From sequence record SRR22947725_1805: a stretch of DNA of 64,000 bases; one strand, written 5' to 3'. This document shows, in pieces, positions 1 through 64,000 of the stretch. A program made the position numbers and the translations under genes. Under the pieces are notes generated by a model. The model searched no databases. It saw only the letters and a program-made list of their open reading frames with translations, and was not told the origin of the DNA. How positions within the stretch are numbered: position 1 is the stretch's first letter; every line of letters starts with the position of its first letter.

Positions 1-2
1 TG

Positions 3-314
3 TTGCCCCTGACCCATATCCGGGGCCGCTCTCTCCACGATGCCTTTGTCATCGTGGATGAGGCTCAATCTCTCGAACGCAACGTACTTCTTACGATGTT
101 GAGCCGTATCGGTCAGAACTCTCGCGTGATCCTCACACACGATGTGGCCCAACGGGATAACTTGCGCGTGGGGCGCCACGATGGGGTTGCCAGCGTGATT
201 GAGGCGCTCAAGGGGCAATCCCTCTTTGGCCACATCACGCTCACGCGATCTGAGCGCAGTGCCATCGCTGCGTTGGTGACGGAGCTTCTTGAAGAGGGCT
301 CCAGCGCAGCCTAA
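3..314 (+). CDS. PhoH-family ATPase, C-terminal part (5' end cut off by the window edge)
   Basis: [10 protein letters not shown] and IVDEAQ Walker B motifs, followed by LTHDVAQRD and RSERS, typical of actinobacterial PhoH2. Confidence 0.9.
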
Positions 315-1708
315 AGGCCAGGCGACGTCATTTTCAATACGTCCAGCGCTCCATCGAGGTCGGCTTCACTGATTTCTCCGCGTTCCACGAAACCCAGGGC
401 AATCACGGATTCGCGCACGGTTTGTTGGTGCTCGACAGCGTATTTGGCGACCTTGGCGGCTGCCTCATAACCGATCACCCGGTTCAAAGGAGTGACAATT
501 GCGGGAGAGGATTCGGCAAGAGCGCGGGCGCGCTCTTCACGGGCTTCCAGGCCCGACACGGTTTTATCGGCAAGAACTTTGACCGAGTTAGCGAGTAACC
601 GAATGGATTCCAGGAGCGAGGTCCCCATCACGGGAATCGCGACGTTGAGCTCAAAGTTTCCGGTAGCTCCCGCCCACGCAATGGTGTGATCGTTGCCGAT
701 GACTTTCGCACACACCATCAACACTGCTTCAGGAACGACGGGATTAACTTTGCCGGGCATAATCGAGCTGCCGGGTTGCAAATCGGGGATGTGTATTTCG
801 GCAAGGCCAGCGTTGGGGCCCGAACCCATCCAGCGGATGTCGTTGCAAATCTTCGTGAGTGACACGGCAATCACGCGTAACGCACCCGATGCTTCGACAA
901 GGCCATCCCTGGCGCCTTGGGCTTCAAAGTGATCTTGGGCTTCGGTGAGGGGGAGCGCGGTTGCCTGGGCAAGCTCGGCGATGACTTTTTGCGAAAAGCC
1001 CACCGGGGTGTTGATTCCGGTGCCGGTGGCGGTCCCACCAAGGGGAACTTCGGCAACACGGGAGATGGTGGCTTCCACCCGCTCAATCCCCAGACGAATC
1101 TGTCGGGCGTAGCCCGCAAATTCTTGCCCCAGGGTGACGGGGGTGGCATCCATCAAGTGGGTGCGACCTGCTTTCACCACACTGGCCCATGCTGCGGCTT
1201 TGACCTCCAGGGCTTCTGCCAGGTAGCCGAGAGAGGGAATCAACGAAGTGAGAAGCGCCTCGGTGACTGCCACGTGAACCGAGGTGGGGAACACGTCGTT
1301 GGAGGACTGCGACGCATTGACGTGGTCGTTGGGGTGGACCTCAACACCGTTTCTGCTCGCGAGTGTGGCCACCACTTCATTCATATTCATGTTGGAGGAT
1401 GTGCCCGAGCCGGTTTGGTAGGTATCCACGGGGAAGTGATCGTGGTGTTCACCCGCAATGATTTCTGCCGTGGCTGCGACGATGGCGTCTGCGATAGCGC
1501 CATCGATAATGCCAAGCTCTTTGTTCACTAACGCTGCGGCGCGCTTAATCTGAGCCAGTGCACTGATGTGTGCTGACTCGAGGCCTCTGCCAGAAATGGG
1601 AAAGTTTTCCACGGCACGCTGTGTCTGGGCCCGATACAGAGCGTCTTTGGGGACTTTTACCTCACCCATAGTGTCGTGTTCGATTCGAAATTCACCCTGA
1701 GCGTTCAT
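311..1708 (-). CDS. fumC: class II fumarate hydratase
   Basis: [11 protein letters not shown] signature, [21 protein letters not shown]. Confidence 0.97.
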
Positions 1709-1711
1709 GCA

Positions 1712-2371
1712 CTAGTCCTTGTGGTGGTGGGATTGATTCTCGAGCTGGCCGATGATCACTTCGGGGGTGACTCGACCCTCTGCGAGCGTGTAGTTGGCTC
1801 CGACAATCGCCAGCTTACCCTCGGCTACCGCGTCAGAGATGAGCTCGCTGGAGGCGAGCAAGGTCGATACGGTGTCTCGTAGATGCTCCAGGCCAACCTC
1901 TTCGGCATCCACGGCTTCGCCTGGGGCTAAACCGTGGGCAAGGCGCACCCGCTCGATGGCAGGATTCAGGGTCTGTGTAATTGCTGCAATGTGAGGCGGA
2001 AGAGGCGTTGCATCTGGCTGTTGTTGCTCGATAGCCGCTGCAACTGCTCCGCAGCTGTCGTGGGAGAGAACCATGATCAGGGGGACATGGAGGATTTCGA
2101 CGGCGTACTCCAGAGATCCCACCACGGAGGAGGAAATCACCTGCCCCGCGTTTCGCACCACAAAAAGGTCGCCCAGCCCTTTGTCAAAGATGATTTCAGC
2201 AGAAAGCCTCGAATCAGCGCAGCCAAAGAGTGCGGCATGGGGGGCTTGGGCGGTGGCGATATCGGCACGGTGGTCAACGTCTTGCCGGGGGTGTTGGGGT
2301 TCGCCGGAGATAAAGCGCTCGTTCCCTCGCTTCATCTGGCGCCAAGCCGCAGAGGGGGTGGGGGCCGTCAC
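1712..2371 (-). CDS. beta-class carbonic anhydrase
   Basis: Zn ligand motifs GCADSR and HDSCG, plus GDLFVVRNAG. Confidence 0.93.
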   Translation of the reverse strand: MTAPTPSAAWRQMKRGNERFISGEPQHPRQDVDHRADIATAQAPHAALFGCADSRLSAEIIFDKGLGDLFVVRNAGQVISSSVVGSLEYAVEILHVPLIMVLSHDSCGAVAAAIEQQQPDATPLPPHIAAITQTLNPAIERVRLAHGLAPGEAVDAEEVGLEHLRDTVSTLLASSELISDAVAEGKLAIVGANYTLAEGRVTPEVIIGQLENQSHHHKD

Positions 2372-3018
2372 TGGTTTGCTCTCATCCAGAGTTGGTAGGC
2401 AACGTCTTCTGCGACTTGACCCACCGCTTGTTTGCTGGTGCCAGCGATTACCAGAATGCTGGCGTCGAGCTCCCGGATGATGACGTAGGCGTTATTGGAA
2501 CCTTCGTCAAAATCTGTACGGTCGTATTCCACCCATTCCATCGGGTCGGTGCCGTAGCCAAAGCTCACGTCGCCAGTGGAGGGGGCCTGGTCCACCTTTG
2601 CAGCGACCCAGCTCACATCAGCGCCAAATCCCTGGTCGAACGCGACGTAGCTGTTTTCTGGCCCCAACAAACCGATGGACCAGACCACATCTGCTCCCGG
2701 TTCTGTTGTAATCTCTGCGCGGTTGGACTTCCAGAGGTCATACAGGAGGGGATAGACCGGGTCTTCAGGCAAGGCGTCCGCGCCTTCCTCCGCAATCATC
2801 ACCCAGTCGATGTCATCCACCAGATTGGTATCGGGGCGGACAACGACAATAATCAACAGCGCCATCACCGCAAGCGACACCAGGAGCGACCAAACGAGGT
2901 TTCTCATGGTCTGACGCGCACGACGCTCCGTCCGGCCTTTGTGCACCCGGTCAGCTTTTTCACTCGGTGTCTCAGCGCGACCTAACCCGGCAACCTCACG
3001 GGGTGCTTTCGCAGCCAT
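2368..3018 (-). CDS. DUF4245-like single-pass membrane protein
   Basis: GRAETPSEKA..R N-terminus, one TM segment, usual position downstream of xseB. Confidence 0.7.
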   Translation of the reverse strand: MAAKAPREVAGLGRAETPSEKADRVHKGRTERRARQTMRNLVWSLLVSLAVMALLIIVVVRPDTNLVDDIDWVMIAEEGADALPEDPVYPLLYDLWKSNRAEITTEPGADVVWSIGLLGPENSYVAFDQGFGADVSWVAAKVDQAPSTGDVSFGYGTDPMEWVEYDRTDFDEGSNNAYVIIRELDASILVIAGTSKQAVGQVAEDVAYQLWMRANQ

Positions 3019-3020
3019 CC

Positions 3021-3248
3021 TTATTGCTCGCGAGCTTTCTTGGCGGCATCAAGACGCTCCCTAGCGCCTTCCAGCCACTCTTCACAGCGCGCAGCGAGGG
3101 CCTCGCCTCGCTCCCACAAACCAATGGATTCTTCCAAGGGGACGCCGCCTTGCTCAAGTTTCCCCACGACAGCGACCAATTCATCGCGAGCTTGCTCATA
3201 GGACAGCTCCGCGACGTCCGTGGCTTTGGGGGATGGTTTCTCACTCAC
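3021..3248 (-). CDS. xseB: exodeoxyribonuclease VII small subunit
   Basis: [21 protein letters not shown]; adjacent to xseA. Confidence 0.95.
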
Positions 3249-3268
3249 AGAGGAAGTCTATCGAGCGC

Positions 3269-4477
3269 CTAGGTGTTATCGACATGGGTCGCAATTGTGC
3301 CATCTCGCACCACCACAGAGAGCTCGTCCCCCCCGACGACCTCGGTGGTGCTGGAAATCACTCGACCAGCAGGTGTTCGAACAATCGCATAGCCCCGGTC
3401 GAGGGTGCCCTGGGGGGAAAGACCGCGCAGCGAGCCGTGTAACTGGGTAGCCTCTGCCGCGAAGCGCTCGATCATTCGATCCGCCCGGTCGCTGCCCCGC
3501 GCAACAAGAAGAGTGATGTCTTCCATGGGTCCATCTATCAGGCTTTGTGGGTCCGCAAGGCTAGGCCTGGAGCGGAAAGATTGAAGTCTTTCCGCCTCGT
3601 ATTCCAGAGTGGCTTGGATTTTCGCCCAGAGACGCAACCGCGATTCCACCAGGAGTGCTTTTTCCGCTTCCACATCCGGAACAACCCGCTTTGCCGCATC
3701 GGTGGGGGTGGAAGCGCGCAGGTCAGCCACCTCATCAAGGAGCGGTCGGTCTGCTTCGTGTCCAATCGCGCTGACTAGGGGAGTCTGAAGGCTTGCGGCG
3801 AATCTGACGAGTCGCTCATCGCTGAAGGGCAGGAGGTTCTGGAAATCCCCACCACCTCGGGCGACAATGATCACGTCTACTTCGGGGTCGTCTTCGAGCA
3901 CACCGAGGGCTTGCATCACGTCCTCCACGCAGCGATCCCCCTGCACCGCGGCATGCACAACCCTGATGGACACTTCCGGCCACCGCAGCCGGGCATTCGT
4001 CAGGACATCTTTTTCCGCATCGGAGTCTTTCCCCGTCACCAACCCGATGGTGTGGGGAAGAAATGGCAGGGCAACCTTCTTTTCTGGCGCAAAGAGACCC
4101 TCGAGCTGCAGAGCAGCTTTCAGCTGAGCAAGTTTCTCGAGCAATTCGCCCAGGCCCGTGTGGCGCATGGCAAGGACGTTCATCGACAGTGAGCCACCCT
4201 TCACCCACCAGGAGGGGCGAACCTGAGCGATAACGCGGTCGCCCTGTTTGAGTGCTTCGGGAAGAGAGTCCCGTGTGCGACGCCAGACAGTGAAGTTCAC
4301 CGCCACATCGGCGTCGAGATCGCGGAGTTTGCCATACACGTTTCCACCGGATTCGCCCCACTGGGTGATTTCGCCCTCAACCCAGACTGACCCGAGGCGT
4401 TCGATGTAACCCCCCAGAAGCTCGGAGAGCTTGTGCAGAGGCCACGGCGCTTCGGGGCTGGAATCATTGGTGGACAT
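3269..4477 (-). CDS. xseA: exodeoxyribonuclease VII large subunit
   Basis: VWVEGEI OB-fold, IIVARGGG, SAIGHE, ASTPTDAA. Start moved to the ATG at 4477 because the ORF-track extension is the antisense of ispH. Confidence 0.95.
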   Translation of the reverse strand: MSTNDSSPEAPWPLHKLSELLGGYIERLGSVWVEGEITQWGESGGNVYGKLRDLDADVAVNFTVWRRTRDSLPEALKQGDRVIAQVRPSWWVKGGSLSMNVLAMRHTGLGELLEKLAQLKAALQLEGLFAPEKKVALPFLPHTIGLVTGKDSDAEKDVLTNARLRWPEVSIRVVHAAVQGDRCVEDVMQALGVLEDDPEVDVIIVARGGGDFQNLLPFSDERLVRFAASLQTPLVSAIGHEADRPLLDEVADLRASTPTDAAKRVVPDVEAEKALLVESRLRLWAKIQATLEYEAERLQSFRSRPSLADPQSLIDGPMEDITLLVARGSDRADRMIERFAAEATQLHGSLRGLSPQGTLDRGYAIVRTPAGRVISSTTEVVGGDELSVVVRDGTIATHVDNT

Positions 4478-4534
4478 GCTTTCTAAACTAGAACATTCAG
4501 GGCCTATCCACCCATCACACCTACAATGGGGCGC

Positions 4535-5605
4535 GTGAGTATTAGTAATGGAAGCGAATCGCTTTTGAGCGCCCCACTGATTCCCTCCAGGCTCTCTCCC
4601 CTGGTGGAAGAAAGAACCTCTGGCGCAAAGCGGATATTGTTGGCCGCTCCCCGGGGTTATTGCGCGGGTGTTGACCGCGCGGTTATCGCCGTGGAAAAAG
4701 CTCTGGAGCGCTATGGCGCCCCGATTTATGTTCGTAAGCAGATTGTTCACAACATCCACGTTGTCCGCGAGCTGGAATCTCGCGGAGTCATTTTCGTCGA
4801 CGAAGTGGCAGAGGTTCCCGCCGGATCCAACATTGTTTTCTCCGCCCACGGAGTATCTCCGATGGTGGTGCAGCAGGCGGCGGATCGTGAACTCAACGCC
4901 ATTGATGCCACCTGCCCCCTGGTGACCAAAGTGCACCGCGAAGCGGTGCGCTTTTCCGGCCAGGATTACCACATCCTCTTGATCGGCCACGAGGGCCATG
5001 AAGAGGTAGAGGGCACCATGGGTCACGCACCCGATAACACCACCCTGGTAAACGACCCCGACGAGGCAGACCGTATTATGCCCCCGGACACCGAAAACCT
5101 GATTTGGTTGTCTCAAACCACGTTGAGTGTTGACGAAACGATGGAGACGGTGCGACGGTTGCGCGAGCGCTTCCCGCATCTCAAAGACCCCCCGAGCGAT
5201 GACATTTGCTACGCCACTCAAAACCGCCAGGTGGCCATCAAGAAGGTCGCGCCGGACTGTGATCTGGTGATTGTGGTGGGTTCCCCCAACTCTTCCAACT
5301 CCGTTCGCTTAGTCGAGGTCGCCCTGGAATATGGTGCGAAAGCTGCCTACCGGGTCGATTACGCCAGCGAAATTGAACAGGAGTGGCTGGTCGGGGTGGA
5401 AACCATCGGAATTTCTTCCGGCGCATCAGTCCCGGAAATCCTCGTCGACCACGCCCTGGCTGATTTGGCTGGCGCTGGTTTTAGCGAGGTCGAAGAGGTG
5501 CGCACGGCAGAAGAAGACCTCCAGTTCTCGCTTCCCAAAGAGTTGCGCAGGGACGCCAGTGGGGAAATAGATCAGTCCACTATCGGCGGTTACGTTCGCC
5601 GATAG
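4535..5605 (+). CDS. ispH: 4-hydroxy-3-methylbut-2-enyl diphosphate reductase
   Basis: [15 protein letters not shown] and ICYAT (three 4Fe-4S Cys), SSNS. GTG at 4535 lies 7 nt after a TACAAT -10 box. Confidence 0.96.
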
Positions 5606-5607
5606 CT

Positions 5608-6633
5608 CTAGTTTTTGGAGTGACCGGTGGAACCCAACTGGTTGGCAGCTTCCACAACACGAGCAGCCATCGAGGACTCTGCAACTTTGCCCCACGCCCG
5701 AGGGTCGTAGAGCTTCTTATTCCCCACCTCGCCATCAATGCGCAAAACCGCGTCGTAGTTGGCGAACATGTGGCCTGCAACACCGCGGGTGTAGGCGTAT
5801 TGGGTGTCGGTGTCGATGTTCATCTTGATGACACCGTTGCGGACCGCTTCAGCAATCTCTGCTTCTGAACTACCGGAACCGCCGTGGAAAACTAAGTCCA
5901 TAGGCTTCGGGGCGGTCCCATACTTCTGTGCCAGGCCTTCCTGGATTTCTGCTAACAATTCGGGGCGAAGCTTAACGTTTCCTGGCTTATAAAAACCGTG
6001 CACGTTGCCGAAGGTGAGGGCTGCCATGTAACGACCGTTTTCTCCCATGCCAAGCGCTTCGACGGTGGCGATGGCGTCTTCGAGGGTCGTATACAAGCTG
6101 TCGTTAATGTCATGACTGACACCGTCTTCTTCCCCACCAACAACACCGATTTCCACCTCCAGGATGGAATTGATGTTCTTCATCTTCGGTAACAAGTCCT
6201 GAGCAATCGAGAGATTCTCTGCCAGGGGGACTGCGGAACCATCCCACATGTGGGACTGAAAAATGGGTTCGCCGCCTTTTTTGACGGCGTCTTCGCTGGC
6301 GGCGATCAGGGGCATCACAAAACCATCGAGTGCGTCTTGGGGGCAGTGATCGGTGTGGAGGGCAACGGTCACCGGGTAATTCTTGGCTACCTCAGTGGCC
6401 AAAGCCGCAAAAGCGAGCGCGCCGGAGGCGCGTGCTTTCACACTCTGGCCGGCAAAAAAGTCAGCACCACCGGTGGAGACCTGGATGATCCCATCCGAAC
6501 CAGCCTCGGTTAGTCCCTGCAACACGGCGTTGATGGTGGAGGAGGAGGACACGTTGAAAGCGGGGTAGGCGAACCCTTCGGCCTTTGCCCGATCGAGCAT
6601 GTCGGCGTACTGGTCAGGGGTTGCAATAGGCAT
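5608..6633 (-). CDS. fbaA: class II fructose-bisphosphate aldolase
   Basis: LHTDHC, GNVHG, FHGGSG, KMNIDTD; start MPIATP. Confidence 0.96.
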   Translation of the reverse strand: MPIATPDQYADMLDRAKAEGFAYPAFNVSSSSTINAVLQGLTEAGSDGIIQVSTGGADFFAGQSVKARASGALAFAALATEVAKNYPVTVALHTDHCPQDALDGFVMPLIAASEDAVKKGGEPIFQSHMWDGSAVPLAENLSIAQDLLPKMKNINSILEVEIGVVGGEEDGVSHDINDSLYTTLEDAIATVEALGMGENGRYMAALTFGNVHGFYKPGNVKLRPELLAEIQEGLAQKYGTAPKPMDLVFHGGSGSSEAEIAEAVRNGVIKMNIDTDTQYAYTRGVAGHMFANYDAVLRIDGEVGNKKLYDPRAWGKVAESSMAARVVEAANQLGSTGHSKN

Positions 6634-6739
6634 AGTGTCTCCAGGATGGGAAGCGGGGTTTAAGCCTATCTCCACCGGAAGGCCTCGGCTCCGGCGGTAA
6701 GCTGGCTAAACCTTTACTGACTTAGCCCAAAGGACTCCC

Positions 6740-7732
6740 ATGTCACAGGCCGAATCTGCTGAGCTTTTTCAACACCCTGACCGGAACTTGGCCATGGAGC
6801 TCGTTCGAGCCACCGAGGCCGCTGCCATTCGTGCCACGCCCTGGATTGGCCGTGGCGATAAAAATGCTGCCGATGGTGCTGCCGTAGATGCGATGCGCAA
6901 GTTTCTTGCCACAGTCGCGTTTTCGGGGTTGGTGGTCATCGGCGAAGGGGAAAAAGATGATGCTCCCATGCTCTTCAACGGAGAAATTGTCGGGAATGGA
7001 CAAGGCCCCCAATGCGATATCGCCGTTGACCCCATTGACGGGACCTCGCTGACTGCAGCCGGTCGATCCCACGCCATTTCGATGATTGCGGTGGCGGATA
7101 GAGGAAGCATGCTCGATGCCTCCAGCGTTTACTACATGAATAAGCTCGTGACCTCTGAAGAAGGCATAGGGGTGGTGGATATTCATCGACCCATCGGGGA
7201 AAACATTCGTGCCTTAGCAAAAGCTAAGGGCAAGCCGGTGGAAGAAATCCGGGTCGCGGTGTTAGACCGCCCCCGTCACGAAGTGCTGATTCAGGAAATT
7301 CGAGAAGCCGGTGCTGGCACTCGCTTAATTCTTGATGGTGATGTGGCAAGCGGTATCAATGCTGCCCGCCACGACACCCGCATCGATATGTGTGTTGGCA
7401 TTGGCGGAAGCCCCGAAGGTGTTGCGACGGCGTGTGCAATCAAAGCACTGGGTGGCTTCATGCAGGGTGTGCTTCACCCGATGGATGACGGGGAACGCCA
7501 GCGTGGCCTCGATGCGGGATTGCTCTTTGATCACACCTATGGGTTGAACGATTTGGTCGCCAGCGATAACACTTTCTTTGTCGCCACCGGTGTGACCGAT
7601 GGCGAACTCGCTCGGGGCGTGAGGCGCGCGGGAAACATCATCTCCACCGAAAGCATTGTGTTACGGGCGCGATCAGGAACTCTCAGGCGCGTTTCCGCAG
7701 ATCATCAAGCAAGTAAGTGGCTGGACGATTAG
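6740..7732 (+). CDS. glpX: class II fructose-1,6-bisphosphatase
   Basis: VRATEAAA, VVIGEGEKDDAPML, DPIDGT, ATGVTDG. Confidence 0.96.
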   Translation: MSQAESAELFQHPDRNLAMELVRATEAAAIRATPWIGRGDKNAADGAAVDAMRKFLATVAFSGLVVIGEGEKDDAPMLFNGEIVGNGQGPQCDIAVDPIDGTSLTAAGRSHAISMIAVADRGSMLDASSVYYMNKLVTSEEGIGVVDIHRPIGENIRALAKAKGKPVEEIRVAVLDRPRHEVLIQEIREAGAGTRLILDGDVASGINAARHDTRIDMCVGIGGSPEGVATACAIKALGGFMQGVLHPMDDGERQRGLDAGLLFDHTYGLNDLVASDNTFFVATGVTDGELARGVRRAGNIISTESIVLRARSGTLRRVSADHQASKWLDD

Positions 7733-8895
7733 TCCTTCGCGGACTCATCTTCGGCGAGCTCCGGTGCTGAAATCTCTCGCGGCAGCTCCTCTACTGTTTC
7801 CAGGGCGTGACCTAAGTCAGCACCTGTCCCCAATTCGTTGAGCTTTCTTGCACTGGGGAACACGCGGCTTTCCAGGGAGCCCACAAAAGAGTTGTAGTGC
7901 TTCACGCTGCTGGTGAGGGAGCGTCCCAAGGTCTCAATGTGACCAGCCATCGCCCCCAGGCGCTGAAGGAGTTCGGTGCCGGTGGTGAAGATTTTTTGAG
8001 CATCCTCGGTGACGACATCTTGTCGCCACGAGAACGCGACTGTTTTCAACACTGACCACAGGGTGACCGGTGAAGCCAGAGCGACCTTCTTGGAAAAAGC
8101 GTGGTCCATCAACCCTGGATCCGCTTCCAGAGCACTGGAGACCAGCGCCTCGCTGGGAATAAAGCAAATCACCAATTCGGGTGAGGCCTCGAGGCCATCC
8201 CAATAGGATTTTTTCCCCAAAGCATCGATGTGGGCGCGCACGGCGGCAACGTGATCTTTCAAGAGGCGTTCGCGCCTCGCGCCTTCTTCGCCGGTGGCGG
8301 TCATGGGGATGGAGCTTGCTTCCATATACGCGGTAAAAGGAACCTTCGCGTCAACAGCGATATTTTTCCCACCGGGAAGGTGAACCACCATGTCGGGCTT
8401 GCCCAGTCCTGCATCCGAGGAGATCGAAGATTGCAGGTCAAAATCAACGCGTTCAATCAGGCCTGCGGCTTCGACGACGCGGCGCAGTTGAACTTCGCCC
8501 CATTTGCCACGCATGCTGTTGGATCGGAGCGCTGAGGCCAGCCCCTCGGTGGTGCTGCGCAGTAATTCATCGCTTTGTAAGGCGGACCGCAACTGCTCAG
8601 AAATTTGGCCGTGCTGATCGCTACGTTGTTTTTCCAGGTCGGCGACAGTTTTTTGCATGTCGTTGAGCTTGGTCGCTACCGGATTGAGGGCAAGAAGAAT
8701 CTTGTTCTCGGTGTCCTGGTCAGCCTTCATGGATTCCAACTGGCCTTGCGCCATTTCCAGTTGTGTGCGAAGCACCAGGGACTCATCCCCCGAGCCGGCA
8801 GGTGATGACCTGCCGCGCAGAACCCAACCGAGAAGGAAGCCCAGGGCCAAAGCCAGGAGGATGCCGATGATCAGGGTGAGGAATGTTTGATCCAT
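7729..8895 (-). CDS. rmuC: DNA recombination protein RmuC
   Basis: N-terminal TM, coiled coil, RGKWGEVQL, PD..VHLPGGK..VDAKVP nuclease-like motif; start MDQTF at 8895. Confidence 0.92.
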   Translation of the reverse strand: MDQTFLTLIIGILLALALGFLLGWVLRGRSSPAGSGDESLVLRTQLEMAQGQLESMKADQDTENKILLALNPVATKLNDMQKTVADLEKQRSDQHGQISEQLRSALQSDELLRSTTEGLASALRSNSMRGKWGEVQLRRVVEAAGLIERVDFDLQSSISSDAGLGKPDMVVHLPGGKNIAVDAKVPFTAYMEASSIPMTATGEEGARRERLLKDHVAAVRAHIDALGKKSYWDGLEASPELVICFIPSEALVSSALEADPGLMDHAFSKKVALASPVTLWSVLKTVAFSWRQDVVTEDAQKIFTTGTELLQRLGAMAGHIETLGRSLTSSVKHYNSFVGSLESRVFPSARKLNELGTGADLGHALETVEELPREISAPELAEDESAKD

Positions 8896-8957
8896 GTCCA
8901 CAAGTGTGCCAGTCACGACTGACTTAGCAGCGATGGCGGGCCACGGTTGTATTGTGA

Positions 8958-9095
8958 TTTCCAGGCGGTGAGGGACACGACCCCTTCGACAGGCTCCTCG
9001 TCTCACAACCGCTGGCTCATTCGCTGTTTTTTGAAACTCCGGATCGGCGATTGCGAGAGCTCGCCATCCCTGGACTTCGCGACGCCACCAGCTAG
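8958..9095 (+). pseudogene. relic 3' fragment of a VapC/PIN-domain toxin gene
   Basis: Frame reads FPGGEGHDPFDRLLVSQPLAHSLFFETPDRRLRELAIPGLRDATS*. HDPFDRLL..Q and T.D are the VapC C-terminal motifs. An in-frame TGA precedes it (8955-8957) and there is no start codon. Confidence 0.7.
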
Positions 9096-9136
9096 CGGAG
9101 GGGAGGGGCGAAAGAGGTGCAGTAGGCTCGCTAACC

Positions 9137-10210
9137 GTGGCACTCACCATTGGTATCGTCGGTCTCCCCAACGTGGGAAAGTCCACGCTTTTTAACGCTC
9201 TCACCAAGAACACTGTTCTGGCGGCGAACTATCCCTTCGCCACCATCGAACCCAATATTGGCGTGGTCAATCTCCCGGATGAGCGCCTCAGTGTGCTCGC
9301 TGGCATTTTCAGCAGCGAGAAAATCATTCCCGCTGCCGTGTCCTTTGTGGATATCGCAGGCATCGTTCGTGGCGCGAGCGAGGGGGAAGGCTTGGGAAAC
9401 CAGTTCCTCTCCAACATCCGCGAAGCAGAAGCTATCGCCCAGGTCGTGCGGGTCTTTGACGACCCCGATGTGATTCACGTGGAGGGGGCGGTCGATCCCG
9501 CTGCCGATATGGAAACGATCAATACCGAACTAATGCTTGCTGATCTCCAAACGCTCGACAAAGCCATTGTTCGGTATGAAAAAGAGGTCAAAGGCAAAAA
9601 GATGGAGCCAGCGGTGCTGGCCTCTGCAGTGGAAGCCAAAGGGATTCTGGATGGGGGAGTGACGCTCTTCCAAGCAGGCTTTGATTCCGCACCGCTGCGG
9701 GAACTTGGCCTTCTCACCGCGAAGCCTTTTCTCTATGTCTTCAACGTCGATGAATCCACTTTGGGAAACCCTGCCAGGTGCGAAGAACTCGCAGCGCTGG
9801 TGGCTCCGGCAAAGGCAGTGTTCTTGGACGCCAAGGTCGAGAGTGAACTCATCGACTTAGATGCCGGGGAAGCAGCGGAGCTGTTGGCTTCGATGGGTCA
9901 AGAAGAAAGCGGCCTCGATCAGTTGGCGAGGATTGGTTTTGACACCCTCGGTTTGCAGACGTATTTGACCGCAGGCCCCAAAGAAGCCCGTGCCTGGACG
10001 ATCCACCGGGGCTGGAAAGCTCCCCAAGCTGCCGGTGTGATCCACACCGACTTCGAAAAGGGATTCATCAAAGCGGAAGTAACCGGCTTTGATGACCTGG
10101 TTGCTGCCGGTTCACTTGCTGAAGCACGATCGGGTGGGAAAGCCCGCATTGAGGGCAAAGAATATGTCATGCGCGATGGCGACGTGGTGGAGTTTCGCTT
10201 TAGTTCCTGA
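9137..10210 (+). CDS. ychF: redox-regulated ATPase YchF
   Basis: GLPNVGKSTLFNALT, NYPFATIEPN, DIAG, TGS domain. Confidence 0.97.
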   Translation: MALTIGIVGLPNVGKSTLFNALTKNTVLAANYPFATIEPNIGVVNLPDERLSVLAGIFSSEKIIPAAVSFVDIAGIVRGASEGEGLGNQFLSNIREAEAIAQVVRVFDDPDVIHVEGAVDPAADMETINTELMLADLQTLDKAIVRYEKEVKGKKMEPAVLASAVEAKGILDGGVTLFQAGFDSAPLRELGLLTAKPFLYVFNVDESTLGNPARCEELAALVAPAKAVFLDAKVESELIDLDAGEAAELLASMGQEESGLDQLARIGFDTLGLQTYLTAGPKEARAWTIHRGWKAPQAAGVIHTDFEKGFIKAEVTGFDDLVAAGSLAEARSGGKARIEGKEYVMRDGDVVEFRFSS

Positions 10211-10273
10211 GCGCCTGCCGTGAATAGGCGTTGCCAACTTGTGTCTGCTTCATCGTGGTGGTTGCCTTAGGTC

Positions 10274-10897
10274 ATGACGCTCCTGCCGATGTTTCCCCTT
10301 GGGTCCGTTCTCTTCCCCGCGATGCCCCTGGCGTTGCGGGTCTTCGAAGAGCGCTATCTCAAACTGATGGGGGCAATTCTTGAGGACGAGCCCTCCGAAT
10401 TTGGTGTGGTGTTGATCGAACGCGGCTCAGAAGTGGGCGGCGGAGACAAGCGCTTCGACATCGGCACCACCGCGCAGGTCCTCCAAATCGAAGCGCCGGA
10501 GGGCCCCCTCCAGGTAATGGCACGCGGGGGGCGACGATTCCGCGTCACACGGTGGCTAGAGGAAGATGCCTACCCGCAGGCCGAGGTGGAATTCTTAGAC
10601 ACCTTTGACGCGGGGGATGTGCCTGGCGAAGAATTGGTGATTACGGAGCAAGTGGTGCGAGAAACACTCGAATATCTTCGAGAGCTCGATCTATCCCTGC
10701 CGTGGCCAACCGATATTGAGTTGGCCGAAGACCCGGTAGAAAAAGTCTGGCAATTGGCGGGAATTTCGCCGCTTGGAACGCTAGATCATCAAGACCTCTT
10801 GAGTCTTGATGACCCACGGGATTTGGTCGAGCGGATTCGTCTCACGGTCAGTGAGGCGCTGGAAACGTTCAAAATGGAGCGCGATTCCGGGAGCTAG
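10274..10897 (+). CDS. Lon peptidase N-terminal (substrate-binding) domain protein
   Basis: LPMFPL..VLFP..L.LRVFE.RY, FGVVLI.RG.EVGG, RRFRV. Confidence 0.88.
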   Translation: MTLLPMFPLGSVLFPAMPLALRVFEERYLKLMGAILEDEPSEFGVVLIERGSEVGGGDKRFDIGTTAQVLQIEAPEGPLQVMARGGRRFRVTRWLEEDAYPQAEVEFLDTFDAGDVPGEELVITEQVVRETLEYLRELDLSLPWPTDIELAEDPVEKVWQLAGISPLGTLDHQDLLSLDDPRDLVERIRLTVSEALETFKMERDSGS

Positions 10898-10909
10898 TTG
10901 TTCTTAAAC

Positions 10910-10985
10910 CACAATGGAACGGAAGGGCAACCGTTCCATTGTGTTCCGTTATCTAAACGAAACCGGAAGAAGTGGAACCGGTTGC
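10910..10985. promoter_or_regulatory. 13-bp inverted repeat plus LacI-type operator-like sites upstream of the sugar ABC operon
   Basis: CACAATGGAACGG-N8-CCGTTCCATTGTG (10910-10943); TGGAACCGGTTGC (10973-10985); a near copy TGGAAC-GGTTGC on the minus strand inside the repeat. Confidence 0.5.
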
Positions 10986-11068
10986 TCAATGTTGTTATGG
11001 TGGGCACATCCCACGGTGTTGTGGCTTGACGCCGAGGGAACATTTATCCGCATAACTAAGGAGTTCCA

Positions 11069-12454
11069 ATGAGGCACTTTGTACGTAGCCGCACGATGCT
11101 CGGCGTTGCCACGCTTTCCGTGGCCGCTTTGGCACTGGCCGGCTGTGCAGCTGCAGATGATGCTGGCGACACCGCCGCTGATGTTGTCGCTGACACAGAC
11201 ACCGCAATGGCAGCAGGCTGTGAAGCTTTCGCTGACTACATGGGTAACGAGGGCGAGACGGTTGAAATTTACACGACCATCATCGAGCCCGAGTCCACTC
11301 TCTTCCAGGAGTCCTTCGTGGAGTTCGAAGACTGCACCGGAATCACCATTGAGTGGAACGGTGACCAGGCTTTTGAAGAGCAGATCGCCGTCCGCGTTGC
11401 CGGTGGCACCGCTCCCGACCTCGCGATCTTCCCTCAGCCTGGACTTTTGAAGTCTTTCGCCGCTGACATGGTTCCCGCATCAGCTGCTGTTGCGTCCTCC
11501 GTTGACAGCAACTACACCGCTGACTGGAAGAACTACGGCACCGTCGATGGCACCTTCTATGCAGCACCTCTTGGTGCAAACGTGAAGTCCTTCGTCTGGT
11601 ACTCGCCTAAAACCTTCGCAGACAATGGCTGGTCAATCCCCACCACGTGGGATGCAATGCTCACCTTGTCGGATGAGATTGCAGCCAGTGACTATGCGGG
11701 TACCGCATGGTGTGCCGGTATCGAGTCTGGTGCCGCTACTGGTTGGGCCGCTACGGACTGGATGGAAGACTTGATGCTTCGTTTCCAGGATGCAGCCACC
11801 TATGACTCATGGGTCGACCACAGCATGCCCTTCAACGACCCCAAGGTTGCTGAAGTTATCGCTGAAGCCGGCAAGATCCTGAAGAACGCTGACTATGTCG
11901 GCAACGTCTCCGCAATCGCCACCACCAGCTTCTCTGCTGGTGGAGCCGGTGTGGTTGACGGTAGCTGCGCCATGCACCGCCAGGCATCGTTCCTCGGTGG
12001 AATCTTGGTTGGCGACTACGGAGCAACTGTTGTGAGCCCAGAGGACACCGATGTTGAAAGTGGAATTTCTACCTTCTACTTCCCCGGTGTGAGTGCTGAC
12101 TCAACTCCCGCCCTCGGTGGTGGAGAGTTCGTTGGTGCCTTCAGCGACGCTCCTGCTGTTGCAGCTGTTCAGTTGTACCTGACCAGCCCAGACTGGAACA
12201 ACGCCAAGGCAGCTCTTGGTGGTTGGTTCTCGGCAAACCTCGGACTGGACACAGCAAACGTTGCTGACCCCGTCAACGCGGTAGCTGTTGAAATCCTCCA
12301 GAACGCCTCCACCTTCCGCTTCGACGCATCTGACTTGATGCCCGGAGAAGTTGGTGCAGGATCCTTCTGGACCGAAATGACCGCATGGATTGCTGAAGAC
12401 AAAGCAGATCAGGCTGTCCTGGACGCCATTGAGGCAACCTGGCCAGCTAGCTAG
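11069..12454 (+). CDS. sugar ABC transporter substrate-binding lipoprotein (alpha-glucoside/AglE-like)
   Basis: Lipobox LAGC, PQPG, KSFVWY, WCAGIESG.ATGW..TDW.ED, FRFDASDLMP; AAGGAG RBS. Confidence 0.9.
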   Translation: MRHFVRSRTMLGVATLSVAALALAGCAAADDAGDTAADVVADTDTAMAAGCEAFADYMGNEGETVEIYTTIIEPESTLFQESFVEFEDCTGITIEWNGDQAFEEQIAVRVAGGTAPDLAIFPQPGLLKSFAADMVPASAAVASSVDSNYTADWKNYGTVDGTFYAAPLGANVKSFVWYSPKTFADNGWSIPTTWDAMLTLSDEIAASDYAGTAWCAGIESGAATGWAATDWMEDLMLRFQDAATYDSWVDHSMPFNDPKVAEVIAEAGKILKNADYVGNVSAIATTSFSAGGAGVVDGSCAMHRQASFLGGILVGDYGATVVSPEDTDVESGISTFYFPGVSADSTPALGGGEFVGAFSDAPAVAAVQLYLTSPDWNNAKAALGGWFSANLGLDTANVADPVNAVAVEILQNASTFRFDASDLMPGEVGAGSFWTEMTAWIAEDKADQAVLDAIEATWPAS

Positions 12455-12480
12455 TCCAACGCTAACTGCGTAACATCAGA

Positions 12481-12509
12481 GGGGGACTTGCTCACTGAGC
12501 AAGTCCCCC
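12481..12509 (+). terminator. strong intercistronic hairpin (partial terminator or mRNA stabiliser after the binding-protein gene)
   Basis: GGGGGACTTGCTCA-C-TGAGCAAGTCCCCC, perfect 14-bp inverted repeat. Confidence 0.75.
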
Positions 12510-12550
12510 ATCTGTTGCTTTGATGATGAGGCAGCGAAAGGCGGAGAAAT

Positions 12551-13537
12551 ATGAGAAATACACTCTGGGAAACTATTGCCCCCAATCTGACCCTCCTGGT
12601 GATTTCGTTGGCCGCGTTCGCCGCAGTCATCTACGCCCTCTTTCTCATCGGCTCACGCGCTTCCGTGAAGTGGCAGGGTTGGCTCCGTTACGGAATTTTT
12701 CTCGGCCCCGCGCTTCTGCTGCTTGTGGTGGGCCTGATTTATCCAGCGCTGCGCACCCTCTGGATGTCCTTCATGGACAAAAGCAGCGAGAACTTTATCG
12801 GCTTTGACAACTACATCTGGGCCTTCAGCATTCCTGAGATTCAGATCGTTCTTCGCAATACCATGCTCTGGGTTATCTTTGTCCCTCTGCTGTCCACCCT
12901 TATCGGCCTCGCTATCGCGTATATGACCGACCGCATGAAGCGCGCTGGAATCGTTAAGTCCCTCATCTTCATGCCCATGGCTATCTCTTTTGTGGGAGCC
13001 AGTGTGATCTGGAACTTTGTCTATAACTTCGAGCCCAGCGAGAACAAGCCAGAAATCGGGCTTCTCAACGCGATTAACCGCGGGTTGGGGCTTGAACCCC
13101 AGAATTTTCTTCTCACGCCGCCGTGGAATACCTTCTTTTTGATTATCGTTTTGGTCTGGATTCAAACCGGATTTGCCATGGTCATACTCTCCGCTGCGAT
13201 GAAGAATGTTCCCGACGAAGTGGTCGAGGCGGCCATGCTCGATGGTGCGAGCAATTGGCGCCGTTTCACCAGGGTTACGCTTCCCATGATCAGAGGGACC
13301 GTCGTGGTGGTGCTCACCACCATCACGATCGGAACGCTGAAGGTTTTCGACATCGTTCGAACGATGACCGGTGGTAATTTTCAAACCAACGTGATTGCCA
13401 ACGAGATGTATGCCCAATCGTTCCGCCAACTCAACTACGGACAGGGTTCGACCCTGGCGGTGATCCTCTTCATCGGGGTGGTGCCCATTATTTGGTACAA
13501 CGTGCGACAACTGCGCCTGGAGAGGACGGAACGATAA
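12551..13537 (+). CDS. sugar ABC transporter permease
   Basis: Multiple TMs, EAA loop EAAMLDGA. Confidence 0.92.
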   Translation: MRNTLWETIAPNLTLLVISLAAFAAVIYALFLIGSRASVKWQGWLRYGIFLGPALLLLVVGLIYPALRTLWMSFMDKSSENFIGFDNYIWAFSIPEIQIVLRNTMLWVIFVPLLSTLIGLAIAYMTDRMKRAGIVKSLIFMPMAISFVGASVIWNFVYNFEPSENKPEIGLLNAINRGLGLEPQNFLLTPPWNTFFLIIVLVWIQTGFAMVILSAAMKNVPDEVVEAAMLDGASNWRRFTRVTLPMIRGTVVVVLTTITIGTLKVFDIVRTMTGGNFQTNVIANEMYAQSFRQLNYGQGSTLAVILFIGVVPIIWYNVRQLRLERTER

Positions 13538-14463
13538 TGACTATTCTCACCCCCGCGGCGACCAAGCGAAAAAAAGCTAAAGACGCCTTCTCCTCACCCA
13601 TTGCCTCTGGCATTGCCATCGTGATTGCGGTTCTGTGGACGATTCCCACTTTCAGCTTGCTCGTGACCTCTATTAGGCCTGAGCAAGACATCAACACTTC
13701 GGGATGGTGGACGTTTTTCGTCAACCCCAGCGTGTCCCTTGAAAACTACGAAAAAGTTCTGTTTGTCGGAACGGGTGTGAACCCGCCAATGTTCCAGTAC
13801 TTCTTCAACTCTCTTGCGGTCACTATTCCCTCCGTGATATTCCCGATCACCCTGGCTGTTTTTGCCGCGTATGCTCTGGCCTGGTTTGATTTCAAAGGCC
13901 GTGACTTCATCTTCTTCTCCATCTTTGCTCTTCAAGTGGTTCCCCTCCAGCTCACCCTGGTGCCGCTGCTTCAGCTGTTTGCCAAAGGGTTAGTCATCGG
14001 CGAAACCACCCTGATTCCTGCTCTAGGAATCACCGGTACCTATATTCCGATTTGGATCGCGCACACCATTTTTGGTTTGCCGTTGGCGATTTTCCTTCTC
14101 CACAATTTCCTGCGCCAGATTCCTCGCGAATTGATTGAAGCCGGACGCGTGGATGGCGCTAACTGGTTCACCATGTTTACAAAAATTGTGTTGCCGCTGA
14201 GCATCCCCGCCATCGCGTCCTTCCTGATTTTCCAATTCCTGTGGGTGTGGAATGACTTACTTGTCGGATTGACCTTTGGCGCGGGCTCCAAATCTGTCGC
14301 ACCGATGACAGTCCGCTTGGCCGAGATGGTCGGAACCAGGGGTTCTGGTTGGGAAGTGTTGACAGCGGGCGCGTTCGTCTCGATCATTGTGCCGCTGATT
14401 GTGTTCTTCGCTCTCCAGCGTTACTTCGTCCGAGGTCTTCTGGCAGGCTCCGTTAAGGGCTAA
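13537..14463 (+). CDS. sugar ABC transporter permease
   Basis: EAGRVDGA, FLWVWND, QRYFVRGL; start ATG overlaps the upstream TAA (TAATG). Confidence 0.92.
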   Translation: MTILTPAATKRKKAKDAFSSPIASGIAIVIAVLWTIPTFSLLVTSIRPEQDINTSGWWTFFVNPSVSLENYEKVLFVGTGVNPPMFQYFFNSLAVTIPSVIFPITLAVFAAYALAWFDFKGRDFIFFSIFALQVVPLQLTLVPLLQLFAKGLVIGETTLIPALGITGTYIPIWIAHTIFGLPLAIFLLHNFLRQIPRELIEAGRVDGANWFTMFTKIVLPLSIPAIASFLIFQFLWVWNDLLVGLTFGAGSKSVAPMTVRLAEMVGTRGSGWEVLTAGAFVSIIVPLIVFFALQRYFVRGLLAGSVKG

Positions 14464-15842
14464 GGCCTGGAGTGAAAGACATCGCGCAAGAAATGCGCGC
14501 TGTCTTTAGGGGTTCGCTTTTGGGTGTCGGCATCCACTCGAATGATGCCGAAACGTTTGGTCCAGCCTTCTGCCCACTCCAAATTGTCAAAGAGTGACCA
14601 GGCGAAGTAACCCCTAATGTCGACACCTTGGTCTTTAGCATCAAACACTGCCGACAGGTGGTCGGCGTAGTACTGCACGCGCTGATGGTCATGGATGCCA
14701 TCTTCTTGTACGACATCGTGAAACGCGGCGCCGTTTTCGGTGACGAAAAGGGGAACACCGGGTAAGCGCTCCTGTGTGGCGAGCAGTGTCGTGGTGAGAC
14801 TGGAGGCATCGATTTCCCAGCCCATCGCCGTTCGAGGTGCCCGTGGGACAAAGGAAACGCCGCTAACCCCGGGGTACACGCTGGAATTTTGGCCCACAAT
14901 CTTCCCTGCATTCGCTGGCGTCGAGGCCACTCGGGTCGGGGTGTAGTAATTGATGCCGAGCCATGAAACGGGTTCGGCAGCCATTCTCAGGCCATCTTCG
15001 GTGACAAAATCCCAGTCCGTGATGGAGCGTGTGGCCTCGACCACATCTGCGGGGAGGCCTCGACCGGCGAGCAGGTCCAGGAACATTCGGTTTTGTAGGC
15101 CATCGATGATCTGGGCTTGGTGCTCCACCCCATCGTCCTCGGCGAGGATAGTCGTGAGATTCAACACAATCCCCGGGTTGCTGATGCCCGCAGATTTCAA
15201 CGCCTGAAGACCGTGGCCGCTGGCCACCATCAGGCGATAGAACGCCTCGAGGCTCTGGGCGGGGTTGGTCAGACCTGGGGCGTGAATACCCGCGGCATAA
15301 CCCAAGAAGGCCGATACCCAGGGCTCGTTGAGGGTGGCAAAGGTGTCAATCCGGTCACCAAAGTGATCCGCCACCAGATGGGCGTAATCGGCAAACCATT
15401 TGTGGCTGTCGGGATTGAGCCAGCCACCTTTATCCTGCAACGCTTGGGGTAAATCCCAGTGATACAGGGTGGCATAAGGGGTGAGGTTCCTCTCAAGAAT
15501 CCCCTCCACCAGACGGTCATACACGTCAAGACCTTTGGCGGCAGGGGCGCCTGTGCCCTCAGGGATAAGCCTGGGCCACGAGAAGGAGAAGCGGTAGGCG
15601 TCAACGCCCAAGCTCTGAATCAGGTCGAGGTCTTCTGAAATATGGGCCAGGTGATCACACGCAGGGTCTGCTGTTGCGCCATCGAGTACCTTGCCAGGTG
15701 TTTCCGAGAAGGTGTCCCAGATGCTTCGTCCCCTGCCCTGGGAGTCACCCTCAATTTGCCAGGAAGATGTTGCAACACCCACTGTGAAATCCCCTGGGAT
15801 TCGTGCGGCTATGGCTTGGGCATCAGGTAAATCATGGTTCAT
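14460..15842 (-). CDS. GH1 beta-glucosidase
   Basis: ATSSWQIEG, YRFSFSWPR, LYHWDLP, catalytic NEP and TENG, DNLEWAEG. Confidence 0.93.
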   Translation of the reverse strand: MNHDLPDAQAIAARIPGDFTVGVATSSWQIEGDSQGRGRSIWDTFSETPGKVLDGATADPACDHLAHISEDLDLIQSLGVDAYRFSFSWPRLIPEGTGAPAAKGLDVYDRLVEGILERNLTPYATLYHWDLPQALQDKGGWLNPDSHKWFADYAHLVADHFGDRIDTFATLNEPWVSAFLGYAAGIHAPGLTNPAQSLEAFYRLMVASGHGLQALKSAGISNPGIVLNLTTILAEDDGVEHQAQIIDGLQNRMFLDLLAGRGLPADVVEATRSITDWDFVTEDGLRMAAEPVSWLGINYYTPTRVASTPANAGKIVGQNSSVYPGVSGVSFVPRAPRTAMGWEIDASSLTTTLLATQERLPGVPLFVTENGAAFHDVVQEDGIHDHQRVQYYADHLSAVFDAKDQGVDIRGYFAWSLFDNLEWAEGWTKRFGIIRVDADTQKRTPKDSAHFLRDVFHSRP

Positions 15843-15879
15843 ATCCCACAGACTAGTGGCGCAGTGAAAGGAATCGGCC

Positions 15880-16401
15880 ATGGCCAAAGCGCAACCCTTT
15901 GAAGTTCTTTCCACCCTCGCAGGTGGGATCGAGTTGCGGCACTACCCCGCCCACACGGTGATCTCCGTAGAAGTGAGTGCTGACTTTGAATCGGCGGGGA
16001 GCATAGCCTTTGGTCCCCTTGTGAGTTACATTTCCGGCGCGAACACCACGGGCCAAAAAATGGCGATGACCGCGCCTGTGGTTCAAGCCCCCCATGCCGA
16101 CTCCCACACCATAAGTTTTGTTCTTCCCGAAGGCACCGACCCCCACGCAGCACCACTTCCCGTTGATGGAAGGGTCAGTGTCGGCCAGGTAGCGCCCCGA
16201 GAGGTGGCAGCCCTTCGCTTTAGCGGATCCTGGCGCAAAGACCGGGTGATGCAGAAAACCCAGCTCCTTCTTGAGGGTTTAGCAACACAGGGAATCAAGG
16301 TCTCAGGTGACGTGTTTTATGGTCGTTTTGATTCCCCCGCTGTGCCTGGTTTTTTGCGACACAACGAAGCTCTCGTCGAAGTGGCTAACCTTCATCCCTG
16401 A
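15880..16401 (+). CDS. SOUL family heme-binding protein
   Basis: ELR.Y, AF..L..YISG.N, K.AMTAPV, F.G.W, R.NE motifs. Confidence 0.85.
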   Translation: MAKAQPFEVLSTLAGGIELRHYPAHTVISVEVSADFESAGSIAFGPLVSYISGANTTGQKMAMTAPVVQAPHADSHTISFVLPEGTDPHAAPLPVDGRVSVGQVAPREVAALRFSGSWRKDRVMQKTQLLLEGLATQGIKVSGDVFYGRFDSPAVPGFLRHNEALVEVANLHP

Positions 16402-16474
16402 CTGGAGGTGTCGCGCCTTATTACCAGCCAGTGGGTTGCTACCCTGGTCTAAATAACTGCACATTGGGCTTCAC

Positions 16475-16646
16475 GCTATGCGGGAGAGACACCGAAGAAA
16501 GGTGTCACCGAAGGAGCAAGCTTCCCCGCCAATCTCTCAGGTCCCCGTACCGCATAGCTTGGCCACTCTGAAAAGTGGAAGAACCTTTCCCGCCGACGGT
16601 GAAAGCGCACAATGTGCGTGAAACTCTCAGGCTTATGACAGAGGGG
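16475..16646 (+). promoter_or_regulatory. tandem glycine riboswitch
   Basis: Aptamer 1: GCTATGCGG-GAGAG...CCGAAGGAGCAA...CTCTCAGG...ACCGCATAGC. Aptamer 2: CTCTG-AAAAG...CGCCGACGGTGAAAG...AAACTCTCAGG...ACAGAG. Directly upstream of gcvT. Confidence 0.93.
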
Positions 16647-16688
16647 GAGTCACCAAGGGCATGCCCTTTATTCGACTCCAGGAGACCC

Positions 16689-17795
16689 GTGAGCCAACAA
16701 ACCCCGCTTCACGCCGCGCACGAGCGCGCGGGAGCTTCGTTCACCGATTTTGCAGGTTTCGACATGCCCCTGCGCTATGACTCCGACCTGGTGGAGCACA
16801 AAGCCGTGCGGACCACCGCCGGAATGTTTGACCTCTCCCATATGGCAGAAATTACGGTTACCGGTTCCCAAGCAGCCGCTTTTCTGGACTACGCGCTCAG
16901 TAATCGCCTCTCAGCACTGGAAGACCATCAAGCAAAGTACTCGCTTCTGCTGACCGAATCCGGCGGGGTTGTTGATGACCTGATCGTGTATCGCCTGGGC
17001 GAGACAGAATTTCTCATTGTTGCCAATGCCGCCAACCGCCAACCAGCCCTTGGGGCCCTGAAGGCTCGAGCGGCTGGGTTTGAGGTTGCGGTCACGGACT
17101 CCAGCGAACAGTGGGCGCTCATCGCTGTCCAGGGACCCCAGGCCAAAACTATTCTTGAACACTCCGGCATCGAGATTCCCGCAGGCTTGGATGAGCTTCG
17201 GTACTACCGGATTACCCCCGGGAAATTTCATACCGACACCGTGTGGGTTGCCCGAACGGGATACACCGGGGAAGACGGATATGAGATTTTTATACCAAGC
17301 CACGGCGCTGAAGCACTCTGGAATGAACTCGAAGCAACTGGTGCTGGGCACGGCATGATTTTGTGCGGTTTGGCCTGCCGTGACACGTTGCGTTTAGAAG
17401 CGGGAATGCCGCTGTATGGTCACGAACTAGGTCTGCATATTGCCCCGGCCCAAGCGGGTCTTGGCCGCGTCGTCGTTGCCGAGAAAGAACGCTTTGTCGG
17501 CAAGGAAGCGCTCGCGCTCGGGTCCGAGGGCAAAAGGGTCCTGGTGGGTTTGGTGGCAGAGGGCAAAAGAGCCCCCCGAGCGGGCTATGCCGTGCTCACT
17601 AGCGCAGGCGCCCTCGTTGGGGAGGTTACCTCCGGTGCGCTCTCGCCCACCCTGGGGTACCCGATTGCGATGGCGTTTGTTGAAGCTGACTATGCCGCCG
17701 CAGAATCCGAGCTCATGGTTGATGTCCGAGGCTCACACCTGAGGGTTACCGTGCACCAACTACCGTTCTATCAGCGAAAGAAGGCCGTATCATGA
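16689..17795 (+). CDS. gcvT: glycine cleavage system aminomethyltransferase T
   Basis: [32 protein letters not shown] start after an AGGAG RBS. Confidence 0.96.
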
Positions 17796-18163
17796 GTGTC
17801 CCCGAAAACCTGCTCTACACCAAAGACCACGAGTGGATTTCTCTCGAGGGCGATGTTGCGACCGTGGGCATCACGCAGTACGCAGCGGACGCGCTGGGCG
17901 ATGTGGTCTTTGTCGCACTCCCCGCTGTGGGAGATACCGTCAGTATGGGGGCCATTGTCGGCGAGGTGGAATCTACCAAGTCCGTGGGTGAAATCTTTGC
18001 CCCGGTGGCGGGTGAAGTCATGGAAGCCAACGATTCCGTCGTTGATGCACCCGACACCGTCAACTCTGATCCCTATGGCGCAGGATGGCTCATGAAAGTT
18101 CGCTTCACCACCGCACCCGAGGGCATGGATGCAGCGGCCTACCAGGCATTGATCGGAGACTAG
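17792..18163 (+). CDS. gcvH: glycine cleavage system H protein
   Basis: YTKDHEW, ESTKSV lipoyl-Lys, N.DPYG.GW. Confidence 0.97.
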
Positions 18164-18167
18164 GACC

Positions 18168-21104
18168 ATGACCGGTTTCGCCAATCGTCACATCGGGACA
18201 GATGCATCTGCCCAGGCTTTGATGTTGAGTGCCCTCGGGTATGACTCGCTTCCCGCTTTGATGGACGCTGCGGTGCCGGGGCATTTGCGTATGGCAGAAA
18301 TTGTCCACTCAGCTATTCCTGCAGCCGCCAGCGAGGCAGAAGCGCTCGCTGAGCTCCGCGCGCTTGCCGATGCGAATACGATTCGCCGTTCGCTCATTGG
18401 CCAGGGCTATTACGGCACCCACACCCCCTCGGTCATTAAGCGCAATGTGCTGGAAAACCCCAGCTGGTACACCGCCTACACCCCCTACCAGCCAGAGATT
18501 TCTCAAGGCCGGCTCGAAGCGCTTCTCAACTTCCAAACGATGGTTGCTGACCTCACCGGAATGGCCATCGCGAATGCCTCCATGCTGGATGAATCAACCG
18601 CTGTGGCCGAGGCGATGCTGTTGGCCCGCCGCGCCTCGAAGCAAGCAAGCCCGGTGTTCCTGATAGACCAGGACGCACTGGAGCAGACCAAGGCGATCGT
18701 TCGCGGTCGTGCGGAACCACTGGGAATCGAGATCGTGGAAACTGATTTTCAGGGGGCGCTGCCCGAGTGCTTTGGTGGGTTTATCCAATACCCCGGCGCG
18801 TCGGGACGCATTGTGAATCCTCGCCCGGCCATTGAGGGACTGCACTCCCACCAGGCACTGGCCATTGTGGCGGCAGACCTGTTGGCGATGACGCTGATTG
18901 TCCCACCGGGTGAAATGGGCGCCGATATTGCTGTGGGGACATCGCAACGCTTCGGAATTCCGCTGGGCTTTGGTGGACCTCATGCAGGCTATCTCGCGGT
19001 TCGCGAAGGGCTCGAGCGCCAAATGCCCGGTCGCCTCATCGGCGTCTCCAAAGACGCCGATGGTAACCCCGCCTACCGCTTGACCCTGCAAACCCGCGAG
19101 CAACACATCAGGCGGGACAAGGCCACGAGCAACATTTGCACCGCCCAAGTTCTTCTCGCCGTCATGGCGGGAATGTTCGCGGTCTATCACGGCCCCGATG
19201 GCCTCACCGCTATCGCCCGCGCTGTTGCCGCTAAGACGGCAGGGCTTGCCGAGGCTCTTCGCCAGGCAGGACACGTTGTGGTGAACGAAAACTTTTTCGA
19301 CACGATTCTCTTGCGCGTGCCAGGGGCTGCCGAGGCTTTGGTGGCTAAGGCGGCTGCGGTGGGAGTTCTACTCCACCGTGTGGACGAGGACCACCTCACA
19401 CTGTCGATGGATGAAACCACCACCGGTGTCAACACCGGTGTGATGGCGGGAGAGCTCGAGCAAAAGCTTGCCTCAATTTTTGAACTCCCCGACTACGTTG
19501 GTCACGACGGTGCGGTTGATGTGGGGGAGGGGATGGCCCGCTCAAGCAGCTTCTTAGAGCACCCCGTGTTCCATTCCCATCACTCAGAGACCTCTTTGAT
19601 GCGGTATCTGAAGTCGCTGGCGGATAAGGATTACGCGCTAGATCGCGGAATGATTCCCCTGGGCAGCTGCACCATGAAACTCAACGCCGCCACCGAAATG
19701 GAAGCGGTGAGTTGGCCAGAGTTTTCAGGCCTGCACCCCTTCGCTCCAGTGGAGGACACCCAGGGTTATTTGGTCATGATTTCTCACCTCGAACAGTGGC
19801 TTTCCGAGCTCACCGGGTATGACTCAGTTTCTCTTCAGCCCAATGCAGGGAGCCAGGGTGAATATGCCGGGCTCTTGGCCATTCGGGGGTATCACCGCTC
19901 CCGCGGTGATGATCACCGCAATGTCTGCTTGATTCCTGCCAGCGCCCACGGCACCAACGCCGCAAGCGCTGTGTTGGCGGGAATGAAAGTGGTGGTCGTG
20001 GCGTGTAACGACCGAGGCGACGTCGACATTGATGATGTGAGTGCCAAGATTGCCGAGCACCGAGGTGTTCTTGCTGCATTGATGGTGACCTATCCCTCCA
20101 CCCACGGCGTCTATGAGGCGGGAATCAAGGACATCACGGATGCTGTCCATGAGGCTGGCGGTCAGGTCTATATCGATGGCGCTAACCTGAACGCGCTCGT
20201 GGGTTTCTCCCGCTACGGCGACATCGGGGGAGATGTTTCGCATCTGAACCTTCACAAGACCTTCTGTATTCCTCACGGTGGCGGCGGACCCGGTGTGGGA
20301 CCTGTTGGGGCCAAAGCCCACCTGGCCCCCTTCCTTCCTGGCCACCCGATGGCTCAGATGGATCAGCACCCACCCTTTGATTCCGCCACCGGTGAAGCCG
20401 GTTCGGTGATTCATGGCGGGGTTCCCGTGTCTGGCGCACCCTATGGAAGCGCCAGCATCTTGCCCATTCCTTGGGCGTATGTGCGGATGATGGGACCGCA
20501 GGGGCTTGCTGATGCCACCGCTGCGGCCGTCCTAGCAGCCAACTATGTCGCCCACGCTCTCAGAGGGCACTATGACGTCCTTTACACCGGGGATAACGGT
20601 CTCGTTGCCCACGAAGCGGTGATTGATATTCGTCCCTTGACCCAAGAAACAGGGGTCACCGTGGATGACGTCGCAAAGCGCTTAGTGGATTATGGCTTCC
20701 ACGCCCCCACGATGTCGTTCCCGGTGGCGGGAACGCTGATGATTGAGCCCACTGAGAGCGAAGATCTTGGCGAGTTAGAGCGCTTTATTGACGCGATGAT
20801 CGCCATTCGTGAAGAAGCGGCACAGCTGAAGGCTGGGGCGTGGCCTGCGGAAGATAACCCGTTGGTGAATGCACCTCACACCGCTGCGGCGGTAACTTCG
20901 AGCGTGTGGGATCACCCCTACTCCAGGGAGCTCGCCTGCTATCCGGCCGAAATGCGCCGCCGGGGCGGTGTGGTGGAGGGAACATCCCTCGCTGCTGCGC
21001 CAGCGGTCACCGGCAAGTACTGGCCACCGGTCCGTCGGGTCGACCAGGCGTTTGGGGACCGCAACCTGGTGTGTGCGTGTCCGCCGATAGAGGCGTTTGC
21101 CTAA
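18168..21104 (+). CDS. gcvP: glycine dehydrogenase (P protein)
   Basis: [40 protein letters not shown]-Lys. Confidence 0.98.
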
Positions 21105-21574
21105 ACGTTGGCGAGTTCGCGCTTGAGAGTTGCGGCGCTTTGGAAGGTAGCGCCAACCAGGGATACGTGCTTCCAGCCGAGCCGGCCATCTTCATCGATG
21201 ATAAAGATGCTGCGCCGAATGCCAATCCCCATGAGCCCCACGCCGTAGGCGGAGACGACGTCACCTTTTTCGTCGGAGAGCAACGGGAAACCCAAGCGCT
21301 TGGAGCGAGCGAACTTTTCGTGGCTCCCAAAAGCTTGCCGGGAGATTCCCCAGACCTCGGCACCAAGCTCCTTGAACGCTTCCATTTCGTCCTCATAGCT
21401 ACACAGTTGCATGGTGCAGCCAGGGGAATTATCAGCGGGATAAAAAGCCAGAACCACCTTGTGGCCGCGGCGCCCGGAAAGGGTGAAGTGGGCCTTCTGC
21501 GCCTGCCCGTCTACCATGGTGGTTCCCGGCAGGGTGAAGTCGGGCGCAATGTCGCCAAGCTCAGGTGTGTTCAC
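21101..21574 (-). CDS. BCP/PrxQ-type peroxiredoxin
   Basis: [21 protein letters not shown] (CxxxxC). Confidence 0.9.
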
Positions 21575-21594
21575 GAGGAGAAACGCTAACTTAC

Positions 21595-22344
21595 CTAACC
21601 GAGAATTTCCGGGTAGTAGCTGAGAGCTATCGGGTATCCCACAAAAGCGACGACATCAATCAGGGTGTGCCCAACGATCAACGGAGCAAGTCGGTGGGTT
21701 CGGGAATAGATCCAGCCAAAGATCAGACCCATGATGACGTTTCCGATGAACGCTCCAAAGCCCTGATACAGGTGGTAGGTGCCGCGCAGAAGAGCCTGGG
21801 TGGCAATGATTCCCCACATCGGCATGCCGAGCTGTTTAAGCCGGGCAAAAAGGTATCCCACGGCAATGACCTCTTCCACAAGCCCGGCGCGGAGAGCGAG
21901 GGCGAGCAGCAGGGGGATAGTCCACCAGTAGGTGGTGAGTGCTGTGGGCACCACGGTGACGGTGAGGTCTAGTTCGCGGCCCAACAGGTAGACACCGAGG
22001 CCTGGGATGCCAATCAGGGCGGCGAGTCCGAATCCGGAGGAACCATCTCGAACAGGTTGTGAACGATCGAGCCCGAGCGCACCTAATCGAGGCTTCGTTG
22101 GTGCCCACAGCAGGAACATCACCAGAGCCACCGGAACAAGGCTGGAAAGTATTCCCAGTGCTTGGTAGGTGAAGTCTGCCCATTCCAGGGTGCTGGCAGA
22201 AGAATTGATTGTTGCGGTTTGTTCTGACAGCGGCGCTTCTCGAGTGACCCGCACGATGATGCCCACCAGGGAATACAGCGCACTCATTCCCACACTCAGC
22301 CCCAAGACCAGGGCTATTTCAACCCCAAGGCGGCCTTTGCTCAT
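21595..22344 (-). CDS. CPBP (CAAX/Abi) family intramembrane metalloprotease
   Basis: EE motif, YHLYQG, H..ID, multiple TMs. Confidence 0.88.
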   Translation of the reverse strand: MSKGRLGVEIALVLGLSVGMSALYSLVGIIVRVTREAPLSEQTATINSSASTLEWADFTYQALGILSSLVPVALVMFLLWAPTKPRLGALGLDRSQPVRDGSSGFGLAALIGIPGLGVYLLGRELDLTVTVVPTALTTYWWTIPLLLALALRAGLVEEVIAVGYLFARLKQLGMPMWGIIATQALLRGTYHLYQGFGAFIGNVIMGLIFGWIYSRTHRLAPLIVGHTLIDVVAFVGYPIALSYYPEILG

Positions 22345-22347
22345 GGC

Positions 22348-22743
22348 TTAGTGGGTGTTCGTCGCGGGGTCACACGTGGGTGTTCCACCGGGAAGTTTGT
22401 GGCGAAAGCGGGCGGTGAAGGCATAAATACCGGCGGCCACCCACGACACCGGCGGAAGGGCAATAAGATTCCCCAGAAACCGCAGGCCAAAACGCGATTG
22501 ACTGCGAAGAAGGGCGCTGGCAGCAAGGTGGCCGGCGTATTGGTGAGTGGGGGTGATGTACCAGGCGTACTTTTCCACGTCGTCTTGACTGAGCGCGTAA
22601 TCCTCCAGAGCGAGCGTCTGGGAGGTCTGAATTTTCGGAAAGACGGGGAGCCAGCTTTTCAGGCGGTTGACCCAGAGAGTGCAAAACGCGCAATCGCCGT
22701 CATAGACCAGGACGTGCTGGTCGAAAGAGTTGCGGTGTCCCAT
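22348..22743 (-). CDS. DCC1-like (DUF393) thiol-disulfide oxidoreductase
   Basis: YDGDCAFC (DxxCxxC), R..LPGGTP.C C-terminus. Confidence 0.88.
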   Translation of the reverse strand: MGHRNSFDQHVLVYDGDCAFCTLWVNRLKSWLPVFPKIQTSQTLALEDYALSQDDVEKYAWYITPTHQYAGHLAASALLRSQSRFGLRFLGNLIALPPVSWVAAGIYAFTARFRHKLPGGTPTCDPATNTH

Positions 22744-22843
22744 ACCTCCATGCTAGTTCTCCGGCCTGGATGACCGGTAAGATAGATAAGCAGGGCTTCG
22801 GTGAAGTAGTTTCTGCACTACCCCGCCCCGAAAAGGATCTCTC

Positions 22844-24760
22844 ATGGCTCTTGCCACTCGTAACGACGTGCGTAACGTCGCCATTGTTGCCCACGTTGAC
22901 CACGGAAAGACCACGCTGGTGGATGCCATGTTGCGTCAGACCGGTGCGTTCTCTGATCACGGCCCCGTCACCGAGCGCGCCATGGACTCGGGTGACTTGG
23001 AAAAAGAAAAAGGCATCACGATTCTTGCCAAAAACACCTCCGTCTCTTACAGCGGTGTTCACGCCGGTGGTACACCCATCACTATCAATGTGATTGACAC
23101 CCCCGGCCACGCTGACTTCGGTGGCGAGGTTGAGCGCGGCTTGAGCATGGTCGATGGTGTTGTGCTGCTGGTGGATGCCAGCGAAGGGCCTCTGCCCCAG
23201 ACACGATTTGTGTTGCGCAAGGCGCTGGCGGCAAAACTTCCCGTGATTCTGCTCGTCAACAAAACAGACCGACCTGACTCGCGGATCGACGCTGTCGTCC
23301 ACGAAACCCAAGATCTCCTGCTGGGTCTGGCGAGCGACTTAGCGGATGAAGTGCCTGATGTCGACATTGATTCTTTGCTTGACCTGCCCATCGTGTATGC
23401 CTCGGGCCGCGAAGGCGCTGCGAGCAAGAACAAACCAGCTGATGGAACCCTGCCGGACAACCTCGATCTCGAGCCGCTTTTTGGCGCGATCATCGAACAC
23501 ATCCCCGCCCCGGTCTATGACGATGCTCACCCCCTGCAAGCACACGTCACGAACTTGGACGCTTCCCCGTTCCTCGGACGTATCGCACTGCTTCGTATCT
23601 TCCAAGGGACGATCACTAAGGGCCAGACCGTCGCCTGGGTTCGTCACGATGGCACGGTGTCTAACGTGCGAATCACCGAACTGTTGCGCACCGAAGCGCT
23701 CGAGCGGGTTCCCGCGGCGAGTGCCTCCGCAGGTGACATCGTGGCCGTTGCGGGAATCGAAGACATCACGATCGGTGAAACCATCGCTGACCCGGATGAT
23801 ATTCGCCCGTTGCCCGCCATCACGGTGGACTTGCCCGCTATCTCGATGACCATTGGTACCAACACTTCGCCGCTTGCCGGAACCGTCAAAGGCCACAAGC
23901 TCACCGCTCGGATGGTCAAGGACCGTCTCGATCGCGAACTCATCGGAAACGTTTCACTGAAAGTTGTCGACACGGGTCGCCCGGATTCCTGGGAAGTGCA
24001 AGGCCGAGGCGAATTGGCGCTGGCGATCCTGGTGGAGAACATGCGCCGCGAAGGGTTTGAGCTCAATGTCGGCAAGCCCCAGGTGGTTACCCAGACCATC
24101 GATGGCTCGCTGCACGAGCCTTTTGAGTCCCTCACCATCGACGCGCCCGAAGATTTCGTCGGTGGCATTACCCAGTTGTTGGCCTCTCGCAAGGGTCGCA
24201 TGGACACCATGTCTAATCACGGCACCGGGTGGGTCCGCATGGAATTCACCATTCCTTCGAGAGGCCTGATTGGTTTCCGTACCGACTTCCTCACCCTGAC
24301 CAGAGGTCAGGGAATTGCCAACGCAATCTCTGCGGGTATGGAGAGATGGGCGGGCTCCATTGTTGCCCGAAACACCGGATCCATCGTTTCGGACCGCACC
24401 GGGGCTGTCACGACGAACGCGATGATGACGCTGCAAGAGCGGATGACCTTTTTTGTGAAGCCCGGTGATGCTGTCTATGAGGGCATGGTGGTGGGAGAAA
24501 ACTCCCGCGCTGATGACATGGATGTCAACATCACGAAGGAAAAGAAGCTCAACAACATTCGCTCCTCCACTGCAGAAGAGCTTGAGCGTCTTACCCCGCC
24601 CAGGGATCTTTCCCTGGAGGAGTGTCTTGAGTTCGCCCGAGAAGACGAGTGTGTTGAGGTGACCCCCGAGGTGGTCCGTATTCGCAAGGTGGAATTGGAT
24701 CAGACCGCACGCGGTCGGATGGCTTCTCGGCTGAAGCGCCAAGACGCTTCAGCGGGGTAG
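22844..24760 (+). CDS. typA: translational GTPase TypA/BipA
   Basis: [37 protein letters not shown]. Confidence 0.97.
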
Positions 24761-24780
24761 TCGATAGGTACGCTGAAGGT

Positions 24781-25563
24781 ATGAAGGTCGCACGTTTCAC
24801 CCTGGGCGAGGGGGAGCCCCTCTACGGTGTTGTGGATGGCGATGATCTCGTTGTTTTGGCCGGGGACCCGCTGTATCACGGCATAAATCCCACGGATAAG
24901 CGCGTCCCTCTGGACAAGGTAAAGCTCCTTGCTCCGGTGATTCCGCGGTCTAAAGTGATTTGTGTCGGCATGAATTATGCCGAACACAAGAAAGAGATGG
25001 GCCACGAGGGTCCTGAAAATCCGCTAATTTTCCTGAAACCCAACACGGCGGTGGTGGGGCCGGGTGACCCGATCATTATTCCTCCTGTCGAAGGGCGCAT
25101 CGTCCACGAGGGCGAATTGGCCATCGTGATCGGGTCGGTGGCGAAACGCGTGAAGGCCGAAGATTGGAAAGACGTTGTCTTTGGTTTCACCATCGCCAAC
25201 GATGTGTCGGCCAGAGATGTGATGTTCGCTGATGGCCAGTGGGCCAGGGCCAAAGGCTATGACACCTTTTGCCCGCTCGGGCCTTTCATTGACACAGAGT
25301 TCGACCCGTTTGACGCCCAGATTGAAACATTTGTGGATGGCGAACTGCGTCGCAAAGGCAGCACCAAGGATTTGATTTATTCCATTCCAGAGATCATCGA
25401 ATTTTGCTCCGATGTCTGGACACTGTTGCCCGGAGACGTGATCTGCACCGGGACACCCTCCGGTCTTGGCGGGTTCGTGGATGGACAAACGATTGATATC
25501 ACGATCAAGGGTTTGGGGACCCTCTCTAACCCTGCAAGAAACCGTGATGACCGCACTCGCTAG
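24781..25563 (+). CDS. fumarylacetoacetate hydrolase family protein
   Basis: K..CVG.NY..H, FLKP, HEGELA, NDVSARD, AKGYDTFCPLGP, TGTP. Confidence 0.92.
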   Translation: MKVARFTLGEGEPLYGVVDGDDLVVLAGDPLYHGINPTDKRVPLDKVKLLAPVIPRSKVICVGMNYAEHKKEMGHEGPENPLIFLKPNTAVVGPGDPIIIPPVEGRIVHEGELAIVIGSVAKRVKAEDWKDVVFGFTIANDVSARDVMFADGQWARAKGYDTFCPLGPFIDTEFDPFDAQIETFVDGELRRKGSTKDLIYSIPEIIEFCSDVWTLLPGDVICTGTPSGLGGFVDGQTIDITIKGLGTLSNPARNRDDRTR

Positions 25564-26821
25564 CGACATCGATGTTCCCGCCCTCCAACGCAGGGTCCGA
25601 AACGTGCTGGTTCTGGGACAAATCATGGCAGGCCTCGGCATGGGCGCTACCTTGTCGATGGGTGCGATTCTTGCCGGCAGGCTTTCGGGCTCTGACGCCT
25701 GGTCGGGAATGGCTGCGAGCGTGGCCACCCTGGGCGCGGCATTGGCAGCAATTCCCTTAGCCCGACTCGCTGCGCGATATGGACGGCGGGTGTCACTCAC
25801 CACCGGGGCGCTGATTGCTTCGTCTGGGGCTGTGGTGACGATCACCGCAGTCATTCAGGCGTGGTTTCCCCTGCTCCTGGCCGGCTTAATGCTCATCGGG
25901 GTTGCAACCGCGGTTAATTTGCAGTCGCGTTTTGCCGCCACAGACTTGGCGGCTCCGGCGACCAGAGGCCGAGACCTCTCTGTGGTGGTGTGGGCGACCA
26001 CCGTCGGCGCGGTATCGGGACCCAATCTTCTTGTTCCGGGCGAAGCACTCGGGCGCTACCTTGGGTTGCCCGAACTCGCGGGACCTTTTGTTTTTAGCCT
26101 TATCGCCCAACTCTTAGCCGCCGTGGTCTATATCGTCGCCCTAAAACCTGACCCCCTCAAGCTCGCCGGTGAGCTTTCTAGCGGCACCCTCAAGGCTGGC
26201 GTCGGGGGAATCGCGCCGGTTGTCGATAACCCGGTCATGGCGAAAACGGCGATAACTGCCACTGCCCTCAGCCACGCCACGATGGTGTCGGTGATGGCGA
26301 TGACTCCGGTTCACTTGGTAAATCACGGGGCATCATTAGCCATCGTGGGCTTCACGATTTCGCTTCACATCGCGGGCATGTATGCCCTGTCCCCGGTTTT
26401 TGGAATGATCGCGGATAAGTTCGGCCGCATTTCCACCATTTTGTTGGGCCAAGCAATTCTGGCGTTGAGCCTAGCCTTCACGGGTTTTGGGGCGGATAAC
26501 GAGATCGCTGTGGTTGTCGGCTTGGTCCTGTTGGGCCTGGGCTGGAGTGCTTCGACGGTGGCGGGATCAACGCTATTGACCGAATCGACGTCTATCGATA
26601 AAAGGGCCTCCCGGCAGGGAGTGTCTGACCTGTTGATGAGCGGCTCGGGTGCTGTTGGTGGCGCACTCGCCGGTGTTGCCCTGGCGCTGATGGGATACAG
26701 CGGTTTGTCCTTCGCGGCACTGGCGCTAGTGGTGTCGGTGTTGATTCGTGTGTTTGTGACATCTTCTGCCCGCAACCAAGCCCCACCTAGTCGTGGTGAC
26801 TATGTCACCTACGACATCTAA
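25547..26821 (+). CDS. MFS transporter
   Basis: About 12 hydrophobic segments, LAARYGRR and ADKFGR motif A repeats; start MTALASD at 25547. Confidence 0.85.
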   Translation: MTALASDIDVPALQRRVRNVLVLGQIMAGLGMGATLSMGAILAGRLSGSDAWSGMAASVATLGAALAAIPLARLAARYGRRVSLTTGALIASSGAVVTITAVIQAWFPLLLAGLMLIGVATAVNLQSRFAATDLAAPATRGRDLSVVVWATTVGAVSGPNLLVPGEALGRYLGLPELAGPFVFSLIAQLLAAVVYIVALKPDPLKLAGELSSGTLKAGVGGIAPVVDNPVMAKTAITATALSHATMVSVMAMTPVHLVNHGASLAIVGFTISLHIAGMYALSPVFGMIADKFGRISTILLGQAILALSLAFTGFGADNEIAVVVGLVLLGLGWSASTVAGSTLLTESTSIDKRASRQGVSDLLMSGSGAVGGALAGVALALMGYSGLSFAALALVVSVLIRVFVTSSARNQAPPSRGDYVTYDI

Positions 26822-26845
26822 GTTCTGGAGAAAAGGAGAGACACT

Positions 26846-28342
26846 GTGACTGTTTTGACCACTCAGGCCACCGGTTCCGATGTTCGGGTTCGTTTTTGTC
26901 CTTCACCCACCGGCACCCCCCACGTGGGATTGGTTCGCACCGCGTTGTTCAATTGGGCTTTTGCCCGCCATCACGGCGGGGCCTTTGTCTTTCGTATTGA
27001 AGACACGGACGCGGAGCGCGATAGTGAAGAGAGCTACCACCAGTTGCTCGAAGCGCTTCGATGGTTGGGACTGGACTGGGACGAGGGACCCGAAATCGGC
27101 GGCCCTTATGCCCCGTATCGGCAGTCTGAGCGGTCTGAGCTTTACCAGGACATCATCGCCACGTTGTTGGAGGCGGGCCACCTGTATGAAAGTTTTGTCA
27201 CCAACGAGGAAATGATTGCCCGCAACGAGTCTTTGGGCCGTGACCCCAAGCAGGGATACGACAATCACGAACGGGATCTCACGGATGCAAAACGCCAGGC
27301 CTTCCGCGACGAGGGACGGGTCCCCGCGCTGCGCTTGCGGGTGCCCGAGTTGGACCGCGGTTTCGATGATTTGGTGCGCGGCGAGGTTCTCTTTCCCGCC
27401 ACCTCCACCACGGACTTCGTTCTTGTCCGGGCTGGCGGGAAGCCTCTGTATACCTTTGTGAACCCCGTCGATGATGCCCTGATGGGCATCACCCACGTGC
27501 TGCGCGGGGAAGACCTTCTGTCCTCCACTCCCCGTCAGATTGCCCTTTACACGGCGCTGGTTGATATTGGGGTTGCCAGCCACATTCCTCGCTTTGGTCA
27601 CTTGCCGTTTGTGATGGGGGAAGGGAATAAGAAACTTTCGAAACGGGACCCTGAAGCGAACCTTTTCCACCACCGGGACCGTGGCTTCATCAAAGAGGGT
27701 TTGCTCAATTACCTCTCGCTATTGGGGTGGTCTTTGGCGCCGGATCGGGACGTGTTTAGCATCGATGAAATGGTCAAAGCCTTTGATATCAGCACCGTAA
27801 ACCCTAATCCCGCGCGGTTTGACCTAAAGAAGGCTGAATCCATCAACGGTGACCACATTCGGCTGCTCTCCCCAGAAGACTTTTTAGACCGCTGCCTCCC
27901 CTATCTCCGCGAAGCAGGGGTTGTGGAGGAGACACTCACAGAGCGCGAGCAGGGGATACTCCACGACATTCTTCCCCACGTCCACCAGCGCGTAGGGCTC
28001 CTGGGGGAAGTGGCCCCGATGGTGGCCTTCCTGTTTACCGCAGATACCGACCTGGTCATTGCCCAGGATGCTGCCTCCACCCTGAACGACTCAGCTTCTG
28101 CCGTTCTGGATGCCACCCTGGAGGCTCTTGGCGGGCTTGACAGCTGGCAGATCGAGTCGTTGGAAGAAACGCTTCGGGAAACTTTGGTGGAGAAAATGGG
28201 CATTTCCCCCCGGCATGCTTTTGGGCCTTTGCGAGTGGCAATTTCGGGTCGCCGCGTCAGCCCACCACTGTTTGAATCGATGCAGGTCCTCGGCCGAGAA
28301 TCGAGCATGGCCCGATTGGCACAGCTTCGCTCTTCGCTCTAG
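26846..28342 (+). CDS. gltX: glutamate--tRNA ligase
   Basis: [11 protein letters not shown] (HIGH), RIEDTD, KKLSKR (KMSKS). Confidence 0.97.
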
Positions 28343-28390
28343 GCGTGCGATAAGCTAGGGCCGTCCACTTAGGGCTTGCGCGCTAAGCGG

Positions 28391-28462
28391 TGGGGTGTGG
28401 TGTAATTGGCAACACGGCTGATTCTGGTTCAGTTGTTCTTGGTTCGAGTCCAGGCACCCCAG
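28391..28462 (+). tRNA. tRNA-Gln (CTG)
   Basis: Acceptor stem TGGGGTG/CACCCCA, anticodon loop TT-CTG-GT, GGTTCGAGTCC T-arm. Confidence 0.96.
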
Positions 28463-28619
28463 CAAATCATGTGCTTCTCGGCAACCGTTGCCAGTTGACC
28501 TCCCTTTTTGCCGCCCCCGCAGGTCCGGGGTTCTCCTGTCGCGTCATGGTCGAGGCATTCTCTAGAGTGTGAGTGGCGACGCTGTGTCGCTCACGGGTTC
28601 TCATCAAGGGGCGATCGAC

Positions 28620-29546
28620 ATGGGTGCGACTAACACCAAGCTCGTCGTCGCCATCAATCCCAGCGCATCGTTTGGGAAAAACGCCTCTGTTGGTGAGCAG
28701 GTGGTCGTGGGGCTTCGAGCCGCTGGATGGGATGTGATTCCCGCACAAGCGGAGAGCCTGGAGGGTGTGAAACGTATTCTCGAGGGAATTCTTGATCCCA
28801 CCCTTCGCGCTCTGGTTGTTGTCGGTGGCGATGGAATGGTTCACATGGGAGTGGATTTTTGCGTTCGCTTAGGGATCCCCTTGGGGGTGATTCCTTCGGG
28901 AACAGGCAATGACCTTGCCCGACACCTGGGTATACCACTCGACCTCGATGACGCGCTGCGCGCGCTGATTCAAGCGTTAGAGGGTGAACCGCTTGTTGTT
29001 GACCACGGGTTGGCGCGGGGTGGGGACTCTCTTCCGCACCCGTTTGCCTGCGTCCTTTCCGCTGGCTTTGATGCCATCGTGAACGAACGCGCGAATCGGC
29101 TGCGATTCCCCAAGGGTCGACACCGATACACCCTGGCGTTGCTGATCGAGCTGATTAAGCTTCGTCCCCTTTCCTACACGTTGGAGATTGACGGCGTGAA
29201 AGAAACCGGGAAATATCTGCTGGTGGCCGTGGCGAATTCACGAAGCTTTGGCGGCGGGATGAAAGTTACCCCGCAGGCGAGCCTGCAGGATGGACGACTC
29301 GATGTTTTTACCTTGCGACCGCTCTCAAGACTTGCGTTCTTGCGTATTTATCCCCGGGTGTTTGCTGGGACGCATGTCAGTGATCCACGGGTGAGTATTC
29401 GCCAGGCTGAGAGAGTCACGATCGAATGCGAGAGGGTCGTTGCCTACGCCGATGGCGAGGCAGTAGGCCCTTTGCCACTAGATATTTCTGTCATCCCCGG
29501 GGTGCTGAAGGTTTTTGCGCCGGTATTGGCGCGGGACCAGGATTAG
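28620..29546 (+). CDS. diacylglycerol/lipid kinase family (YegS/DgkB-like)
   Basis: INP.A..G, GGDG, PSGTGND.AR, N.RSFGGG, YADGE; start could alternatively be 28569. Confidence 0.9.
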   Translation: MGATNTKLVVAINPSASFGKNASVGEQVVVGLRAAGWDVIPAQAESLEGVKRILEGILDPTLRALVVVGGDGMVHMGVDFCVRLGIPLGVIPSGTGNDLARHLGIPLDLDDALRALIQALEGEPLVVDHGLARGGDSLPHPFACVLSAGFDAIVNERANRLRFPKGRHRYTLALLIELIKLRPLSYTLEIDGVKETGKYLLVAVANSRSFGGGMKVTPQASLQDGRLDVFTLRPLSRLAFLRIYPRVFAGTHVSDPRVSIRQAERVTIECERVVAYADGEAVGPLPLDISVIPGVLKVFAPVLARDQD

Positions 29547-29573
29547 TGTCATACTTCCATGTGTTGGTTGAAG

Positions 29574-29646
29574 GGCCCCATCGTATAGCGGCCTAGTACG
29601 CTGCCCTCTCACGGCGGTAACGCGGGTTCGAATCCCGCTGGGGTCA
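29574..29646 (+). tRNA. tRNA-Glu (CTC)
   Basis: Acceptor stem GGCCCCA/TGGGGTC, anticodon loop CT-CTC-AC, GGTTCGAATCC. Confidence 0.96.
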
Positions 29647-29668
29647 CCCTTTCCACACAGCAGGTTTG

Positions 29669-29690
29669 AAGGCCCCCTGGGGGCCTTATT
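29669..29690 (+). terminator. hairpin after tRNA-Glu
   Basis: AAGGCCCC-CTG-GGGGCCTT 8-bp stem with a weak T tail. Confidence 0.5.
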
Positions 29691-29741
29691 CCTCGTACAC
29701 TGGGGGCTTGCTGCGGGGACAGACACGCCCAGGCAGATCGG

Positions 29742-30749
29742 ATGATTGTGGAGTTTCAGGTACCGCTGTGGTTTGAGGTGGGCTCGCTGGTCGTACTTTC
29801 CCTGGTCCTGATTGCGGATCTGATGCTGGCGGTCTGGCGTCCACACGAGCCTTCGACACGCGAATCCGCCCTCTGGGTTAGCTTTTATGTGGTCCTTGCC
29901 CTGGGCTTTGCGTGGTTGATGTTCATCGTCGCCGGAGCGCAATACGGCGCCGAATTCTTGGCAGGTTGGGTCACCGAATACAGCCTCTCGATCGACAATT
30001 TGTTTGTGTTTGTGCTTATCCTGGCTTCGTTCAATGTCCCTCGGAAGTATCAGCAACAGGTGCTGATGATAGGGATTCTGCTGGCCATTGTGTTCCGGGG
30101 TGCCTTCATCCTGCTGGGAGCGGCGTTGATCGCGAGCTTCAGCTGGATCTTCTATGTTTTTGGGGCGTTTCTTGTCGTTGTCGGTGTCCAGCAGTTCTTC
30201 AGCGGCAGAAGCGATGACGTGGAACGAGAAAGCAAGCTCAGCGCTTTCCTCTCTCAGCGACTTGATGTGGTCAATGAATACGACGGACTCAAGCTCCGGA
30301 TCCAGCACCAGGGGAGAAAAGCCTTCACCCCGGTCATCGTGGTGTTGATTGCGCTGGGAACCGCAGACGTAATCTTCGCGGTGGACTCGATCCCTGCCAT
30401 CTATGGAATTACCGAAAGCCCGTTCATTGTCTTTACCGCCAACGTGTTCGCCCTCATGGGTCTGCGTCAGTTGTATTTCTTGCTGGGACACCTCATCGAC
30501 AAACTGGAATACCTGCACTGGGGGATTGCCTTCATCCTGACCTTCATCGGACTCAAGCTTGTCTTCCACGCACTGCACGAAAACGAGCTCCCGTTCCTGA
30601 ACGGCGGGGAGCATATTCTGTGGGCACCAGACATTGGCACCTGGGAATCGTTGATCGTGATTGTCGCCGCTATGGCGGTCGCCGTAATTGCCAGTGTGTT
30701 CAAGCTGCGACAAGACAACAAGCAGGCCGCCCTTCGAAGCAAGGAATAG
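29742..30749 (+). CDS. TerC/Alx family metal homeostasis membrane protein
   Basis: [32 protein letters not shown]. Confidence 0.93.
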
Positions 30750-30831
30750 CCCCTGGGCTAAGCTGAGGGACGCCCTTCCGAGCGACACGAAGGGCACGTC
30801 CGAGGCATCGAGAGAAGAAAGGGTGAAGGTT

Positions 30832-32256
30832 ATGGCTCCACGCACACTCGCCCAAAAGCTATGGGATGACCACCTTGTCGCCCGAGGCGACAACGGAGAA
30901 CCCGACCTTGTCTATATCGACCTCCACCTCGTTCACGAAGTCACCAGCCCCCAAGCTTTTGATGGGCTTCGCGTCGCAGGCAGGCGGGTGCGCCGCCCTG
31001 ATCTGACGATTGCTACCGAAGACCACAACACCCCCACTATCAACATTGACAAGCCCATTGCCGAGCCCACCTCGCGGATTCAAATCGAGACGCTGCGCAA
31101 GAACTGCGAAGAATTTGGGGTTCGGTTGCACTCCTTGGGTGATATCGAACAGGGCATTGTTCACGTGGTCGGGCCCCAGTTAGGCCTCACCATGCCCGGC
31201 ATGACCGTGGTGTGTGGCGATTCTCACACCTCGACCCATGGCGCCTTTGGCGCGATGGCGTTGGGGATTGGAACCAGCGAGGTGGAACACGTCCTGGCCA
31301 CCCAAACTCTGCCGCTAAAGCCCTTCAAGACCATGTCCATCACGGTTGAGGGTGAACTACGGCCCGGGGTGAGCGCTAAGGACATCATCTTGGCGATCAT
31401 CGCAAAGATCGGCACCGGCGGCGGTCAGGGCTATGTCCTGGAATACCGAGGCAGCGCGATTCGCGCTTTGGGCATGGATGGCCGCATGACGATGTGCAAC
31501 ATGTCGATTGAAGCGGGTGCAAGGGCAGGGATCATTGCCCCCGACCAGATCACCTACGACTACGTTCACGGTCGCCCCCACGCTCCCGAAGGGGCTGCGT
31601 GGGACGAGGCCATGGAGTACTGGTCAACACTCCACACCGATGAGGGTGCCGTTTTTGATGCCGAGGTTTTTCTTGACGCGAATGACTTGGAAGCTTTTGT
31701 CACGTGGGGCACTAACCCCGGCCAGGGCGTGTCCCTCAACGGCGTGGTTCCCAACCCTGCCGATATGAGTGATGAGCACGAAAAGGCTGCCGCGTTGCGG
31801 GCCCTGGAATATATGGATTTGAGTCCTGGAACGCGAATGAAAGACATTCCGGTGGACACCGTTTTTATGGGCTCCTGCACCAACTCCCGCCTGGATGACC
31901 TGCGCACCTTTGCCAGCATCATCAAAGGCCACGCGAAAGCAGAAGGGGTGCGGGTGATGGTGGTGCCAGGCTCGGCCAGAGTGCGTTTGGAGGCGGAAGC
32001 CGAAGGAATCGACAAGATTGTGGAGGACTTTGGCGGTGAATGGCGCTTTGCGGGATGTTCCATGTGCCTGGGAATGAATCCTGACCAATTAGCTCCGGGC
32101 GAGCGGGCTGCCTCCACCTCAAACCGCAACTTTGAAGGCCGCCAGGGCAAGGGTGGCAGGACCCACCTGGTGTCGCCGATGGTGGCTGCCGCCACCGCTA
32201 TCCGTGGCACCCTCTCGAGCCCCTCAGATGTCTCAGCAGAAAAGGTCGGTGCCTAG
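30832..32256 (+). CDS. leuC: 3-isopropylmalate dehydratase large subunit
   Basis: [48 protein letters not shown]. Confidence 0.98.
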
Positions 32257-32858
32257 TGGACAAGATCACGATTCTCCAAGGCCCAGGGATCCCGCTCAAG
32301 CGCAGCAACGTCGACACCGACCAAATCATCCCAGCGGAGTTTCTCAAGCGCGTGACGAAAACAGGGTATGACGATGCACTGTTTTATGCCTGGCGCCAAG
32401 ATGAGAGCTTCGTGCTGAACCAGGAGCCGTATTCTGCCGGTGGAGTTCTCGTTGCCGGTCCCGACTTTGGCACCGGCTCTTCGAGAGAGCACGCCGTGTG
32501 GGCGCTGAAGGACTTTGGAATTACCGCCGTTATCTCAGCACGGTTTGGGGATATTTTCCGCTCGAACGCTGGAAAACAGGGTTTGGTAACGGCCGTGGTC
32601 CCCGAAGAAGTTGTGCTGGCGCTGTGGGCGGCCATTGAAGCCGAGCCTGGTGTAGCCATCACCGTGGATATGGGAGCCCGAGAAATTCGCTGTGGCGAGA
32701 TGGTGGCTTCTTTTGAGCTCGATGACTACACCCGCTGGCGGTTGATGGAAGGTCTTGACGACATCGATTTGAGCTTGACACACGCTGACGCGATTGAGAA
32801 GTTTGAACACCTGCGCGGCAACTGGCGCCCCACCACGCTTCCGGCGAGGACCGCCTAA
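32256..32858 (+). CDS. leuD: 3-isopropylmalate dehydratase small subunit
   Basis: [24 protein letters not shown]. Confidence 0.97.
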
Positions 32859-34220
32859 GTGGCTGGCGACGCTGCGGCCAGCGTGATTCTTCCCACCGCG
32901 GAAGAGGCGGAAACCGTGACCTTCGAGGGCGGCAGGCCACTCGTGGGAGAGGTCGAGGTGCGCGGGGCAAAGAACCTGGTGACCAAAGCAATGGTGGCGG
33001 CACTGTTGGGCGATTCACCCAGCATCTTGCGCGGCGTTCCCCACATTCGCGACGTTGCTGTGGTGAAAGGGCTCCTCGAAGCCCACGCCGTGGAGGTCTC
33101 GGAACCCTCCGATGGCGAGCTCGTGCTCGACCCGCGACAAGCCAAGAGCGCACACTTCGCTGAAATTGATGCGCATGCCGGTTCCAGCAGGATCCCCATT
33201 CTTTTTTGCGGACCGCTGCTTCACCAGTTGGGTGAAGCGTTTATTCCCGACCTGGGGGGATGCCGCATTGGGGATCGCCCGATTAACTTCCACCTCGATG
33301 CGTTGCGCGCCTTCGGTGCTGAAATTGATAAGAGCCACGAGGGAATTCGCCTCACGGCACCCCGCCGGCTGGTCGGGGCGAGAGTGGATTTGCCCTACCC
33401 CAGTGTTGGGGCAACCGAACAGGTCCTGTTGACCGCGGTTCGCGCTCAAGGGGTCACAGAGTTGACGAACGCAGCTATCGAGCCAGAAATTATGGATCTG
33501 ATTCAGATTTTGCAAAAAATGGGCGCCATTATTTTGGTGGAACCTAACCGCACCATCGTCATCGAGGGAGTCGATTCCCTCGAGGGATATCGCCACAAGG
33601 CAATTTCTGACCGGAGTGAAGCTGCCAGCTGGGCTGCGGCGGCGCTGGCGACCCGGGGGGACATTTATGTCAAGGGCGCCGCTCAACAAGACTTGATGAC
33701 GTTTCTGAATGTCTATCGGAAGGTCGGCGGGCTTTTTGATGTTGACGATCATGGAATTCGTTTTTCTCACCCCGGTGGCGACATCAAGCCCGTCGTCATC
33801 GAAACAGATGTTCACCCGGGTTTCATGACCGATTGGCAACAACCCATGGTGGTGGCGCTCACCCAAGCGCAGGGTCGCTCCATCGTTCACGAAACGGTGT
33901 ATGAAAACCGGTTCGGTTTTACCGACGCGCTCACTGACATGGGAGCGAACATCGAGGTCTATAAAGAAGGCATCGCCAGCATTACCCGTCGCGTTCCCCG
34001 AAGGCCCCTCGAGCAGGCGGCCGTCATCACCGGGCCCACCCCGCTTCATGGCGCTGATATTCGCGTCCCCGATCTTCGGGGCGGTTTCTCTCACGTCATT
34101 GCCGCCGTGACAGCGTCGGGACCCTCGACAGTGTCGAACCTGGGCATCATCTCTCGGGGGTATGAGCACCTCTTGGCAAAACTCTCTGGTCTGGGAGCGA
34201 CGTTCGAGCAGAAGGCGTAG
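32859..34220 (+). CDS. murA: UDP-N-acetylglucosamine 1-carboxyvinyltransferase
   Basis: GAKN, GGCRIGDRPI..H, SVGATE, PGF.TD.Q, ENRF, DLRGG, RGYE. Confidence 0.95.
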   Translation: MAGDAAASVILPTAEEAETVTFEGGRPLVGEVEVRGAKNLVTKAMVAALLGDSPSILRGVPHIRDVAVVKGLLEAHAVEVSEPSDGELVLDPRQAKSAHFAEIDAHAGSSRIPILFCGPLLHQLGEAFIPDLGGCRIGDRPINFHLDALRAFGAEIDKSHEGIRLTAPRRLVGARVDLPYPSVGATEQVLLTAVRAQGVTELTNAAIEPEIMDLIQILQKMGAIILVEPNRTIVIEGVDSLEGYRHKAISDRSEAASWAAAALATRGDIYVKGAAQQDLMTFLNVYRKVGGLFDVDDHGIRFSHPGGDIKPVVIETDVHPGFMTDWQQPMVVALTQAQGRSIVHETVYENRFGFTDALTDMGANIEVYKEGIASITRRVPRRPLEQAAVITGPTPLHGADIRVPDLRGGFSHVIAAVTASGPSTVSNLGIISRGYEHLLAKLSGLGATFEQKA

Positions 34221-34224
34221 GTCG

Positions 34225-34938
34225 ATGAGACGCTCCGCACAGATTCGCTGGCGCCTGATCGCTGCCATCGTTATCCCCGTGTTCGGTGCGATGACGCGGA
34301 TCCGCATCACCCGTGGGTCACTGCCCGCCAAGGGCCCTTTCATCATTTCCCCCAACCACTACAGTGAGATTGACCCCATTGTGATGGGTATCGTCGTGTG
34401 GAAATTGCGGCGAACGCCCCGTTTTCTCGCCAAAGCTGCCTTGTTTCGCGTTCCTGGATTGGGGACCCTGATGCGCTTCACCGGCCAAATCCCGGTGGAG
34501 CGTAACTCTTCCGTGAAGACATCAGAGCCCCTGGAGGCTGCCAAGATTCTTACCTCCCAAGGCAGCGGATTGATTGTCTATCCCGAGGGGACACTCACTA
34601 AAGACGCAGACATGTGGCCCATGACGGGCAAGCTCGGCGCCATGCGCATGGCGTTGCAATCTGATATTCCGCTCTTCCCCGCGGCACACTGGGGCACCCA
34701 CAAACTTATGGGGCGCTATTCCACAAAAATCACTGTCATTCCGCGCTCACAAATTCACGTCATTGTGGGTGAGGAAATGGACCTCTCCGCCTACCGGGGG
34801 AAACCTGTGACGACAGCGTTGCTGGAGCAGGCCACCGAAGATTTGATGCACCACATCGCCGCCCTGGTGGGCGAGCTTCGTGGGGAAAACCCTCCTGCAA
34901 AGCTTCATAACGGTCGGGGAGAGAAGGTTCGGGGATGA
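34225..34938 (+). CDS. lysophospholipid acyltransferase (PlsC-like)
   Basis: NHYSEID (HX4D), FLAK, YPEGT. Confidence 0.9.
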   Translation: MRRSAQIRWRLIAAIVIPVFGAMTRIRITRGSLPAKGPFIISPNHYSEIDPIVMGIVVWKLRRTPRFLAKAALFRVPGLGTLMRFTGQIPVERNSSVKTSEPLEAAKILTSQGSGLIVYPEGTLTKDADMWPMTGKLGAMRMALQSDIPLFPAAHWGTHKLMGRYSTKITVIPRSQIHVIVGEEMDLSAYRGKPVTTALLEQATEDLMHHIAALVGELRGENPPAKLHNGRGEKVRG

Positions 34939-35936
34939 GAAAAGTAGCCGTATTGGGTGCCGGATCGTGGGGCACCACGTTTGCGAAAGTACTCGCGGAT
35001 GGTGAGTCCGAGGTAACCCTCTGGGCGAGACGATCCGAAATCGCCGGCGAAATTCGGGAAAGTAATCGCAACAGCGATTATTTGCCAGGCATCAATCTCC
35101 CCGCTGCGCTCAGCGCCACGGACAATTTGGAAGCGTGCGTGGCAGGGGCGAGCCAGGTGTATATCGCGGTGCCCAGCCAGCATTTGAGACACAACCTCGA
35201 GGCGCTTGCGGGCACTCTTGCCTCCGACGCAATCGTAATTTCGCTCATGAAAGGCGTGGAAGCCGGCACGGGACTGCGCATGAGCGAAGTGCTCACCGCC
35301 GCGGGAGGAATCGCCCCCGATCAAATCGCCGTGGTCAGTGGTCCCAACCTCGCTCTCGAAATCGCGCGCGAACAGCCCACAGCAGCGGTGGCCTCGTCGG
35401 TGAGCCCAGACACGGCGCGGGAGGTCGCGACTGCTGCGACAAATCACTATTTCAAAACCTTCACCAACACCGATGTGGTCGGGACAGAATTCGGCGGGGT
35501 GCTGAAAAATTTGATTGCCGTGGCCGTGGGTATCGCCGATGGTGTCGGATATGGCGAAAATACTAAAGCCAGCATCATCACACGGGGGTTGGCCGAAATC
35601 AGCGCTTTCGCAGCCGCCTTTGGGGCTGACCCCAAAACGATGTCCGGGCTCGCGGGACTGGGTGACTTGATTGCCACCTGCGAATCACCCCTGTCACGGA
35701 ACAACACCGCAGGCCGGCTTCTCGGTCAAGGCCACAGTTTCACTGACGTCGTGAAATCGATGAACCAAACCGCCGAGGGCCTCGCAGCCATCGCCCCGGT
35801 ACTGGAATTGGCGAAAGCCAAAGGTGTGGTGATGCCCATTGTCACCCAGGTCGGCCAAGTTCTTGATGGATCGCGAGACCCGCGGGAACTTGCGCCACAT
35901 TTTGCTACCGACTCTGACCTGCCCGAGGGTGAATAA
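34935..35936 (+). CDS. gpsA: NAD(P)H-dependent glycerol-3-phosphate dehydrogenase
   Basis: GAGSWGT, SGPNLA.E, LKN, GLAGLGDL.ATC....SRN. Confidence 0.96.
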   Translation: MRKVAVLGAGSWGTTFAKVLADGESEVTLWARRSEIAGEIRESNRNSDYLPGINLPAALSATDNLEACVAGASQVYIAVPSQHLRHNLEALAGTLASDAIVISLMKGVEAGTGLRMSEVLTAAGGIAPDQIAVVSGPNLALEIAREQPTAAVASSVSPDTAREVATAATNHYFKTFTNTDVVGTEFGGVLKNLIAVAVGIADGVGYGENTKASIITRGLAEISAFAAAFGADPKTMSGLAGLGDLIATCESPLSRNNTAGRLLGQGHSFTDVVKSMNQTAEGLAAIAPVLELAKAKGVVMPIVTQVGQVLDGSRDPRELAPHFATDSDLPEGE

Positions 35937-35942
35937 CCCGCG

Positions 35943-36671
35943 ATGGCGCTGGCAACACTGTGGGATTCCTCGTTCGTGGGGGAGAAGCACGGCGAAGGGA
36001 ACCCGGAGATCATCGCCCTGCATGGCTGGGGCCGAACGGGCGCTGATTTCTCCCGCGTCTTAGCGGGAACCAACGCTTTGGCCCTTCACCTGCCAGGCTT
36101 TGGCTCCGCACCCCCGCCGCCTGAGCCGTGGTCAACCAGTGAGTATGCCGATCATCTTGCTCGGGCACTAGAGGGACACCCACCCGTAGTTCTGGTGGGA
36201 CACTCCTTTGGCGGACGGGTGGCTCTGCGCCTGGCTGCGCGACACCCCGCGTGCGTGAAGGCGCTCGTTCTCGCGGGAGTGCCTTTTCTGGCTCGATCAG
36301 GTGGGGCAAAACCGCACCTCGCTTTTCGTTTGGGAAAACGGGCCAGAAAACTTGGCCTCATCTCTGAAGCGCGAATGGAGGGGCTTCGCAATAGCTATGG
36401 ATCCACTGACTACCGGGCGGCTCAGGGCGTGATGAGGGGTGTCTTGGTAAAAGCAATTGGCGAAGATTACTTTGTTGACGCCGCCATCGTTCGCGCCCCC
36501 GTCACGCTGGTGTGGGGGGAAAACGATGGGCCTGCGCCACTGTTGGGGGCGCAGAAATCCCTGGAATATTTCCCCCAGGCCACCCTGCGCGTGGTACCCG
36601 GGGCGGGACACCTCCTGGAAGGTAACCTCGAGGAAGCGTTAGCCCAAGCACTCCGAGACCTCGCCGACTAA
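35943..36671 (+). CDS. alpha/beta fold hydrolase (esterase-type)
   Basis: LHGW oxyanion loop, LPGFG, GHSFGG nucleophile, WGEND acid, GAGH catalytic His. Confidence 0.9.
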   Translation: MALATLWDSSFVGEKHGEGNPEIIALHGWGRTGADFSRVLAGTNALALHLPGFGSAPPPPEPWSTSEYADHLARALEGHPPVVLVGHSFGGRVALRLAARHPACVKALVLAGVPFLARSGGAKPHLAFRLGKRARKLGLISEARMEGLRNSYGSTDYRAAQGVMRGVLVKAIGEDYFVDAAIVRAPVTLVWGENDGPAPLLGAQKSLEYFPQATLRVVPGAGHLLEGNLEEALAQALRDLAD

Positions 36672-36679
36672 GGACACCG

Positions 36680-38239
36680 ATGCCCGAGTTAGACACCCTG
36701 GTCTTGTGGGCGGCTGTCGGCTCGGGGTTACTCGTCGCTGCGGCGCAGAATCTGAAGTGGCTTCGGGTCGCCCAGCGCGTCCATTATTTACCCCGCGAGG
36801 TCGCGCGGGTCGAGCGCTTGTGGTTTGATCGCAGACCCCTGGCCGCCCTCTGGTGGACACTCGCTGCAGCCCTCGCGCTGATCTCTGTGCAAGGACCCGC
36901 GTGGTGGGGGATGCCGTGGTTGGCGTGGGGCGCAGTGCTTGCACCGGTGATGATTCTTCCCACGCCCTGGAAACTGTCTTTCAAGGGAACCACCAGCCCG
37001 CTGGCGTGGACCCCTCGATCCCGCCGCGCCTACGGTGGCATTCTGCTGGCACAGGTGTTGGTTGGCCTGCCTGCTGTGTGGGTACTGGGACCCGCCGGAG
37101 CACTGATTCCTCTGCTGTTTACCGCAAATATTGCTGATCTCGTCCTCGGTGGTCTCTGGTATCTCGAGCGATCACTGTCGATGAAGTTCGTGAAGGACGC
37201 CCAGGCAAAACTGAAGAAGGTCAACCCCACGGTGGTAGCTATCACCGGCTCCTATGGAAAAACGTCGACCAAAGGCTATGTCGCCCAGATTGTCGCCGGC
37301 TCTCACCAGGTGGTGGCTTCACCTGCGAGCTTCAACAACATGATGGGTTTGTCGAAAACCATCAACGAACACTTGGTTCCCGGCACCTCGGTCTTTGTTG
37401 CCGAAATGGGCATGAATGCCCCGGGGCGCATTCGAGAGCTTGCCAACTGGTTTCCACCGGATATTTCCGCCATCACCGTCGTTGGCGAAGCCCACATGGA
37501 ACGTTTGGGGTCTAAAGAAGCAATTTTCCGCGCAAAGGCAGAAATCACCGAGCGTGCTCCCATCGTCGTGTTACCCATAGATCAGCCCGAGCTGCGTTCC
37601 CTCGCGGATAAGTGCGAGCGGGCGGGCAAAAGGGTGATCAGGGTGAGCGCCCAGGGCAAGAAAGCCGATGTGGTGGTGGATGTGGATTTGGGGACCCTCC
37701 GCTATGGACCCAAGGCGAATGTTGTTCCTCTTGATATCCCCTCCTTTGGACATGCGGTGAATATTGCCGTAGCGCTGGGGATTGCCCTTGCCCTTGACGT
37801 TGCTGAAGACCAGGCCAAAGCACGGGTTGCCGGCTTGCCTGTTGCCGCGCACCGCGCGGAAGTGGCCGAAAGCAGTGAGGGTGTGCTGATTATCGATGAC
37901 ACCTATAACTCAAACCCCACTGGCGCATCTCACGCTGTCAGCTCGGGCGCCGAGGCTGCGAAAAAACGCAAAGGCCCCTTTATTACTGTTACACCCGGGA
38001 TGGTGGAGTTGGGGCCTGTGCAGTTTAGGCGTAACCGCGAGCTTGCCGAAGCTGTGATCGCCGCCAATGGCACACTAATGATTGTGGGGCGCACCAACAC
38101 AAAGGCCCTACTGGCGGGGGCAAAAAATACGGCACAAGTGTTTGCGACTCGCCACGAGGCCGTCACCGCTGCCCTCCTGGCAGCGGGAGAGCGGGGCGTT
38201 ATCCTCTATGAGAACGACCTGCCCGATCACTACCCCTAA
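36680..38239 (+). CDS. murF: MurF-like Mur ligase with an N-terminal multi-pass membrane domain
   Basis: ITGSYGKTSTK P-loop, SFNN..G, EMG, H...G......K, IDDTYNSNP, TPGMVELG, ENDLPD; first ~165 aa contain several hydrophobic helices. Confidence 0.8.
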   Translation: MPELDTLVLWAAVGSGLLVAAAQNLKWLRVAQRVHYLPREVARVERLWFDRRPLAALWWTLAAALALISVQGPAWWGMPWLAWGAVLAPVMILPTPWKLSFKGTTSPLAWTPRSRRAYGGILLAQVLVGLPAVWVLGPAGALIPLLFTANIADLVLGGLWYLERSLSMKFVKDAQAKLKKVNPTVVAITGSYGKTSTKGYVAQIVAGSHQVVASPASFNNMMGLSKTINEHLVPGTSVFVAEMGMNAPGRIRELANWFPPDISAITVVGEAHMERLGSKEAIFRAKAEITERAPIVVLPIDQPELRSLADKCERAGKRVIRVSAQGKKADVVVDVDLGTLRYGPKANVVPLDIPSFGHAVNIAVALGIALALDVAEDQAKARVAGLPVAAHRAEVAESSEGVLIIDDTYNSNPTGASHAVSSGAEAAKKRKGPFITVTPGMVELGPVQFRRNRELAEAVIAANGTLMIVGRTNTKALLAGAKNTAQVFATRHEAVTAALLAAGERGVILYENDLPDHYP

Positions 38240-38260
38240 TCGGGGTTACAAGGGGATGTA

Positions 38261-39400
38261 ATGACCAACGCTTATGCCGTCGTATTTGGGGGGCCAAGCC
38301 CCGAGCATGAAATTTCCATCCTCACCGGGCTTCAGGCTGCGAGGGTATTGCACGAGGGTGGGCATGAACCGCTGTCGATCTATATCGCTCCCGGTGGCGC
38401 CTGGTATCAGGTCCCCCCGCAATCCGAGGCGAAAGACTTTCTGACCGGAGCTCCCGCGGGATCCAAAGAGCTCGAGGTGGTGCTCTCCGGTAGTCCAGGT
38501 ATTTATCCCAAAAAAGGAATGGGCAAAAAGGCCCTCGATATTGACTCAGCACTGTTGTGTTTTCACGGTGGCATAGGCGAAGGTGGTGCCGGGGCTTCGG
38601 TATTTTCGATGCTGGGAATTCCCGCGACCGGTTCGAGTGTGTTCGCCGGTGCTGTGGGAATGGACAAGTTAGCGTTTGGCGGCCTGATGATGGCGGCCAG
38701 CATCGCCACGCTGAGGAGGGAAGCACTCTCCCCAGAGCGTGACCCCTCGTTTCCTGGCCCCTACATCGTCAAACCCCGTTTTGGCGGCTCCTCCATTGGT
38801 ATCGAAATCGTCGAAGACATCACCACTGCGCGGACACTGTGCAAAACCTCCCCTCACCTTGCGGCAGGCGCCGTGCTTGAGCCTTATCGGCCGGGACTTG
38901 TCGATTTGAATATTTCTTTTCGGACCTATCCCCAGTTGGAGCTGACCGCACTGGAGCGCCCCTTGCGCCCGGAAGGCGAATCCGGCGTGTATTCCTACCA
39001 GGAAAAGTATTTGGCGGGCGGGAATTCGGGTGCCGGATTGACCCATGCGCCGAGAGAATTTCCCGCCCTTGCCCCCGAGGACATCCACCAGAAAGCCCGG
39101 GAGCTCGCCACCGCCGTGGCGGAGGTCACCCGGTTGAGTGGGATCGTTCGGGTCGATTTGCTGTGGGATGAACAAACGGGAGACGTCTTCGTCAACGAGG
39201 TGAACACTATTCCTGGGGCGCTTTCCCTCTACCTGTGGGCCCCCACCCACAAAGCGCTGACGGTGATTGTTGATGCCCTGACCGAAGCCATTGAGAGGCC
39301 TGTCATCTTCCCGCAGAGTGGGTTTGGTCAAGGCGTTGCGCTGCGGGCAGCCGGGGGTATTGCCGCAAAACTTGTCGGGCTGGGCGGGCCTCAGGCCTAG
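38261..39400 (+). CDS. ddl: divergent D-alanine--D-alanine ligase family ATP-grasp enzyme
   Basis: FGGPSPEHEIS, HG..GE.G, MDK, VKP..GGSSIG, YSY.EKY, RVD, NEVNTIPG; occupies the ddl locus. Confidence 0.82.
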   Translation: MTNAYAVVFGGPSPEHEISILTGLQAARVLHEGGHEPLSIYIAPGGAWYQVPPQSEAKDFLTGAPAGSKELEVVLSGSPGIYPKKGMGKKALDIDSALLCFHGGIGEGGAGASVFSMLGIPATGSSVFAGAVGMDKLAFGGLMMAASIATLRREALSPERDPSFPGPYIVKPRFGGSSIGIEIVEDITTARTLCKTSPHLAAGAVLEPYRPGLVDLNISFRTYPQLELTALERPLRPEGESGVYSYQEKYLAGGNSGAGLTHAPREFPALAPEDIHQKARELATAVAEVTRLSGIVRVDLLWDEQTGDVFVNEVNTIPGALSLYLWAPTHKALTVIVDALTEAIERPVIFPQSGFGQGVALRAAGGIAAKLVGLGGPQA

Positions 39401-39870
39401 TTCACAACGTCGGAGATATCCAAGCACTGCGCCACGGGCAGGGACTGGTTTCCCACAGCTCGAGAAAGATCGCGCAACACCTGGGTCCCCGACACCACGG
39501 TGGAATCCACGATGACCTCTGTGGCGGGGTCTAACCCATAGGTGGTGAAAACAAACTGTGGGTCGGCGGTGTCATCTCTGAGCCAATCAAGACCATCGAG
39601 AGTAAAACAGGGTAAAAGGTTGGGACCGGGGCGCTCTAGTCCGCAGCGAATCAACACGGCCGTGGGGTTTCCATACGCTGCCGTGGCCTGAGAGTTGACA
39701 TTGCGCGAGGGAAGATCGGCAACGGTATCCGGCAGGCGAACAATCATGTTGGCGCATTCGGGGGCATTGGCAAATTCGGCGGGGTCGAGATTCACTAACG
39801 GCGCGCAGCCGGCAACGAGGACAGTGCCCAAAAAAACGGCTAAGGCGGGGGCTGTCGCGCGCTTCTTCAC
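39397..39870 (-). CDS. DUF3515-like lipoprotein
   Basis: Lipobox VAGC, LP..V, ATAAYG.P..V..RCG, TTYG..PA.EV; conserved position between ddl and thiL. Confidence 0.75.
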   Translation of the reverse strand: MKKRATAPALAVFLGTVLVAGCAPLVNLDPAEFANAPECANMIVRLPDTVADLPSRNVNSQATAAYGNPTAVLIRCGLERPGPNLLPCFTLDGLDWLRDDTADPQFVFTTYGLDPATEVIVDSTVVSGTQVLRDLSRAVGNQSLPVAQCLDISDVVN

Positions 39871-39894
39871 ACCACTCAGGCTAGCGTGGTGGGT
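39871..39894. promoter_or_regulatory. candidate bidirectional promoter (overlapping -10 boxes)
   Basis: TAGCGT (+, 39882-39887) and TAGCCT (-, 39883-39878) share the central TA; each lies 7 nt from its start codon. Confidence 0.55.
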
Positions 39895-40875
39895 ATGTCA
39901 CCTCCTGAGATAGAGCGCGATGATCAACGCTCCCTCGGCGTTGCTGGCGAAGGGGCGGCGCTGGCCGCCCTCCTTCCCTTGTTGCCCTCAGCAGGCCTGG
40001 CAACACTGGGCCCGGGGGATGATTCTGCGGTACTTGGTGTCCCCGATGGGCGCGTGGTGATCAGCTGCGACATGATGATCGAGGGGCCAGATTTTCGCAG
40101 GGACTGGTCGAGTTTGGGTGATGTGGGATTCAAGGCGATAGCCAGCAACGCCGCTGATATCGCCGCCATGGGGGCTGTCGTAACCGGGTATGAAATTGCG
40201 GTCGCCGCCCCACCAGCTACTACGGTCGGGGAACTCAAAGAGTTAGCCAGGGGTTTTGCCGAGGGGATTGCTGCTCTTACCCCGGGGGCTGGGGTGCTCG
40301 GGGGAGACCTCTCCCGATCCCCAGTGTTCACTATTGCCGTGACAGTTTTGGGTGATCTGGAGGGTTTAGCACCTGTGACGCGAGCGGGTGCTAGGCCCGG
40401 AAATGTGCTGGCCCTCGCGGGAGAGCGGGGTCTGTCCCATCGAGGACTCACCCTCTTGCGGGCAGCGCCAGACGCCGCTGCCCTGCACGCTTTACACGAA
40501 GGGAATTCCTCGGTGGCGCACCACCTGCGGCCGGTTCCTCCGGTTCCTCTCGGCCCTGTGGCAGCACAAGCAGGCGCCACCGCCATGATGGACGTGTCCG
40601 ATGGGCTGGTGCTGGATGCCACCCGAATGGCCCGGGCGAGCGGAGTGCAGATGGAACTTGATTCGGCGCTGGAGTGGGACGAGAGCTCGCTCTTTGGCGG
40701 GGAAGACCATGGACTTCTCGCGTGTTTCCCTGCGGGGGTGGACCTCCCGGCCGGATTTATCGCTATCGGTGTTGTCCAGGGTCCGACCGCACAAGCACCC
40801 GTCGTGCTGGCGGGCTATGACCTTCAGTCTTCGCTGGGCGGTTGGGACCCCTTCGGTGACCACGTCGCAGAGTAA
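39895..40875 (+). CDS. thiL: thiamine-phosphate kinase
   Basis: GPGDDSAV, D..IEG.DF, N.ADIAAMGA, GGD, R.GA.PG, MDVSDGL, GGEDH. Confidence 0.93.
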   Translation: MSPPEIERDDQRSLGVAGEGAALAALLPLLPSAGLATLGPGDDSAVLGVPDGRVVISCDMMIEGPDFRRDWSSLGDVGFKAIASNAADIAAMGAVVTGYEIAVAAPPATTVGELKELARGFAEGIAALTPGAGVLGGDLSRSPVFTIAVTVLGDLEGLAPVTRAGARPGNVLALAGERGLSHRGLTLLRAAPDAAALHALHEGNSSVAHHLRPVPPVPLGPVAAQAGATAMMDVSDGLVLDATRMARASGVQMELDSALEWDESSLFGGEDHGLLACFPAGVDLPAGFIAIGVVQGPTAQAPVVLAGYDLQSSLGGWDPFGDHVAE

Positions 40876-41408
40876 ACCACCGTGTCGCCGTATTTTTTGT
40901 CCTCCCAAGGCTCGAACCCTGCAGGCCACGCAGGGGCCCGGGACCGTGTCGATCGCTCGATGACAACCCAGGCGCCATCGGTGAGCCACGGCTCCAGGGC
41001 GCTAAGAATGTCCTCGATACCCTCGAACTCATAGGGCGGGTCAAGAAACACGCCATCCACTGTGAGGGTGGGGGGAGCCTGGAGGTAAGACTCCACCCGA
41101 GCGGAGACTGCCTGCAGCGTTGTTGCGGAGGGGAGGGTGGGGCTCACCGTTGCGATGTTTCTTCGGATGACCTTTTGCGCGCCGGAGTGGTGTTCCACCA
41201 TCACCACGTGGCGTGCTCCGCGGGAGGCAGCCTCCAAGCCCAAAGCTCCGGTTCCTGCAAACAGATCGAGGATAGTTCCGTGGAAGCCTTCCCGGGCTTC
41301 CAACCGAGAAAATATGGCCTCACGAACGCGATCGGAGGTCGGGCGGGTGGTAGGTCCCGGTGTGGCCAAGCGCAGCGAGCCTGCGCTGCCTGCAATGATT
41401 CGGGTCAC
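40824..41408 (-). CDS. rsmD: 16S rRNA m2G966 methyltransferase
   Basis: MTRIIAG, RPTSDRVREA.F, LDLFAGTGALGLEA.SRGA, DPPY. Confidence 0.93.
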   Translation of the reverse strand: MTRIIAGSAGSLRLATPGPTTRPTSDRVREAIFSRLEAREGFHGTILDLFAGTGALGLEAASRGARHVVMVEHHSGAQKVIRRNIATVSPTLPSATTLQAVSARVESYLQAPPTLTVDGVFLDPPYEFEGIEDILSALEPWLTDGAWVVIERSTRSRAPAWPAGFEPWEDKKYGDTVVYSATWSPKGSQPPSED

Positions 41409-41469
41409 CCCACAACGCTAGCGGGATTTTGGTGATGCCCGGGGGTAGGGCGCTAGCGTTGAGGGGTGA
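41405..41469. repeat. 19-bp inverted repeat (18/19 match) covering both divergent starts of rsmD and recG
   Basis: TCACCCCACAACGCTAGCG (41405-41423) versus CGCTAGCGTTGAGGGGTGA (41451-41469), 27-bp spacer. Confidence 0.8.
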
Positions 41470-43616
41470 GCGTAACCCTTGATACCCCGCTAGCGAAGAT
41501 CATCGGAGATCGCAGCCAGAAAGCATTCCACAAGGCCTTTGGGTATGAGAGCGTCGGGGACCTGCTGGGGCACTATCCCAGGCGGTATGCAACGAGGGGA
41601 GAGCTGACCTCGATAGCGGAGATTCCTATTGGTGAGCAGGCGACCCTGGTCGCCGAGGTGGTCTCCGTTTCGACCAGGCCCATGCGCCAGAAACGCGGCA
41701 GCGTGCTGGAAGTGGTTATTACCGATGGCACCGGCGGCGTGACGCTGACATTTTTCAACCAGGCGTGGCGACAAAAAGACCTCAGCCCGGGTGTTCGGGG
41801 AATTTTTGCCGGAAAAATTGGCCTCTATCGAAACTCGCGCCAGCTGGCCCACCCCGACTATGAACTTTTTGTCGATGTGGAACCCAGCGAAGAAGCTCGA
41901 GAAGACTGGGCCAAAAAGCCCATCCCGCTTTACCCGGCAACCTCCACCCTCGCCAGCTGGCAAATTGCTAAAGCGATTGGTGTGGTGCTGGACGTTCTGG
42001 AACTGAAGGACGAAGCGGTGCCAGACACAATTCGAGAGGCAGAGGGAATCCTCGGCCATTACGAGTCGCTGGTCCACATTCACCGGCCTGTGGAGGCCGC
42101 CGGGTGGGCAAGCGCACAAAAGTCATTGCGGTTCCAGGAAGCCTTGACCCTGCAGTGTGCCTTGGTCGCGAGGAGGCAGCGCCAGCGCCAAGTGGCAGGA
42201 GTCACGAGAAAACCAGGCGAGGACACCAATGCTTTCCTCGCCTCTTTACCTTTTGAATTGACCGAGGATCAAGTCACGGTGGTCAACCAGATCCATGAAG
42301 ACATGGCTGCGCCTCACCCCATGACACGACTTGTGCAGGGTGAAGTGGGTTCAGGGAAGACCGTTGTTGCGGCCTGTGCAATGGTCACCGTGTCGCAATC
42401 GGGCGGGCAAACGGCATTGCTGGCCCCGACCGAGGTGCTGGCTAACCAGCACTTTCGATCGCTCATGCACACCCTGGGGTCTGATGCCTCCGCCAGGCTA
42501 AACCCCGTCCTGCTTACAGGGTCGCTGCCCGCGGCGGCCAAAAAGAAAGCACTATTGGCAGCGGCATCGGGAGCGTCCCACGTGATTGTGGGAACCCATG
42601 CGTTGCTAGGCGATGCCGTTCAATTTGCTGATTTGGGTCTGGTGGTCATCGATGAACAACATCGGTTTGGGGTGGACCAGAGGGAAGTATTGCGACAAAA
42701 AGGTCAGCACCCTCACCTGTTGGTACTCACGGCAACACCTATCCCTCGCACCGTGGCAATGACGGTGTTTGGCGATTTGGATGTGTCCACTATCGCCACG
42801 ATGCCTCAGGGCCGCAGCCCCATTTCTTCGCACGTCGTTGCTTTGGCTGACCATCCCGGGTGGTATTCCCGGGTGTGGCAAAGGGTGGCCGAAGAAGTGA
42901 GGGCAGGCCGGCAGGCTTTCGTGGTGGCACCGGCGATTACGGCGGCGGTCGTAGAAGAAGACACCGACATTGAGGACGAGTCAGAGGAGCTCGCAAAGAA
43001 ACCGCTGAGCACGGTGGAAGAAACCTTGCCGCTGCTTCGCGGGCTCTCCGAGCTTGCGGGGATGAGAATTGAAGCGCTCCACGGTCGGATGCCCAGTGCG
43101 GAAAAAGACGGAGTGATGTCTGCTTTTGCGGCCGGAGACATCGATGTCCTCATTGCCACAACGGTCATCGAAGTGGGAATTGACGTCCCCAATGCTTCCG
43201 TGATGGTCATCCTTGATGCCGATCGGTTTGGCGTGAGCCAACTCCACCAGCTTCGCGGCCGGGTGGGCCGCGGTGAATACGGTGGCACCTGTTTGTTGGT
43301 GAGCTATGCGGAAACGGGGACGAATGCCCGAGAGCGTGTAGAGGTCGTTGCCAGCACGCTGGATGGGTTTGAACTGGCCGCGAAGGATCTCGAACTGCGC
43401 AGCGAAGGCGATGTGTTGGGAGTCAGACAATCAGGGGTGCGCTCCAGGCTCAAATTGTTGCGGGTGACACGGGATGGAGATGTGATCGACGCAGCCCGAA
43501 CGTATGCGGAGGCGTTGGTGGAAAAAGACCCCGAGCTTATCGATTACCCCGGACTCCGTGCCGAAATTGGTAGGCGCTTGGATGACGGCGCTGAGGAATA
43601 TCTCGAGAAGACGTAG
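41466..43616 (+). CDS. recG: ATP-dependent DNA helicase RecG
   Basis: QGEVGSGKT, DEQHRFGV, TATPIPRT, QLRGRVGRG, wedge domain HPDY. Confidence 0.97.
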   Translation: MSVTLDTPLAKIIGDRSQKAFHKAFGYESVGDLLGHYPRRYATRGELTSIAEIPIGEQATLVAEVVSVSTRPMRQKRGSVLEVVITDGTGGVTLTFFNQAWRQKDLSPGVRGIFAGKIGLYRNSRQLAHPDYELFVDVEPSEEAREDWAKKPIPLYPATSTLASWQIAKAIGVVLDVLELKDEAVPDTIREAEGILGHYESLVHIHRPVEAAGWASAQKSLRFQEALTLQCALVARRQRQRQVAGVTRKPGEDTNAFLASLPFELTEDQVTVVNQIHEDMAAPHPMTRLVQGEVGSGKTVVAACAMVTVSQSGGQTALLAPTEVLANQHFRSLMHTLGSDASARLNPVLLTGSLPAAAKKKALLAAASGASHVIVGTHALLGDAVQFADLGLVVIDEQHRFGVDQREVLRQKGQHPHLLVLTATPIPRTVAMTVFGDLDVSTIATMPQGRSPISSHVVALADHPGWYSRVWQRVAEEVRAGRQAFVVAPAITAAVVEEDTDIEDESEELAKKPLSTVEETLPLLRGLSELAGMRIEALHGRMPSAEKDGVMSAFAAGDIDVLIATTVIEVGIDVPNASVMVILDADRFGVSQLHQLRGRVGRGEYGGTCLLVSYAETGTNARERVEVVASTLDGFELAAKDLELRSEGDVLGVRQSGVRSRLKLLRVTRDGDVIDAARTYAEALVEKDPELIDYPGLRAEIGRRLDDGAEEYLEKT

Positions 43617-43659
43617 GCCGCGTCACATTTTTGTAACACTCGGGTCATAGGCTTAGAGA

Positions 43660-44151
43660 ATGAGCACCGTTGCTGTCGTTCCTGGATCCTTTGACCCTGT
43701 GACCCTGGGGCATCTTGACGTGATTGAACGTGCTGCCGGGCTTTTTGACGAGGTGCACGTGTTGGTGGTCCACAATCCTGGCAAAGAAGCCCTTTTTCCT
43801 ATCGCCCAGCGGGTCACCCTGCTGGAGCGCTCGATCGCTGACGCACAGCTGACGGGGAAGATAGTTGTCACTTCCTGGAGTGTGGGATTGCTGGTTGATT
43901 ACTGCACCGATGTGGGGGCGAGGGTGTTGGTCAAGGGAATCCGCTCTCAAGTAGATGTGACCTATGAAACTCCAATGGCGATTGTGAATCGCAATCTGGC
44001 CGGAATTGAAACCGTGTTCCTGCTACCCAACCCTGCCAACGCCCACGTCTCCAGCTCCCTGGTGCGCCAGGTTGCCTCGTTGGGGGGCGATGTGGCGCCG
44101 TATGTGCCCCACGCGGTCGCTGACTACCTGGCACACACCGAACTGCCCTAG
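43660..44151 (+). CDS. coaD: pantetheine-phosphate adenylyltransferase
   Basis: [20 protein letters not shown]. Confidence 0.97.
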
Positions 44152-44191
44152 TTTTCGCTTTTTTCTAAGCCAAGCCTTCTACACTGGTCAC

Positions 44192-44728
44192 GTGGCACAT
44201 AGCAAAGCATCCCCCTTACGCGTAGGGGTCAAAGACCTTTCTCATCAACCCGGGGCAATGCGCGAGCTCACCCTCGACATTGCAGCACCCGAGCAATACG
44301 GCACAGCGGTTGCCGTGGTCTCCGAGGGTTCTCCCATGACCGTGGAGTTGCGCTTGGAAGGTCTCCAGGAGGGTATTTTGGCGACCGCGGAGGTGCACAC
44401 CGAGGCGACTGCCTCGTGTGTGCGATGCCTCGATAGCTTCACCTTTGAGCACCGAGTCGATTTTCGAGAGCTTTTCGCGTACTCTGGGGACGAGCCCGAT
44501 TCTTACACGGTGGATCACGACGCCCTTGAACTTGAGAGTGTCATTCGGGATGCGGTCGTCTTAGAACTTCCCTTCCAGCCAACGTGTTCCCCACAGTGTT
44601 TCGGCTTGGACCCTGCAACGGGGGAAAAGCGAGATGCTCCCGCTAGCGAAGCTAGCGAGGATGCCATTGATCCCCGGTGGCAAGAACTGGCTAAACTGCT
44701 CGAGGACAAAAATCCCGAGAGCTCCTAA
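44192..44728 (+). CDS. YceD/DUF177 family protein
   Basis: C.RCL, RDAVVL.LPF.P.C...C.GL, DPRW..L; upstream of rpmF. Confidence 0.9.
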
Positions 44729-44751
44729 ACAGCAAGCGAAAGAAGAGAACC

Positions 44752-44955
44752 ATGGCAGTCCCCAAGCGGAAGAAATCCCGGTCGAACACCCGTCACCGTC
44801 GTTCGGCGTGGAAGGCTGAGCTGCCTACCCTGGTGAAGTCCACCGAAGGCGGCAAGACGGTCTATCGTCTGCCTCACCGCGCATCCGTGGTGGAAGACAG
44901 CGCCGGAACACCTTTGTTCATGGAATACAAGGGCCGCAAGGTCGCCGACGTCTAA
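44752..44955 (+). CDS. rpmF: 50S ribosomal protein L32 (Cys-free form)
   Basis: [26 protein letters not shown]. Confidence 0.96.
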
Positions 44956-44956
44956 C

Positions 44957-45688
44957 GTGGGAGTGCATGAGGAAGCCGGTCCGGTTTCTCCATCCGCTGC
45001 ACCCGACCCGGCCCCCCTGTTGGAGGCGCTGGGCGTTGAGGTCTCCCTCGAGGTTCTTGAGCGTGCCCTCACGCACTCTTCTTATGCCTACGAGCAGGGC
45101 GGGCTCGATAACGAACGCTTCGAATTCTTGGGCGATGCCGTGTTGGGTCAAGCCATCACCCACTCTCTCTATCTGCGCTTCCCGGATCTCCCCGAAGGGG
45201 AACTGGCGAAACGTCGCGCAAGTATCGTCTCGACCAGTGCTTTGGCAGAAGTAGCTGAGTCCATCAGCCTGGGTGTTCACCTGCGCTTAGGGCGCGGTGA
45301 AGAACTGACGGGAGGCCGGGAAAAACCCTCCCTGTTGGCGGACACCCTCGAAGCGTTGATTGCCGCGGTATTTCTCGATCAAGGCCCCGTCGCTGCCACC
45401 GCGTGTGTGGAGCGGTTGATGGGCGGGCTCGTCGACGACGCCGATGCGCGCAGCGAAGTAAGTGACCCGAAGACTGCCCTCCAAGAGTGGGCCGCCAAGC
45501 ACCAGAGCGGTGTGCCCCAGTACACGATCACCCACTCCGGTCCCGACCACGCAAAAATCTTTGTCGCCCAGGTTTTCCTGGACTCCCCTTCGCCGGAGCG
45601 CACACCCGTCGGAGAGGGATCTGGAAGCTCAAAAAAAGCAGCAGAATTGGTTGCTGCCAGTGTGGCGCTGAAAAGCCTCAGGGCCTAA
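44957..45688 (+). CDS. rnc: ribonuclease III
   Basis: ALTH.S, NERFEFLGDAVL, ADT.EA, dsRBD DPKT.LQE / GPDH / SKK.AE. Confidence 0.96.
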   Translation: MGVHEEAGPVSPSAAPDPAPLLEALGVEVSLEVLERALTHSSYAYEQGGLDNERFEFLGDAVLGQAITHSLYLRFPDLPEGELAKRRASIVSTSALAEVAESISLGVHLRLGRGEELTGGREKPSLLADTLEALIAAVFLDQGPVAATACVERLMGGLVDDADARSEVSDPKTALQEWAAKHQSGVPQYTITHSGPDHAKIFVAQVFLDSPSPERTPVGEGSGSSKKAAELVAASVALKSLRA

Positions 45689-45695
45689 ATCTTTC

Positions 45696-46592
45696 ATGCC
45701 CGAGCTTCCCGAGGTTGAGGTGGTGCGCTTGGGCCTCGTCCCCGTGGTGCCTGGAGCCCGGGTTGAGTCGGTCGAAGTTCTTGATCCCCGATCTCTCAAA
45801 CGCCACCGCGGTCCCTCAGAAGACTTTCGCCACCGCCTCGAGGGCGCCGAGTTTGACAGCCCACTTCGTCGGGGAAAGTTCTTGTGGATTCCCCTCCGCG
45901 GCACGACCCAAGCCCTGGTCTGCCACCTGGGGATGAGTGGACAGGTATTACTGGGGGAGGAAGCTTCTGACTTTGGGTCGCATCTGCGCATTCGCCTCGG
46001 CCTGGTCCCCGCCACGGGCAAGCCGTATGTGGTGGGGTTTGTCGATCAACGCATCTTCGGTTCACTGGCGGTCGACGATCTGGTGGACGGCGATGGCGCC
46101 GGTGGCTGGGGAAGTGATGACCCACGTGTTCCCCACTCCGTGGCACACATCGCGAGGGACCCGCTTGATGAAGCGTTTGACCTCGATGCCGTGAGCGCCA
46201 AGGTTCGGGGAAAGAACACAGAAATCAAAAGGGTGCTGCTCGACCAGGGGGTGATCAGTGGCATCGGCAATATTTATGCCGATGAGGCACTGTGGGCCAC
46301 GCAGTTGCATTATCGATATCCCACGAATCGGTTGTCAAAGAAAACTTTTGCCCTCTTGATTCACAACGTTAAAGAGGTCTTGATGAAAGCGCTCGCCGAG
46401 GGGGGAACCTCGTTTGACCAGCAGTATGTGAATGTCAATGGAAAGAGTGGATATTTTTCCCGCTCCCTGATGGCCTATGGCCAGCAGGGCTCGCCCTGTG
46501 CGAGGTGTGGGAGCATTCTGGTGCGGGAGCCGTGGATGAACCGCTCCTCCCACCGATGCCCTCGATGTCAGCGGGTTCCCAGGGTCGGGTAA
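45696..46592 (+). CDS. mutM: formamidopyrimidine-DNA glycosylase
   Basis: MPELPEVE, RRGK, HLGMSG, GIGNIYADE, C-terminal Zn finger. Confidence 0.96.
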   Translation: MPELPEVEVVRLGLVPVVPGARVESVEVLDPRSLKRHRGPSEDFRHRLEGAEFDSPLRRGKFLWIPLRGTTQALVCHLGMSGQVLLGEEASDFGSHLRIRLGLVPATGKPYVVGFVDQRIFGSLAVDDLVDGDGAGGWGSDDPRVPHSVAHIARDPLDEAFDLDAVSAKVRGKNTEIKRVLLDQGVISGIGNIYADEALWATQLHYRYPTNRLSKKTFALLIHNVKEVLMKALAEGGTSFDQQYVNVNGKSGYFSRSLMAYGQQGSPCARCGSILVREPWMNRSSHRCPRCQRVPRVG

Positions 46593-46636
46593 GTTTGTAG
46601 CCAGTCCTTAGTGTCCACCGAGAAGCGGAGTAATCA

Positions 46637-49600
46637 GTGCATCTGAAATCCCTCACGCTTAAGGGGTTTAAGTCCTTCGCTCAACCGACCACCTTTGCTT
46701 TTGAACCCGGTGTCACCTGCGTCGTGGGACCCAATGGGTCCGGTAAATCCAATGTCGTTGATGGCCTGGCCTGGGTGATGGGTGAACAGGGCGCCAAGAC
46801 CTTGCGCGGTGGGTCCATGGAAGATGTCATCTTCGCTGGCACCACCTCCAAAGCGCCGCTGGGTCGAGCAGAGGTCATGCTCACCATCGATAACTCCGAT
46901 GGGGCACTTCCCATCGACTACAGCGAAGTCACCATCTCCCGCACCCTCTTTCGCAACGGTGCCAGCGAATATGCGATCAACAAAGAACCCGTTCGATTGC
47001 TCGATGTTCAAGAACTTCTCAGTGACTCCGGTCTGGGTCGCGAAATGCATGTCATCGTGGGTCAGGGCCAACTAGACCAGGTGTTACACGCGAGCCCCGA
47101 TGACCGGCGACGCTTCATTGAAGAGGCCGCCGGGATTCTCAAGCACCGCAGGCGTAAAGAAAAAACCCAGCGCAAGCTCGAATCTATGCAGGCCAACCTC
47201 ACGCGCCTGAATGACCTGGCGGGTGAAATTCGTCGCCAGTTGACGCCGCTGGGTCGACAAGCAGACATCGCCAAGCAGGCCCAGAGCATTCAGGCGGTGG
47301 TGAGGGACGCGAAAGCCCGGGTTCTCGCCGATGATGTGGTCGCACTGGGAGCGGCAATCGCCTCATTCCACCTCAATGAACAAGAACGCGCCACCGAGAG
47401 GGCAGCACTGGGTGATCAAGCCGACTCGGGGCGGCGACGCATTGCCGAGTTGGAAGCCGGTGCCGGCAATGACGACCTTGATAAAGCCCGCAGCACCGAT
47501 TTTGCAATCAGGCGCGTCTCTGAGGGCCTGAAGGCTCTGGAATCTTTGGCCACCGAGCGCGCCGGAGGAGCGGAAGAAGAATCCCCAGAGAGCGTCCTTC
47601 ACACCATCAGCGACGAAGTTCTTGCGGATCTAGCCGAAGACCTGACCCGCGCAGGGGCGGCCGTGAGCGCCCATGAAGCAACAGTGGGGAACATTTCCGC
47701 CAGGCTCGCCACCCACAAGGCGTCACTGGTGGCACTTGATCTCCACAGCCGGGACACCATGGAGGCCGCTGACGCCTGGGATGCGAAGGCCCGAGCGCTC
47801 GAGGCGAGCCTGGAGCGCGCTGGTGGTCACGCCACCTCCAGCGCGGAAGACCTGGCTCGCCAAGAAGACGCCCTCGAGCGCGCCAGAGAGCGTGCCGCGG
47901 AGCTCGAGCGCGCCTTGGAGGCCGTGCAGAGTGGTGGTCGTTCGTCCTCAGATATCGTCGCCCAAGCGTTTGAGCAGGCACTGGCTGAAGCAGAAGAGCT
48001 GCTCCGTGTCGCAGAAGAGACCGAGCAGGCCACGCGAAGTGCTCTTCACCAGATCGAGCGCGAACACGAAGCATTGGCCGCCACGGTTTCCGCTCTCGAT
48101 CTGGCCCTCCACACCGACACCGGCGATGACGACCTCTCCGAACACAGAGGAGTCACCGGCCGCGTTTCTGATGCACTGACGGTGACGCCCGGGTACGAAA
48201 CGGCGATTGCCAGGGTGCTCGGTTCACTCACCGATGCGTTCCTCGTGGAGTCGCGTTCGGCCGCACTTGAGGTGGTGAGCGCTCGCTCAGCAAGCGAGAC
48301 CGCGCGCGTGGAATTGGTGATTGCTGACGCCGCAGACACTGCCACCGCTGAGGTGCCAGGCGTGATGGCGGCAACGCAGCTTGTCACCGGACCTGCAGGG
48401 GTCCTTGCCCTGCTCCGCGGCACCTATGTCGCCGACGATATTGCTGCGGTGAGGGGAGCGTGGGGCGGGACATCGAAGTTGCCCTCGGGCGTCATCGTGG
48501 TCACCAAGTCAGGAGATGTTTTTGGTGAGCACGTGGTGCAAACCGGATCAGGGCAAGCCCGTTCCCGGTTGGAGCTTGCCGCCGAGCGGGATTCCGCCCA
48601 CACAGATTTGACCCTTCGATCTGTCGAACTTGAGCGCGCACGCTTCGCTGCCGCCGAAGCGGGAGACTCAAAGACGGCCACAGCGGAAAAAGTCACTCAG
48701 GCGAGGGCTGAACTGAGGGCGGCTGATGTGAAGAGAGCAGAGCTCAGCGAACAAGTTTCTAGCGCCAGGGCTTCCCTCGAGGCGGCTCACGCAGAAATTT
48801 CGCGATTGGAAGAACACTTCCGTCTTGCCGGGGAAAGCCTGGAGACCGCTCGGAACGCCCACGAGTCAGCTCGGGAGGAACACGAAGTATTCCTCGCTAC
48901 GGAGCGGCCCGTCATTGATCACGCCAAGCGCCAAGAATTGGTGGAGGTACTCGATGCCGTTGCCACTGAAGAAGTAGACGCTCGCATTGGGCTAGAAGGG
49001 CTCCGTCAAGGGGTGCGGCAGGCGAGCGAATCGCTTCGTGTTGCCCAGGCTCGAAAGGCCGAAGAAGAGGCAGCAAAAGCCCGGGAAGAGGCGAAGTATC
49101 GCGACCGGGTTGCAAAAGCCAAACGAGCCAGGGCGGTCCTGGGTGTGCTGCCCGATGTCCTCAGCCTTGTCCACGCCAGCGTTGAAGAATCCGCCAGAGC
49201 ATTGGTGAGCGCAGAAGCACACCGCCAGGCCAGCCAGGGAGAGCTCACGGATCTGCGCGCCAAGGACGCCACCCTTCGGGAGCGCCTTGCCTCCATCACG
49301 GAGAGCGTTCATTCGCTGGAGATGCACATTTATGAAAAGAAACTTCAGCGCACCACCCTGCTCGAGCGTGTGAATCTTGAACTGGGCCTCAGCGAAGCGC
49401 TGCTGCTGGAGGAATATTCCCCTGATTCCCCGGTTCCAGGAGACAGCGAAGACGAGGAGGGGGCACCGTTTGATCGTGTTGTTCAAGAAGCGCGCTTAGC
49501 TAAGGCCTCCAAGCAGCTTGACCAGTTGGGGAAGGTCAATCCCCTGGCTTTGGAGGAGTTCAACGCCCTGGAGGATCGCCACACCTTCTTGAAAGAACAG

Positions 49601-50140
49601 CTGGAAGACCTGAGCAAAACCAGGAAAGACCTGGAATCGATCATGGAAGACCTCGACAGCACGATGCAGACCATCTTTGCTGACGCCTTCGCCGATACGC
49701 AGCGCGCGTTTGATGAGGTCTTCCCCATCTTGTTTCCTGGCGGAACCGGCTCGTTGTCGCTGACTGCGCCGGATGATCTCTTGACCACCGGCATTGACGT
49801 GTCCGTTAGGCCTGCGGGAAAGAAAATTGAGCGTCTGTCTTTGCTCTCCGGTGGCGAGAGGTCTCTGGCGGCTGTAGCGCTCTTAATCGCGATATTCAAG
49901 GCTCGCCCGAGCCCTTTTTACATACTCGATGAGGTGGAAGCGGCTCTCGATGATGCCAACCTGGGCAGGCTCTTGAGCGTGATCGAATCGCTTCGAAAAG
50001 ATTCGCAGTTGATTGTCATTACCCACCAGAAGCGCACCATGGAAATCGCCGATGCGCTCTATGGGGTCTCCATGCGCGCCGACGGCGTGAGTGCGGTCGT
50101 GGGTCAGCGTGTCAGGGAGCAGGAAGCTTTGGCTTCTTAG
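46637..50140 (+). CDS. smc: chromosome segregation protein SMC
   Basis: GPNGSGKSN, long coiled coils with hinge, LSGGE, ILDEVEAALD. Confidence 0.96.
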   Translation: MHLKSLTLKGFKSFAQPTTFAFEPGVTCVVGPNGSGKSNVVDGLAWVMGEQGAKTLRGGSMEDVIFAGTTSKAPLGRAEVMLTIDNSDGALPIDYSEVTISRTLFRNGASEYAINKEPVRLLDVQELLSDSGLGREMHVIVGQGQLDQVLHASPDDRRRFIEEAAGILKHRRRKEKTQRKLESMQANLTRLNDLAGEIRRQLTPLGRQADIAKQAQSIQAVVRDAKARVLADDVVALGAAIASFHLNEQERATERAALGDQADSGRRRIAELEAGAGNDDLDKARSTDFAIRRVSEGLKALESLATERAGGAEEESPESVLHTISDEVLADLAEDLTRAGAAVSAHEATVGNISARLATHKASLVALDLHSRDTMEAADAWDAKARALEASLERAGGHATSSAEDLARQEDALERARERAAELERALEAVQSGGRSSSDIVAQAFEQALAEAEELLRVAEETEQATRSALHQIEREHEALAATVSALDLALHTDTGDDDLSEHRGVTGRVSDALTVTPGYETAIARVLGSLTDAFLVESRSAALEVVSARSASETARVELVIADAADTATAEVPGVMAATQLVTGPAGVLALLRGTYVADDIAAVRGAWGGTSKLPSGVIVVTKSGDVFGEHVVQTGSGQARSRLELAAERDSAHTDLTLRSVELERARFAAAEAGDSKTATAEKVTQARAELRAADVKRAELSEQVSSARASLEAAHAEISRLEEHFRLAGESLETARNAHESAREEHEVFLATERPVIDHAKRQELVEVLDAVATEEVDARIGLEGLRQGVRQASESLRVAQARKAEEEAAKAREEAKYRDRVAKAKRARAVLGVLPDVLSLVHASVEESARALVSAEAHRQASQGELTDLRAKDATLRERLASITESVHSLEMHIYEKKLQRTTLLERVNLELGLSEALLLEEYSPDSPVPGDSEDEEGAPFDRVVQEARLAKASKQLDQLGKVNPLALEEFNALEDRHTFLKEQLEDLSKTRKDLESIMEDLDSTMQTIFADAFADTQRAFDEVFPILFPGGTGSLSLTAPDDLLTTGIDVSVRPAGKKIERLSLLSGGERSLAAVALLIAIFKARPSPFYILDEVEAALDDANLGRLLSVIESLRKDSQLIVITHQKRTMEIADALYGVSMRADGVSAVVGQRVREQEALAS

Positions 50141-50162
50141 GCCAAGAGCGTAGGGTTGAGCG

Positions 50163-50324
50163 ATGGGGAACAAGCAGCGGGCAGGATGGCTTCTTGTCGG
50201 TGCCGCCGCTTCGGTCAGCCTGGGCATCATGGCCACCGAAGTCTTGGACCTTGTCCGTCTCGATGGCCCTACGGTGTCGGAAACTCTACCGGTCATCGGG
50301 TTTGAACCGATTCCCGAAGATTAG
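50163..50324 (+). CDS. putative 53-aa single-pass membrane protein (absent from the ORF track)
   Basis: MGNKQRAGWLLVGAAASVSLGIMATEVLDLVRLDGPTVSETLPVIGFEPIPED*; fills the smc-ftsY gap; TAGGGT -10 box 6 nt before the ATG. Confidence 0.6.
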   Translation: MGNKQRAGWLLVGAAASVSLGIMATEVLDLVRLDGPTVSETLPVIGFEPIPED

Positions 50325-50332
50325 GGTCCACC

Positions 50333-51211
50333 ATGGCTTGGGGGAGCGGGAAGTGGTCGCTGGGGCGCGCCCTTAAAGGGCTCATCCATCAGGCTGAGAT
50401 CACGGACGAGACCTGGGAAGAACTTGAGTCTTCCCTGCTTCAAGCTGATTTTGGCCCCGATGTCGCCGACGAGGTGTTGGGCAGCGTCCGCGACGAGGTA
50501 CATCGCATTGGCACCAGCAATCCTGCCGATGTTCAAGCCATTGTCCGCGACACGTTGGAAGAAAAGCTCGCGGCCTATGACCCCACCCTGGATTTGAGCG
50601 CTCGCCCGGCTGTCATCATGGTGGTCGGTGTGAACGGTGTGGGAAAGACAACGACTATTGGCAAGCTCGCGAAGTTTGTGACGCGGGCTGGGCGAAGCGT
50701 GATTATTGCGGCGGCGGACACCTTTCGCGCGGCCGCAGTGGAACAACTGACCACGTGGGCGCAGCGCGCAGAAGTTCCGATTGTGGTTCCCGACCAGGGC
50801 GGGCAAGACCCGGCGTCTGTGGCATATACAGCGGTCGAAAAAGCCCTTGCCGAAGGCATAGACATTGTCATTATTGACACCGCGGGTCGCCTTCATACCA
50901 AGGCTGGGTTGATGGATGAATTGACCAAAATTCGTCGGGTGGTTGAAAAACTGGCTTCCATTTCCGAAGTCCTCCTGGTCCTTGATGCCACCACCGGCCA
51001 AAACGGTGTGCTCCAGGCGGATGCTTTCCTTCAGCACGCGGGCGTCACGGGGTTAGTGCTGAGCAAAACAGATGGCAGCGCCAAAGGCGGTTTTGTCCTC
51101 AGTGTTCAAAAGAACACGGGGATCCCCATCAAGCTTGTGGGGGAGGGTGAAGGAATTGACGATATGACTGGTTTTTCTGCCCCCGCTTTCGCAGCGGCAC
51201 TCACAACTTAG
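50333..51211 (+). CDS. ftsY: signal recognition particle receptor FtsY (NG domain only)
   Basis: GVNGVGKTTTIGKLA, DTFRAAA, DTAGR, DATTGQN, K.DG.AKGG. Confidence 0.96.
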   Translation: MAWGSGKWSLGRALKGLIHQAEITDETWEELESSLLQADFGPDVADEVLGSVRDEVHRIGTSNPADVQAIVRDTLEEKLAAYDPTLDLSARPAVIMVVGVNGVGKTTTIGKLAKFVTRAGRSVIIAAADTFRAAAVEQLTTWAQRAEVPIVVPDQGGQDPASVAYTAVEKALAEGIDIVIIDTAGRLHTKAGLMDELTKIRRVVEKLASISEVLLVLDATTGQNGVLQADAFLQHAGVTGLVLSKTDGSAKGGFVLSVQKNTGIPIKLVGEGEGIDDMTGFSAPAFAAALTT

Positions 51212-51720
51212 GGCGAGGCCAAATAGGCTCTTCCCAGGTCTTGGTAGGTCCGGGCATTCGCGCGGATCCCCTCCGCTTCAGCTGTGGTGAGTTCCCGGCG
51301 CACTTTCCCGGGAACGCCCGCCACCAGTGACCCTGGGGGGATAACGGTGCCTTCGAGCACGACGGTTCCTGCCGCAATCAGTGTTCCTGCTCCAATACGC
51401 GCTCCATTGAGCACAGTGGCTCCCATGCCAATCAAACAATTATTGTCAACCTCAGCGCCGTGAACCACCGCGCCGTGTCCCACGCTGACGCCCTCGCCGA
51501 TGACCGCGGGATAACCCGGGTCACCGTGAATCACAACATTGTCTTGAAGGTTGGACCCTTGCCCTACGGAAATCGAGTCACGGTCGGCTCGTAGCACGGC
51601 GCCAAACATGATCGTCACTCCCCGGGAGATGGTGACCTCCCCAATCAGGGTGGCGTTGGGGGCTAGGAATACCCCGTCGCCAATGTCGGGTGTGTGGAAG
51701 CCAAAAGTAACCAGGGGCAT
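51208..51720 (-). CDS. gamma carbonic anhydrase family (hexapeptide repeat) protein
   Basis: LRAD, N.QD..VIH, GH.AVVHG (three His), IGMGA, G.PGK..R. Confidence 0.9.
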   Translation of the reverse strand: MPLVTFGFHTPDIGDGVFLAPNATLIGEVTISRGVTIMFGAVLRADRDSISVGQGSNLQDNVVIHGDPGYPAVIGEGVSVGHGAVVHGAEVDNNCLIGMGATVLNGARIGAGTLIAAGTVVLEGTVIPPGSLVAGVPGKVRRELTTAEAEGIRANARTYQDLGRAYLASP

Positions 51721-51786
51721 GTTTCCCAGCATAGAAGGCGCGGCCTCCTCACTGTGTCTGTGGCGGCTCGGATAGTCTTGACTTTT

Positions 51787-53268
51787 ATGGCCGTGTTTTC
51801 CTCCCTTTCTGAGCGCCTGACGCAGACGTTTGCCGCCCTGCGTAACAAAGGCAAACTCTCCGCCGCGGACGTGGATGGCACGGTGCGCGATATTCGTCGC
51901 GCTCTCCTGGAATCAGATGTTGCCTTGGAGGTTGTCAAGACCTTCACCGCCGCTGTTCGGGAACGAGCGCTTTCTGACGAGGTGAACACGGCACTCAACC
52001 CCGCCCAACAGGTTGTCGGGATTGTCAATGAAGAGTTGGTCGCCATCTTGGGAGGAAATCAGCGCCCGCTGACTTTTGCCAAAACACCCCCCACCGTGAT
52101 CATGTTGGCGGGCTTGCAGGGTTCGGGTAAAACGACGTTGGCGGGTAAGATCGCGCGGTGGTTGAAAGACCAGGGTCACACCCCGGTGCTGATTGCCTGT
52201 GACCTTCAACGCCCCGGGGCGGTCAAGCAATTGGGAATTGTTGCCGAGCAGGCCGGGGCTGCGTTTTTTGCGCCTGAGCCAGGCGATGGCGTGGGAGACC
52301 CGGTGGCGGTCGCCAAAGCCGGTGTGAAATACGCGAAAGAAAAGAACCACGATATTGCCATTCTCGACACCGCTGGCCGTTTGGGTGTGGATGTCGACAT
52401 GATGAAGCAGGCCGCCGCGATTCGAAAAGCGAGCGACCCGGATGAAGTCTTGTTTGTCATAGACGCGATGATCGGCCAAGACGCTGTCCACACCGCCAAA
52501 GCCTTCCAAGACGGTGTTGATTTCACCGGCGTTGTGCTGACCAAACTCGATGGTGATGCGAAAGGTGGTGCAGCGCTGAGTGTGACCGGTGTCACCGGCC
52601 GCCCGGTCCTCTTTGCCTCCACGGGAGAAAAGCAAAACGAGTTTGACGTCTTCTACCCCGACCGGATGGCCAGTCGGATTCTTGATTTGGGGGACATCCT
52701 CACCCTCATCGAACAAGCGCAAAAGACGTTCGATGAGGAACAAACCAAAGAGATGGAAGAAAAGTTTCGATCCGAAACTTTCAGCCTCGATGATTTCCTC
52801 GGCCAACTGCAACAAATCAAAAAGATGGGTTCCCTGTCGGGAATGCTGAAAATGTTGCCCGGTGCCGGGGCAATGAAAGACCAGATTGAGAATGTTGATG
52901 AGGGCGACTTGGTTAGGACCGAGGCCATCATCCAATCGATGACTCCTCGCGAGCGCTTGACGCCCAAAGTGCTCAACGGCTCGAGGCGGTTGCGCATTGC
53001 TTCTGGTTCAGGAACCACGGTGACCGAGGTGAACCAACTGGTGGTGCGCTTTGAGCAGGCCGCAAAAATGATGAAAACTGTGGCCAAAGGCGGGATCCCC
53101 CAACTTCCTGGTATGGGACCTATTGCGCGCGGAGGCGGCAGTTCCAAGAAGAAGGCAAAGAAGAAAACCGGCTCTCGGTCGGGTAACCCCGCCACGAGAG
53201 CTCGCGAAGTGTCGGGGGCTCCTGCACCCGCGGAACAGGGTTCCAGCTTTGGGCTGGGGCAAAAATAG
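51787..53268 (+). CDS. ffh: signal recognition particle protein
   Basis: GLQGSGKTT, DTAGRL, TKLDGDAKGG, M-domain SMT..ER. Confidence 0.97.
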   Translation: MAVFSSLSERLTQTFAALRNKGKLSAADVDGTVRDIRRALLESDVALEVVKTFTAAVRERALSDEVNTALNPAQQVVGIVNEELVAILGGNQRPLTFAKTPPTVIMLAGLQGSGKTTLAGKIARWLKDQGHTPVLIACDLQRPGAVKQLGIVAEQAGAAFFAPEPGDGVGDPVAVAKAGVKYAKEKNHDIAILDTAGRLGVDVDMMKQAAAIRKASDPDEVLFVIDAMIGQDAVHTAKAFQDGVDFTGVVLTKLDGDAKGGAALSVTGVTGRPVLFASTGEKQNEFDVFYPDRMASRILDLGDILTLIEQAQKTFDEEQTKEMEEKFRSETFSLDDFLGQLQQIKKMGSLSGMLKMLPGAGAMKDQIENVDEGDLVRTEAIIQSMTPRERLTPKVLNGSRRLRIASGSGTTVTEVNQLVVRFEQAAKMMKTVAKGGIPQLPGMGPIARGGGSSKKKAKKKTGSRSGNPATRAREVSGAPAPAEQGSSFGLGQK

Positions 53269-53443
53269 CCGGTTCTTAGAAATTTGCGGTGTGGTTACCG
53301 CTGGGGTCAAAAATCTGACAGAATAGGGCGCTGGAGATCATCACCCGACCCTCTATCAGGTGTAATCCCACCCTTTGATTCTCTGACGATTGTGCCCCCA
53401 CGTAATCGTTGGTAGTTATCGCAACTTATCAACTTGGAGAAAC

Positions 53444-54094
53444 GTGGCTGTAAAAATTCGTTTGAAGCGCATGGGCAAGATCCACGCGCCGTACTACCGC
53501 ATCGTCGTCGCCGATTCCCGCACCAAGCGCGACGGTCGTGCGATTGAGGAAATCGGGCTGTATCACCCCACCCAGGACCCTTCGGTCATCGAGATTAACT
53601 CGGAGCGCGCGCTCTACTGGTTAGGTGTTGGCGCACAGCCCACCGAGCAGGTCGCAGCACTGTTGAAGCTCACCGGTGATTGGGGCAAGTTCAAGGGCGA
53701 CAAGAACGCCAAGAGCACCGTCAAGTTTGCCGAGCCCAAGGTGGCATTCGCCGCTGATGCGAAGAAGAAGCCTGTGTTGCGCCCGAAGGCCGCGAAGCCT
53801 GTCGAGGAAACACCTAAGGCAGATGCTCCTGTGGAAGACGCTCCAGCAGAAGCACCCGTTGCTGACGCTGAGGTCGTAGCAGAAGCACCAGCAGCCGTGG
53901 AAGAAACCACTGACGCTCCTGCTGCAGAAGCCCCCGCCGAAGAGGCTCCCGCAGCCCAAGAGGCACCAGTGGAAGCACCTGCTGAGGAAGCCGCTCCCGA
54001 AGCGCCCGCAGCTGAGGAAGCCGCACCGGAGGCACCTGCCGACGAGGCAGCCGCTGAGGAAGCTCCCGCCGAAGACGTTAAGCCCGGCGAATAG
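53444..54094 (+). CDS. rpsP: 30S ribosomal protein S16 with a long acidic low-complexity tail
   Basis: [32 protein letters not shown] start after a GGAG RBS. Confidence 0.96.
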
Positions 54095-54096
54095 TC

Positions 54097-54333
54097 ATGT
54101 TGGATCGTGCGCTGAATCACCTTGTCCGGGAAATCGTTGATAACCCGGACGAGGTCAGTGTCACGGTGGTGGACACCCCTCGCGGTGAACTCCTCGAGGT
54201 TCGGGTTCACCCTGATGACTTGGGTCGTGTGATTGGCCGTGCCGGTCGCACGGCGAAAGCGTTGCGCACACTGGTTAATGCGTTGGCGGATGGCCGCAAG
54301 GTCAGAGTCGATGTCGTCGATACCGACAGCTAA
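54097..54333 (+). CDS. khpA: KH-domain RNA-binding protein KhpA
   Basis: DLGRVIGRAGRTA.ALRT; between rpsP and rimM. Confidence 0.92.
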   Translation: MLDRALNHLVREIVDNPDEVSVTVVDTPRGELLEVRVHPDDLGRVIGRAGRTAKALRTLVNALADGRKVRVDVVDTDS

Positions 54334-54911
54334 TGCCTGCTGGCTCCCCGCCCATTGCACCTAGGCCGGAGGCAGTGGAACTCCGCGTCGCACGCCTGGT
54401 CCGAGCCCACGGGCTAAAAGGCGGGTTGAAGCTTGAGGTCTATACCGACGACCCTGAACTTCGATTCACGGTGGGCAGCGAGTTTAAGCTTCAGGTTCCG
54501 ACTGATTCGCCGTGGTTGGGTAAAACGCTGACACTGGCGAGTATCCGGGAAGTGAATTCGTCCCCGGTGGCCTTTTTCGAAGGAATTGAGGATCGTGATG
54601 CGGCCGAAAGCATCGCGAAAGCGATTCTTTGGATCGAACACGACCCTGCGACGAGGCCCACGGAGAAGGACGCCTGGTTTGACCATGAACTGGTCGGGCT
54701 TTCGGTGATGCGGGAGGGAGTGTCGGTCGGAACAATTTCTCGACTGGAGCATTTCCCAGGCCAAGACCTGCTTGTGGTGGAGACACCCGCGGGAGAGGTC
54801 CTGCTGCCGTTTGTAGCGGCTTTTGTGCCACAGGTGGATGTCGCTGGCGGAAGCGTGACCATTACCCCGCCCGGTGGGCTGTTTGAGTCGCTGGAAGAGG
54901 CTGAGGGATAA
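54333..54911 (+). CDS. rimM: ribosome maturation factor RimM
   Basis: AHGLKG, TDDPE.RF, L.G..V, PFV...VP.VD, PPGGLF. Confidence 0.95.
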
Positions 54912-54915
54912 GCCG

Positions 54916-55596
54916 GTGAAGATCGATATTGTCAGCATCTTCCCCGAAATTTTTGATGCCCTCGATGTGTCCCTGATGGGGAAAGCCACAGCTTCGCAGT
55001 TGCTGGATCTCTCCATTACGAACCTGCGGGACCATGCCACCGGAGTGCATAAGAGTGTGGATGACACACCCTATGGCGGCGGGGCGGGTATGGTCATGTC
55101 ACCCGAGGTGTGGGGGAACGCTCTGGATCCGCTGGTAACGCCTGGGTCTGTGCTGATTGTTCCCACCCCTGCGGGGGCTCTCTTTACCCAGGAGACCGCC
55201 ACCCAGTTGGCGCAAGCCGAGCACCTCGTCTTTGCCTGTGGGCGGTATGAAGGAATTGATCAGCGAGTCGTGGAGCACTACTCGGAGGACACTACGGTGA
55301 TGGAGCTCAGTGTGGGGGATTATGTCCTCAACGGTGGCGAAGTGGCCGTGCTGGTGATGCTCGAGGCCATTGTGCGATTGATGCCAGGTTTTATGGGCAA
55401 TCCCGAGTCGTTGTCTGAAGAGAGCCACGAATCAGGATTGCTGGAGTATCCCTCCTTCACCAAACCGCGCCACTGGCGGGGTTTAGATGTTCCCGAGGTC
55501 CTGCTCTCGGGCAATCACGAAGCTATTCGCCAGTGGCGTCACGAGCAGTCGCTGGCAAGAACTAAGGCTATGCGCCCGGACTTACTGGCGGATTAG
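54916..55596 (+). CDS. trmD: tRNA (guanine37-N1)-methyltransferase
   Basis: [38 protein letters not shown]. Confidence 0.97.
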
Positions 55597-56363
55597 TCTC
55601 TCGCTGTCAAGACCAAGGGATCCCCTTGGGTGATGACCACGGTGTGTTCCACATGTGCTGAGCGCGAACCATCGACACTTTTGAGAGTCCAACCATCCAC
55701 ATCGGTAAACACTTCGGCGGTGTTCTCCATCAACCATGGTTCAATCGCGAAGACCATCCCAGGTTTGAGCTTGGGGCCCCGTCCCGCCTCGCCATCGTTA
55801 GCAATCGATGGGTCTTCGTGCATGGTGCGACCCACGCCATGGCCACCAAAGTCGGTATTGACCTGGTATCCCCCACCCCGAGACACCGCTCCGATCGCGG
55901 CGGATATATCGCCCAAGCGGTTGCCAGAGCGCGCGTGAGAAATTCCCGCCAGAAGAGCTTTTTCGCAGGTGTCGATGAGGCGTTGGTCCTCGGGGGTGGG
56001 ATGTCCGCCCGCCACCAGGGTGAGGGCGGAATCGGCAACCCAACCGTGGAGGCTCACCGCGAAGTCAAGGGAGAGCAGGTCGCCCTGTTGCAGGGTGTAG
56101 TCGTGGGGGAGTCCGTGAAGGGCTGCGTCATTGACCGAGGTGCAGAGCACCTTGCCAAAGGGAGACCCGCCAAAGGACGGGTGATAATCGATATAACAAC
56201 TCTCCGCTCCCACGTCTTTGATCATCGTGTGGGCGAGAGCATCGAGCTCCAGAAGATTGACGCCCGGTAGTGCGCGGGATTTCAGGGTAGTCAACACCGA
56301 GGCGACGAAAGCACCCACCGGGCGCATTTCCTCAATGGTTGCGCGAGAATGGCGAGGAATCAT
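55593..56363 (-). CDS. map: type I methionyl aminopeptidase
   Basis: CTSVND...HG.P, D..V...GW..DS, GHG.G...HE.P, AIEP, SAH.EHT. Confidence 0.95.
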
Positions 56364-56436
56364 AGGCCTCCAACCCTAGTTCAGAACAAATGGTGTCAGC
56401 CCCAAATCTGTGGCAGAATAAACACTTGTGCCACAG

Positions 56437-56527
56437 TGCGCCTCTGCCACAGGGGAGTAGCACACCACTTCGGTGGGTCACAGCTCTACCTCCTTACTTA
56501 TATTCGCGTGCGACCTGTGGCGGCGCA
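56437..56527 (+). promoter_or_regulatory. structured 5' leader of rplS (candidate cis-regulatory RNA)
   Basis: Long-range stem TGCGCC..GCCACAGG / CCTGTGGCGGCGCA, internal loop GGAGTA/GA, GCAC/GTGC stem, CCAC-TTCG-GTGG hairpin; extended -10 TGTGGCAGAAT upstream. Confidence 0.6.
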
Positions 56528-56540
56528 GAGAAGAGACATC

Positions 56541-56888
56541 ATGCAAACCCTCGATTTCATTGACCAAGCGTCGCTTCGGTCTGATATTCCTGACTTCCGC
56601 GCCGGTGACACCGTCAAGGTGCACGTGAACATTGTGGAAGGTACGCGCTCGCGTATCCAGGTTTTCCAGGGCGTTGTGATTGCGCGTTCCGGACACGGCG
56701 TCACCGAAACTTTCATTGTCCGTAAAGTCAGCTTCCAGGTGGGTGTCGAACGTACCTTCCCCATTCACTCTCCCGTGATCGACCACATCGAGGTTGTTTC
56801 TCGCGGTGACGTGCGTCGCGCGAAGCTGTATTACTTGCGAAGCCTTCGCGGCAAGAAGGCGAAGATTCGCGAAAAGCGCGATTCCTAA
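56541..56888 (+). CDS. rplS: 50S ribosomal protein L19
   Basis: [33 protein letters not shown]. Confidence 0.97.
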
Positions 56889-56911
56889 GCTCTCCCGACG
56901 ACCAGCCCATC

Positions 56912-57625
56912 ATGGCGTCTAGCCGGAGGTCACCCCTGCGGATGATTTTCCGATTTCTTCGTGACGCCCTCGTGATTGTGTTGGCCGCTTTGGTGGTCTC
57001 GTTTTTTATCAAGTCCTTTTTGATTCGGTCATTTTTTATTCCCACGGAATCCATGGAAGCAACCTTGATTCGTGACGATCGCATCATTGTGAGCCAGTTG
57101 ACCCCGGCTGTGTTTGACCTCAACCGCGGGGATGTGGTGGTCTTCGTCGATCCCGGGGGATGGCTCTCAAGCCAAAGCGGTGTCAGCGAAGACGATCCGC
57201 TGTCCCGGGTCTTGAACGGAATTTCCGTCTTTGTGGGACTGACCAGCCCGGATGATAATCAGCACCTGGTGAAAAGAGTCATCGGGTTACCCGGGGACAC
57301 CGTCCTGTGTTGCGATGTCACCGGGGCGATGAGCGTCAACGGGGTTGCCCTGCCAGAAAATTATGTTCAGATGCCCGAGGGTGTCTCCAAGGTCAGCAGT
57401 AATGATTTTGAGGTCACAGTCCCCGAGGGCTCATTATGGATGATGGGGGATAACCGCTATAACTCGGCCGACTCGCGTCGCAATATGGATAAACCCGGTG
57501 GTGGATTTGTGCCGATAGACAACGTGGTGGGTCGAGCCCTAGTAATTTCCTGGCCCCAAGAGCGTTGGAGCTGGCTGTCGAACTACTCGTCGGTGTTTTC
57601 TGACGTTGAGTCGAGACAACCCTGA
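56912..57625 (+). CDS. lepB: signal peptidase I
   Basis: TM, IP.ESM..TL (Ser), RGDVVVF, VKRVIG (Lys), GDNR..S.DSR. Confidence 0.95.
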   Translation: MASSRRSPLRMIFRFLRDALVIVLAALVVSFFIKSFLIRSFFIPTESMEATLIRDDRIIVSQLTPAVFDLNRGDVVVFVDPGGWLSSQSGVSEDDPLSRVLNGISVFVGLTSPDDNQHLVKRVIGLPGDTVLCCDVTGAMSVNGVALPENYVQMPEGVSKVSSNDFEVTVPEGSLWMMGDNRYNSADSRRNMDKPGGGFVPIDNVVGRALVISWPQERWSWLSNYSSVFSDVESRQP

Positions 57626-57651
57626 GTCCTCCCGTATTTCCCACCCTCGAG

Positions 57652-58263
57652 GTGGAGAGCAGGCTGATTGCCCAGGGTTATCCCCGGGTGATTGGTTGTG
57701 ACGAGGTGGGGCGTGGCCCGCTGGCGGGACCCGCCGTCATCGGGTTGGTGGTCTGGGAGCCACACCACACCCAGTGGCCCGAGGGGTTACGCGATTCAAA
57801 AGCGATATCCGAGAAAAAGCGCCCTGGTATTGCCGAAGCGATTCGCGAGACTTTCACGTATTGTGCGATTGGCGAATCAAGCCCGCAGGAAATTGATGAC
57901 GGCGGAATCGTGAAGGCGCTGGCGACGGCGGTCGTCCGGGGGCTTCGGGACCTGGCCGCCCAGGGCGTGGCCGTAGGTTCTTCGGTGTTGCTCTTGGATG
58001 GCTCTCATGATTTCGTGACCCCGCATTTGCCCCACCCTCTGACGGTGGTGACAAAAGAAAAGGCTGACCGTGACTGTGTTTCAGTTTCCGCCGCATCGGT
58101 GATTGCGAAAGTCCATCGTGATGCGTGCATGGTGCGCTTTGGCGAGGAGTATCCGGAATATGGTTTTGAGCGTCACAAGGGCTATGGGTCAGCGGGACAC
58201 CGCGAAGCCATCACTACCCACGGCGTCACTCCCCTCCACCGAAAGACCTGGATTCACTTTTAG
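57652..58263 (+). CDS. rnhB: ribonuclease HII (true start may be CTG at 57622)
   Basis: DEVGRGPLAGP, DSK, LDG, AASVIAKV.RD, HKGY, HR..W. Confidence 0.93.
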   Translation: MESRLIAQGYPRVIGCDEVGRGPLAGPAVIGLVVWEPHHTQWPEGLRDSKAISEKKRPGIAEAIRETFTYCAIGESSPQEIDDGGIVKALATAVVRGLRDLAAQGVAVGSSVLLLDGSHDFVTPHLPHPLTVVTKEKADRDCVSVSAASVIAKVHRDACMVRFGEEYPEYGFERHKGYGSAGHREAITTHGVTPLHRKTWIHF

Positions 58264-58287
58264 CGAAGGTTCACTAGACTCCAGGCC

Positions 58288-58611
58288 ATGGGGCCCGATG
58301 ACTTTGAGGACTATGACCGCGAGGCCGAGTTAGCGCTGTACCAGGAATACCGCGATATCGTCTCCCAGTTTCGCTATGTCGTGGAAACCGAGCGGCGGTT
58401 CTATTTGGCTAATGAGGTCACTCGCGAAGTTGTTGATCGCGGCGGTGACTTCTATTTTGAACTCACGCTGAAGGACGTCTGGGTGTGGGACGTCTACCGT
58501 TCGGATCGTTTCGTTTCCCAGGTGACCGTATTGACTTTCAAAGACGTCAACGTCGAAGAGCTCGGCAACAAAGAACTGAAACTCCCCACCGAGCTGGCGC
58601 TCGACGAGTAA
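58288..58611 (+). CDS. DUF2469 family protein
   Basis: EL.LY.EYRD, YVVETERRFYLAN, WVWD.YR..RFV, TFKDVN.EEL. Confidence 0.9.
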   Translation: MGPDDFEDYDREAELALYQEYRDIVSQFRYVVETERRFYLANEVTREVVDRGGDFYFELTLKDVWVWDVYRSDRFVSQVTVLTFKDVNVEELGNKELKLPTELALDE

Positions 58612-58698
58612 TCGGTCCAGAGCGCCTTTCACTCAGGAGTTATCCCAGGGTTGGGGTCTCAAGCCCCGGTTTGTGGGGTTGTCTGGCACGGTGCCGAT

Positions 58699-59622
58699 AT
58701 GAACGATGACAGCTCTCGCATCGCCTGGGGAATGATCGCTCACCCCGGTGATGTGCTCGCTCGGGACGTGTGTGAACTGTTTGGGCCAGCGGAAGCATTG
58801 GCGCGGGTGCTTGCTTCCCGCTCGCATGCGGCGACCCTGTCCCTTGTGAGGGGGGAGGTGACCGGAGGAGATCGAAAGCACCTGGGAACGTTGCAGGAGC
58901 GATACGACGCTGACGGGGTCTCTGCCTCACTTCTCCAGCAAGTCCGGGCGGGAATCGGCGTCCTCCACCCTTCGCACCCGGCCTGGCCCGCCAGGCTTGC
59001 GGACTTGGGAGATGCGGCACCGCTCGCACTCTGGTTCAGGGGGAACCCTGAGGCAGCGACGACCCTTCCTGTGCTTGCTGTTGTGGGAAGTAGGCGACCC
59101 AGCGGTGCGGGGCTGGGAAACGCAACCAGCATTGTGGCCGGAACATGGAGCGAAGGGGTCGCCATCCTCTCGGGGGGAGCCGCGGGGATTGATACGGTGG
59201 CGCATCAGGCAAGCCTGATTCACCAGAGGGTGCCCCTCTGCGTCCTCGCGGGCGGGTTGGAATCGGTATATCCGAGCGAAAACACCGCGCTGATGAGCCA
59301 GATTGAGGAGCGCGGGGCTATTTTCTCTGAAGCGCCCTGTGGGCTGCGGATTCGGCCAGAACGTTTTCTGGCCAGGAATCGCCTGATTGCGGCGCTGTCT
59401 GACGGTGTCGTGGTGGTGGAGGCCGCCTATCGCTCGGGAGCCATCAACACCGCCCATCACGCGGCGGGACTGGGCCGACAGATTGGTGTGGTTCCGGGGC
59501 GGTGGGGCGACCCTGCAGCCAGAGGATGTTTCCGGATTGCTCGTGACGTGGGGGCAATGGTGTTGACTGAGGCGGCAGATGTGGGTTTTTTGCTCCCGGG
59601 GATGCCAGGCGTCCACGCCTAA
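58699..59622 (+). CDS. dprA: DNA-processing protein DprA (no C-terminal winged-helix domain)
   Basis: P..L..RG, AVVGSR, SGGA.GID..AH, F..RNR.IA.LS, VVEA..RSG...TA..A...GR. Confidence 0.9.
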   Translation: MNDDSSRIAWGMIAHPGDVLARDVCELFGPAEALARVLASRSHAATLSLVRGEVTGGDRKHLGTLQERYDADGVSASLLQQVRAGIGVLHPSHPAWPARLADLGDAAPLALWFRGNPEAATTLPVLAVVGSRRPSGAGLGNATSIVAGTWSEGVAILSGGAAGIDTVAHQASLIHQRVPLCVLAGGLESVYPSENTALMSQIEERGAIFSEAPCGLRIRPERFLARNRLIAALSDGVVVVEAAYRSGAINTAHHAAGLGRQIGVVPGRWGDPAARGCFRIARDVGAMVLTEAADVGFLLPGMPGVHA

Positions 59623-59631
59623 GCTGGGGGT

Positions 59632-60570
59632 ATGAGCTCGTTTGGCCAACACCCCTCCGCAGAGCACGTCGTGGTGCACATCAGTGACACTCACCTTCTG
59701 GCGGGGAATGCCAAGCTGTATGGATCCATCGACTCTGATGCGCCCCTGAGGCTGCTGATGGAACGCTTGGTGGCCAGCGGAATCACCATAGACGCCCTGG
59801 TCTTCACCGGAGACTTGGCGGATCGAGGAGAAGAGGACGCCTATCGGCGTCTGCGCTCTTTGGTCGAACCCTGGGCGACAAAGCTCAACACCCAGATTGT
59901 GTGGGTAATGGGAAACCACGATGAGAGGGAAGCCTTTTCATCGGTTTTGACACGCAGCGAGCCCTCGTCCGCTCCCCAGGATGCTGTCTCTGTCGTGAAT
60001 GGCCTCAGAATTATTGCCCTCGATACTTCTGTGCCCGGCTATCACCACGGCGAATTGACACTGGCCCAGTTGGAATGGCTCGCCAGAGAACTGGAAACGC
60101 CTGCGGAAAAAGGTACCCTCTTAGCTCTCCACCATCCACCCATCCCCACCCCGATTGAACTGATGGGCCTCATTGAATTGGAGGACCAGGCGGCGCTTGC
60201 CGCGGTGGTTCGAGGCAGCGATGTCCGGGGAATTTTGGCGGGACATTTGCACTATTCCACCTATTCGACTTTTGCCGGCGTCCCCATCTCGGTGGCGGCT
60301 GCAGCCTGTTACAACATCGATTTGATCGCTCCCTCCACCACCATTTTGTCGGCAAAAACTACGGGACTCGCAGCGTCTCTGGTGCACGTGTATCCCGAAC
60401 AGGTGGTGTTTTCCGAGGTCCCCCTGGACGACGTTTCCGAAATCATGTCCTACGACGCGAGCTACCGCTCCGTGGTTGAGGCGATGAGTGCCGAGGAGCG
60501 CAAGGCGATGTTTTCGAAGAAGGATTCGGAGTTTAATTCCCACGCAGATCAGGTTCAATCCGGTTCGTGA
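59632..60570 (+). CDS. metallophosphoesterase (CpdA/Icc/GpdQ-like phosphodiesterase)
   Basis: SDTH, GDLAD, GNHD, HHPP, GHLH. Confidence 0.9.
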
Positions 60571-61478
60571 TGGAGCCGTTGCGCCAGCTGTCTAGGCGGT
60601 ACTGCCAGGAATTGGCAGATTCCAGGACGCTGTCAGAGAACTCGCTCAAAGCCTATGAAGGCGACGTAGGACAACTGGTGGAGTATGCCATCACCCAGAG
60701 GGTGGAGCAGGCGGGTGAGCTCGATACCGAACTGTGTCGATCGTGGGTGTGGTCCCTGGCCGAATCGGGTATTGCCGCAGCGTCGCTGCGGCGAAAAGTA
60801 TCCTCTCTCAAGGGCTTTACCCACTGGCTAGGTCTTCAGGGTCACACCACAGGGGATGTGGGGGTGCGAGTGGCAGCGCCCAAAGCGCAACAGTCGTTAC
60901 CCAGAGTTCTCTCCAGAGCACATATGGACCACATTCTGGATGGCCTTGAAGCCGCGGCACAGGGTGACGACCCAGTGGCTCTCAGAAACGCAGCCATCAT
61001 TGAGCTCCTCTATGCCACGGCGATGCGGGTCAGCGAATTGACTTCGCTCACACTGGACCATTGTGACGCTTCGGCTCTCACGGTTAAAGTTCTCGGAAAA
61101 GGGAACAAAGAACGCATGATTCCCCTGGGTCGTCCCGCTCAGGTTGCGCTCGATCGATATGTGGCATCGGGCAGGCCGGCTCTGGCTGAGGCAGAGTCGG
61201 GAGAAACCGTTTTTCTTTCCCGTCTGGGAAAAGCAATGGGTTCGCGCAGTGTTTACCAGGTGGTGGCGACGCTGTTGGCCGATATGGGAGGCGACGGGCC
61301 GCTGGGCCCGCATACTCTTCGACACACGGCGGCGACCCATCTCTTGGATGGCGGAGCTGATTTGCGCAGCGTTCAAGAACTATTGGGCCACTCATCGCTG
61401 GGCACGACACAGATTTATACCCACGTCTCAATCGAGCGCCTGAAAGGCGCCTACGACACAGCCCACCCTCGGGCGTAA
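60567..61478 (+). CDS. xerC: tyrosine recombinase XerC
   Basis: R.SEL, GKG.KER, HTLRH..ATHLL.GGADLR.VQELLGH....TT.IY, HPRA; conserved position after dprA. Confidence 0.93.
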
Positions 61479-61949
61479 TTACTCCCAGGGCAACAGCACG
61501 GCACGTTTCAAGATTCCGAGCTCTCGCCGCGCAGAGCGGTAGTCCTCTCCCACCCGAAGGCCCAGGTGAACACACAACGTGGGGCAGTGTCCGGGCTCTA
61601 GTTCGGCAACGACTTCGCCTGCGCGAACGCGCTCACCGCTAGGGACCAATGCTGTCACCGGCTCCATGCTGACCCGGTGGCCCTCTGCCGAAGTGATGGT
61701 GATCACCCCGCGATTGACGACCCAACCGCTGAAAGTGACAACCCCCGCCACCGGAGCCACAATGGTGTCTCCGGTGGCGGCGAGGTCAAGACCCCGGTGC
61801 CCCGAACCCCAGGGGGTGAGCGGGGCTTGGTAATCTCTCAGTACCCTGTGTTCACCCGAGGTCGGCCACTCCCAGATGGCTTCGGGGTGAGGGGGTATGA
61901 GTGCGGTAAGAATCAGGAAGGCAATCACGGGCATGGAGGTAAGTGTCAC
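61479..61949 (-). CDS. M23 peptidase-like secreted protein
   Basis: Signal peptide, W.WP, HRGLDL, EPV, C...C.H.G.R; usual xerC neighbour. Confidence 0.8.
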   Translation of the reverse strand: MTLTSMPVIAFLILTALIPPHPEAIWEWPTSGEHRVLRDYQAPLTPWGSGHRGLDLAATGDTIVAPVAGVVTFSGWVVNRGVITITSAEGHRVSMEPVTALVPSGERVRAGEVVAELEPGHCPTLCVHLGLRVGEDYRSARRELGILKRAVLLPWE

Positions 61950-62042
61950 CTACAGAGTTGTGTCTCAGCCTCTTGGCCCTGGCGCAGTGGAGGGCGGGGG
62001 AAGCTGGAAGGCTGGGGACAGCTGCGCTGATAGCGTTAGAAA

Positions 62043-62867
62043 GTGATCGAAAACGCCGTTCTTTTTGCCTTTGTGGTGACCGTGGGAGCGGGGCTGGCGA
62101 CTCTTGTGGGGGCATCGCTGGCGCTATTTGCGCGACACACGAATCGCAAATTTCTTGCTGTTTCCCTGGGTTTTTCTGCCGGTGTGATGATCTATGTGTC
62201 CTTTGTGGAGATTATTCCCAAGGCGATATCTTTCCTGAGCCCGGAATACGGAGAAGGATGGTCCCCAGGGGTCATGGCGATTGCCTTTCTCGGGGGCCTG
62301 ACAGGGATGGCGCTGCTGTATCGTCTGATTCCCGATCTGGAACACCCGTCCCTGGATGATGCCCACACGTCGGTGTCTCTGGAGGACCCCGCACTGGTGA
62401 GCCAGATGGATAAGTCGCTGCTTCGGGCGGGAATCGGTGTTGCGCTGGCGATTACGCTTCACAACTTCCCCGAAGGGATGGCGACGTTTTTCCTCACCCT
62501 CGAAGATCCTCAAGTAGGGCTGGCGGTCGGAGCGGCCATCGCCATCCACAACATCCCTGAGGGCATCGCTGTCGCGATTCCCCTCTACTACGCCACTAAA
62601 TCCCGGGCAAAAGCTTTCGGGTTTGGTGCGCTCTCCGGCCTTGCCGAGCCGATGGGGGCCATTCTTGGCTACCTGGTCTTGCGCCCCTTTATGAACGACA
62701 CCATTCTCGGTATCACTTTTGCCGCGGTGGCCGGAATCATGGTCTATATCTCGATCGATAGCCTCCTGCCGGCAGCGAGGCAATACGGCAGCGGTCAGTT
62801 AGCGATTTACGGGGTCATTGCCGGTATGGCCGTGATGGCGGCGTCTTTGGTCCTTTTCACTCTCTGA
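62043..62867 (+). CDS. zupT: ZIP family zinc transporter
   Basis: GFSAGVM.YVSF.E, LHNFPEG, IHNIPEG, SGLAEP, AGIMV.IS.D.LLP. Confidence 0.93.
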   Translation: MIENAVLFAFVVTVGAGLATLVGASLALFARHTNRKFLAVSLGFSAGVMIYVSFVEIIPKAISFLSPEYGEGWSPGVMAIAFLGGLTGMALLYRLIPDLEHPSLDDAHTSVSLEDPALVSQMDKSLLRAGIGVALAITLHNFPEGMATFFLTLEDPQVGLAVGAAIAIHNIPEGIAVAIPLYYATKSRAKAFGFGALSGLAEPMGAILGYLVLRPFMNDTILGITFAAVAGIMVYISIDSLLPAARQYGSGQLAIYGVIAGMAVMAASLVLFTL

Positions 62868-62901
62868 CCCATTCTTCGGGCCTGGGGCCCACAAGTTCGA
62901 G

Positions 62902-62983
62902 TGCGGAAGAAGGGACTCGAACCCTCACACCCGAAGGCACAGGATCCTAAATCCTGCGTGTCTACCAATTTCACCACTCCCGC
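62902..62983 (-). tRNA. tRNA-Leu (TAG)
   Basis: GCGGGAG/CTTCCGC acceptor stem, CAGGA-TT-TAG-GA-TCCTG anticodon arm, long variable arm, GGTTCGAGTCC. Confidence 0.96.
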
Positions 62984-63007
62984 TGGTGGCCTCAGTCTAC
63001 CGAGGGG

Positions 63008-64000
63008 TCAACCAGCCATCCAATCTTCGACGGCCGCCACGCTGCGCGGAATTGCTGCGGAGAGATTTTCTGCCCCGGTTGCTGTGACAAGGATGTTGTC
63101 CTCGATCCGAACCCCGATGCCCCGCCATTCGGCGGGCACTGTTTCGTCATCGGGCTGAAAATACAGACCCGGTTCAATCGTGAAAACCATTCCGGCCTCG
63201 AGCGTTCCCTGGAGGTAGCGCTCTTTTCGAGCGTGGGCGCAGTCATGAACGTCGAGCCCCAAGTGGTGGCTGGTGCCATGAATCATAAATCTGCGATGAA
63301 GTTGGCTTGTTTTTTTCAATGACTTCGTGAGCGAGACGGGCAAGAACCCCCAGTCACTAACGCGTGTGGCGATGACCGCCATGGCGGCGTCATGGATCTC
63401 GTGGAAACTCACACCAGGCTTCACCATCGCGAAAGCAACATCGGCCGCCTCCAATACCGCTTCATAGACTTCCCTCTGATGCGGGGTGAACGTGCCACTG
63501 ACCGGGATGGTCCTCGTGATATCTGCCGTATACAGGGAATCACGCTCGACACCCGCGTCCACCAGCAGCAAATCCCCGGGCGAAATGGGCCCATCATTGG
63601 TAACCCAGTGCAAAATGCAGGCGTGGGATCCGCTGGCCACGATCGAGTCATAACCAACAGAGTTGCCTTCCAGGCGGGCCCGCGAGTGGAAGGCTCCTTC
63701 CACGATGCGCTCGCCTCGGGCGTGCCCTATTGAGCCTGGAAGAACCTCGACAATGTCGTTAAATCCGGCGTGTGTGGAGGCGATGGCCGCCCGAAGTTCC
63801 GATACTTCGTAATCGTCTTTGACCAATCGCATCTCGCTCGCAACGCGTTCGAGATCCGCATCGAGGGCGGTGGGTGAAGTGAACCCTCTCACGGCATCGC
63901 ACTCAGCGGTGAGGACGGGATCTGCTTCGCGAATTATCGCCCCAGGCCCGGTGAGCGCGGGAAGCTCAAAACCCTCCCGCTCGCGGGTGTTGAGCCCCAA
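63008..64000 (-). CDS. Xaa-Pro aminopeptidase P, C-terminal part (5' end beyond the window)
   Basis: R.VKD..E, LH, DAG.E...Y.ADITRT, HG..H.LGLDVHD, TIEPGLY, G.RIED. Confidence 0.93.
   Translation of the reverse strand: MGLNTREREGFELPALTGPGAIIREADPVLTAECDAVRGFTSPTALDADLERVASEMRLVKDDYEVSELRAAIASTHAGFNDIVEVLPGSIGHARGERIVEGAFHSRARLEGNSVGYDSIVASGSHACILHWVTNDGPISPGDLLLVDAGVERDSLYTADITRTIPVSGTFTPHQREVYEAVLEAADVAFAMVKPGVSFHEIHDAAMAVIATRVSDWGFLPVSLTKSLKKTSQLHRRFMIHGTSHHLGLDVHDCAHARKERYLQGTLEAGMVFTIEPGLYFQPDDETVPAEWRGIGVRIEDNILVTATGAENLSAAIPRSVAAVEDWMAG

Follow-up and report, generated by a model that had tools for sequence, protein, structure and literature searches.

A hydrolase, a membrane-type MurF-like ligase and a divergent Ddl at the ddl site of a Microbacteriaceae subclade

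Organization of the locus

The window, a 64,000-nucleotide stretch of DNA from record SRR22947725_1805, carries three plus-strand genes between leuCD-murA-plsC-gpsA on the left and a minus-strand DUF3515 gene followed by thiL and recG on the right. They encode an EstV-like alpha/beta hydrolase (242 aa, 35943..36671), a MurF-like protein (519 aa, 36680-38239) and a divergent D-Ala-D-Ala ligase-like protein, hereafter Ddl (379 aa, 38261..39400). The left boundary of the site is the conserved gpsA (34935..35936, plus strand; NF000942, 422.2 bits), and the junction sequences show gaps of 6 nt from gpsA to the hydrolase gene, 8 nt from there to the MurF-like gene and 21 nt from that to the Ddl gene. 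The Ddl stop lies at 39400, where the conserved right flank, the DUF3515 gene (39397..39870, minus strand; PF12028, 3.3e-16), converges on it with a 4-nt overlap; thiL (39886..40875, plus strand; NF004351, 279 bits; TIGR01379, 176.7 bits) belongs to the same conserved context. The open reading frames, junctions and domain matches bear out the initial annotation, which had described three tightly packed genes after gpsA and no ordinary ddl at the locus. Genome-wide statements rest on G001, a genome (97% complete, 80 contigs) whose three proteins are 97-99% identical to those of the window, and on its relatives.

Membrane-type MurF-like protein

The ligase part of the MurF-like protein (37160..38239, plus strand) consists of a linker helix and the Mur-ligase central and C-terminal domains, the latter two matching Pfam Mur_ligase_M (PF08245, residues 188-334, 2.7e-27) and Mur_ligase_C (PF02875, residues 391-509, 8.2e-09). 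The P-loop TGSYGKTSTK (residues 189-198, 37244-37273) lies within the central domain, and its residues T189, G190, S191, K194, T195 and K198 are invariant among 96 sequences; the C-terminal motif NDLPDHYP is conserved family-wide. Residues 174-509 match the curated murF model TIGR01143 over profile positions 65-402 of 418 with 183.8 bits, below its cut-off of 288.6. By NCBIfam ranking, PDB sequence and Foldseek, the protein is nearer to MurF than to MurC, MurD, MurE, Mpl or FolC. Its PDB sequence matches are MurF together with one multifunctional fusion protein (8f5d), the first ten Foldseek ranks are all MurF, and the best match to a solved MurF reaches E 1.4e-23 in sequence and E 2.9e-20 in Foldseek, over about 365 columns. 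The protein is 27-36% identical to MurF of Microbacteriaceae.

No counterpart of domain 1 of the Mur ligase architecture, which has three domains, was found in the MurF-like protein. Solved MurF chains align to it only from their residue 68-120 onward, and its residues 1-187 have no Pfam match. Residues 1-160 (36680..37159, plus strand) form a membrane domain with five hydrophobic helices by hydropathy. Alternate loops hold 8, 5 and 6 Lys+Arg and the remaining loops none, for a predicted N-out/C-in topology. AlphaFold2 places helices at residues 2-33, 40-51, 53-76, 79-92, 112-146 and 148-181 (pLDDT 95.3). Conserved residues Q32, Y36, W48, T111 and R113 are positioned in two basic loops predicted to be cytoplasmic; membrane-domain columns that are invariant or nearly so stand out in alignments of 96 and 85 sequences, and 84 of the 85 family N-domains contain at least three hydrophobic segments. 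The earlier description of a membrane-anchored MurF holds in that the membrane domain is present, but this domain is not a mere added anchor, since it substitutes for the N-terminal domain of MurF.

Import of the module at the ddl site

The hydrolase, MurF and Ddl occur together in the same 12 of 151 sampled Microbacteriaceae genomes, and the other 139 yield no hydrolase match at E<=1e-25. All nine fetched relatives that carry the module have identical gene order at the same site. Non-carriers have gpsA-ddl-DUF3515 there instead (five of five fetched relatives, as well as G061), with thiL next in five of these six, and their ddl products are only 25-27% identical to the window Ddl. The arrangement gpsA-ddl-DUF3515-thiL, which the initial annotation had taken as usual, is thus seen in relatives without the module, and its proposal that ddl was displaced in situ is borne out by ddl in non-carriers and the trio in carriers at one and the same site.

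In both the MurF and the Ddl trees, the Microbacteriaceae module copies form a single clade (support 97 and 99) beside two uncultured Actinomycetota and within an Acidimicrobiia-rich clade, far from ordinary Microbacteriaceae MurF and Ddl. The hydrolase tree is concordant at the level of a 13-row clade. Horizontal gain, also proposed from the sequence, is upheld by these phylogenies, in which all three genes fall within a clade of Acidimicrobiia and other Actinomycetota. The history of the module within the family is not simple: in a murA+gpsA tree, G095 and G061, both with ordinary ddl, nest among the carriers, and forcing the carriers together is rejected with p-AU 0.00037 for a group defined with the tree already in view.

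Loss of canonical murF

A TIGR01143 search of G001 returns the module MurF as top match (187.7 bits) and no second MurF, the other five matches being MurE, MurC, MurD2, a MurT-like protein and FolC. The dcw cluster of this genome reads ftsI-murE-[160-aa ORF]-mraY, and the 160-aa ORF is a MurF remnant that aligns to canonical MurF residues about 349-435 at 30-38% identity. As to whether a canonical murF persists elsewhere in the genome, a question that came with the initial annotation, G001 therefore holds only this remnant. Longer remnants are present in G137 and G083 (residues about 208-460), and G015, a complete genome from this genus, which is probably Pontimonas, gives a single TIGR01143 match. 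Decay of the dcw murF is seen in carriers only; an exception among carriers is G173, which also has a canonical murF and ddl pair elsewhere.

The same relationship extends beyond the family. Membrane-type MurF is present in 31 of 301 sampled Actinomycetota genomes, whose best TIGR01143 E-values are only 8.5e-46 to 7.5e-74 and which give a single match in 30 cases; 254 genomes of the same sample have a match over the cut-off. Five of five genomes from Bacillota, Poribacteria, Pseudomonadota, Acidimicrobiia and Chloroflexota show no over-cut-off TIGR01143 match other than the membrane type. These counts support mutual exclusion of membrane-type and canonical MurF, G173 apart. From its status as the sole MurF-like gene, we infer that the module gene encodes a UDP-MurNAc-tripeptide--D-Ala-D-Ala ligase.

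An Mpl-like or MurT-like ligase, active in recycling or modification, would look similar in some respects if true MurF activity came from another enzyme. The MurF-like protein lacks the N-terminal domain, as does MurT, which acts on lipid II, and its score falls under the MurF cut-off. No further MurF candidate, however, exists in G001, in G015, in the five genomes from other phyla or among the 31 Actinomycetota carriers. Sequence and fold both come nearest to MurF, not to Mpl, MurC or MurT, and both the coupling to ddl and the restriction of dcw murF decay to carriers speak against such a role, which we regard as extremely unlikely.

Hydrolase partner

The hydrolase matches Pfam Abhydrolase_6 (4.4e-20) and Abhydrolase_1. 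The EstV family lipase model NF058580 covers it over profile positions 25-218 of 230 with 57.6 bits, short of the cut-off of 300; among NCBIfam models this one ranks first for 11 of the 12 module hydrolases examined, which score 55-140 bits with it, all below 300. Its catalytic triad, Ser88 (36204-36206), Asp195 (36525-36527) and His223 (36609-36611) on the plus strand, occupies invariant columns and is kept in 81 of 81 orthologues, as are the HGW and GHSxGG motifs; H87, S88, G90, D156, Y157, G192, D195 and H223 are all invariant. The invariant triad indicates that the hydrolase is catalytic. A hydrophobic window scan of the protein found no segment, and the hydrolase is for this reason taken to be cytoplasmic.

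Among 80 loci from at least 10 phyla, collected around MurF alone, the hydrolase gene immediately precedes membrane-type MurF, in the same orientation, in 72; ddl immediately follows it in 55, and both neighbours are present in 52. ORF calls place the hydrolase stop and the MurF start in a 4-nt overlap at 14 loci. That the trio behaves as a unit, as had been suggested for the window, is corroborated both by this adjacency of hydrolase and MurF and by the shared set of family genomes.

It could still be that MurF and Ddl are housekeeping enzymes while the hydrolase stands outside their chemistry, as a general short-chain esterase or lipase of lipid or small-ester metabolism that shares an ancient operon. 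Passages of PMC3741291 characterise H. pylori EstV only as a carboxylesterase that prefers C2-C6 p-nitrophenyl esters, eight of the 80 loci have no hydrolase match beside MurF, and the window operon also contains the lipid genes plsC and gpsA. In other phyla, though, plsC and gpsA are not neighbours and the hydrolase still accompanies MurF. Its same-strand adjacency to MurF is far tighter than that of Ddl, with stop and start often overlapping, its co-occurrence with MurF and Ddl across the 151 family genomes is exact, and its tree is concordant with theirs. An unrelated hydrolase is thus improbable. We propose instead that the hydrolase probably has some role coupled to MurF; more specifically, and tentatively, it might be a catalytic partner of MurF that hydrolyses, for example, products or substrates that are incorrect or ester-linked, close to the membrane.

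Ddl and the peptide terminus

Both Ddl domains, N-terminal (PF01820, 7.1e-16) and ATP-grasp C-terminal (PF07478, 1e-16), are present in the window Ddl, which scores 146.9 bits against TIGR01205, below the cut-off of 245.65. Comparison with solved Ddl and relatives shows E16, SPEHEIS, GSS, EKY, R..D and E.N / NEVNTIPG to be kept. The omega-loop Lys-Tyr, which separates D-Ala-D-Ala from D-Ala-D-Lac ligases, is retained. The Ddl of this subclade has GEGG instead of GEDG and an omega loop exceeding that of ordinary family Ddl in length, and the branch that carries the Actinomycetota clade of module Ddl is very long, at 1.61. While it stands that no ordinary ddl occupies the locus, ddl is not missing from the genome: G001 encodes a second, short DdlB-type Ddl elsewhere (314 aa), which scores 254.4 bits with NF002378, whose cut-off is 243. 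Because of the long branch, the GEGG change and the second short Ddl, the Ddl of the subclade may have a changed role.

A reading in line with the initial annotation has the trio produce another terminus, whether D-Ala-D-Lac, D-Ala-D-Ser or some other D-Ala-D-X, with the hydrolase editing or supplying the dipeptide, and so alter glycopeptide or D-cycloserine sensitivity. The low TIGR01205 score, the long branch, the longer omega loop and the GEGG change would fit such a terminus, the short Ddl could provide ordinary D-Ala-D-Ala, and an esterase-type hydrolase, as EstV is described in passages of PMC3741291, would fit an ester-linked depsipeptide. Several observations run against it. The omega-loop Lys-Tyr and other D-Ala-D-Ala ligase residues are retained, and Van-type NCBIfam models reach only 46-79 bits on the window Ddl, far from their cut-offs of 495-775. 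Pfam matches for the scanned ORFs of the 64-kb window include no vanH, vanX, vanXY or vanRS, so the scanned neighbours contain no VanH- or VanX-like gene, and alanine racemase is above cut-off in all five module genomes tested. In genomes of other phyla the Ddl beside membrane-type MurF is the sole Ddl in four of five; three of these four pass the cut-off with 252-300 bits, and one module Ddl matches S. aureus Ddl with 236 bits. Finally, the MurF is the only MurF and must therefore serve normal wall synthesis. An altered terminus or resistance role is thus not sustained, and we judge it very unlikely.

Proposed role of the module

We consider it likely that the trio locally represents a membrane-type D-Ala-D-Ala branch of peptidoglycan precursor synthesis, common to many phyla, and that it was imported, replaced ddl and, with the decay of the dcw murF, became housekeeping. 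In this scheme, Ddl would make D-Ala-D-Ala, and the membrane MurF would attach it to the MurNAc-tripeptide precursor at the membrane's inner face, the five-helix membrane domain taking the place of the substrate-holding N-terminal domain of MurF. The EstV-like serine hydrolase, nearly always encoded directly upstream, would be the third part of the module. A Microbacteriaceae subclade acquired the module from another actinobacterial lineage by insertion between gpsA and DUF3515, replacing the resident ddl, and decay of the dcw murF came later. If the trio is indeed such a branch, its product is very likely still UDP-MurNAc-pentapeptide ending in D-Ala-D-Ala. Since the module supplies the organism's sole MurF and one of its two Ddl enzymes, it is most likely everyday cell-wall machinery and not a resistance device. 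Counted against this housekeeping role are the missing N-terminal domain of the solved MurF enzymes and the position of both MurF and Ddl below the NCBI curated cut-offs.

Comparison with known systems

The module MurF shares the ATP-binding P-loop central and C-terminal domains with canonical soluble MurF (E. coli 1gg4, T. maritima 3zl8, A. baumannii 4qf5 and P. aeruginosa 4cvk), whereas domain 1 of the solved enzymes, which ends at about residue 67-120, has no counterpart and is replaced by the five-helix membrane domain. Unlike canonical MurF, it is encoded away from the dcw cluster and is paired with a hydrolase. Lipid II amidation by MurT/GatD likewise employs a member of the Mur ligase family that lacks the N-terminal nucleotide-sugar domain, a partner subunit of hydrolase type and a membrane-linked precursor, an analogy that would suit the architecture of the module. 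MurT, however, is not known to be membrane-embedded, has a different C-terminal domain and is partnered by a glutaminase; MurT models are absent among the matches of the MurF-like protein at E<=0.001, and G001 has a separate MurT-like gene. VanA-type clusters also place a Ddl-family ligase beside precursor enzymes in a horizontally moved cassette. The module differs from them in that its ligase bears neither a D-Lac nor a D-Ser signature and its neighbourhood lacks VanH, VanX and VanRS; it also contains the sole MurF and is probably housekeeping.

A close parallel is in Helicobacter, where the H. pylori murF, EstV and ddl genes, which we take to be HP0738-HP0740, presumably run in the order ddl-hydrolase-murF, as against hydrolase-murF-ddl here. 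The EstV-family model matches the window hydrolase over its whole length, but module hydrolases, at 55-140 bits, stay far under its cut-off of 300, and the H. pylori Ddl structure 2pvp shows no special closeness to the module Ddl (54.7 bits to that of the window, 102 bits to a Bacillota one). Passages of PMC9448923 report H. pylori MurF with four N-terminal transmembrane domains, and passages of PMC9448923 and PMC9507126 treat it as an inner-membrane, essential precursor enzyme. The earlier suggestion that the trio also occurs in Helicobacter and Campylobacter is thereby supported only indirectly, through these transmembrane domains and through EstV being the best model for 11 of 12 hydrolases. 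A paper on a MurF'-Alr chimera (PMC13726279) describes, in the passages matched by term search, a second murF and ddl away from other mur genes in Phocaeicola and Bacteroides; its main text nowhere contains the word 'hydrolase', and those passages mention neither a membrane domain nor a hydrolase partner. At the Bacteroidota loci L050, L052 and L062, hydrolase, membrane-type MurF and Ddl are encoded together.

Organization of the module locus

The window is ordinary chromosomal DNA from a member of the Microbacteriaceae with a small genome, and its core genes include fumarase, the glycine cleavage system, leuCD, recG, smc, ftsY and ffh. Between a left flank of leuCD-murA-plsC-gpsA and a right flank of a minus-strand DUF3515 gene (39397–39870) followed by thiL and recG, three co-oriented plus-strand ORFs encode an EstV-like hydrolase (35943–36671, 242 aa), a MurF-like ligase (36680–38239, 519 aa) and a Ddl-family protein (38261–39400, 379 aa), together referred to as the module. 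The packing described in the initial annotation is confirmed, with junction gaps of 6, 8 and 21 nt and a 4-nt overlap between the end of the Ddl ORF and the convergent DUF3515 gene. GC content is 0.58–0.63 in the module and 0.56–0.64 in the flanks, with no break, and no mobile genes were found near the site among the ORFs scanned in the 64-kb window. Neither promoter-like sites (1 found, 2.3 expected) nor terminator-like sites (7 found, 8.5 expected) are in excess between the three genes. Metatranscriptome contigs from four marine or aquatic libraries of three studies, 95–100% alike, overlap parts of all three genes; one bridges the gpsA-hydrolase-MurF junctions (35646–36702) and another the MurF-Ddl junction (37960–38375), the uncovered parts being uninformative. 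Because contigs from RNA libraries may derive from DNA and carry neither level nor strand, these matches are no more than a weak hint that the trio is expressed in the sea.

Elsewhere in the window, an XerC/XerD-type tyrosine recombinase (60567–61478, +; Phage_integrase and SAM-like N-domain) is unlinked to the module, at a distance of 21 kb. Long ORFs with no Pfam match at E ≤ 1e-8 are found at 53614–54360, 54414–55067, 58927–59919 and 29478–30893, all on the minus strand; the last runs into the start of leuC and is perhaps no gene.

A membrane domain replaces the N-terminal domain of MurF

Textbooks describe MurF, a drug target, as a soluble enzyme of three domains. The module protein carries the Mur-ligase central and C-terminal domains (Pfam), and its best family is murF, at 183.8 bits, under the cut-off of 288.6 and with the match starting at profile position 65 of 418. 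Solved MurF chains can likewise be aligned to it only from their residue 68–120 on. In an AlphaFold2 model built from 96 sequences (pLDDT 95.3, pTM 0.92), residues 2–181 form six helices that precede the two ligase domains, and the 10 best Foldseek matches to this model are all MurF, over about 365 columns. Because the canonical N-terminal domain is missing and the curated cut-offs are not reached, we regard the ligase as one that works like MurF in a variant architecture and not as a plain family member.

Five of the N-terminal helices are hydrophobic. Since Lys and Arg are confined to loop 1 (8 residues), loop 3 (5) and the linker (6), with 0 in every other loop, the predicted topology is N-out/C-in, placing the ligase in the cytoplasm. 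Across 96 diverse sequences, Q32, Y36 and R113 do not vary and E34, W48, T111, P161 and E163 hardly do, and all of these residues fall in cytoplasmic loops; at least three hydrophobic segments are present in the N-terminal region of 84 of 85 family members. Judged from sequence conservation, the membrane part qualifies as a conserved domain of its own. No Pfam family matched it, and a model of the domain alone (pLDDT 93.6) searched against 48,161 solved chains gave a best Z of 5.9, to unrelated helical proteins. In the ESM Atlas, residues 1–175 score best (0.87–0.88) with unnamed clusters of 173–195 aa, the first listed being from Campylobacterota, which serves as a lead only.

An intact EstV-like hydrolase and a Ddl with ligase motifs

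The first gene of the module encodes an alpha/beta hydrolase with no hydrophobic segments, which is taken to be cytoplasmic. The nucleophile elbow GHSxGG (Ser88), Asp195, His223 and the HGW motif are invariant in all 81 orthologues, as are the family-specific GSxDY motif and Arg165, and a 79-row alignment (A3) shows the same invariant residues, so that the enzyme is probably catalytically intact. The ‘EstV family lipase’ model matches the window protein over its whole length at 57.6 bits, its cut-off of 300 not being reached; on 12 orthologues from other lineages it scores 55–140 bits and ranks first among NCBIfam models in 11. The ESM Atlas returned only generic alpha/beta hydrolase clusters. 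A role for the hydrolase as a supplier of D-Ala was considered and dropped; alanine racemase scores over its cut-off in all five module carriers tested, which makes such a supply unnecessary.

The window Ddl has both Ddl domains and scores 146.9 bits, below the cut-off of 245.65. Alignments show that it retains the D-Ala-D-Ala ligase motifs SPEHEIS, GSS, EKY, R..D and NEVNTIPG, and that it departs from them in a GEDG to GEGG change, a longer omega loop and a C-terminal extension; a hydrophobic-moment scan for an amphipathic tail was unremarkable. It had been suggested that the module alters the D-Ala-D-X terminus, with a role in resistance. The retained motifs argue against this, as do the scores of Van-type models, which reach 46–79 bits on this protein against cut-offs of 495–775.

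Replacement of ddl and import into Microbacteriaceae

Genome-wide statements rest on G001, the genome nearest to the window (1.3 Mb, 97% complete), and its relatives, not on the window's own assembly. G001 carries the same three genes at 97–99% identity. Within the genus, the MurF is matched at E ≤ 1e-5 in all 25 sampled genomes and over nearly its whole span (residue 1–23 to 519) in 23; of the other two, an incomplete genome gives the match in three pieces and one shows only 35 residues of it, on a short contig. Across 151 evenly sampled Microbacteriaceae genomes (101 genera), the trio co-occurs in the same 12 genomes of eight genera, with identities of 49–99% for the membrane-type MurF, 62–99% for the Ddl type and 43–97% for the hydrolase. 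The remaining genomes of this sample yield no hydrolase at E ≤ 1e-25, only MurF matches of 27–36% identity that start near residue 170–184, and Ddl matches of at most 36% (at most 32% for those over most of its length).

The genes gpsA-hydrolase-MurF-Ddl lie on one stretch in eight of nine fetched carriers, with the minus-strand DUF3515 gene and thiL following in seven; in the ninth, G157, the locus is split across two contigs (L115/L116). Six non-carriers have gpsA-ddl-DUF3515(−) at the same site, with thiL next in five of the six and a ddl product 25–27% identical to the window Ddl. As such, the proposal that ddl was displaced at its own locus is borne out by the comparison of the two arrangements.

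In quick IQ-TREE runs (SH-aLRT support), the family carriers form a single clade in the MurF tree (97) and in the Ddl tree (99), the non-module rows of the latter being Microbacteriaceae sequences only. Their sisters are two uncultured Actinomycetota, L047 and then L036, and together these nest in an Acidimicrobiia-rich clade (99 MurF, 100 Ddl) far from the canonical MurF and Ddl of the family (support 100). Both the 13-row clade (98) and the Actinomycetota clade (99) reappear in the hydrolase tree. Because the three trees agree, we infer a common history for the genes and their arrival as one unit. The initial annotation had advanced both points, a trio that travels together and a horizontal origin, and they are upheld by the shared distribution in 12 of 151 genomes with concordant trees and by the placement of MurF and Ddl in the Acidimicrobiia-rich clade.

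The path within the family admits two readings. In a murA+gpsA tree, the ordinary-ddl genomes G095 (L126) and G061 (L133) nest among carriers, and a tree that keeps all carriers together is rejected (p-AU 0.00037, for a group named after the tree was seen); G061, with ordinary ddl, and G157, with the module, differ at the same site despite sharing one genus code. Either a single gain was followed by later re-replacement, or recombination across the flanks, which are conserved, passed the module between relatives.

A sole MurF and the decay of the dcw murF

The best murF-profile match in G001 is the module MurF, and the other five are MurE, MurC, MurD2, a MurT-like protein and FolC; the search for a canonical murF elsewhere in this genome thus found none among the profile matches. 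The complete same-genus genome G015 also has a single murF-profile match. The dcw cluster of G001 is contiguous (ftsI-murE-[160-aa ORF]-mraY-...-murG-murC-ftsQ-ftsZ), and its 160-aa ORF aligns to residues ~349–435 of canonical family MurF at 30–38% identity. In the larger carrier genomes G137 and G083, a longer murF remnant after murE covers residues ~208–460 at 45–48% identity to the MurF of G095. In the carrier G173, the module coexists with a canonical pair of murF (385.5 bits) and ddl (290.5 bits) located outside the dcw cluster. The decay of the dcw murF is traceable in steps, from the extra pair in G173 through a ~250-residue remnant in G137 and G083 to the 160-aa ORF of this genus. The canonical murF and the Ddl gene of such pairs lie ~1–1.5 kb apart, outside the dcw and gpsA sites, in G173 (L117:5252–8705) and G162 (L135:4284–7314).

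No ordinary ddl lies at the gpsA site, as stated in the initial annotation, but G001 has a second, short DdlB-type gene elsewhere in the genome. Such a Ddl occurs in G001 and all five carriers tested (203–232 bits, ~314–387-aa frames) and in many non-carriers too, and a pair of Ddl genes seems usual for Microbacteriaceae. In G001 the gene (314 aa; contig C62, L013:4112–6361, minus strand) directly follows a 434-aa PLP-dependent aminotransferase/MocR-like gene and lies near parA, parB and trxB.

In G001, the dcw cluster on contig C75 (L012:4540–5574) has only a short MurD-like ORF (344 aa; 47 bits, N-terminal part of the murD profile), and on contig C2 (L004:6–2565) a gene for a MurL-like epimerase (NF041275, 318 bits, cut-off 700) directly precedes a full MurD that is over its cut-off at 278 bits. 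These genes look like the MurD2/MurL route, in which L-Glu is added and then epimerised, and a second peptidoglycan precursor step therefore also seems rewired in G001. On contig C28 (L005:1360–2628), a 422-aa Mur-ligase-family ORF after a sigma factor gene matches MurT models weakly and in its N-terminal part only (93.8 bits, cut-off 800).

Distribution of the module across phyla

Compared with 1.84 billion cluster representatives, the membrane-type MurF has 846 matches at E ≤ 1e-30, and the best 150 of these are mostly 490–570 aa long and align from residue 3–25. Named genome contigs provide 80 loci, from Acidimicrobiia, Coriobacteriia (Senegalimassilia), Bacillota, Bacteroidota, Poribacteria, Chloroflexota, Acidobacteriota, Pseudomonadota, Bdellovibrionota, Spirochaetota, Rhodothermota and Balneolota; the set holds no Campylobacterota locus, the genomes of that phylum lying outside the comparison. 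Twenty look-ups of cluster taxa gave Acidimicrobiales, Dehalococcoidia, Muribaculaceae and Bacteroidota only. Carriers that can be grown in culture include Peptoniphilus stercorisuis DSM 27563 and isolates of Salinibacterium or Pontimonas. The hydrolase is directly upstream of MurF on the same strand at 72 of the 80 loci and has no match at the other eight, Ddl is directly downstream at 55, and both hold at 52. Ddl is nearby in another arrangement at eight loci (divergent upstream in five) and has no match at 17, at least four of which are near a contig end. The coupling of the hydrolase to MurF is thus tighter than that of ddl (72/80 against 55/80). The module is widespread, and the window locus is most likely housekeeping.

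In five genomes, each from a different phylum or class, the only murF match at the cut-off used is the membrane type (182–271 bits); each genome has one Ddl, which is beside or close to MurF in four and over the Ddl cut-off in three. One module Ddl from Bacillota scores 236 bits with S. aureus Ddl, and the idea that the module enzymes form a special Ddl subfamily was rejected on that match. Because of this likeness and the three over-cut-off scores, the module Ddl outside Actinomycetota is, at the level of sequence, an ordinary Ddl.

Among 301 sampled Actinomycetota genomes, 31 carry the membrane-type MurF, including all 21 of family code f22, all three of f37 and one from another family of the window's own order (50% identity); the 31-carrier and f22 counts include seven unpublished genomes (G195, G211, G241, G312, G365, G415 and G427). 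The murF profile gives all 31 only E-values of 8.5e-46 to 7.5e-74, as a single match in 30. An over-cut-off murF match is present in 254 of the 301 genomes, a count that includes three more unpublished genomes (G275, G281 and G339). One single-member protein of 922 aa, P0291, unites the central domain of a Mur ligase and the two Ddl domains and looks like a membrane-type MurF-Ddl fusion or, equally, an assembly or gene-calling artefact. No hydrolase-MurF fusion is present among the 120 and 150 proteins listed, which is weak evidence either way.

Possible working of the module

In our model, Ddl would make D-Ala-D-Ala, which the membrane MurF would add to the MurNAc-tripeptide precursor at the inner membrane face, beside MraY, with the conserved basic loops of the membrane domain assuming the substrate-holding role of the absent domain 1, and the hydrolase would act on something in the MurF step. 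Our preferred guess, a tentative one, is that the hydrolase removes wrong or ester-linked products, because of its invariant triad and the short-chain esterase activity described for H. pylori EstV in passages of PMC3741291.

A more far-reaching and improbable reading joins the membrane MurF and the hydrolase in a two-protein machine at the inner membrane face. The polytopic domain, whose conserved cytoplasmic loops read AQREHY...W and WTxR, would replace the UDP-sugar-holding domain, stem-peptide completion would take place on a membrane-held precursor, either a substrate channelled straight to MraY or a lipid-linked MurNAc-tripeptide, and the hydrolase with its invariant serine would proofread by removing wrong or ester-linked termini. 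MurT also lacks domain 1, and by analogy with it a lipid-linked MurF substrate may be imagined, a bolder idea that we likewise consider unlikely. If the two-protein reading were true, the last ‘cytoplasmic’ peptidoglycan precursor step would take place at the membrane, with an editing enzyme built in, in all carriers, which are about one in ten of the sampled Actinomycetota and many other phyla.

Relation to known systems

The locus brings to light a widespread variant of an essential step, one that has received little study and that involves a membrane domain and a hydrolase. The sole MurF of many lineages is a membrane-embedded form that lacks the N-terminal domain and is almost always paired with an esterase-like hydrolase that appears catalytically intact, and this form can oust canonical murF and ddl through horizontal transfer. 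For annotation and metabolic models, below-threshold calls of ‘Mur ligase family protein’ and ‘alpha/beta hydrolase’ at such loci hide an essential step. In the openly accessible literature, we came upon no account of a module shared across phyla, of canonical MurF being excluded by it or of its passage into Microbacteriaceae, nor the phrases membrane-bound, membrane-anchored, membrane-associated or transmembrane MurF; related papers there concern the H. pylori shape complex and EstV.

The closest known case is H. pylori, whose MurF is reported to have four N-terminal transmembrane domains (PMC9448923). Its EstV is presumably encoded between ddl and murF. H. pylori MurF is an essential precursor enzyme found in complex with the membrane protein Csd5, according to passages of PMC9507126. 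Bacteroidota are described in part of PMC13726279 as having separate murF and ddl genes away from other mur genes; those passages name no membrane domain or hydrolase, and the word ‘hydrolase’ is absent from the main text. The module joins two unexplained H. pylori observations, namely that MurF has transmembrane helices and that EstV is an orphan esterase, in a single question that can be tested in harmless, cultivable bacteria.

Follow-up and report, generated by a model that had tools for sequence, protein, structure and literature searches.

The question raised by this locus is whether a MurF-type ligase that starts with a membrane domain is the organism's ordinary MurF, and in what form it receives its substrate. 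Canonical MurF is cytoplasmic, and its domain 1, the UDP-binding part of MurC to MurF, helps bind UDP-MurNAc-tripeptide; textbooks and drug discovery treat the enzyme as a soluble cytoplasmic one. The gene studied here occupies positions 36680..38239 on the plus strand of the window, i.e., the 64,000-nucleotide stretch of sequence record SRR22947725_1805 that was analyzed, and its open reading frame encodes 519 amino acids, which Pfam, NCBIfam, AlphaFold2 (AF2) and Foldseek characterize as a membrane-embedded MurF-type ligase (membrane MurF). Judging from the sequence, this protein is quite probably the housekeeping MurF of an actinobacterium, which would add D-Ala-D-Ala to the MurNAc-tripeptide, and represents a distinct, widespread subfamily in which a five-helix membrane domain replaces domain 1.

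Architecture of the N-terminal region

The membrane domain, delimited by hydropathy and the AF2 helices, comprises residues 1-183 (36680..37228, plus strand). Five hydrophobic stretches were obtained with the Kyte-Doolittle scale, at about residues 4-25, 54-72, 78-96, 117-140 and 141-162; with the helices also considered, the last two become 117-136 and 138-162, and a linker helix (163-181) comes next. The region is also enriched in tryptophan, with 13 in residues 1-170 against one in the other 349, in agreement with the four to five Trp-rich segments that the initial annotation had placed in residues ~1-165. All segments quoted there are present in the translation (36680-38236): the hydrophobic ones are LVLWAAVGSGLLVAAA (residues 7-22), LAALWWTLAAALALISV (54-70), WLAWGAVLAPVMIL (80-93) and ILLAQVLVGLPAVWVLGPAGALIPLLF (121-147), the polar motifs said to join them are WLRVAQRVHY (27-36) and PLAWTPRSRR (107-116), and ITGSYGKTSTK (188-198) then begins the ligase core.

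The AF2 model of the whole ligase presents a pLDDT of 88.6 and a pTM of 0.82, and the N-terminal domain modelled alone a pLDDT of 88.3. Residues 4-181 are helical with high confidence, the helices being 4-33, 40-51, 54-76, 79-90, 112-146 and 148-181. Given also that no Pfam or NCBIfam model matches residues 1-183, the earlier proposal of a multi-pass membrane domain in place of domain 1 holds. Searches for relatives of this domain yielded little: its profile reached a best E-value of only 0.18 against the PDB sequences, and in a fold search with VIA-align over 48,161 chains the highest Z was 5.3 (8hf2), a value that is not meaningful for a helical bundle, with one chain at Z of at least 5 and none at Z of at least 8. 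Neither outcome marks the fold as new. In the ESM Atlas, residues 1-182 matched unnamed clusters with a top score of 0.90, and the Campylobacterota cluster found at 0.90 is a lead only.

Homologues with as little as 27% identity still conserve the region as protein. Within it, the only residues that never vary are polar and lie at the cytoplasmic face of the membrane: Q32, Y36, W48, T111, R113 and E163, unchanged both in an alignment of 95 sequences and in a cross-phylum alignment of 26. Cytoplasmic loop 1 (residues 26-53; 36755..36838, plus strand) holds the first three along with the motif KWLRVAQRVHY and eight Arg/Lys; loop 2 (residues 97-116; 36968..37027, plus strand) holds T111, R113, the motif PLAWTPRSRR and five Arg/Lys. 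A basic T-x-R-x-x-R/K stretch is likewise conserved at this face. E163 closes the motif P161-x-E163 (37160..37168, plus strand), where the last membrane helix ends on the cytoplasmic side. The basic residues of both loops fit a predicted N-out/C-in topology, which would leave the ligase in the cytoplasm. Since these six polar residues are invariant across phyla, the membrane domain appears to be more than an anchor. Most likely they bind the sugar-diphosphate end of the substrate in the place of domain 1, or else dock a partner.

Identity of the ligase core

The remainder of the protein resembles MurF. The central, ATP-binding Mur ligase domain (PF08245, Mur_ligase_M, E-value of 2.7e-27) covers residues 188-334 (37241..37681, plus strand) and contains the P-loop TGSYGKT (residues 189-195; 37244-37264, plus strand), which is common to canonical MurF. 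The C-terminal domain (PF02875, Mur_ligase_C, E-value of 8.2e-9) covers residues 391-509 (37850..38206, plus strand) and includes DDTYNSNP and TPGMVELG. Shared by the membrane MurF and 14 canonical MurFs are the P-loop, E242, H272, R392, DDxYNxNP and the MurF-type M-x-ELG, and D407, N410, P413, M441, E443, L444 and G445 are likewise found in canonical MurF. The protein ends with LYENDLPDHYP (38204..38236, plus strand), a motif that does not vary within the membrane-MurF family and that canonical MurF lacks.

The best NCBIfam model is TIGR01143 (murF), at 183.8 bits versus at most 50 for murD, murC and murE. This score is below the curated cut-off of 288.6 bits, and only positions 65-402 of the model's 418 are matched. 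In Foldseek searches against the PDB, the best matches are MurF structures (4qf5, with an E-value of 8e-18, then 3zl8, 4cvm and 1gg4), and nine of the top ten entries are named MurF. A tree of 42 rows places 24 membrane MurFs in one clade (SH-aLRT 99), sister to 14 canonical actinobacterial MurFs and with MurE outside, so the initial assignment to MurF is upheld. All 15 canonical MurF/MurE N-termini examined have the D-[STG]-R motif, versus one of 26 membrane MurFs. Full-length alignments of the ligase extend to more than 100 clusters (50% identity).

Two other identities were considered and rejected. There is no MurT model among the 12 NCBIfam matches of the ligase, and its neighbors are the hydrolase and the Ddl described below. 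For a membrane-anchored ligase of the PgsB/CapB (poly-gamma-glutamate) type or a cyanophycin synthetase, no family match at an E-value of at most 0.01 was found, nor neighbors such as PgsC/PgsA.

Occurrence and loss of canonical MurF

The nearest relative genome, G001, is 97% complete, shares 56% of k-mers with the window and presents 95-100% protein identity over the locus. Its other Mur-type ligases are MurC, MurE, a MurD fragment, MurD2, a MurT-like protein and FolC, with no other MurF; this absence refers to the nearest relative rather than to the window's own genome. Its dcw cluster reads FtsI, MurE, an interval of 446 bp, and MraY.

A sample of the taxonomic family comprised 61 genomes from 60 genera, among which the five that carry the module are Microbacteriaceae. 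A canonical MurF scores above the cut-off in 56 of the 61, and the remaining five have the membrane type alone. The neighboring hydrolase occurs in exactly those five genomes, and the neighboring Ddl in the same five plus a single 32%-identity match in G061. In all five, a truncated relic of canonical murF remains between murE and mraY; the relics span residues 215-468, 227-464, 364-449, 350-451 and 334-453 of a 469-residue canonical MurF, all without the P-loop part. The MraY of the dcw cluster is ordinary in these Microbacteriaceae, 54-70% identical to that of G001. Because five genomes lack canonical MurF and keep its relics, the membrane MurF appears to have taken over from it as the housekeeping D-Ala-D-Ala adder. 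This agrees with the initial reading of the ligase as the cell's own MurF and not a side activity, being the sole MurF both in G001 and in the five family genomes.

At the level of the phylum, 301 genomes with completeness of at least 90% were sampled. The membrane-MurF family is found in 30 of them (E-value of at most 1e-90) and in none of the other 271, and each of the 29 carriers that were rescanned has a single match to the membrane-MurF profile (E-value of at most 1e-30). Both forms occur together in Nocardioides sp. YR527, where the canonical MurF scores 421 bits and the membrane type 195 bits; hence one form does not always exclude the other, and their functions might differ.

Gene neighborhood

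The ligase gene is the second of three. The first encodes an alpha/beta hydrolase of 242 amino acids (35943..36671, plus strand; Pfam Abhydrolase_6 and Abhydrolase_1), whose stop codon lies 8 nucleotides ahead of the MurF start, and the third a Ddl-family D-Ala-D-Ala ligase of 379 amino acids (38261..39400, plus strand; Pfam Dala_Dala_lig_N and Dala_Dala_lig_C). Among 80 loci, which come from Actinomycetota, Bacteroidota, Bacillota, Poribacteria and others, nearly all keep the order hydrolase, membrane MurF, Ddl, consistent with the earlier suggestion that the ligase works with its two neighbors. In all three Poribacteria loci, the order is MurE, hydrolase, MurF, Ddl, MraY, i.e., the trio takes the very place of murF within the dcw cluster.

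The hydrolase has the catalytic residues Ser88 (in GHSFGG), Asp195 and His223 and an HGW oxyanion motif; its triad is invariant in a cross-phylum alignment of 26 sequences, and in a set of 33 sequences its conservation is at least 94%. When its profile was compared with the PDB sequences, only generic esterases, meta-cleavage-product hydrolases and a PHB depolymerase were matched, and the Pfam matches are equally generic, so no substrate can be proposed from them. A lack of alanine racemase as the reason for the hydrolase was considered and dropped, since Alr is present in all five module-bearing genomes tested.

The Ddl scores 146.9 bits against TIGR01205, under the cut-off of 245.65, and keeps the Ddl catalytic residues, including the omega-loop pair K249-Y250 typical of D-Ala-D-Ala ligases. 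It is the sole Ddl of the genome in three of the five genomes checked (G311, G462 and G566); G001 and G030 have a second, shorter Ddl elsewhere.

Proposed function

Taking together the architecture, the conserved trio, the lack of another MurF and the decay of the canonical gene, we infer the following reaction. One operon would encode the membrane MurF together with a Ddl and a serine alpha/beta hydrolase whose catalytic residues are intact. The Ddl would supply D-Ala-D-Ala, which the membrane-tethered cytoplasmic catalytic domains of MurF would ligate to the tripeptide using ATP, and the product would arise beside MraY.

The initial annotation had offered two mechanisms, in which the enzyme may act on a lipid-linked tripeptide or may pass pentapeptide directly on to MraY. 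Regarding the form of the substrate, UDP-MurNAc-tripeptide would be a little better than an even bet, and a lipid-linked tripeptide a distinctly weaker possibility. That MurF was cleanly replaced beside an ordinary MraY speaks slightly better for a UDP-linked reaction at the membrane, and the loss of the UDP-binding domain, together with the invariant polar residues at the membrane face, fits the lipid-linked idea. To our knowledge, every Mur-family ligase without domain 1 (MurT, FolC, PgsB) uses a non-UDP substrate, which argues against a UDP-linked one.

Alternative explanations

The alternative that survives best is a reordered pathway. MraY would act first, transferring phospho-MurNAc-tripeptide to undecaprenyl phosphate, and the membrane MurF would then add D-Ala-D-Ala to the tripeptide of lipid I or II, so that the stem peptide is completed on undecaprenyl-diphosphate-linked MurNAc-tripeptide. 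The membrane domain would be a lipid-carrier site, with the C55-PP-MurNAc end bound there instead of UDP, and the hydrolase may trim or proofread precursors, policing the peptide end. Domain 1 is indeed wholly gone and 25 of 26 family members lack D-[STG]-R; moreover, the invariant polar residues, among them R113 and with a basic T-x-R-x-x-R/K stretch, lie where the head group of a lipid diphosphate would sit, although they might just as well bind the UDP diphosphate or a partner protein. MurT, also without domain 1, acts on lipid II, and the coexistence with canonical MurF in Nocardioides sp. YR527 would suit an enzyme for completion or repair at the lipid level. However, MraY enzymes prefer pentapeptide, and at least five Microbacteriaceae genomes swapped their MurF yet keep an ordinary MraY, which would need to use the tripeptide efficiently. 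Nor was a polyprenyl-binding structural relative of the N-terminal domain found by the fold search, whose best Z of 5.3 carries no meaning for helical bundles. We consider this pathway unlikely. If it were true, the order MraY before MurF would apply in the many lineages with this enzyme alone, among them Acidimicrobiia, Poribacteria and some Microbacteriaceae, and probably Helicobacter and Campylobacter.

The trio could also be a specialized paralogue, serving either an altered end of the stem peptide (D-Ala-D-X, van-type with a dedicated MurF) or the B-type wall cross-bridge of Microbacteriaceae. Both the ligase and the Ddl score under their curated family cut-offs, a second, shorter Ddl is retained in G001 and G030, and, according to a passage in PMC8698665, dedicated murF genes adjoin van genes in Actinobacteria. 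Yet no vanH/vanX-like genes adjoin the trio, no other MurF was found in the module-carrying genomes (G001, the family sample and the rescan of the phylum sample), and canonical murF is decaying in five of five. The trio is present in phyla without B-type walls and occupies the murF slot in Poribacteria, while its Ddl keeps the K-Y omega-loop pair and is the only one in three of the five genomes checked. These observations make a specialized role very improbable.

Finally, it is hardly credible that the gene is mis-called and encodes a soluble protein starting near the internal Met168, with the hydrophobic frame upstream untranslated or a separate small gene: although a search of the protein collection with the N-terminal domain alone listed 120 matches, mostly short, most of these come from contigs no longer than a few kb and are probably cut genes, whereas AF2 packs the region confidently, some of its residues never vary and its frame is always that of the ligase, and its conservation in homologues across phyla, together with a Shine-Dalgarno sequence read before the ATG at 36680 (AAGGA, 36670..36674, plus strand, 5 nucleotides ahead), indicates that it is translated.

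Significance

If, as seems quite probable, the membrane MurF is the housekeeping enzyme, a form that is embedded in the membrane and lacks the nucleotide-binding domain has taken over from the soluble one, the old gene is visibly decaying in five related genomes, and whole lineages are served by the membrane form. The form of the substrate, the roles of the membrane-face residues and the coupling to the hydrolase bear on how universal the order of the last cytoplasmic steps in cell-wall synthesis is. They bear equally on whether inhibitors of the MurF UDP pocket would be of use against organisms with a membrane MurF.

Comparison with known systems

Canonical MurF (EC 6.3.2.10; TIGR01143; 1gg4, 4qf5, 3zl8 and 4cvm) has the same central and C-terminal domains, P-loop and Mg/ATP residues. 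In contrast to it, the membrane MurF has a 183-residue five-helix membrane domain where domain 1 and its D-[STG]-R would be, as well as the additional invariant LYENDLPDxY tail, and in this lineage its gene lies outside the dcw cluster; a serine hydrolase is always its neighbor.

MurT (MurT/GatD; PDB 9sq9) is another Mur-family ligase without domain 1. It acts on lipid II, with a different C-terminal domain and the partner GatD. Unlike the protein studied here, MurT is soluble; it is a far weaker match than MurF (Foldseek rank 32, E-value of 3e-10), and G001 has a separate MurT-like gene.

A further comparison is with Campylobacterota. Our literature search returned no account of a membrane MurF in Microbacteriaceae, Acidimicrobiia or generally, except remarks on H. 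pylori, and nothing usable on measured UDP-MurNAc-peptide pools in Helicobacter. No Campylobacterota were among the 120 matches listed for the N-terminal domain in the protein collection; the same applies to the 120 listed for a Poribacteria member, all at least 63% identical, of which the three that are named are Poribacteria. In the passages concerned, H. pylori MurF is placed in the inner membrane, with four TM domains at its N-terminus (PMC9448923, citing Blair et al. 2018), and is counted among the essential precursor enzymes (PMC9507126, where Blair et al. 2018 is likewise cited); its gene measures 1485 bp (PMC6501431). By description, H. pylori MurF (HP0740) resembles the membrane MurF in its N-terminal TM helices and gene size. 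It is studied as a component of the Csd5/CcmA cell-shape complex; no such complex is known from this actinobacterium. In C. jejuni, a passage in PMC5530802 places the alpha/beta-hydrolase-fold protein Cj0796c next to the MurF Cj0795c, with the Ddl Cj0798c nearby, which by description is the same trio. The membrane-embedded form of MurF is widespread and, going by these published reports, probably serves Helicobacter and Campylobacter as well; the protein described here is a further member, with an ordinary function, of a known and little studied kind of enzyme.

Membrane domain of the ligase

The ligase is encoded by a 519-residue open reading frame at 36680-38239 on the plus strand, preceded on that strand by a Shine-Dalgarno sequence (AAGGA, 5 nt upstream of the ATG); the stop codon of the upstream gene lies 8 nt before the ATG. 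All the segments quoted in the initial annotation are present in the translation, where they occupy residues 7-22, 54-70, 80-93, 121-147, 27-36, 107-116 and 188-198. That annotation had proposed a multi-pass membrane domain where a soluble N-terminal domain is expected, and hydropathy, Pfam, TIGR01143 coverage and AlphaFold2 modelling agree with it. Five hydrophobic stretches are present (approximately residues 4-25, 54-72, 78-96, 117-140 and 141-162), and residues 1-170 contain 13 Trp, against one in the other 349. Pfam matches are restricted to the Mur ligase central (188-334) and C-terminal (391-509) domains. TIGR01143, the murF model, is covered only at positions 65-402 of 418, with 183.8 bits, below the 288.6 cut-off. 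In the AlphaFold2 model of the whole protein (58 homologues; pLDDT 88.6, pTM 0.82), residues 4-181 are wholly helical and precede a standard Mur-ligase body; the N-domain modelled by itself yielded a pLDDT of 88.3. The membrane MurF is a real feature. The Arg/Lys content of the two long loops (8 in loop 26-53, 5 in loop 97-116) fits a predicted topology in which the N-terminus faces outward and the ligase is cytoplasmic.

In the alignments, the N-domain positions that are invariant across phyla hold polar residues on the side predicted to face the cytoplasm, and the sequence of the membrane helices themselves is variable. The invariant residues are Q32 and Y36, directly following helix 1; W48, in a short amphipathic helix; T111 and R113, directly before helix 4 in the motif P-L-x-W-T-x-R-x-x-R/K; and E163, where helix 5 ends. 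The protein closes with the eleven residues LYENDLPDHYP (38204-38236, plus strand), which contain the family motif LYENDLPDxY, invariant in all phyla. Since a mere anchor would not require invariant residues, this conservation points to a putative site for holding the substrate or docking a partner. The acidic C-terminal tail is itself a candidate docking motif.

Catalytic core and phylogeny

The top solved-structure matches are MurF enzymes: 4qf5 (E 8e-18), followed by 3zl8, 4cvm and 1gg4. When 24 membrane MurFs were compared with 14 canonical, soluble MurFs, both types were found to share the P-loop, K198, N219, E242, H272, K286, E288, D301, N361, R392, D407, N410, P413 and M441-x-E443-L444-G445; the LYENDLPDxY motif is not present in the canonical sequences of this comparison. 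D-[STG]-R, a motif of the MurE/MurF N-terminal domain, occurs in 15/15 canonical N-termini versus 1/26 membrane MurFs.

The 42-row tree comprised the window protein, 23 loci chosen for taxonomic spread from 80 fetched, 15 canonical candidates, one of which proved to be a MurE, and three MurE sequences. The 24 membrane MurFs form a single clade (SH-aLRT 99, from a quick search with no bootstrap), whose sister group is the 14 canonical MurFs of Actinobacteria; MurE falls outside both.

Replacement of the canonical murF

The MurF inventory was taken on G001 (1.3 Mb, 97% complete), the nearest relative of the window's organism among the genomes searched, which carries the window's locus with proteins 95-100% identical. 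Its best murF match is the membrane type, and its remaining Mur-type ligases are MurE, MurC, a MurD fragment, a MurD2 that adjoins MurL, a MurT-like protein and FolC. No murF is found in its dcw cluster, ordered FtsI-MurE-[446 bp]-MraY-...-FtsW-MurG-MurC-FtsQ-FtsZ.

A canonical MurF scores above the cut-off in 56 of 61 Microbacteriaceae genomes sampled from 60 genera; the remaining five (G001, G030, G029, G044 and G053) have a match of the 65-402 type only. The Ddl of the module (E<=1e-20) is found in the same five, plus a match at 32% identity in G061, and the hydrolase profile (E<=1e-45) in exactly these five; in some large genomes, scoring for this profile was limited to 44 of the first-look candidates. 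The order murA-plsC-gpsA-hydrolase-MurF-Ddl is identical in these five genomes. Downstream of Ddl, DUF3515, thiL, rsmD and recG were also matched in the four genomes whose fetched stretch extended past Ddl; that of G029 did not, and no post-Ddl gene was matched there.

A truncated canonical murF remnant lies exactly between murE and mraY in 5/5 module genomes. Numbered on a 469-aa canonical MurF, the remnants cover residues 215-468 in G053 (54% identity), 227-464 in G044 (43%), 364-449 in G029 (57%), 350-451 in G001 (36%) and 334-453 in G030 (30%), and the P-loop region is missing from all five. These remnants offer direct evidence that the role of the canonical MurF has passed to the membrane form. 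This step-by-step decay of canonical murF across five related genomes is new here.

In G001, a MurL epimerase adjoins a MurD2-type ligase (318 and 278 bits), and the dcw murD is a 344-aa piece covering only MurD model positions 1-157. No MurD match was found in the mraY-ftsW gap of G030. It looks like murD is a second dcw Mur ligase displaced in the same genus (loci L004, G001:C2:62618-66325; L012:4540-5571; L122:6819-7989).

Hydrolase and Ddl

In a cross-phylum alignment, the hydrolase keeps Ser88 (GHSxGG), Asp195, His223 and the HGW oxyanion motif in 26/26 sequences, as well as the lid residues S154, D156 and Y157. Given this conservation of the catalytic residues, it is a predicted active serine hydrolase. 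Among solved structures, its closest relatives are generic esterases, and that it trims or proofreads precursors is a guess.

The module's Ddl retains the catalytic residues of Ddl enzymes, the Lys-Tyr pair of the omega-loop among them, and is the sole Ddl in genomes G311, G462 and G566. A second, short Ddl is encoded elsewhere in G001 (C62:16120-17040, L007) and G030 (C1:135147-136064); in Pontimonas-like genomes this short form has 314-320 aa, scores 211-232 bits and is encoded well away from the Ddl of the module. Several further Actinomycetes loci (L030, L034, L045, L051, L085 and L097) carry a short Ddl directly beside the trio of hydrolase, membrane MurF and Ddl. An alanine racemase is present in 5/5 genomes tested.

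Distribution of the trio

Among 1.84 billion cluster representatives, more than 100 clusters align over the full length, N-domain included, down to about 32% identity, and scanning a single genome of each species gave at least 594 confirmed relatives. Taxonomy and neighbourhoods were taken from the best 80 of these, which include Microbacteriaceae (Gulosibacter, Pseudolysinimonas), Propionibacteriaceae, Nocardioides sp. YR527, Frankiales, many Acidimicrobiia and Egibacteraceae and, at 27-33% identity, Bacteroidales, Clostridia, Poribacteria, Rhodothermales, Senegalimassilia and an alphaproteobacterial MAG. Almost all of the best 80 loci have a hydrolase homologue directly upstream, and most have a Ddl homologue adjoining the membrane MurF. 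All three Poribacteria loci have the order FtsI-MurE-hydrolase-MurF-Ddl-MraY-MurD-FtsW, which places the trio in the murF slot. Wherever the contig includes the N-terminus, 165-227 largely hydrophobic residues precede the P-loop.

In the phylum sample (301 genomes of at least 90% completeness), the family was found at E<=1e-90 in 30 genomes of eight families and in none of the other 271; these figures are counts, not statistics, since related genomes are not independent. The best TIGR01143 matches in the 30 (E 8.5e-46 to 7.5e-74) are well below canonical values. Each of the 29 rescanned genomes has one match to the family profile at E<=1e-30 and hence no second MurF, and canonical MurFs of other genomes match this profile only over about 165-498. 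One of the eight families, f61, has the membrane MurF in 21/21 genomes, a count that includes seven unpublished ones (G316, G332, G360, G427, G474, G516 and G526); three more of the 301 genomes are unpublished (G379, G397 and G451), and the figure of 30 in 301 was taken with all of these. The f61 proteins (L104, G566:C3:1842000-1858000, plus 20 genomes) align to the profile only beyond about position 85, so their first helices are divergent or different; hydrolase and Ddl still adjoin the gene. Beyond these 301 genomes, the membrane type alone is present in Poribacteria G311 and Rhodothermales G315.

Genomes with more than one MurF type

Nocardioides sp. YR527 (L034, L117) carries a canonical MurF (421 bits) together with the full trio; it may represent a stage before loss of the canonical gene, or its two enzymes may be non-equivalent. 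Porphyromonadaceae G312, the source of L086, encodes a membrane MurF scoring 238 bits along with an 855-aa fusion of MurF to alanine racemase (207 bits), with no separate canonical MurF at E<=1e-20. The excerpted text of a paper on the MurF'-Alr chimera (PMC13726279) does not mention membrane MurFs.

L082, L086 and L102, from Bacteroides and Porphyromonadaceae MAGs and Senegalimassilia (Coriobacteriia), cluster on very short branches in the 42-row tree (0.16-0.25, SH-aLRT 100), and their loci have 50-52% GC. This pattern suggests either transfer of the gene between gut bacteria or errors in the binning of the MAGs.

Proposed function and comparison with known systems

The membrane MurF is probably the housekeeping D-Ala-D-Ala-adding enzyme, which would work at the membrane with Ddl. 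For the substrate, UDP-MurNAc-tripeptide is somewhat favoured, because canonical MurF was replaced beside an ordinary MraY in several lineages, and such a replacement is easiest with substrate and product unchanged. A lipid-linked tripeptide is a less likely alternative, suggested by the membrane-embedded nature of the replacement domain, by its basic invariant interface and by the non-UDP substrates of the known Mur-family ligases without domain 1.

The literature searches turned up no description of a membrane MurF from Actinobacteria or of the hydrolase-MurF-Ddl trio. Excerpts of published reports place H. pylori MurF among inner-membrane proteins and give it four N-terminal transmembrane domains, citing Blair et al. 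2018 (PMC9448923), and assign it to the Csd5 complex as an essential precursor enzyme (PMC9507126); for C. jejuni, they show the alpha/beta-hydrolase-fold Cj0796c adjoining MurF Cj0795c, with Ddl Cj0798c nearby (PMC5530802). The membrane domains of the window MurF and of the Helicobacter/Campylobacter MurF are likely akin. In comparison with canonical MurF, the membrane MurF has an extra LYENDLPDxY tail and, in 25/26 sequences, lacks D-[STG]-R. It is an enzyme of probably ordinary function in an unusual and barely studied form.
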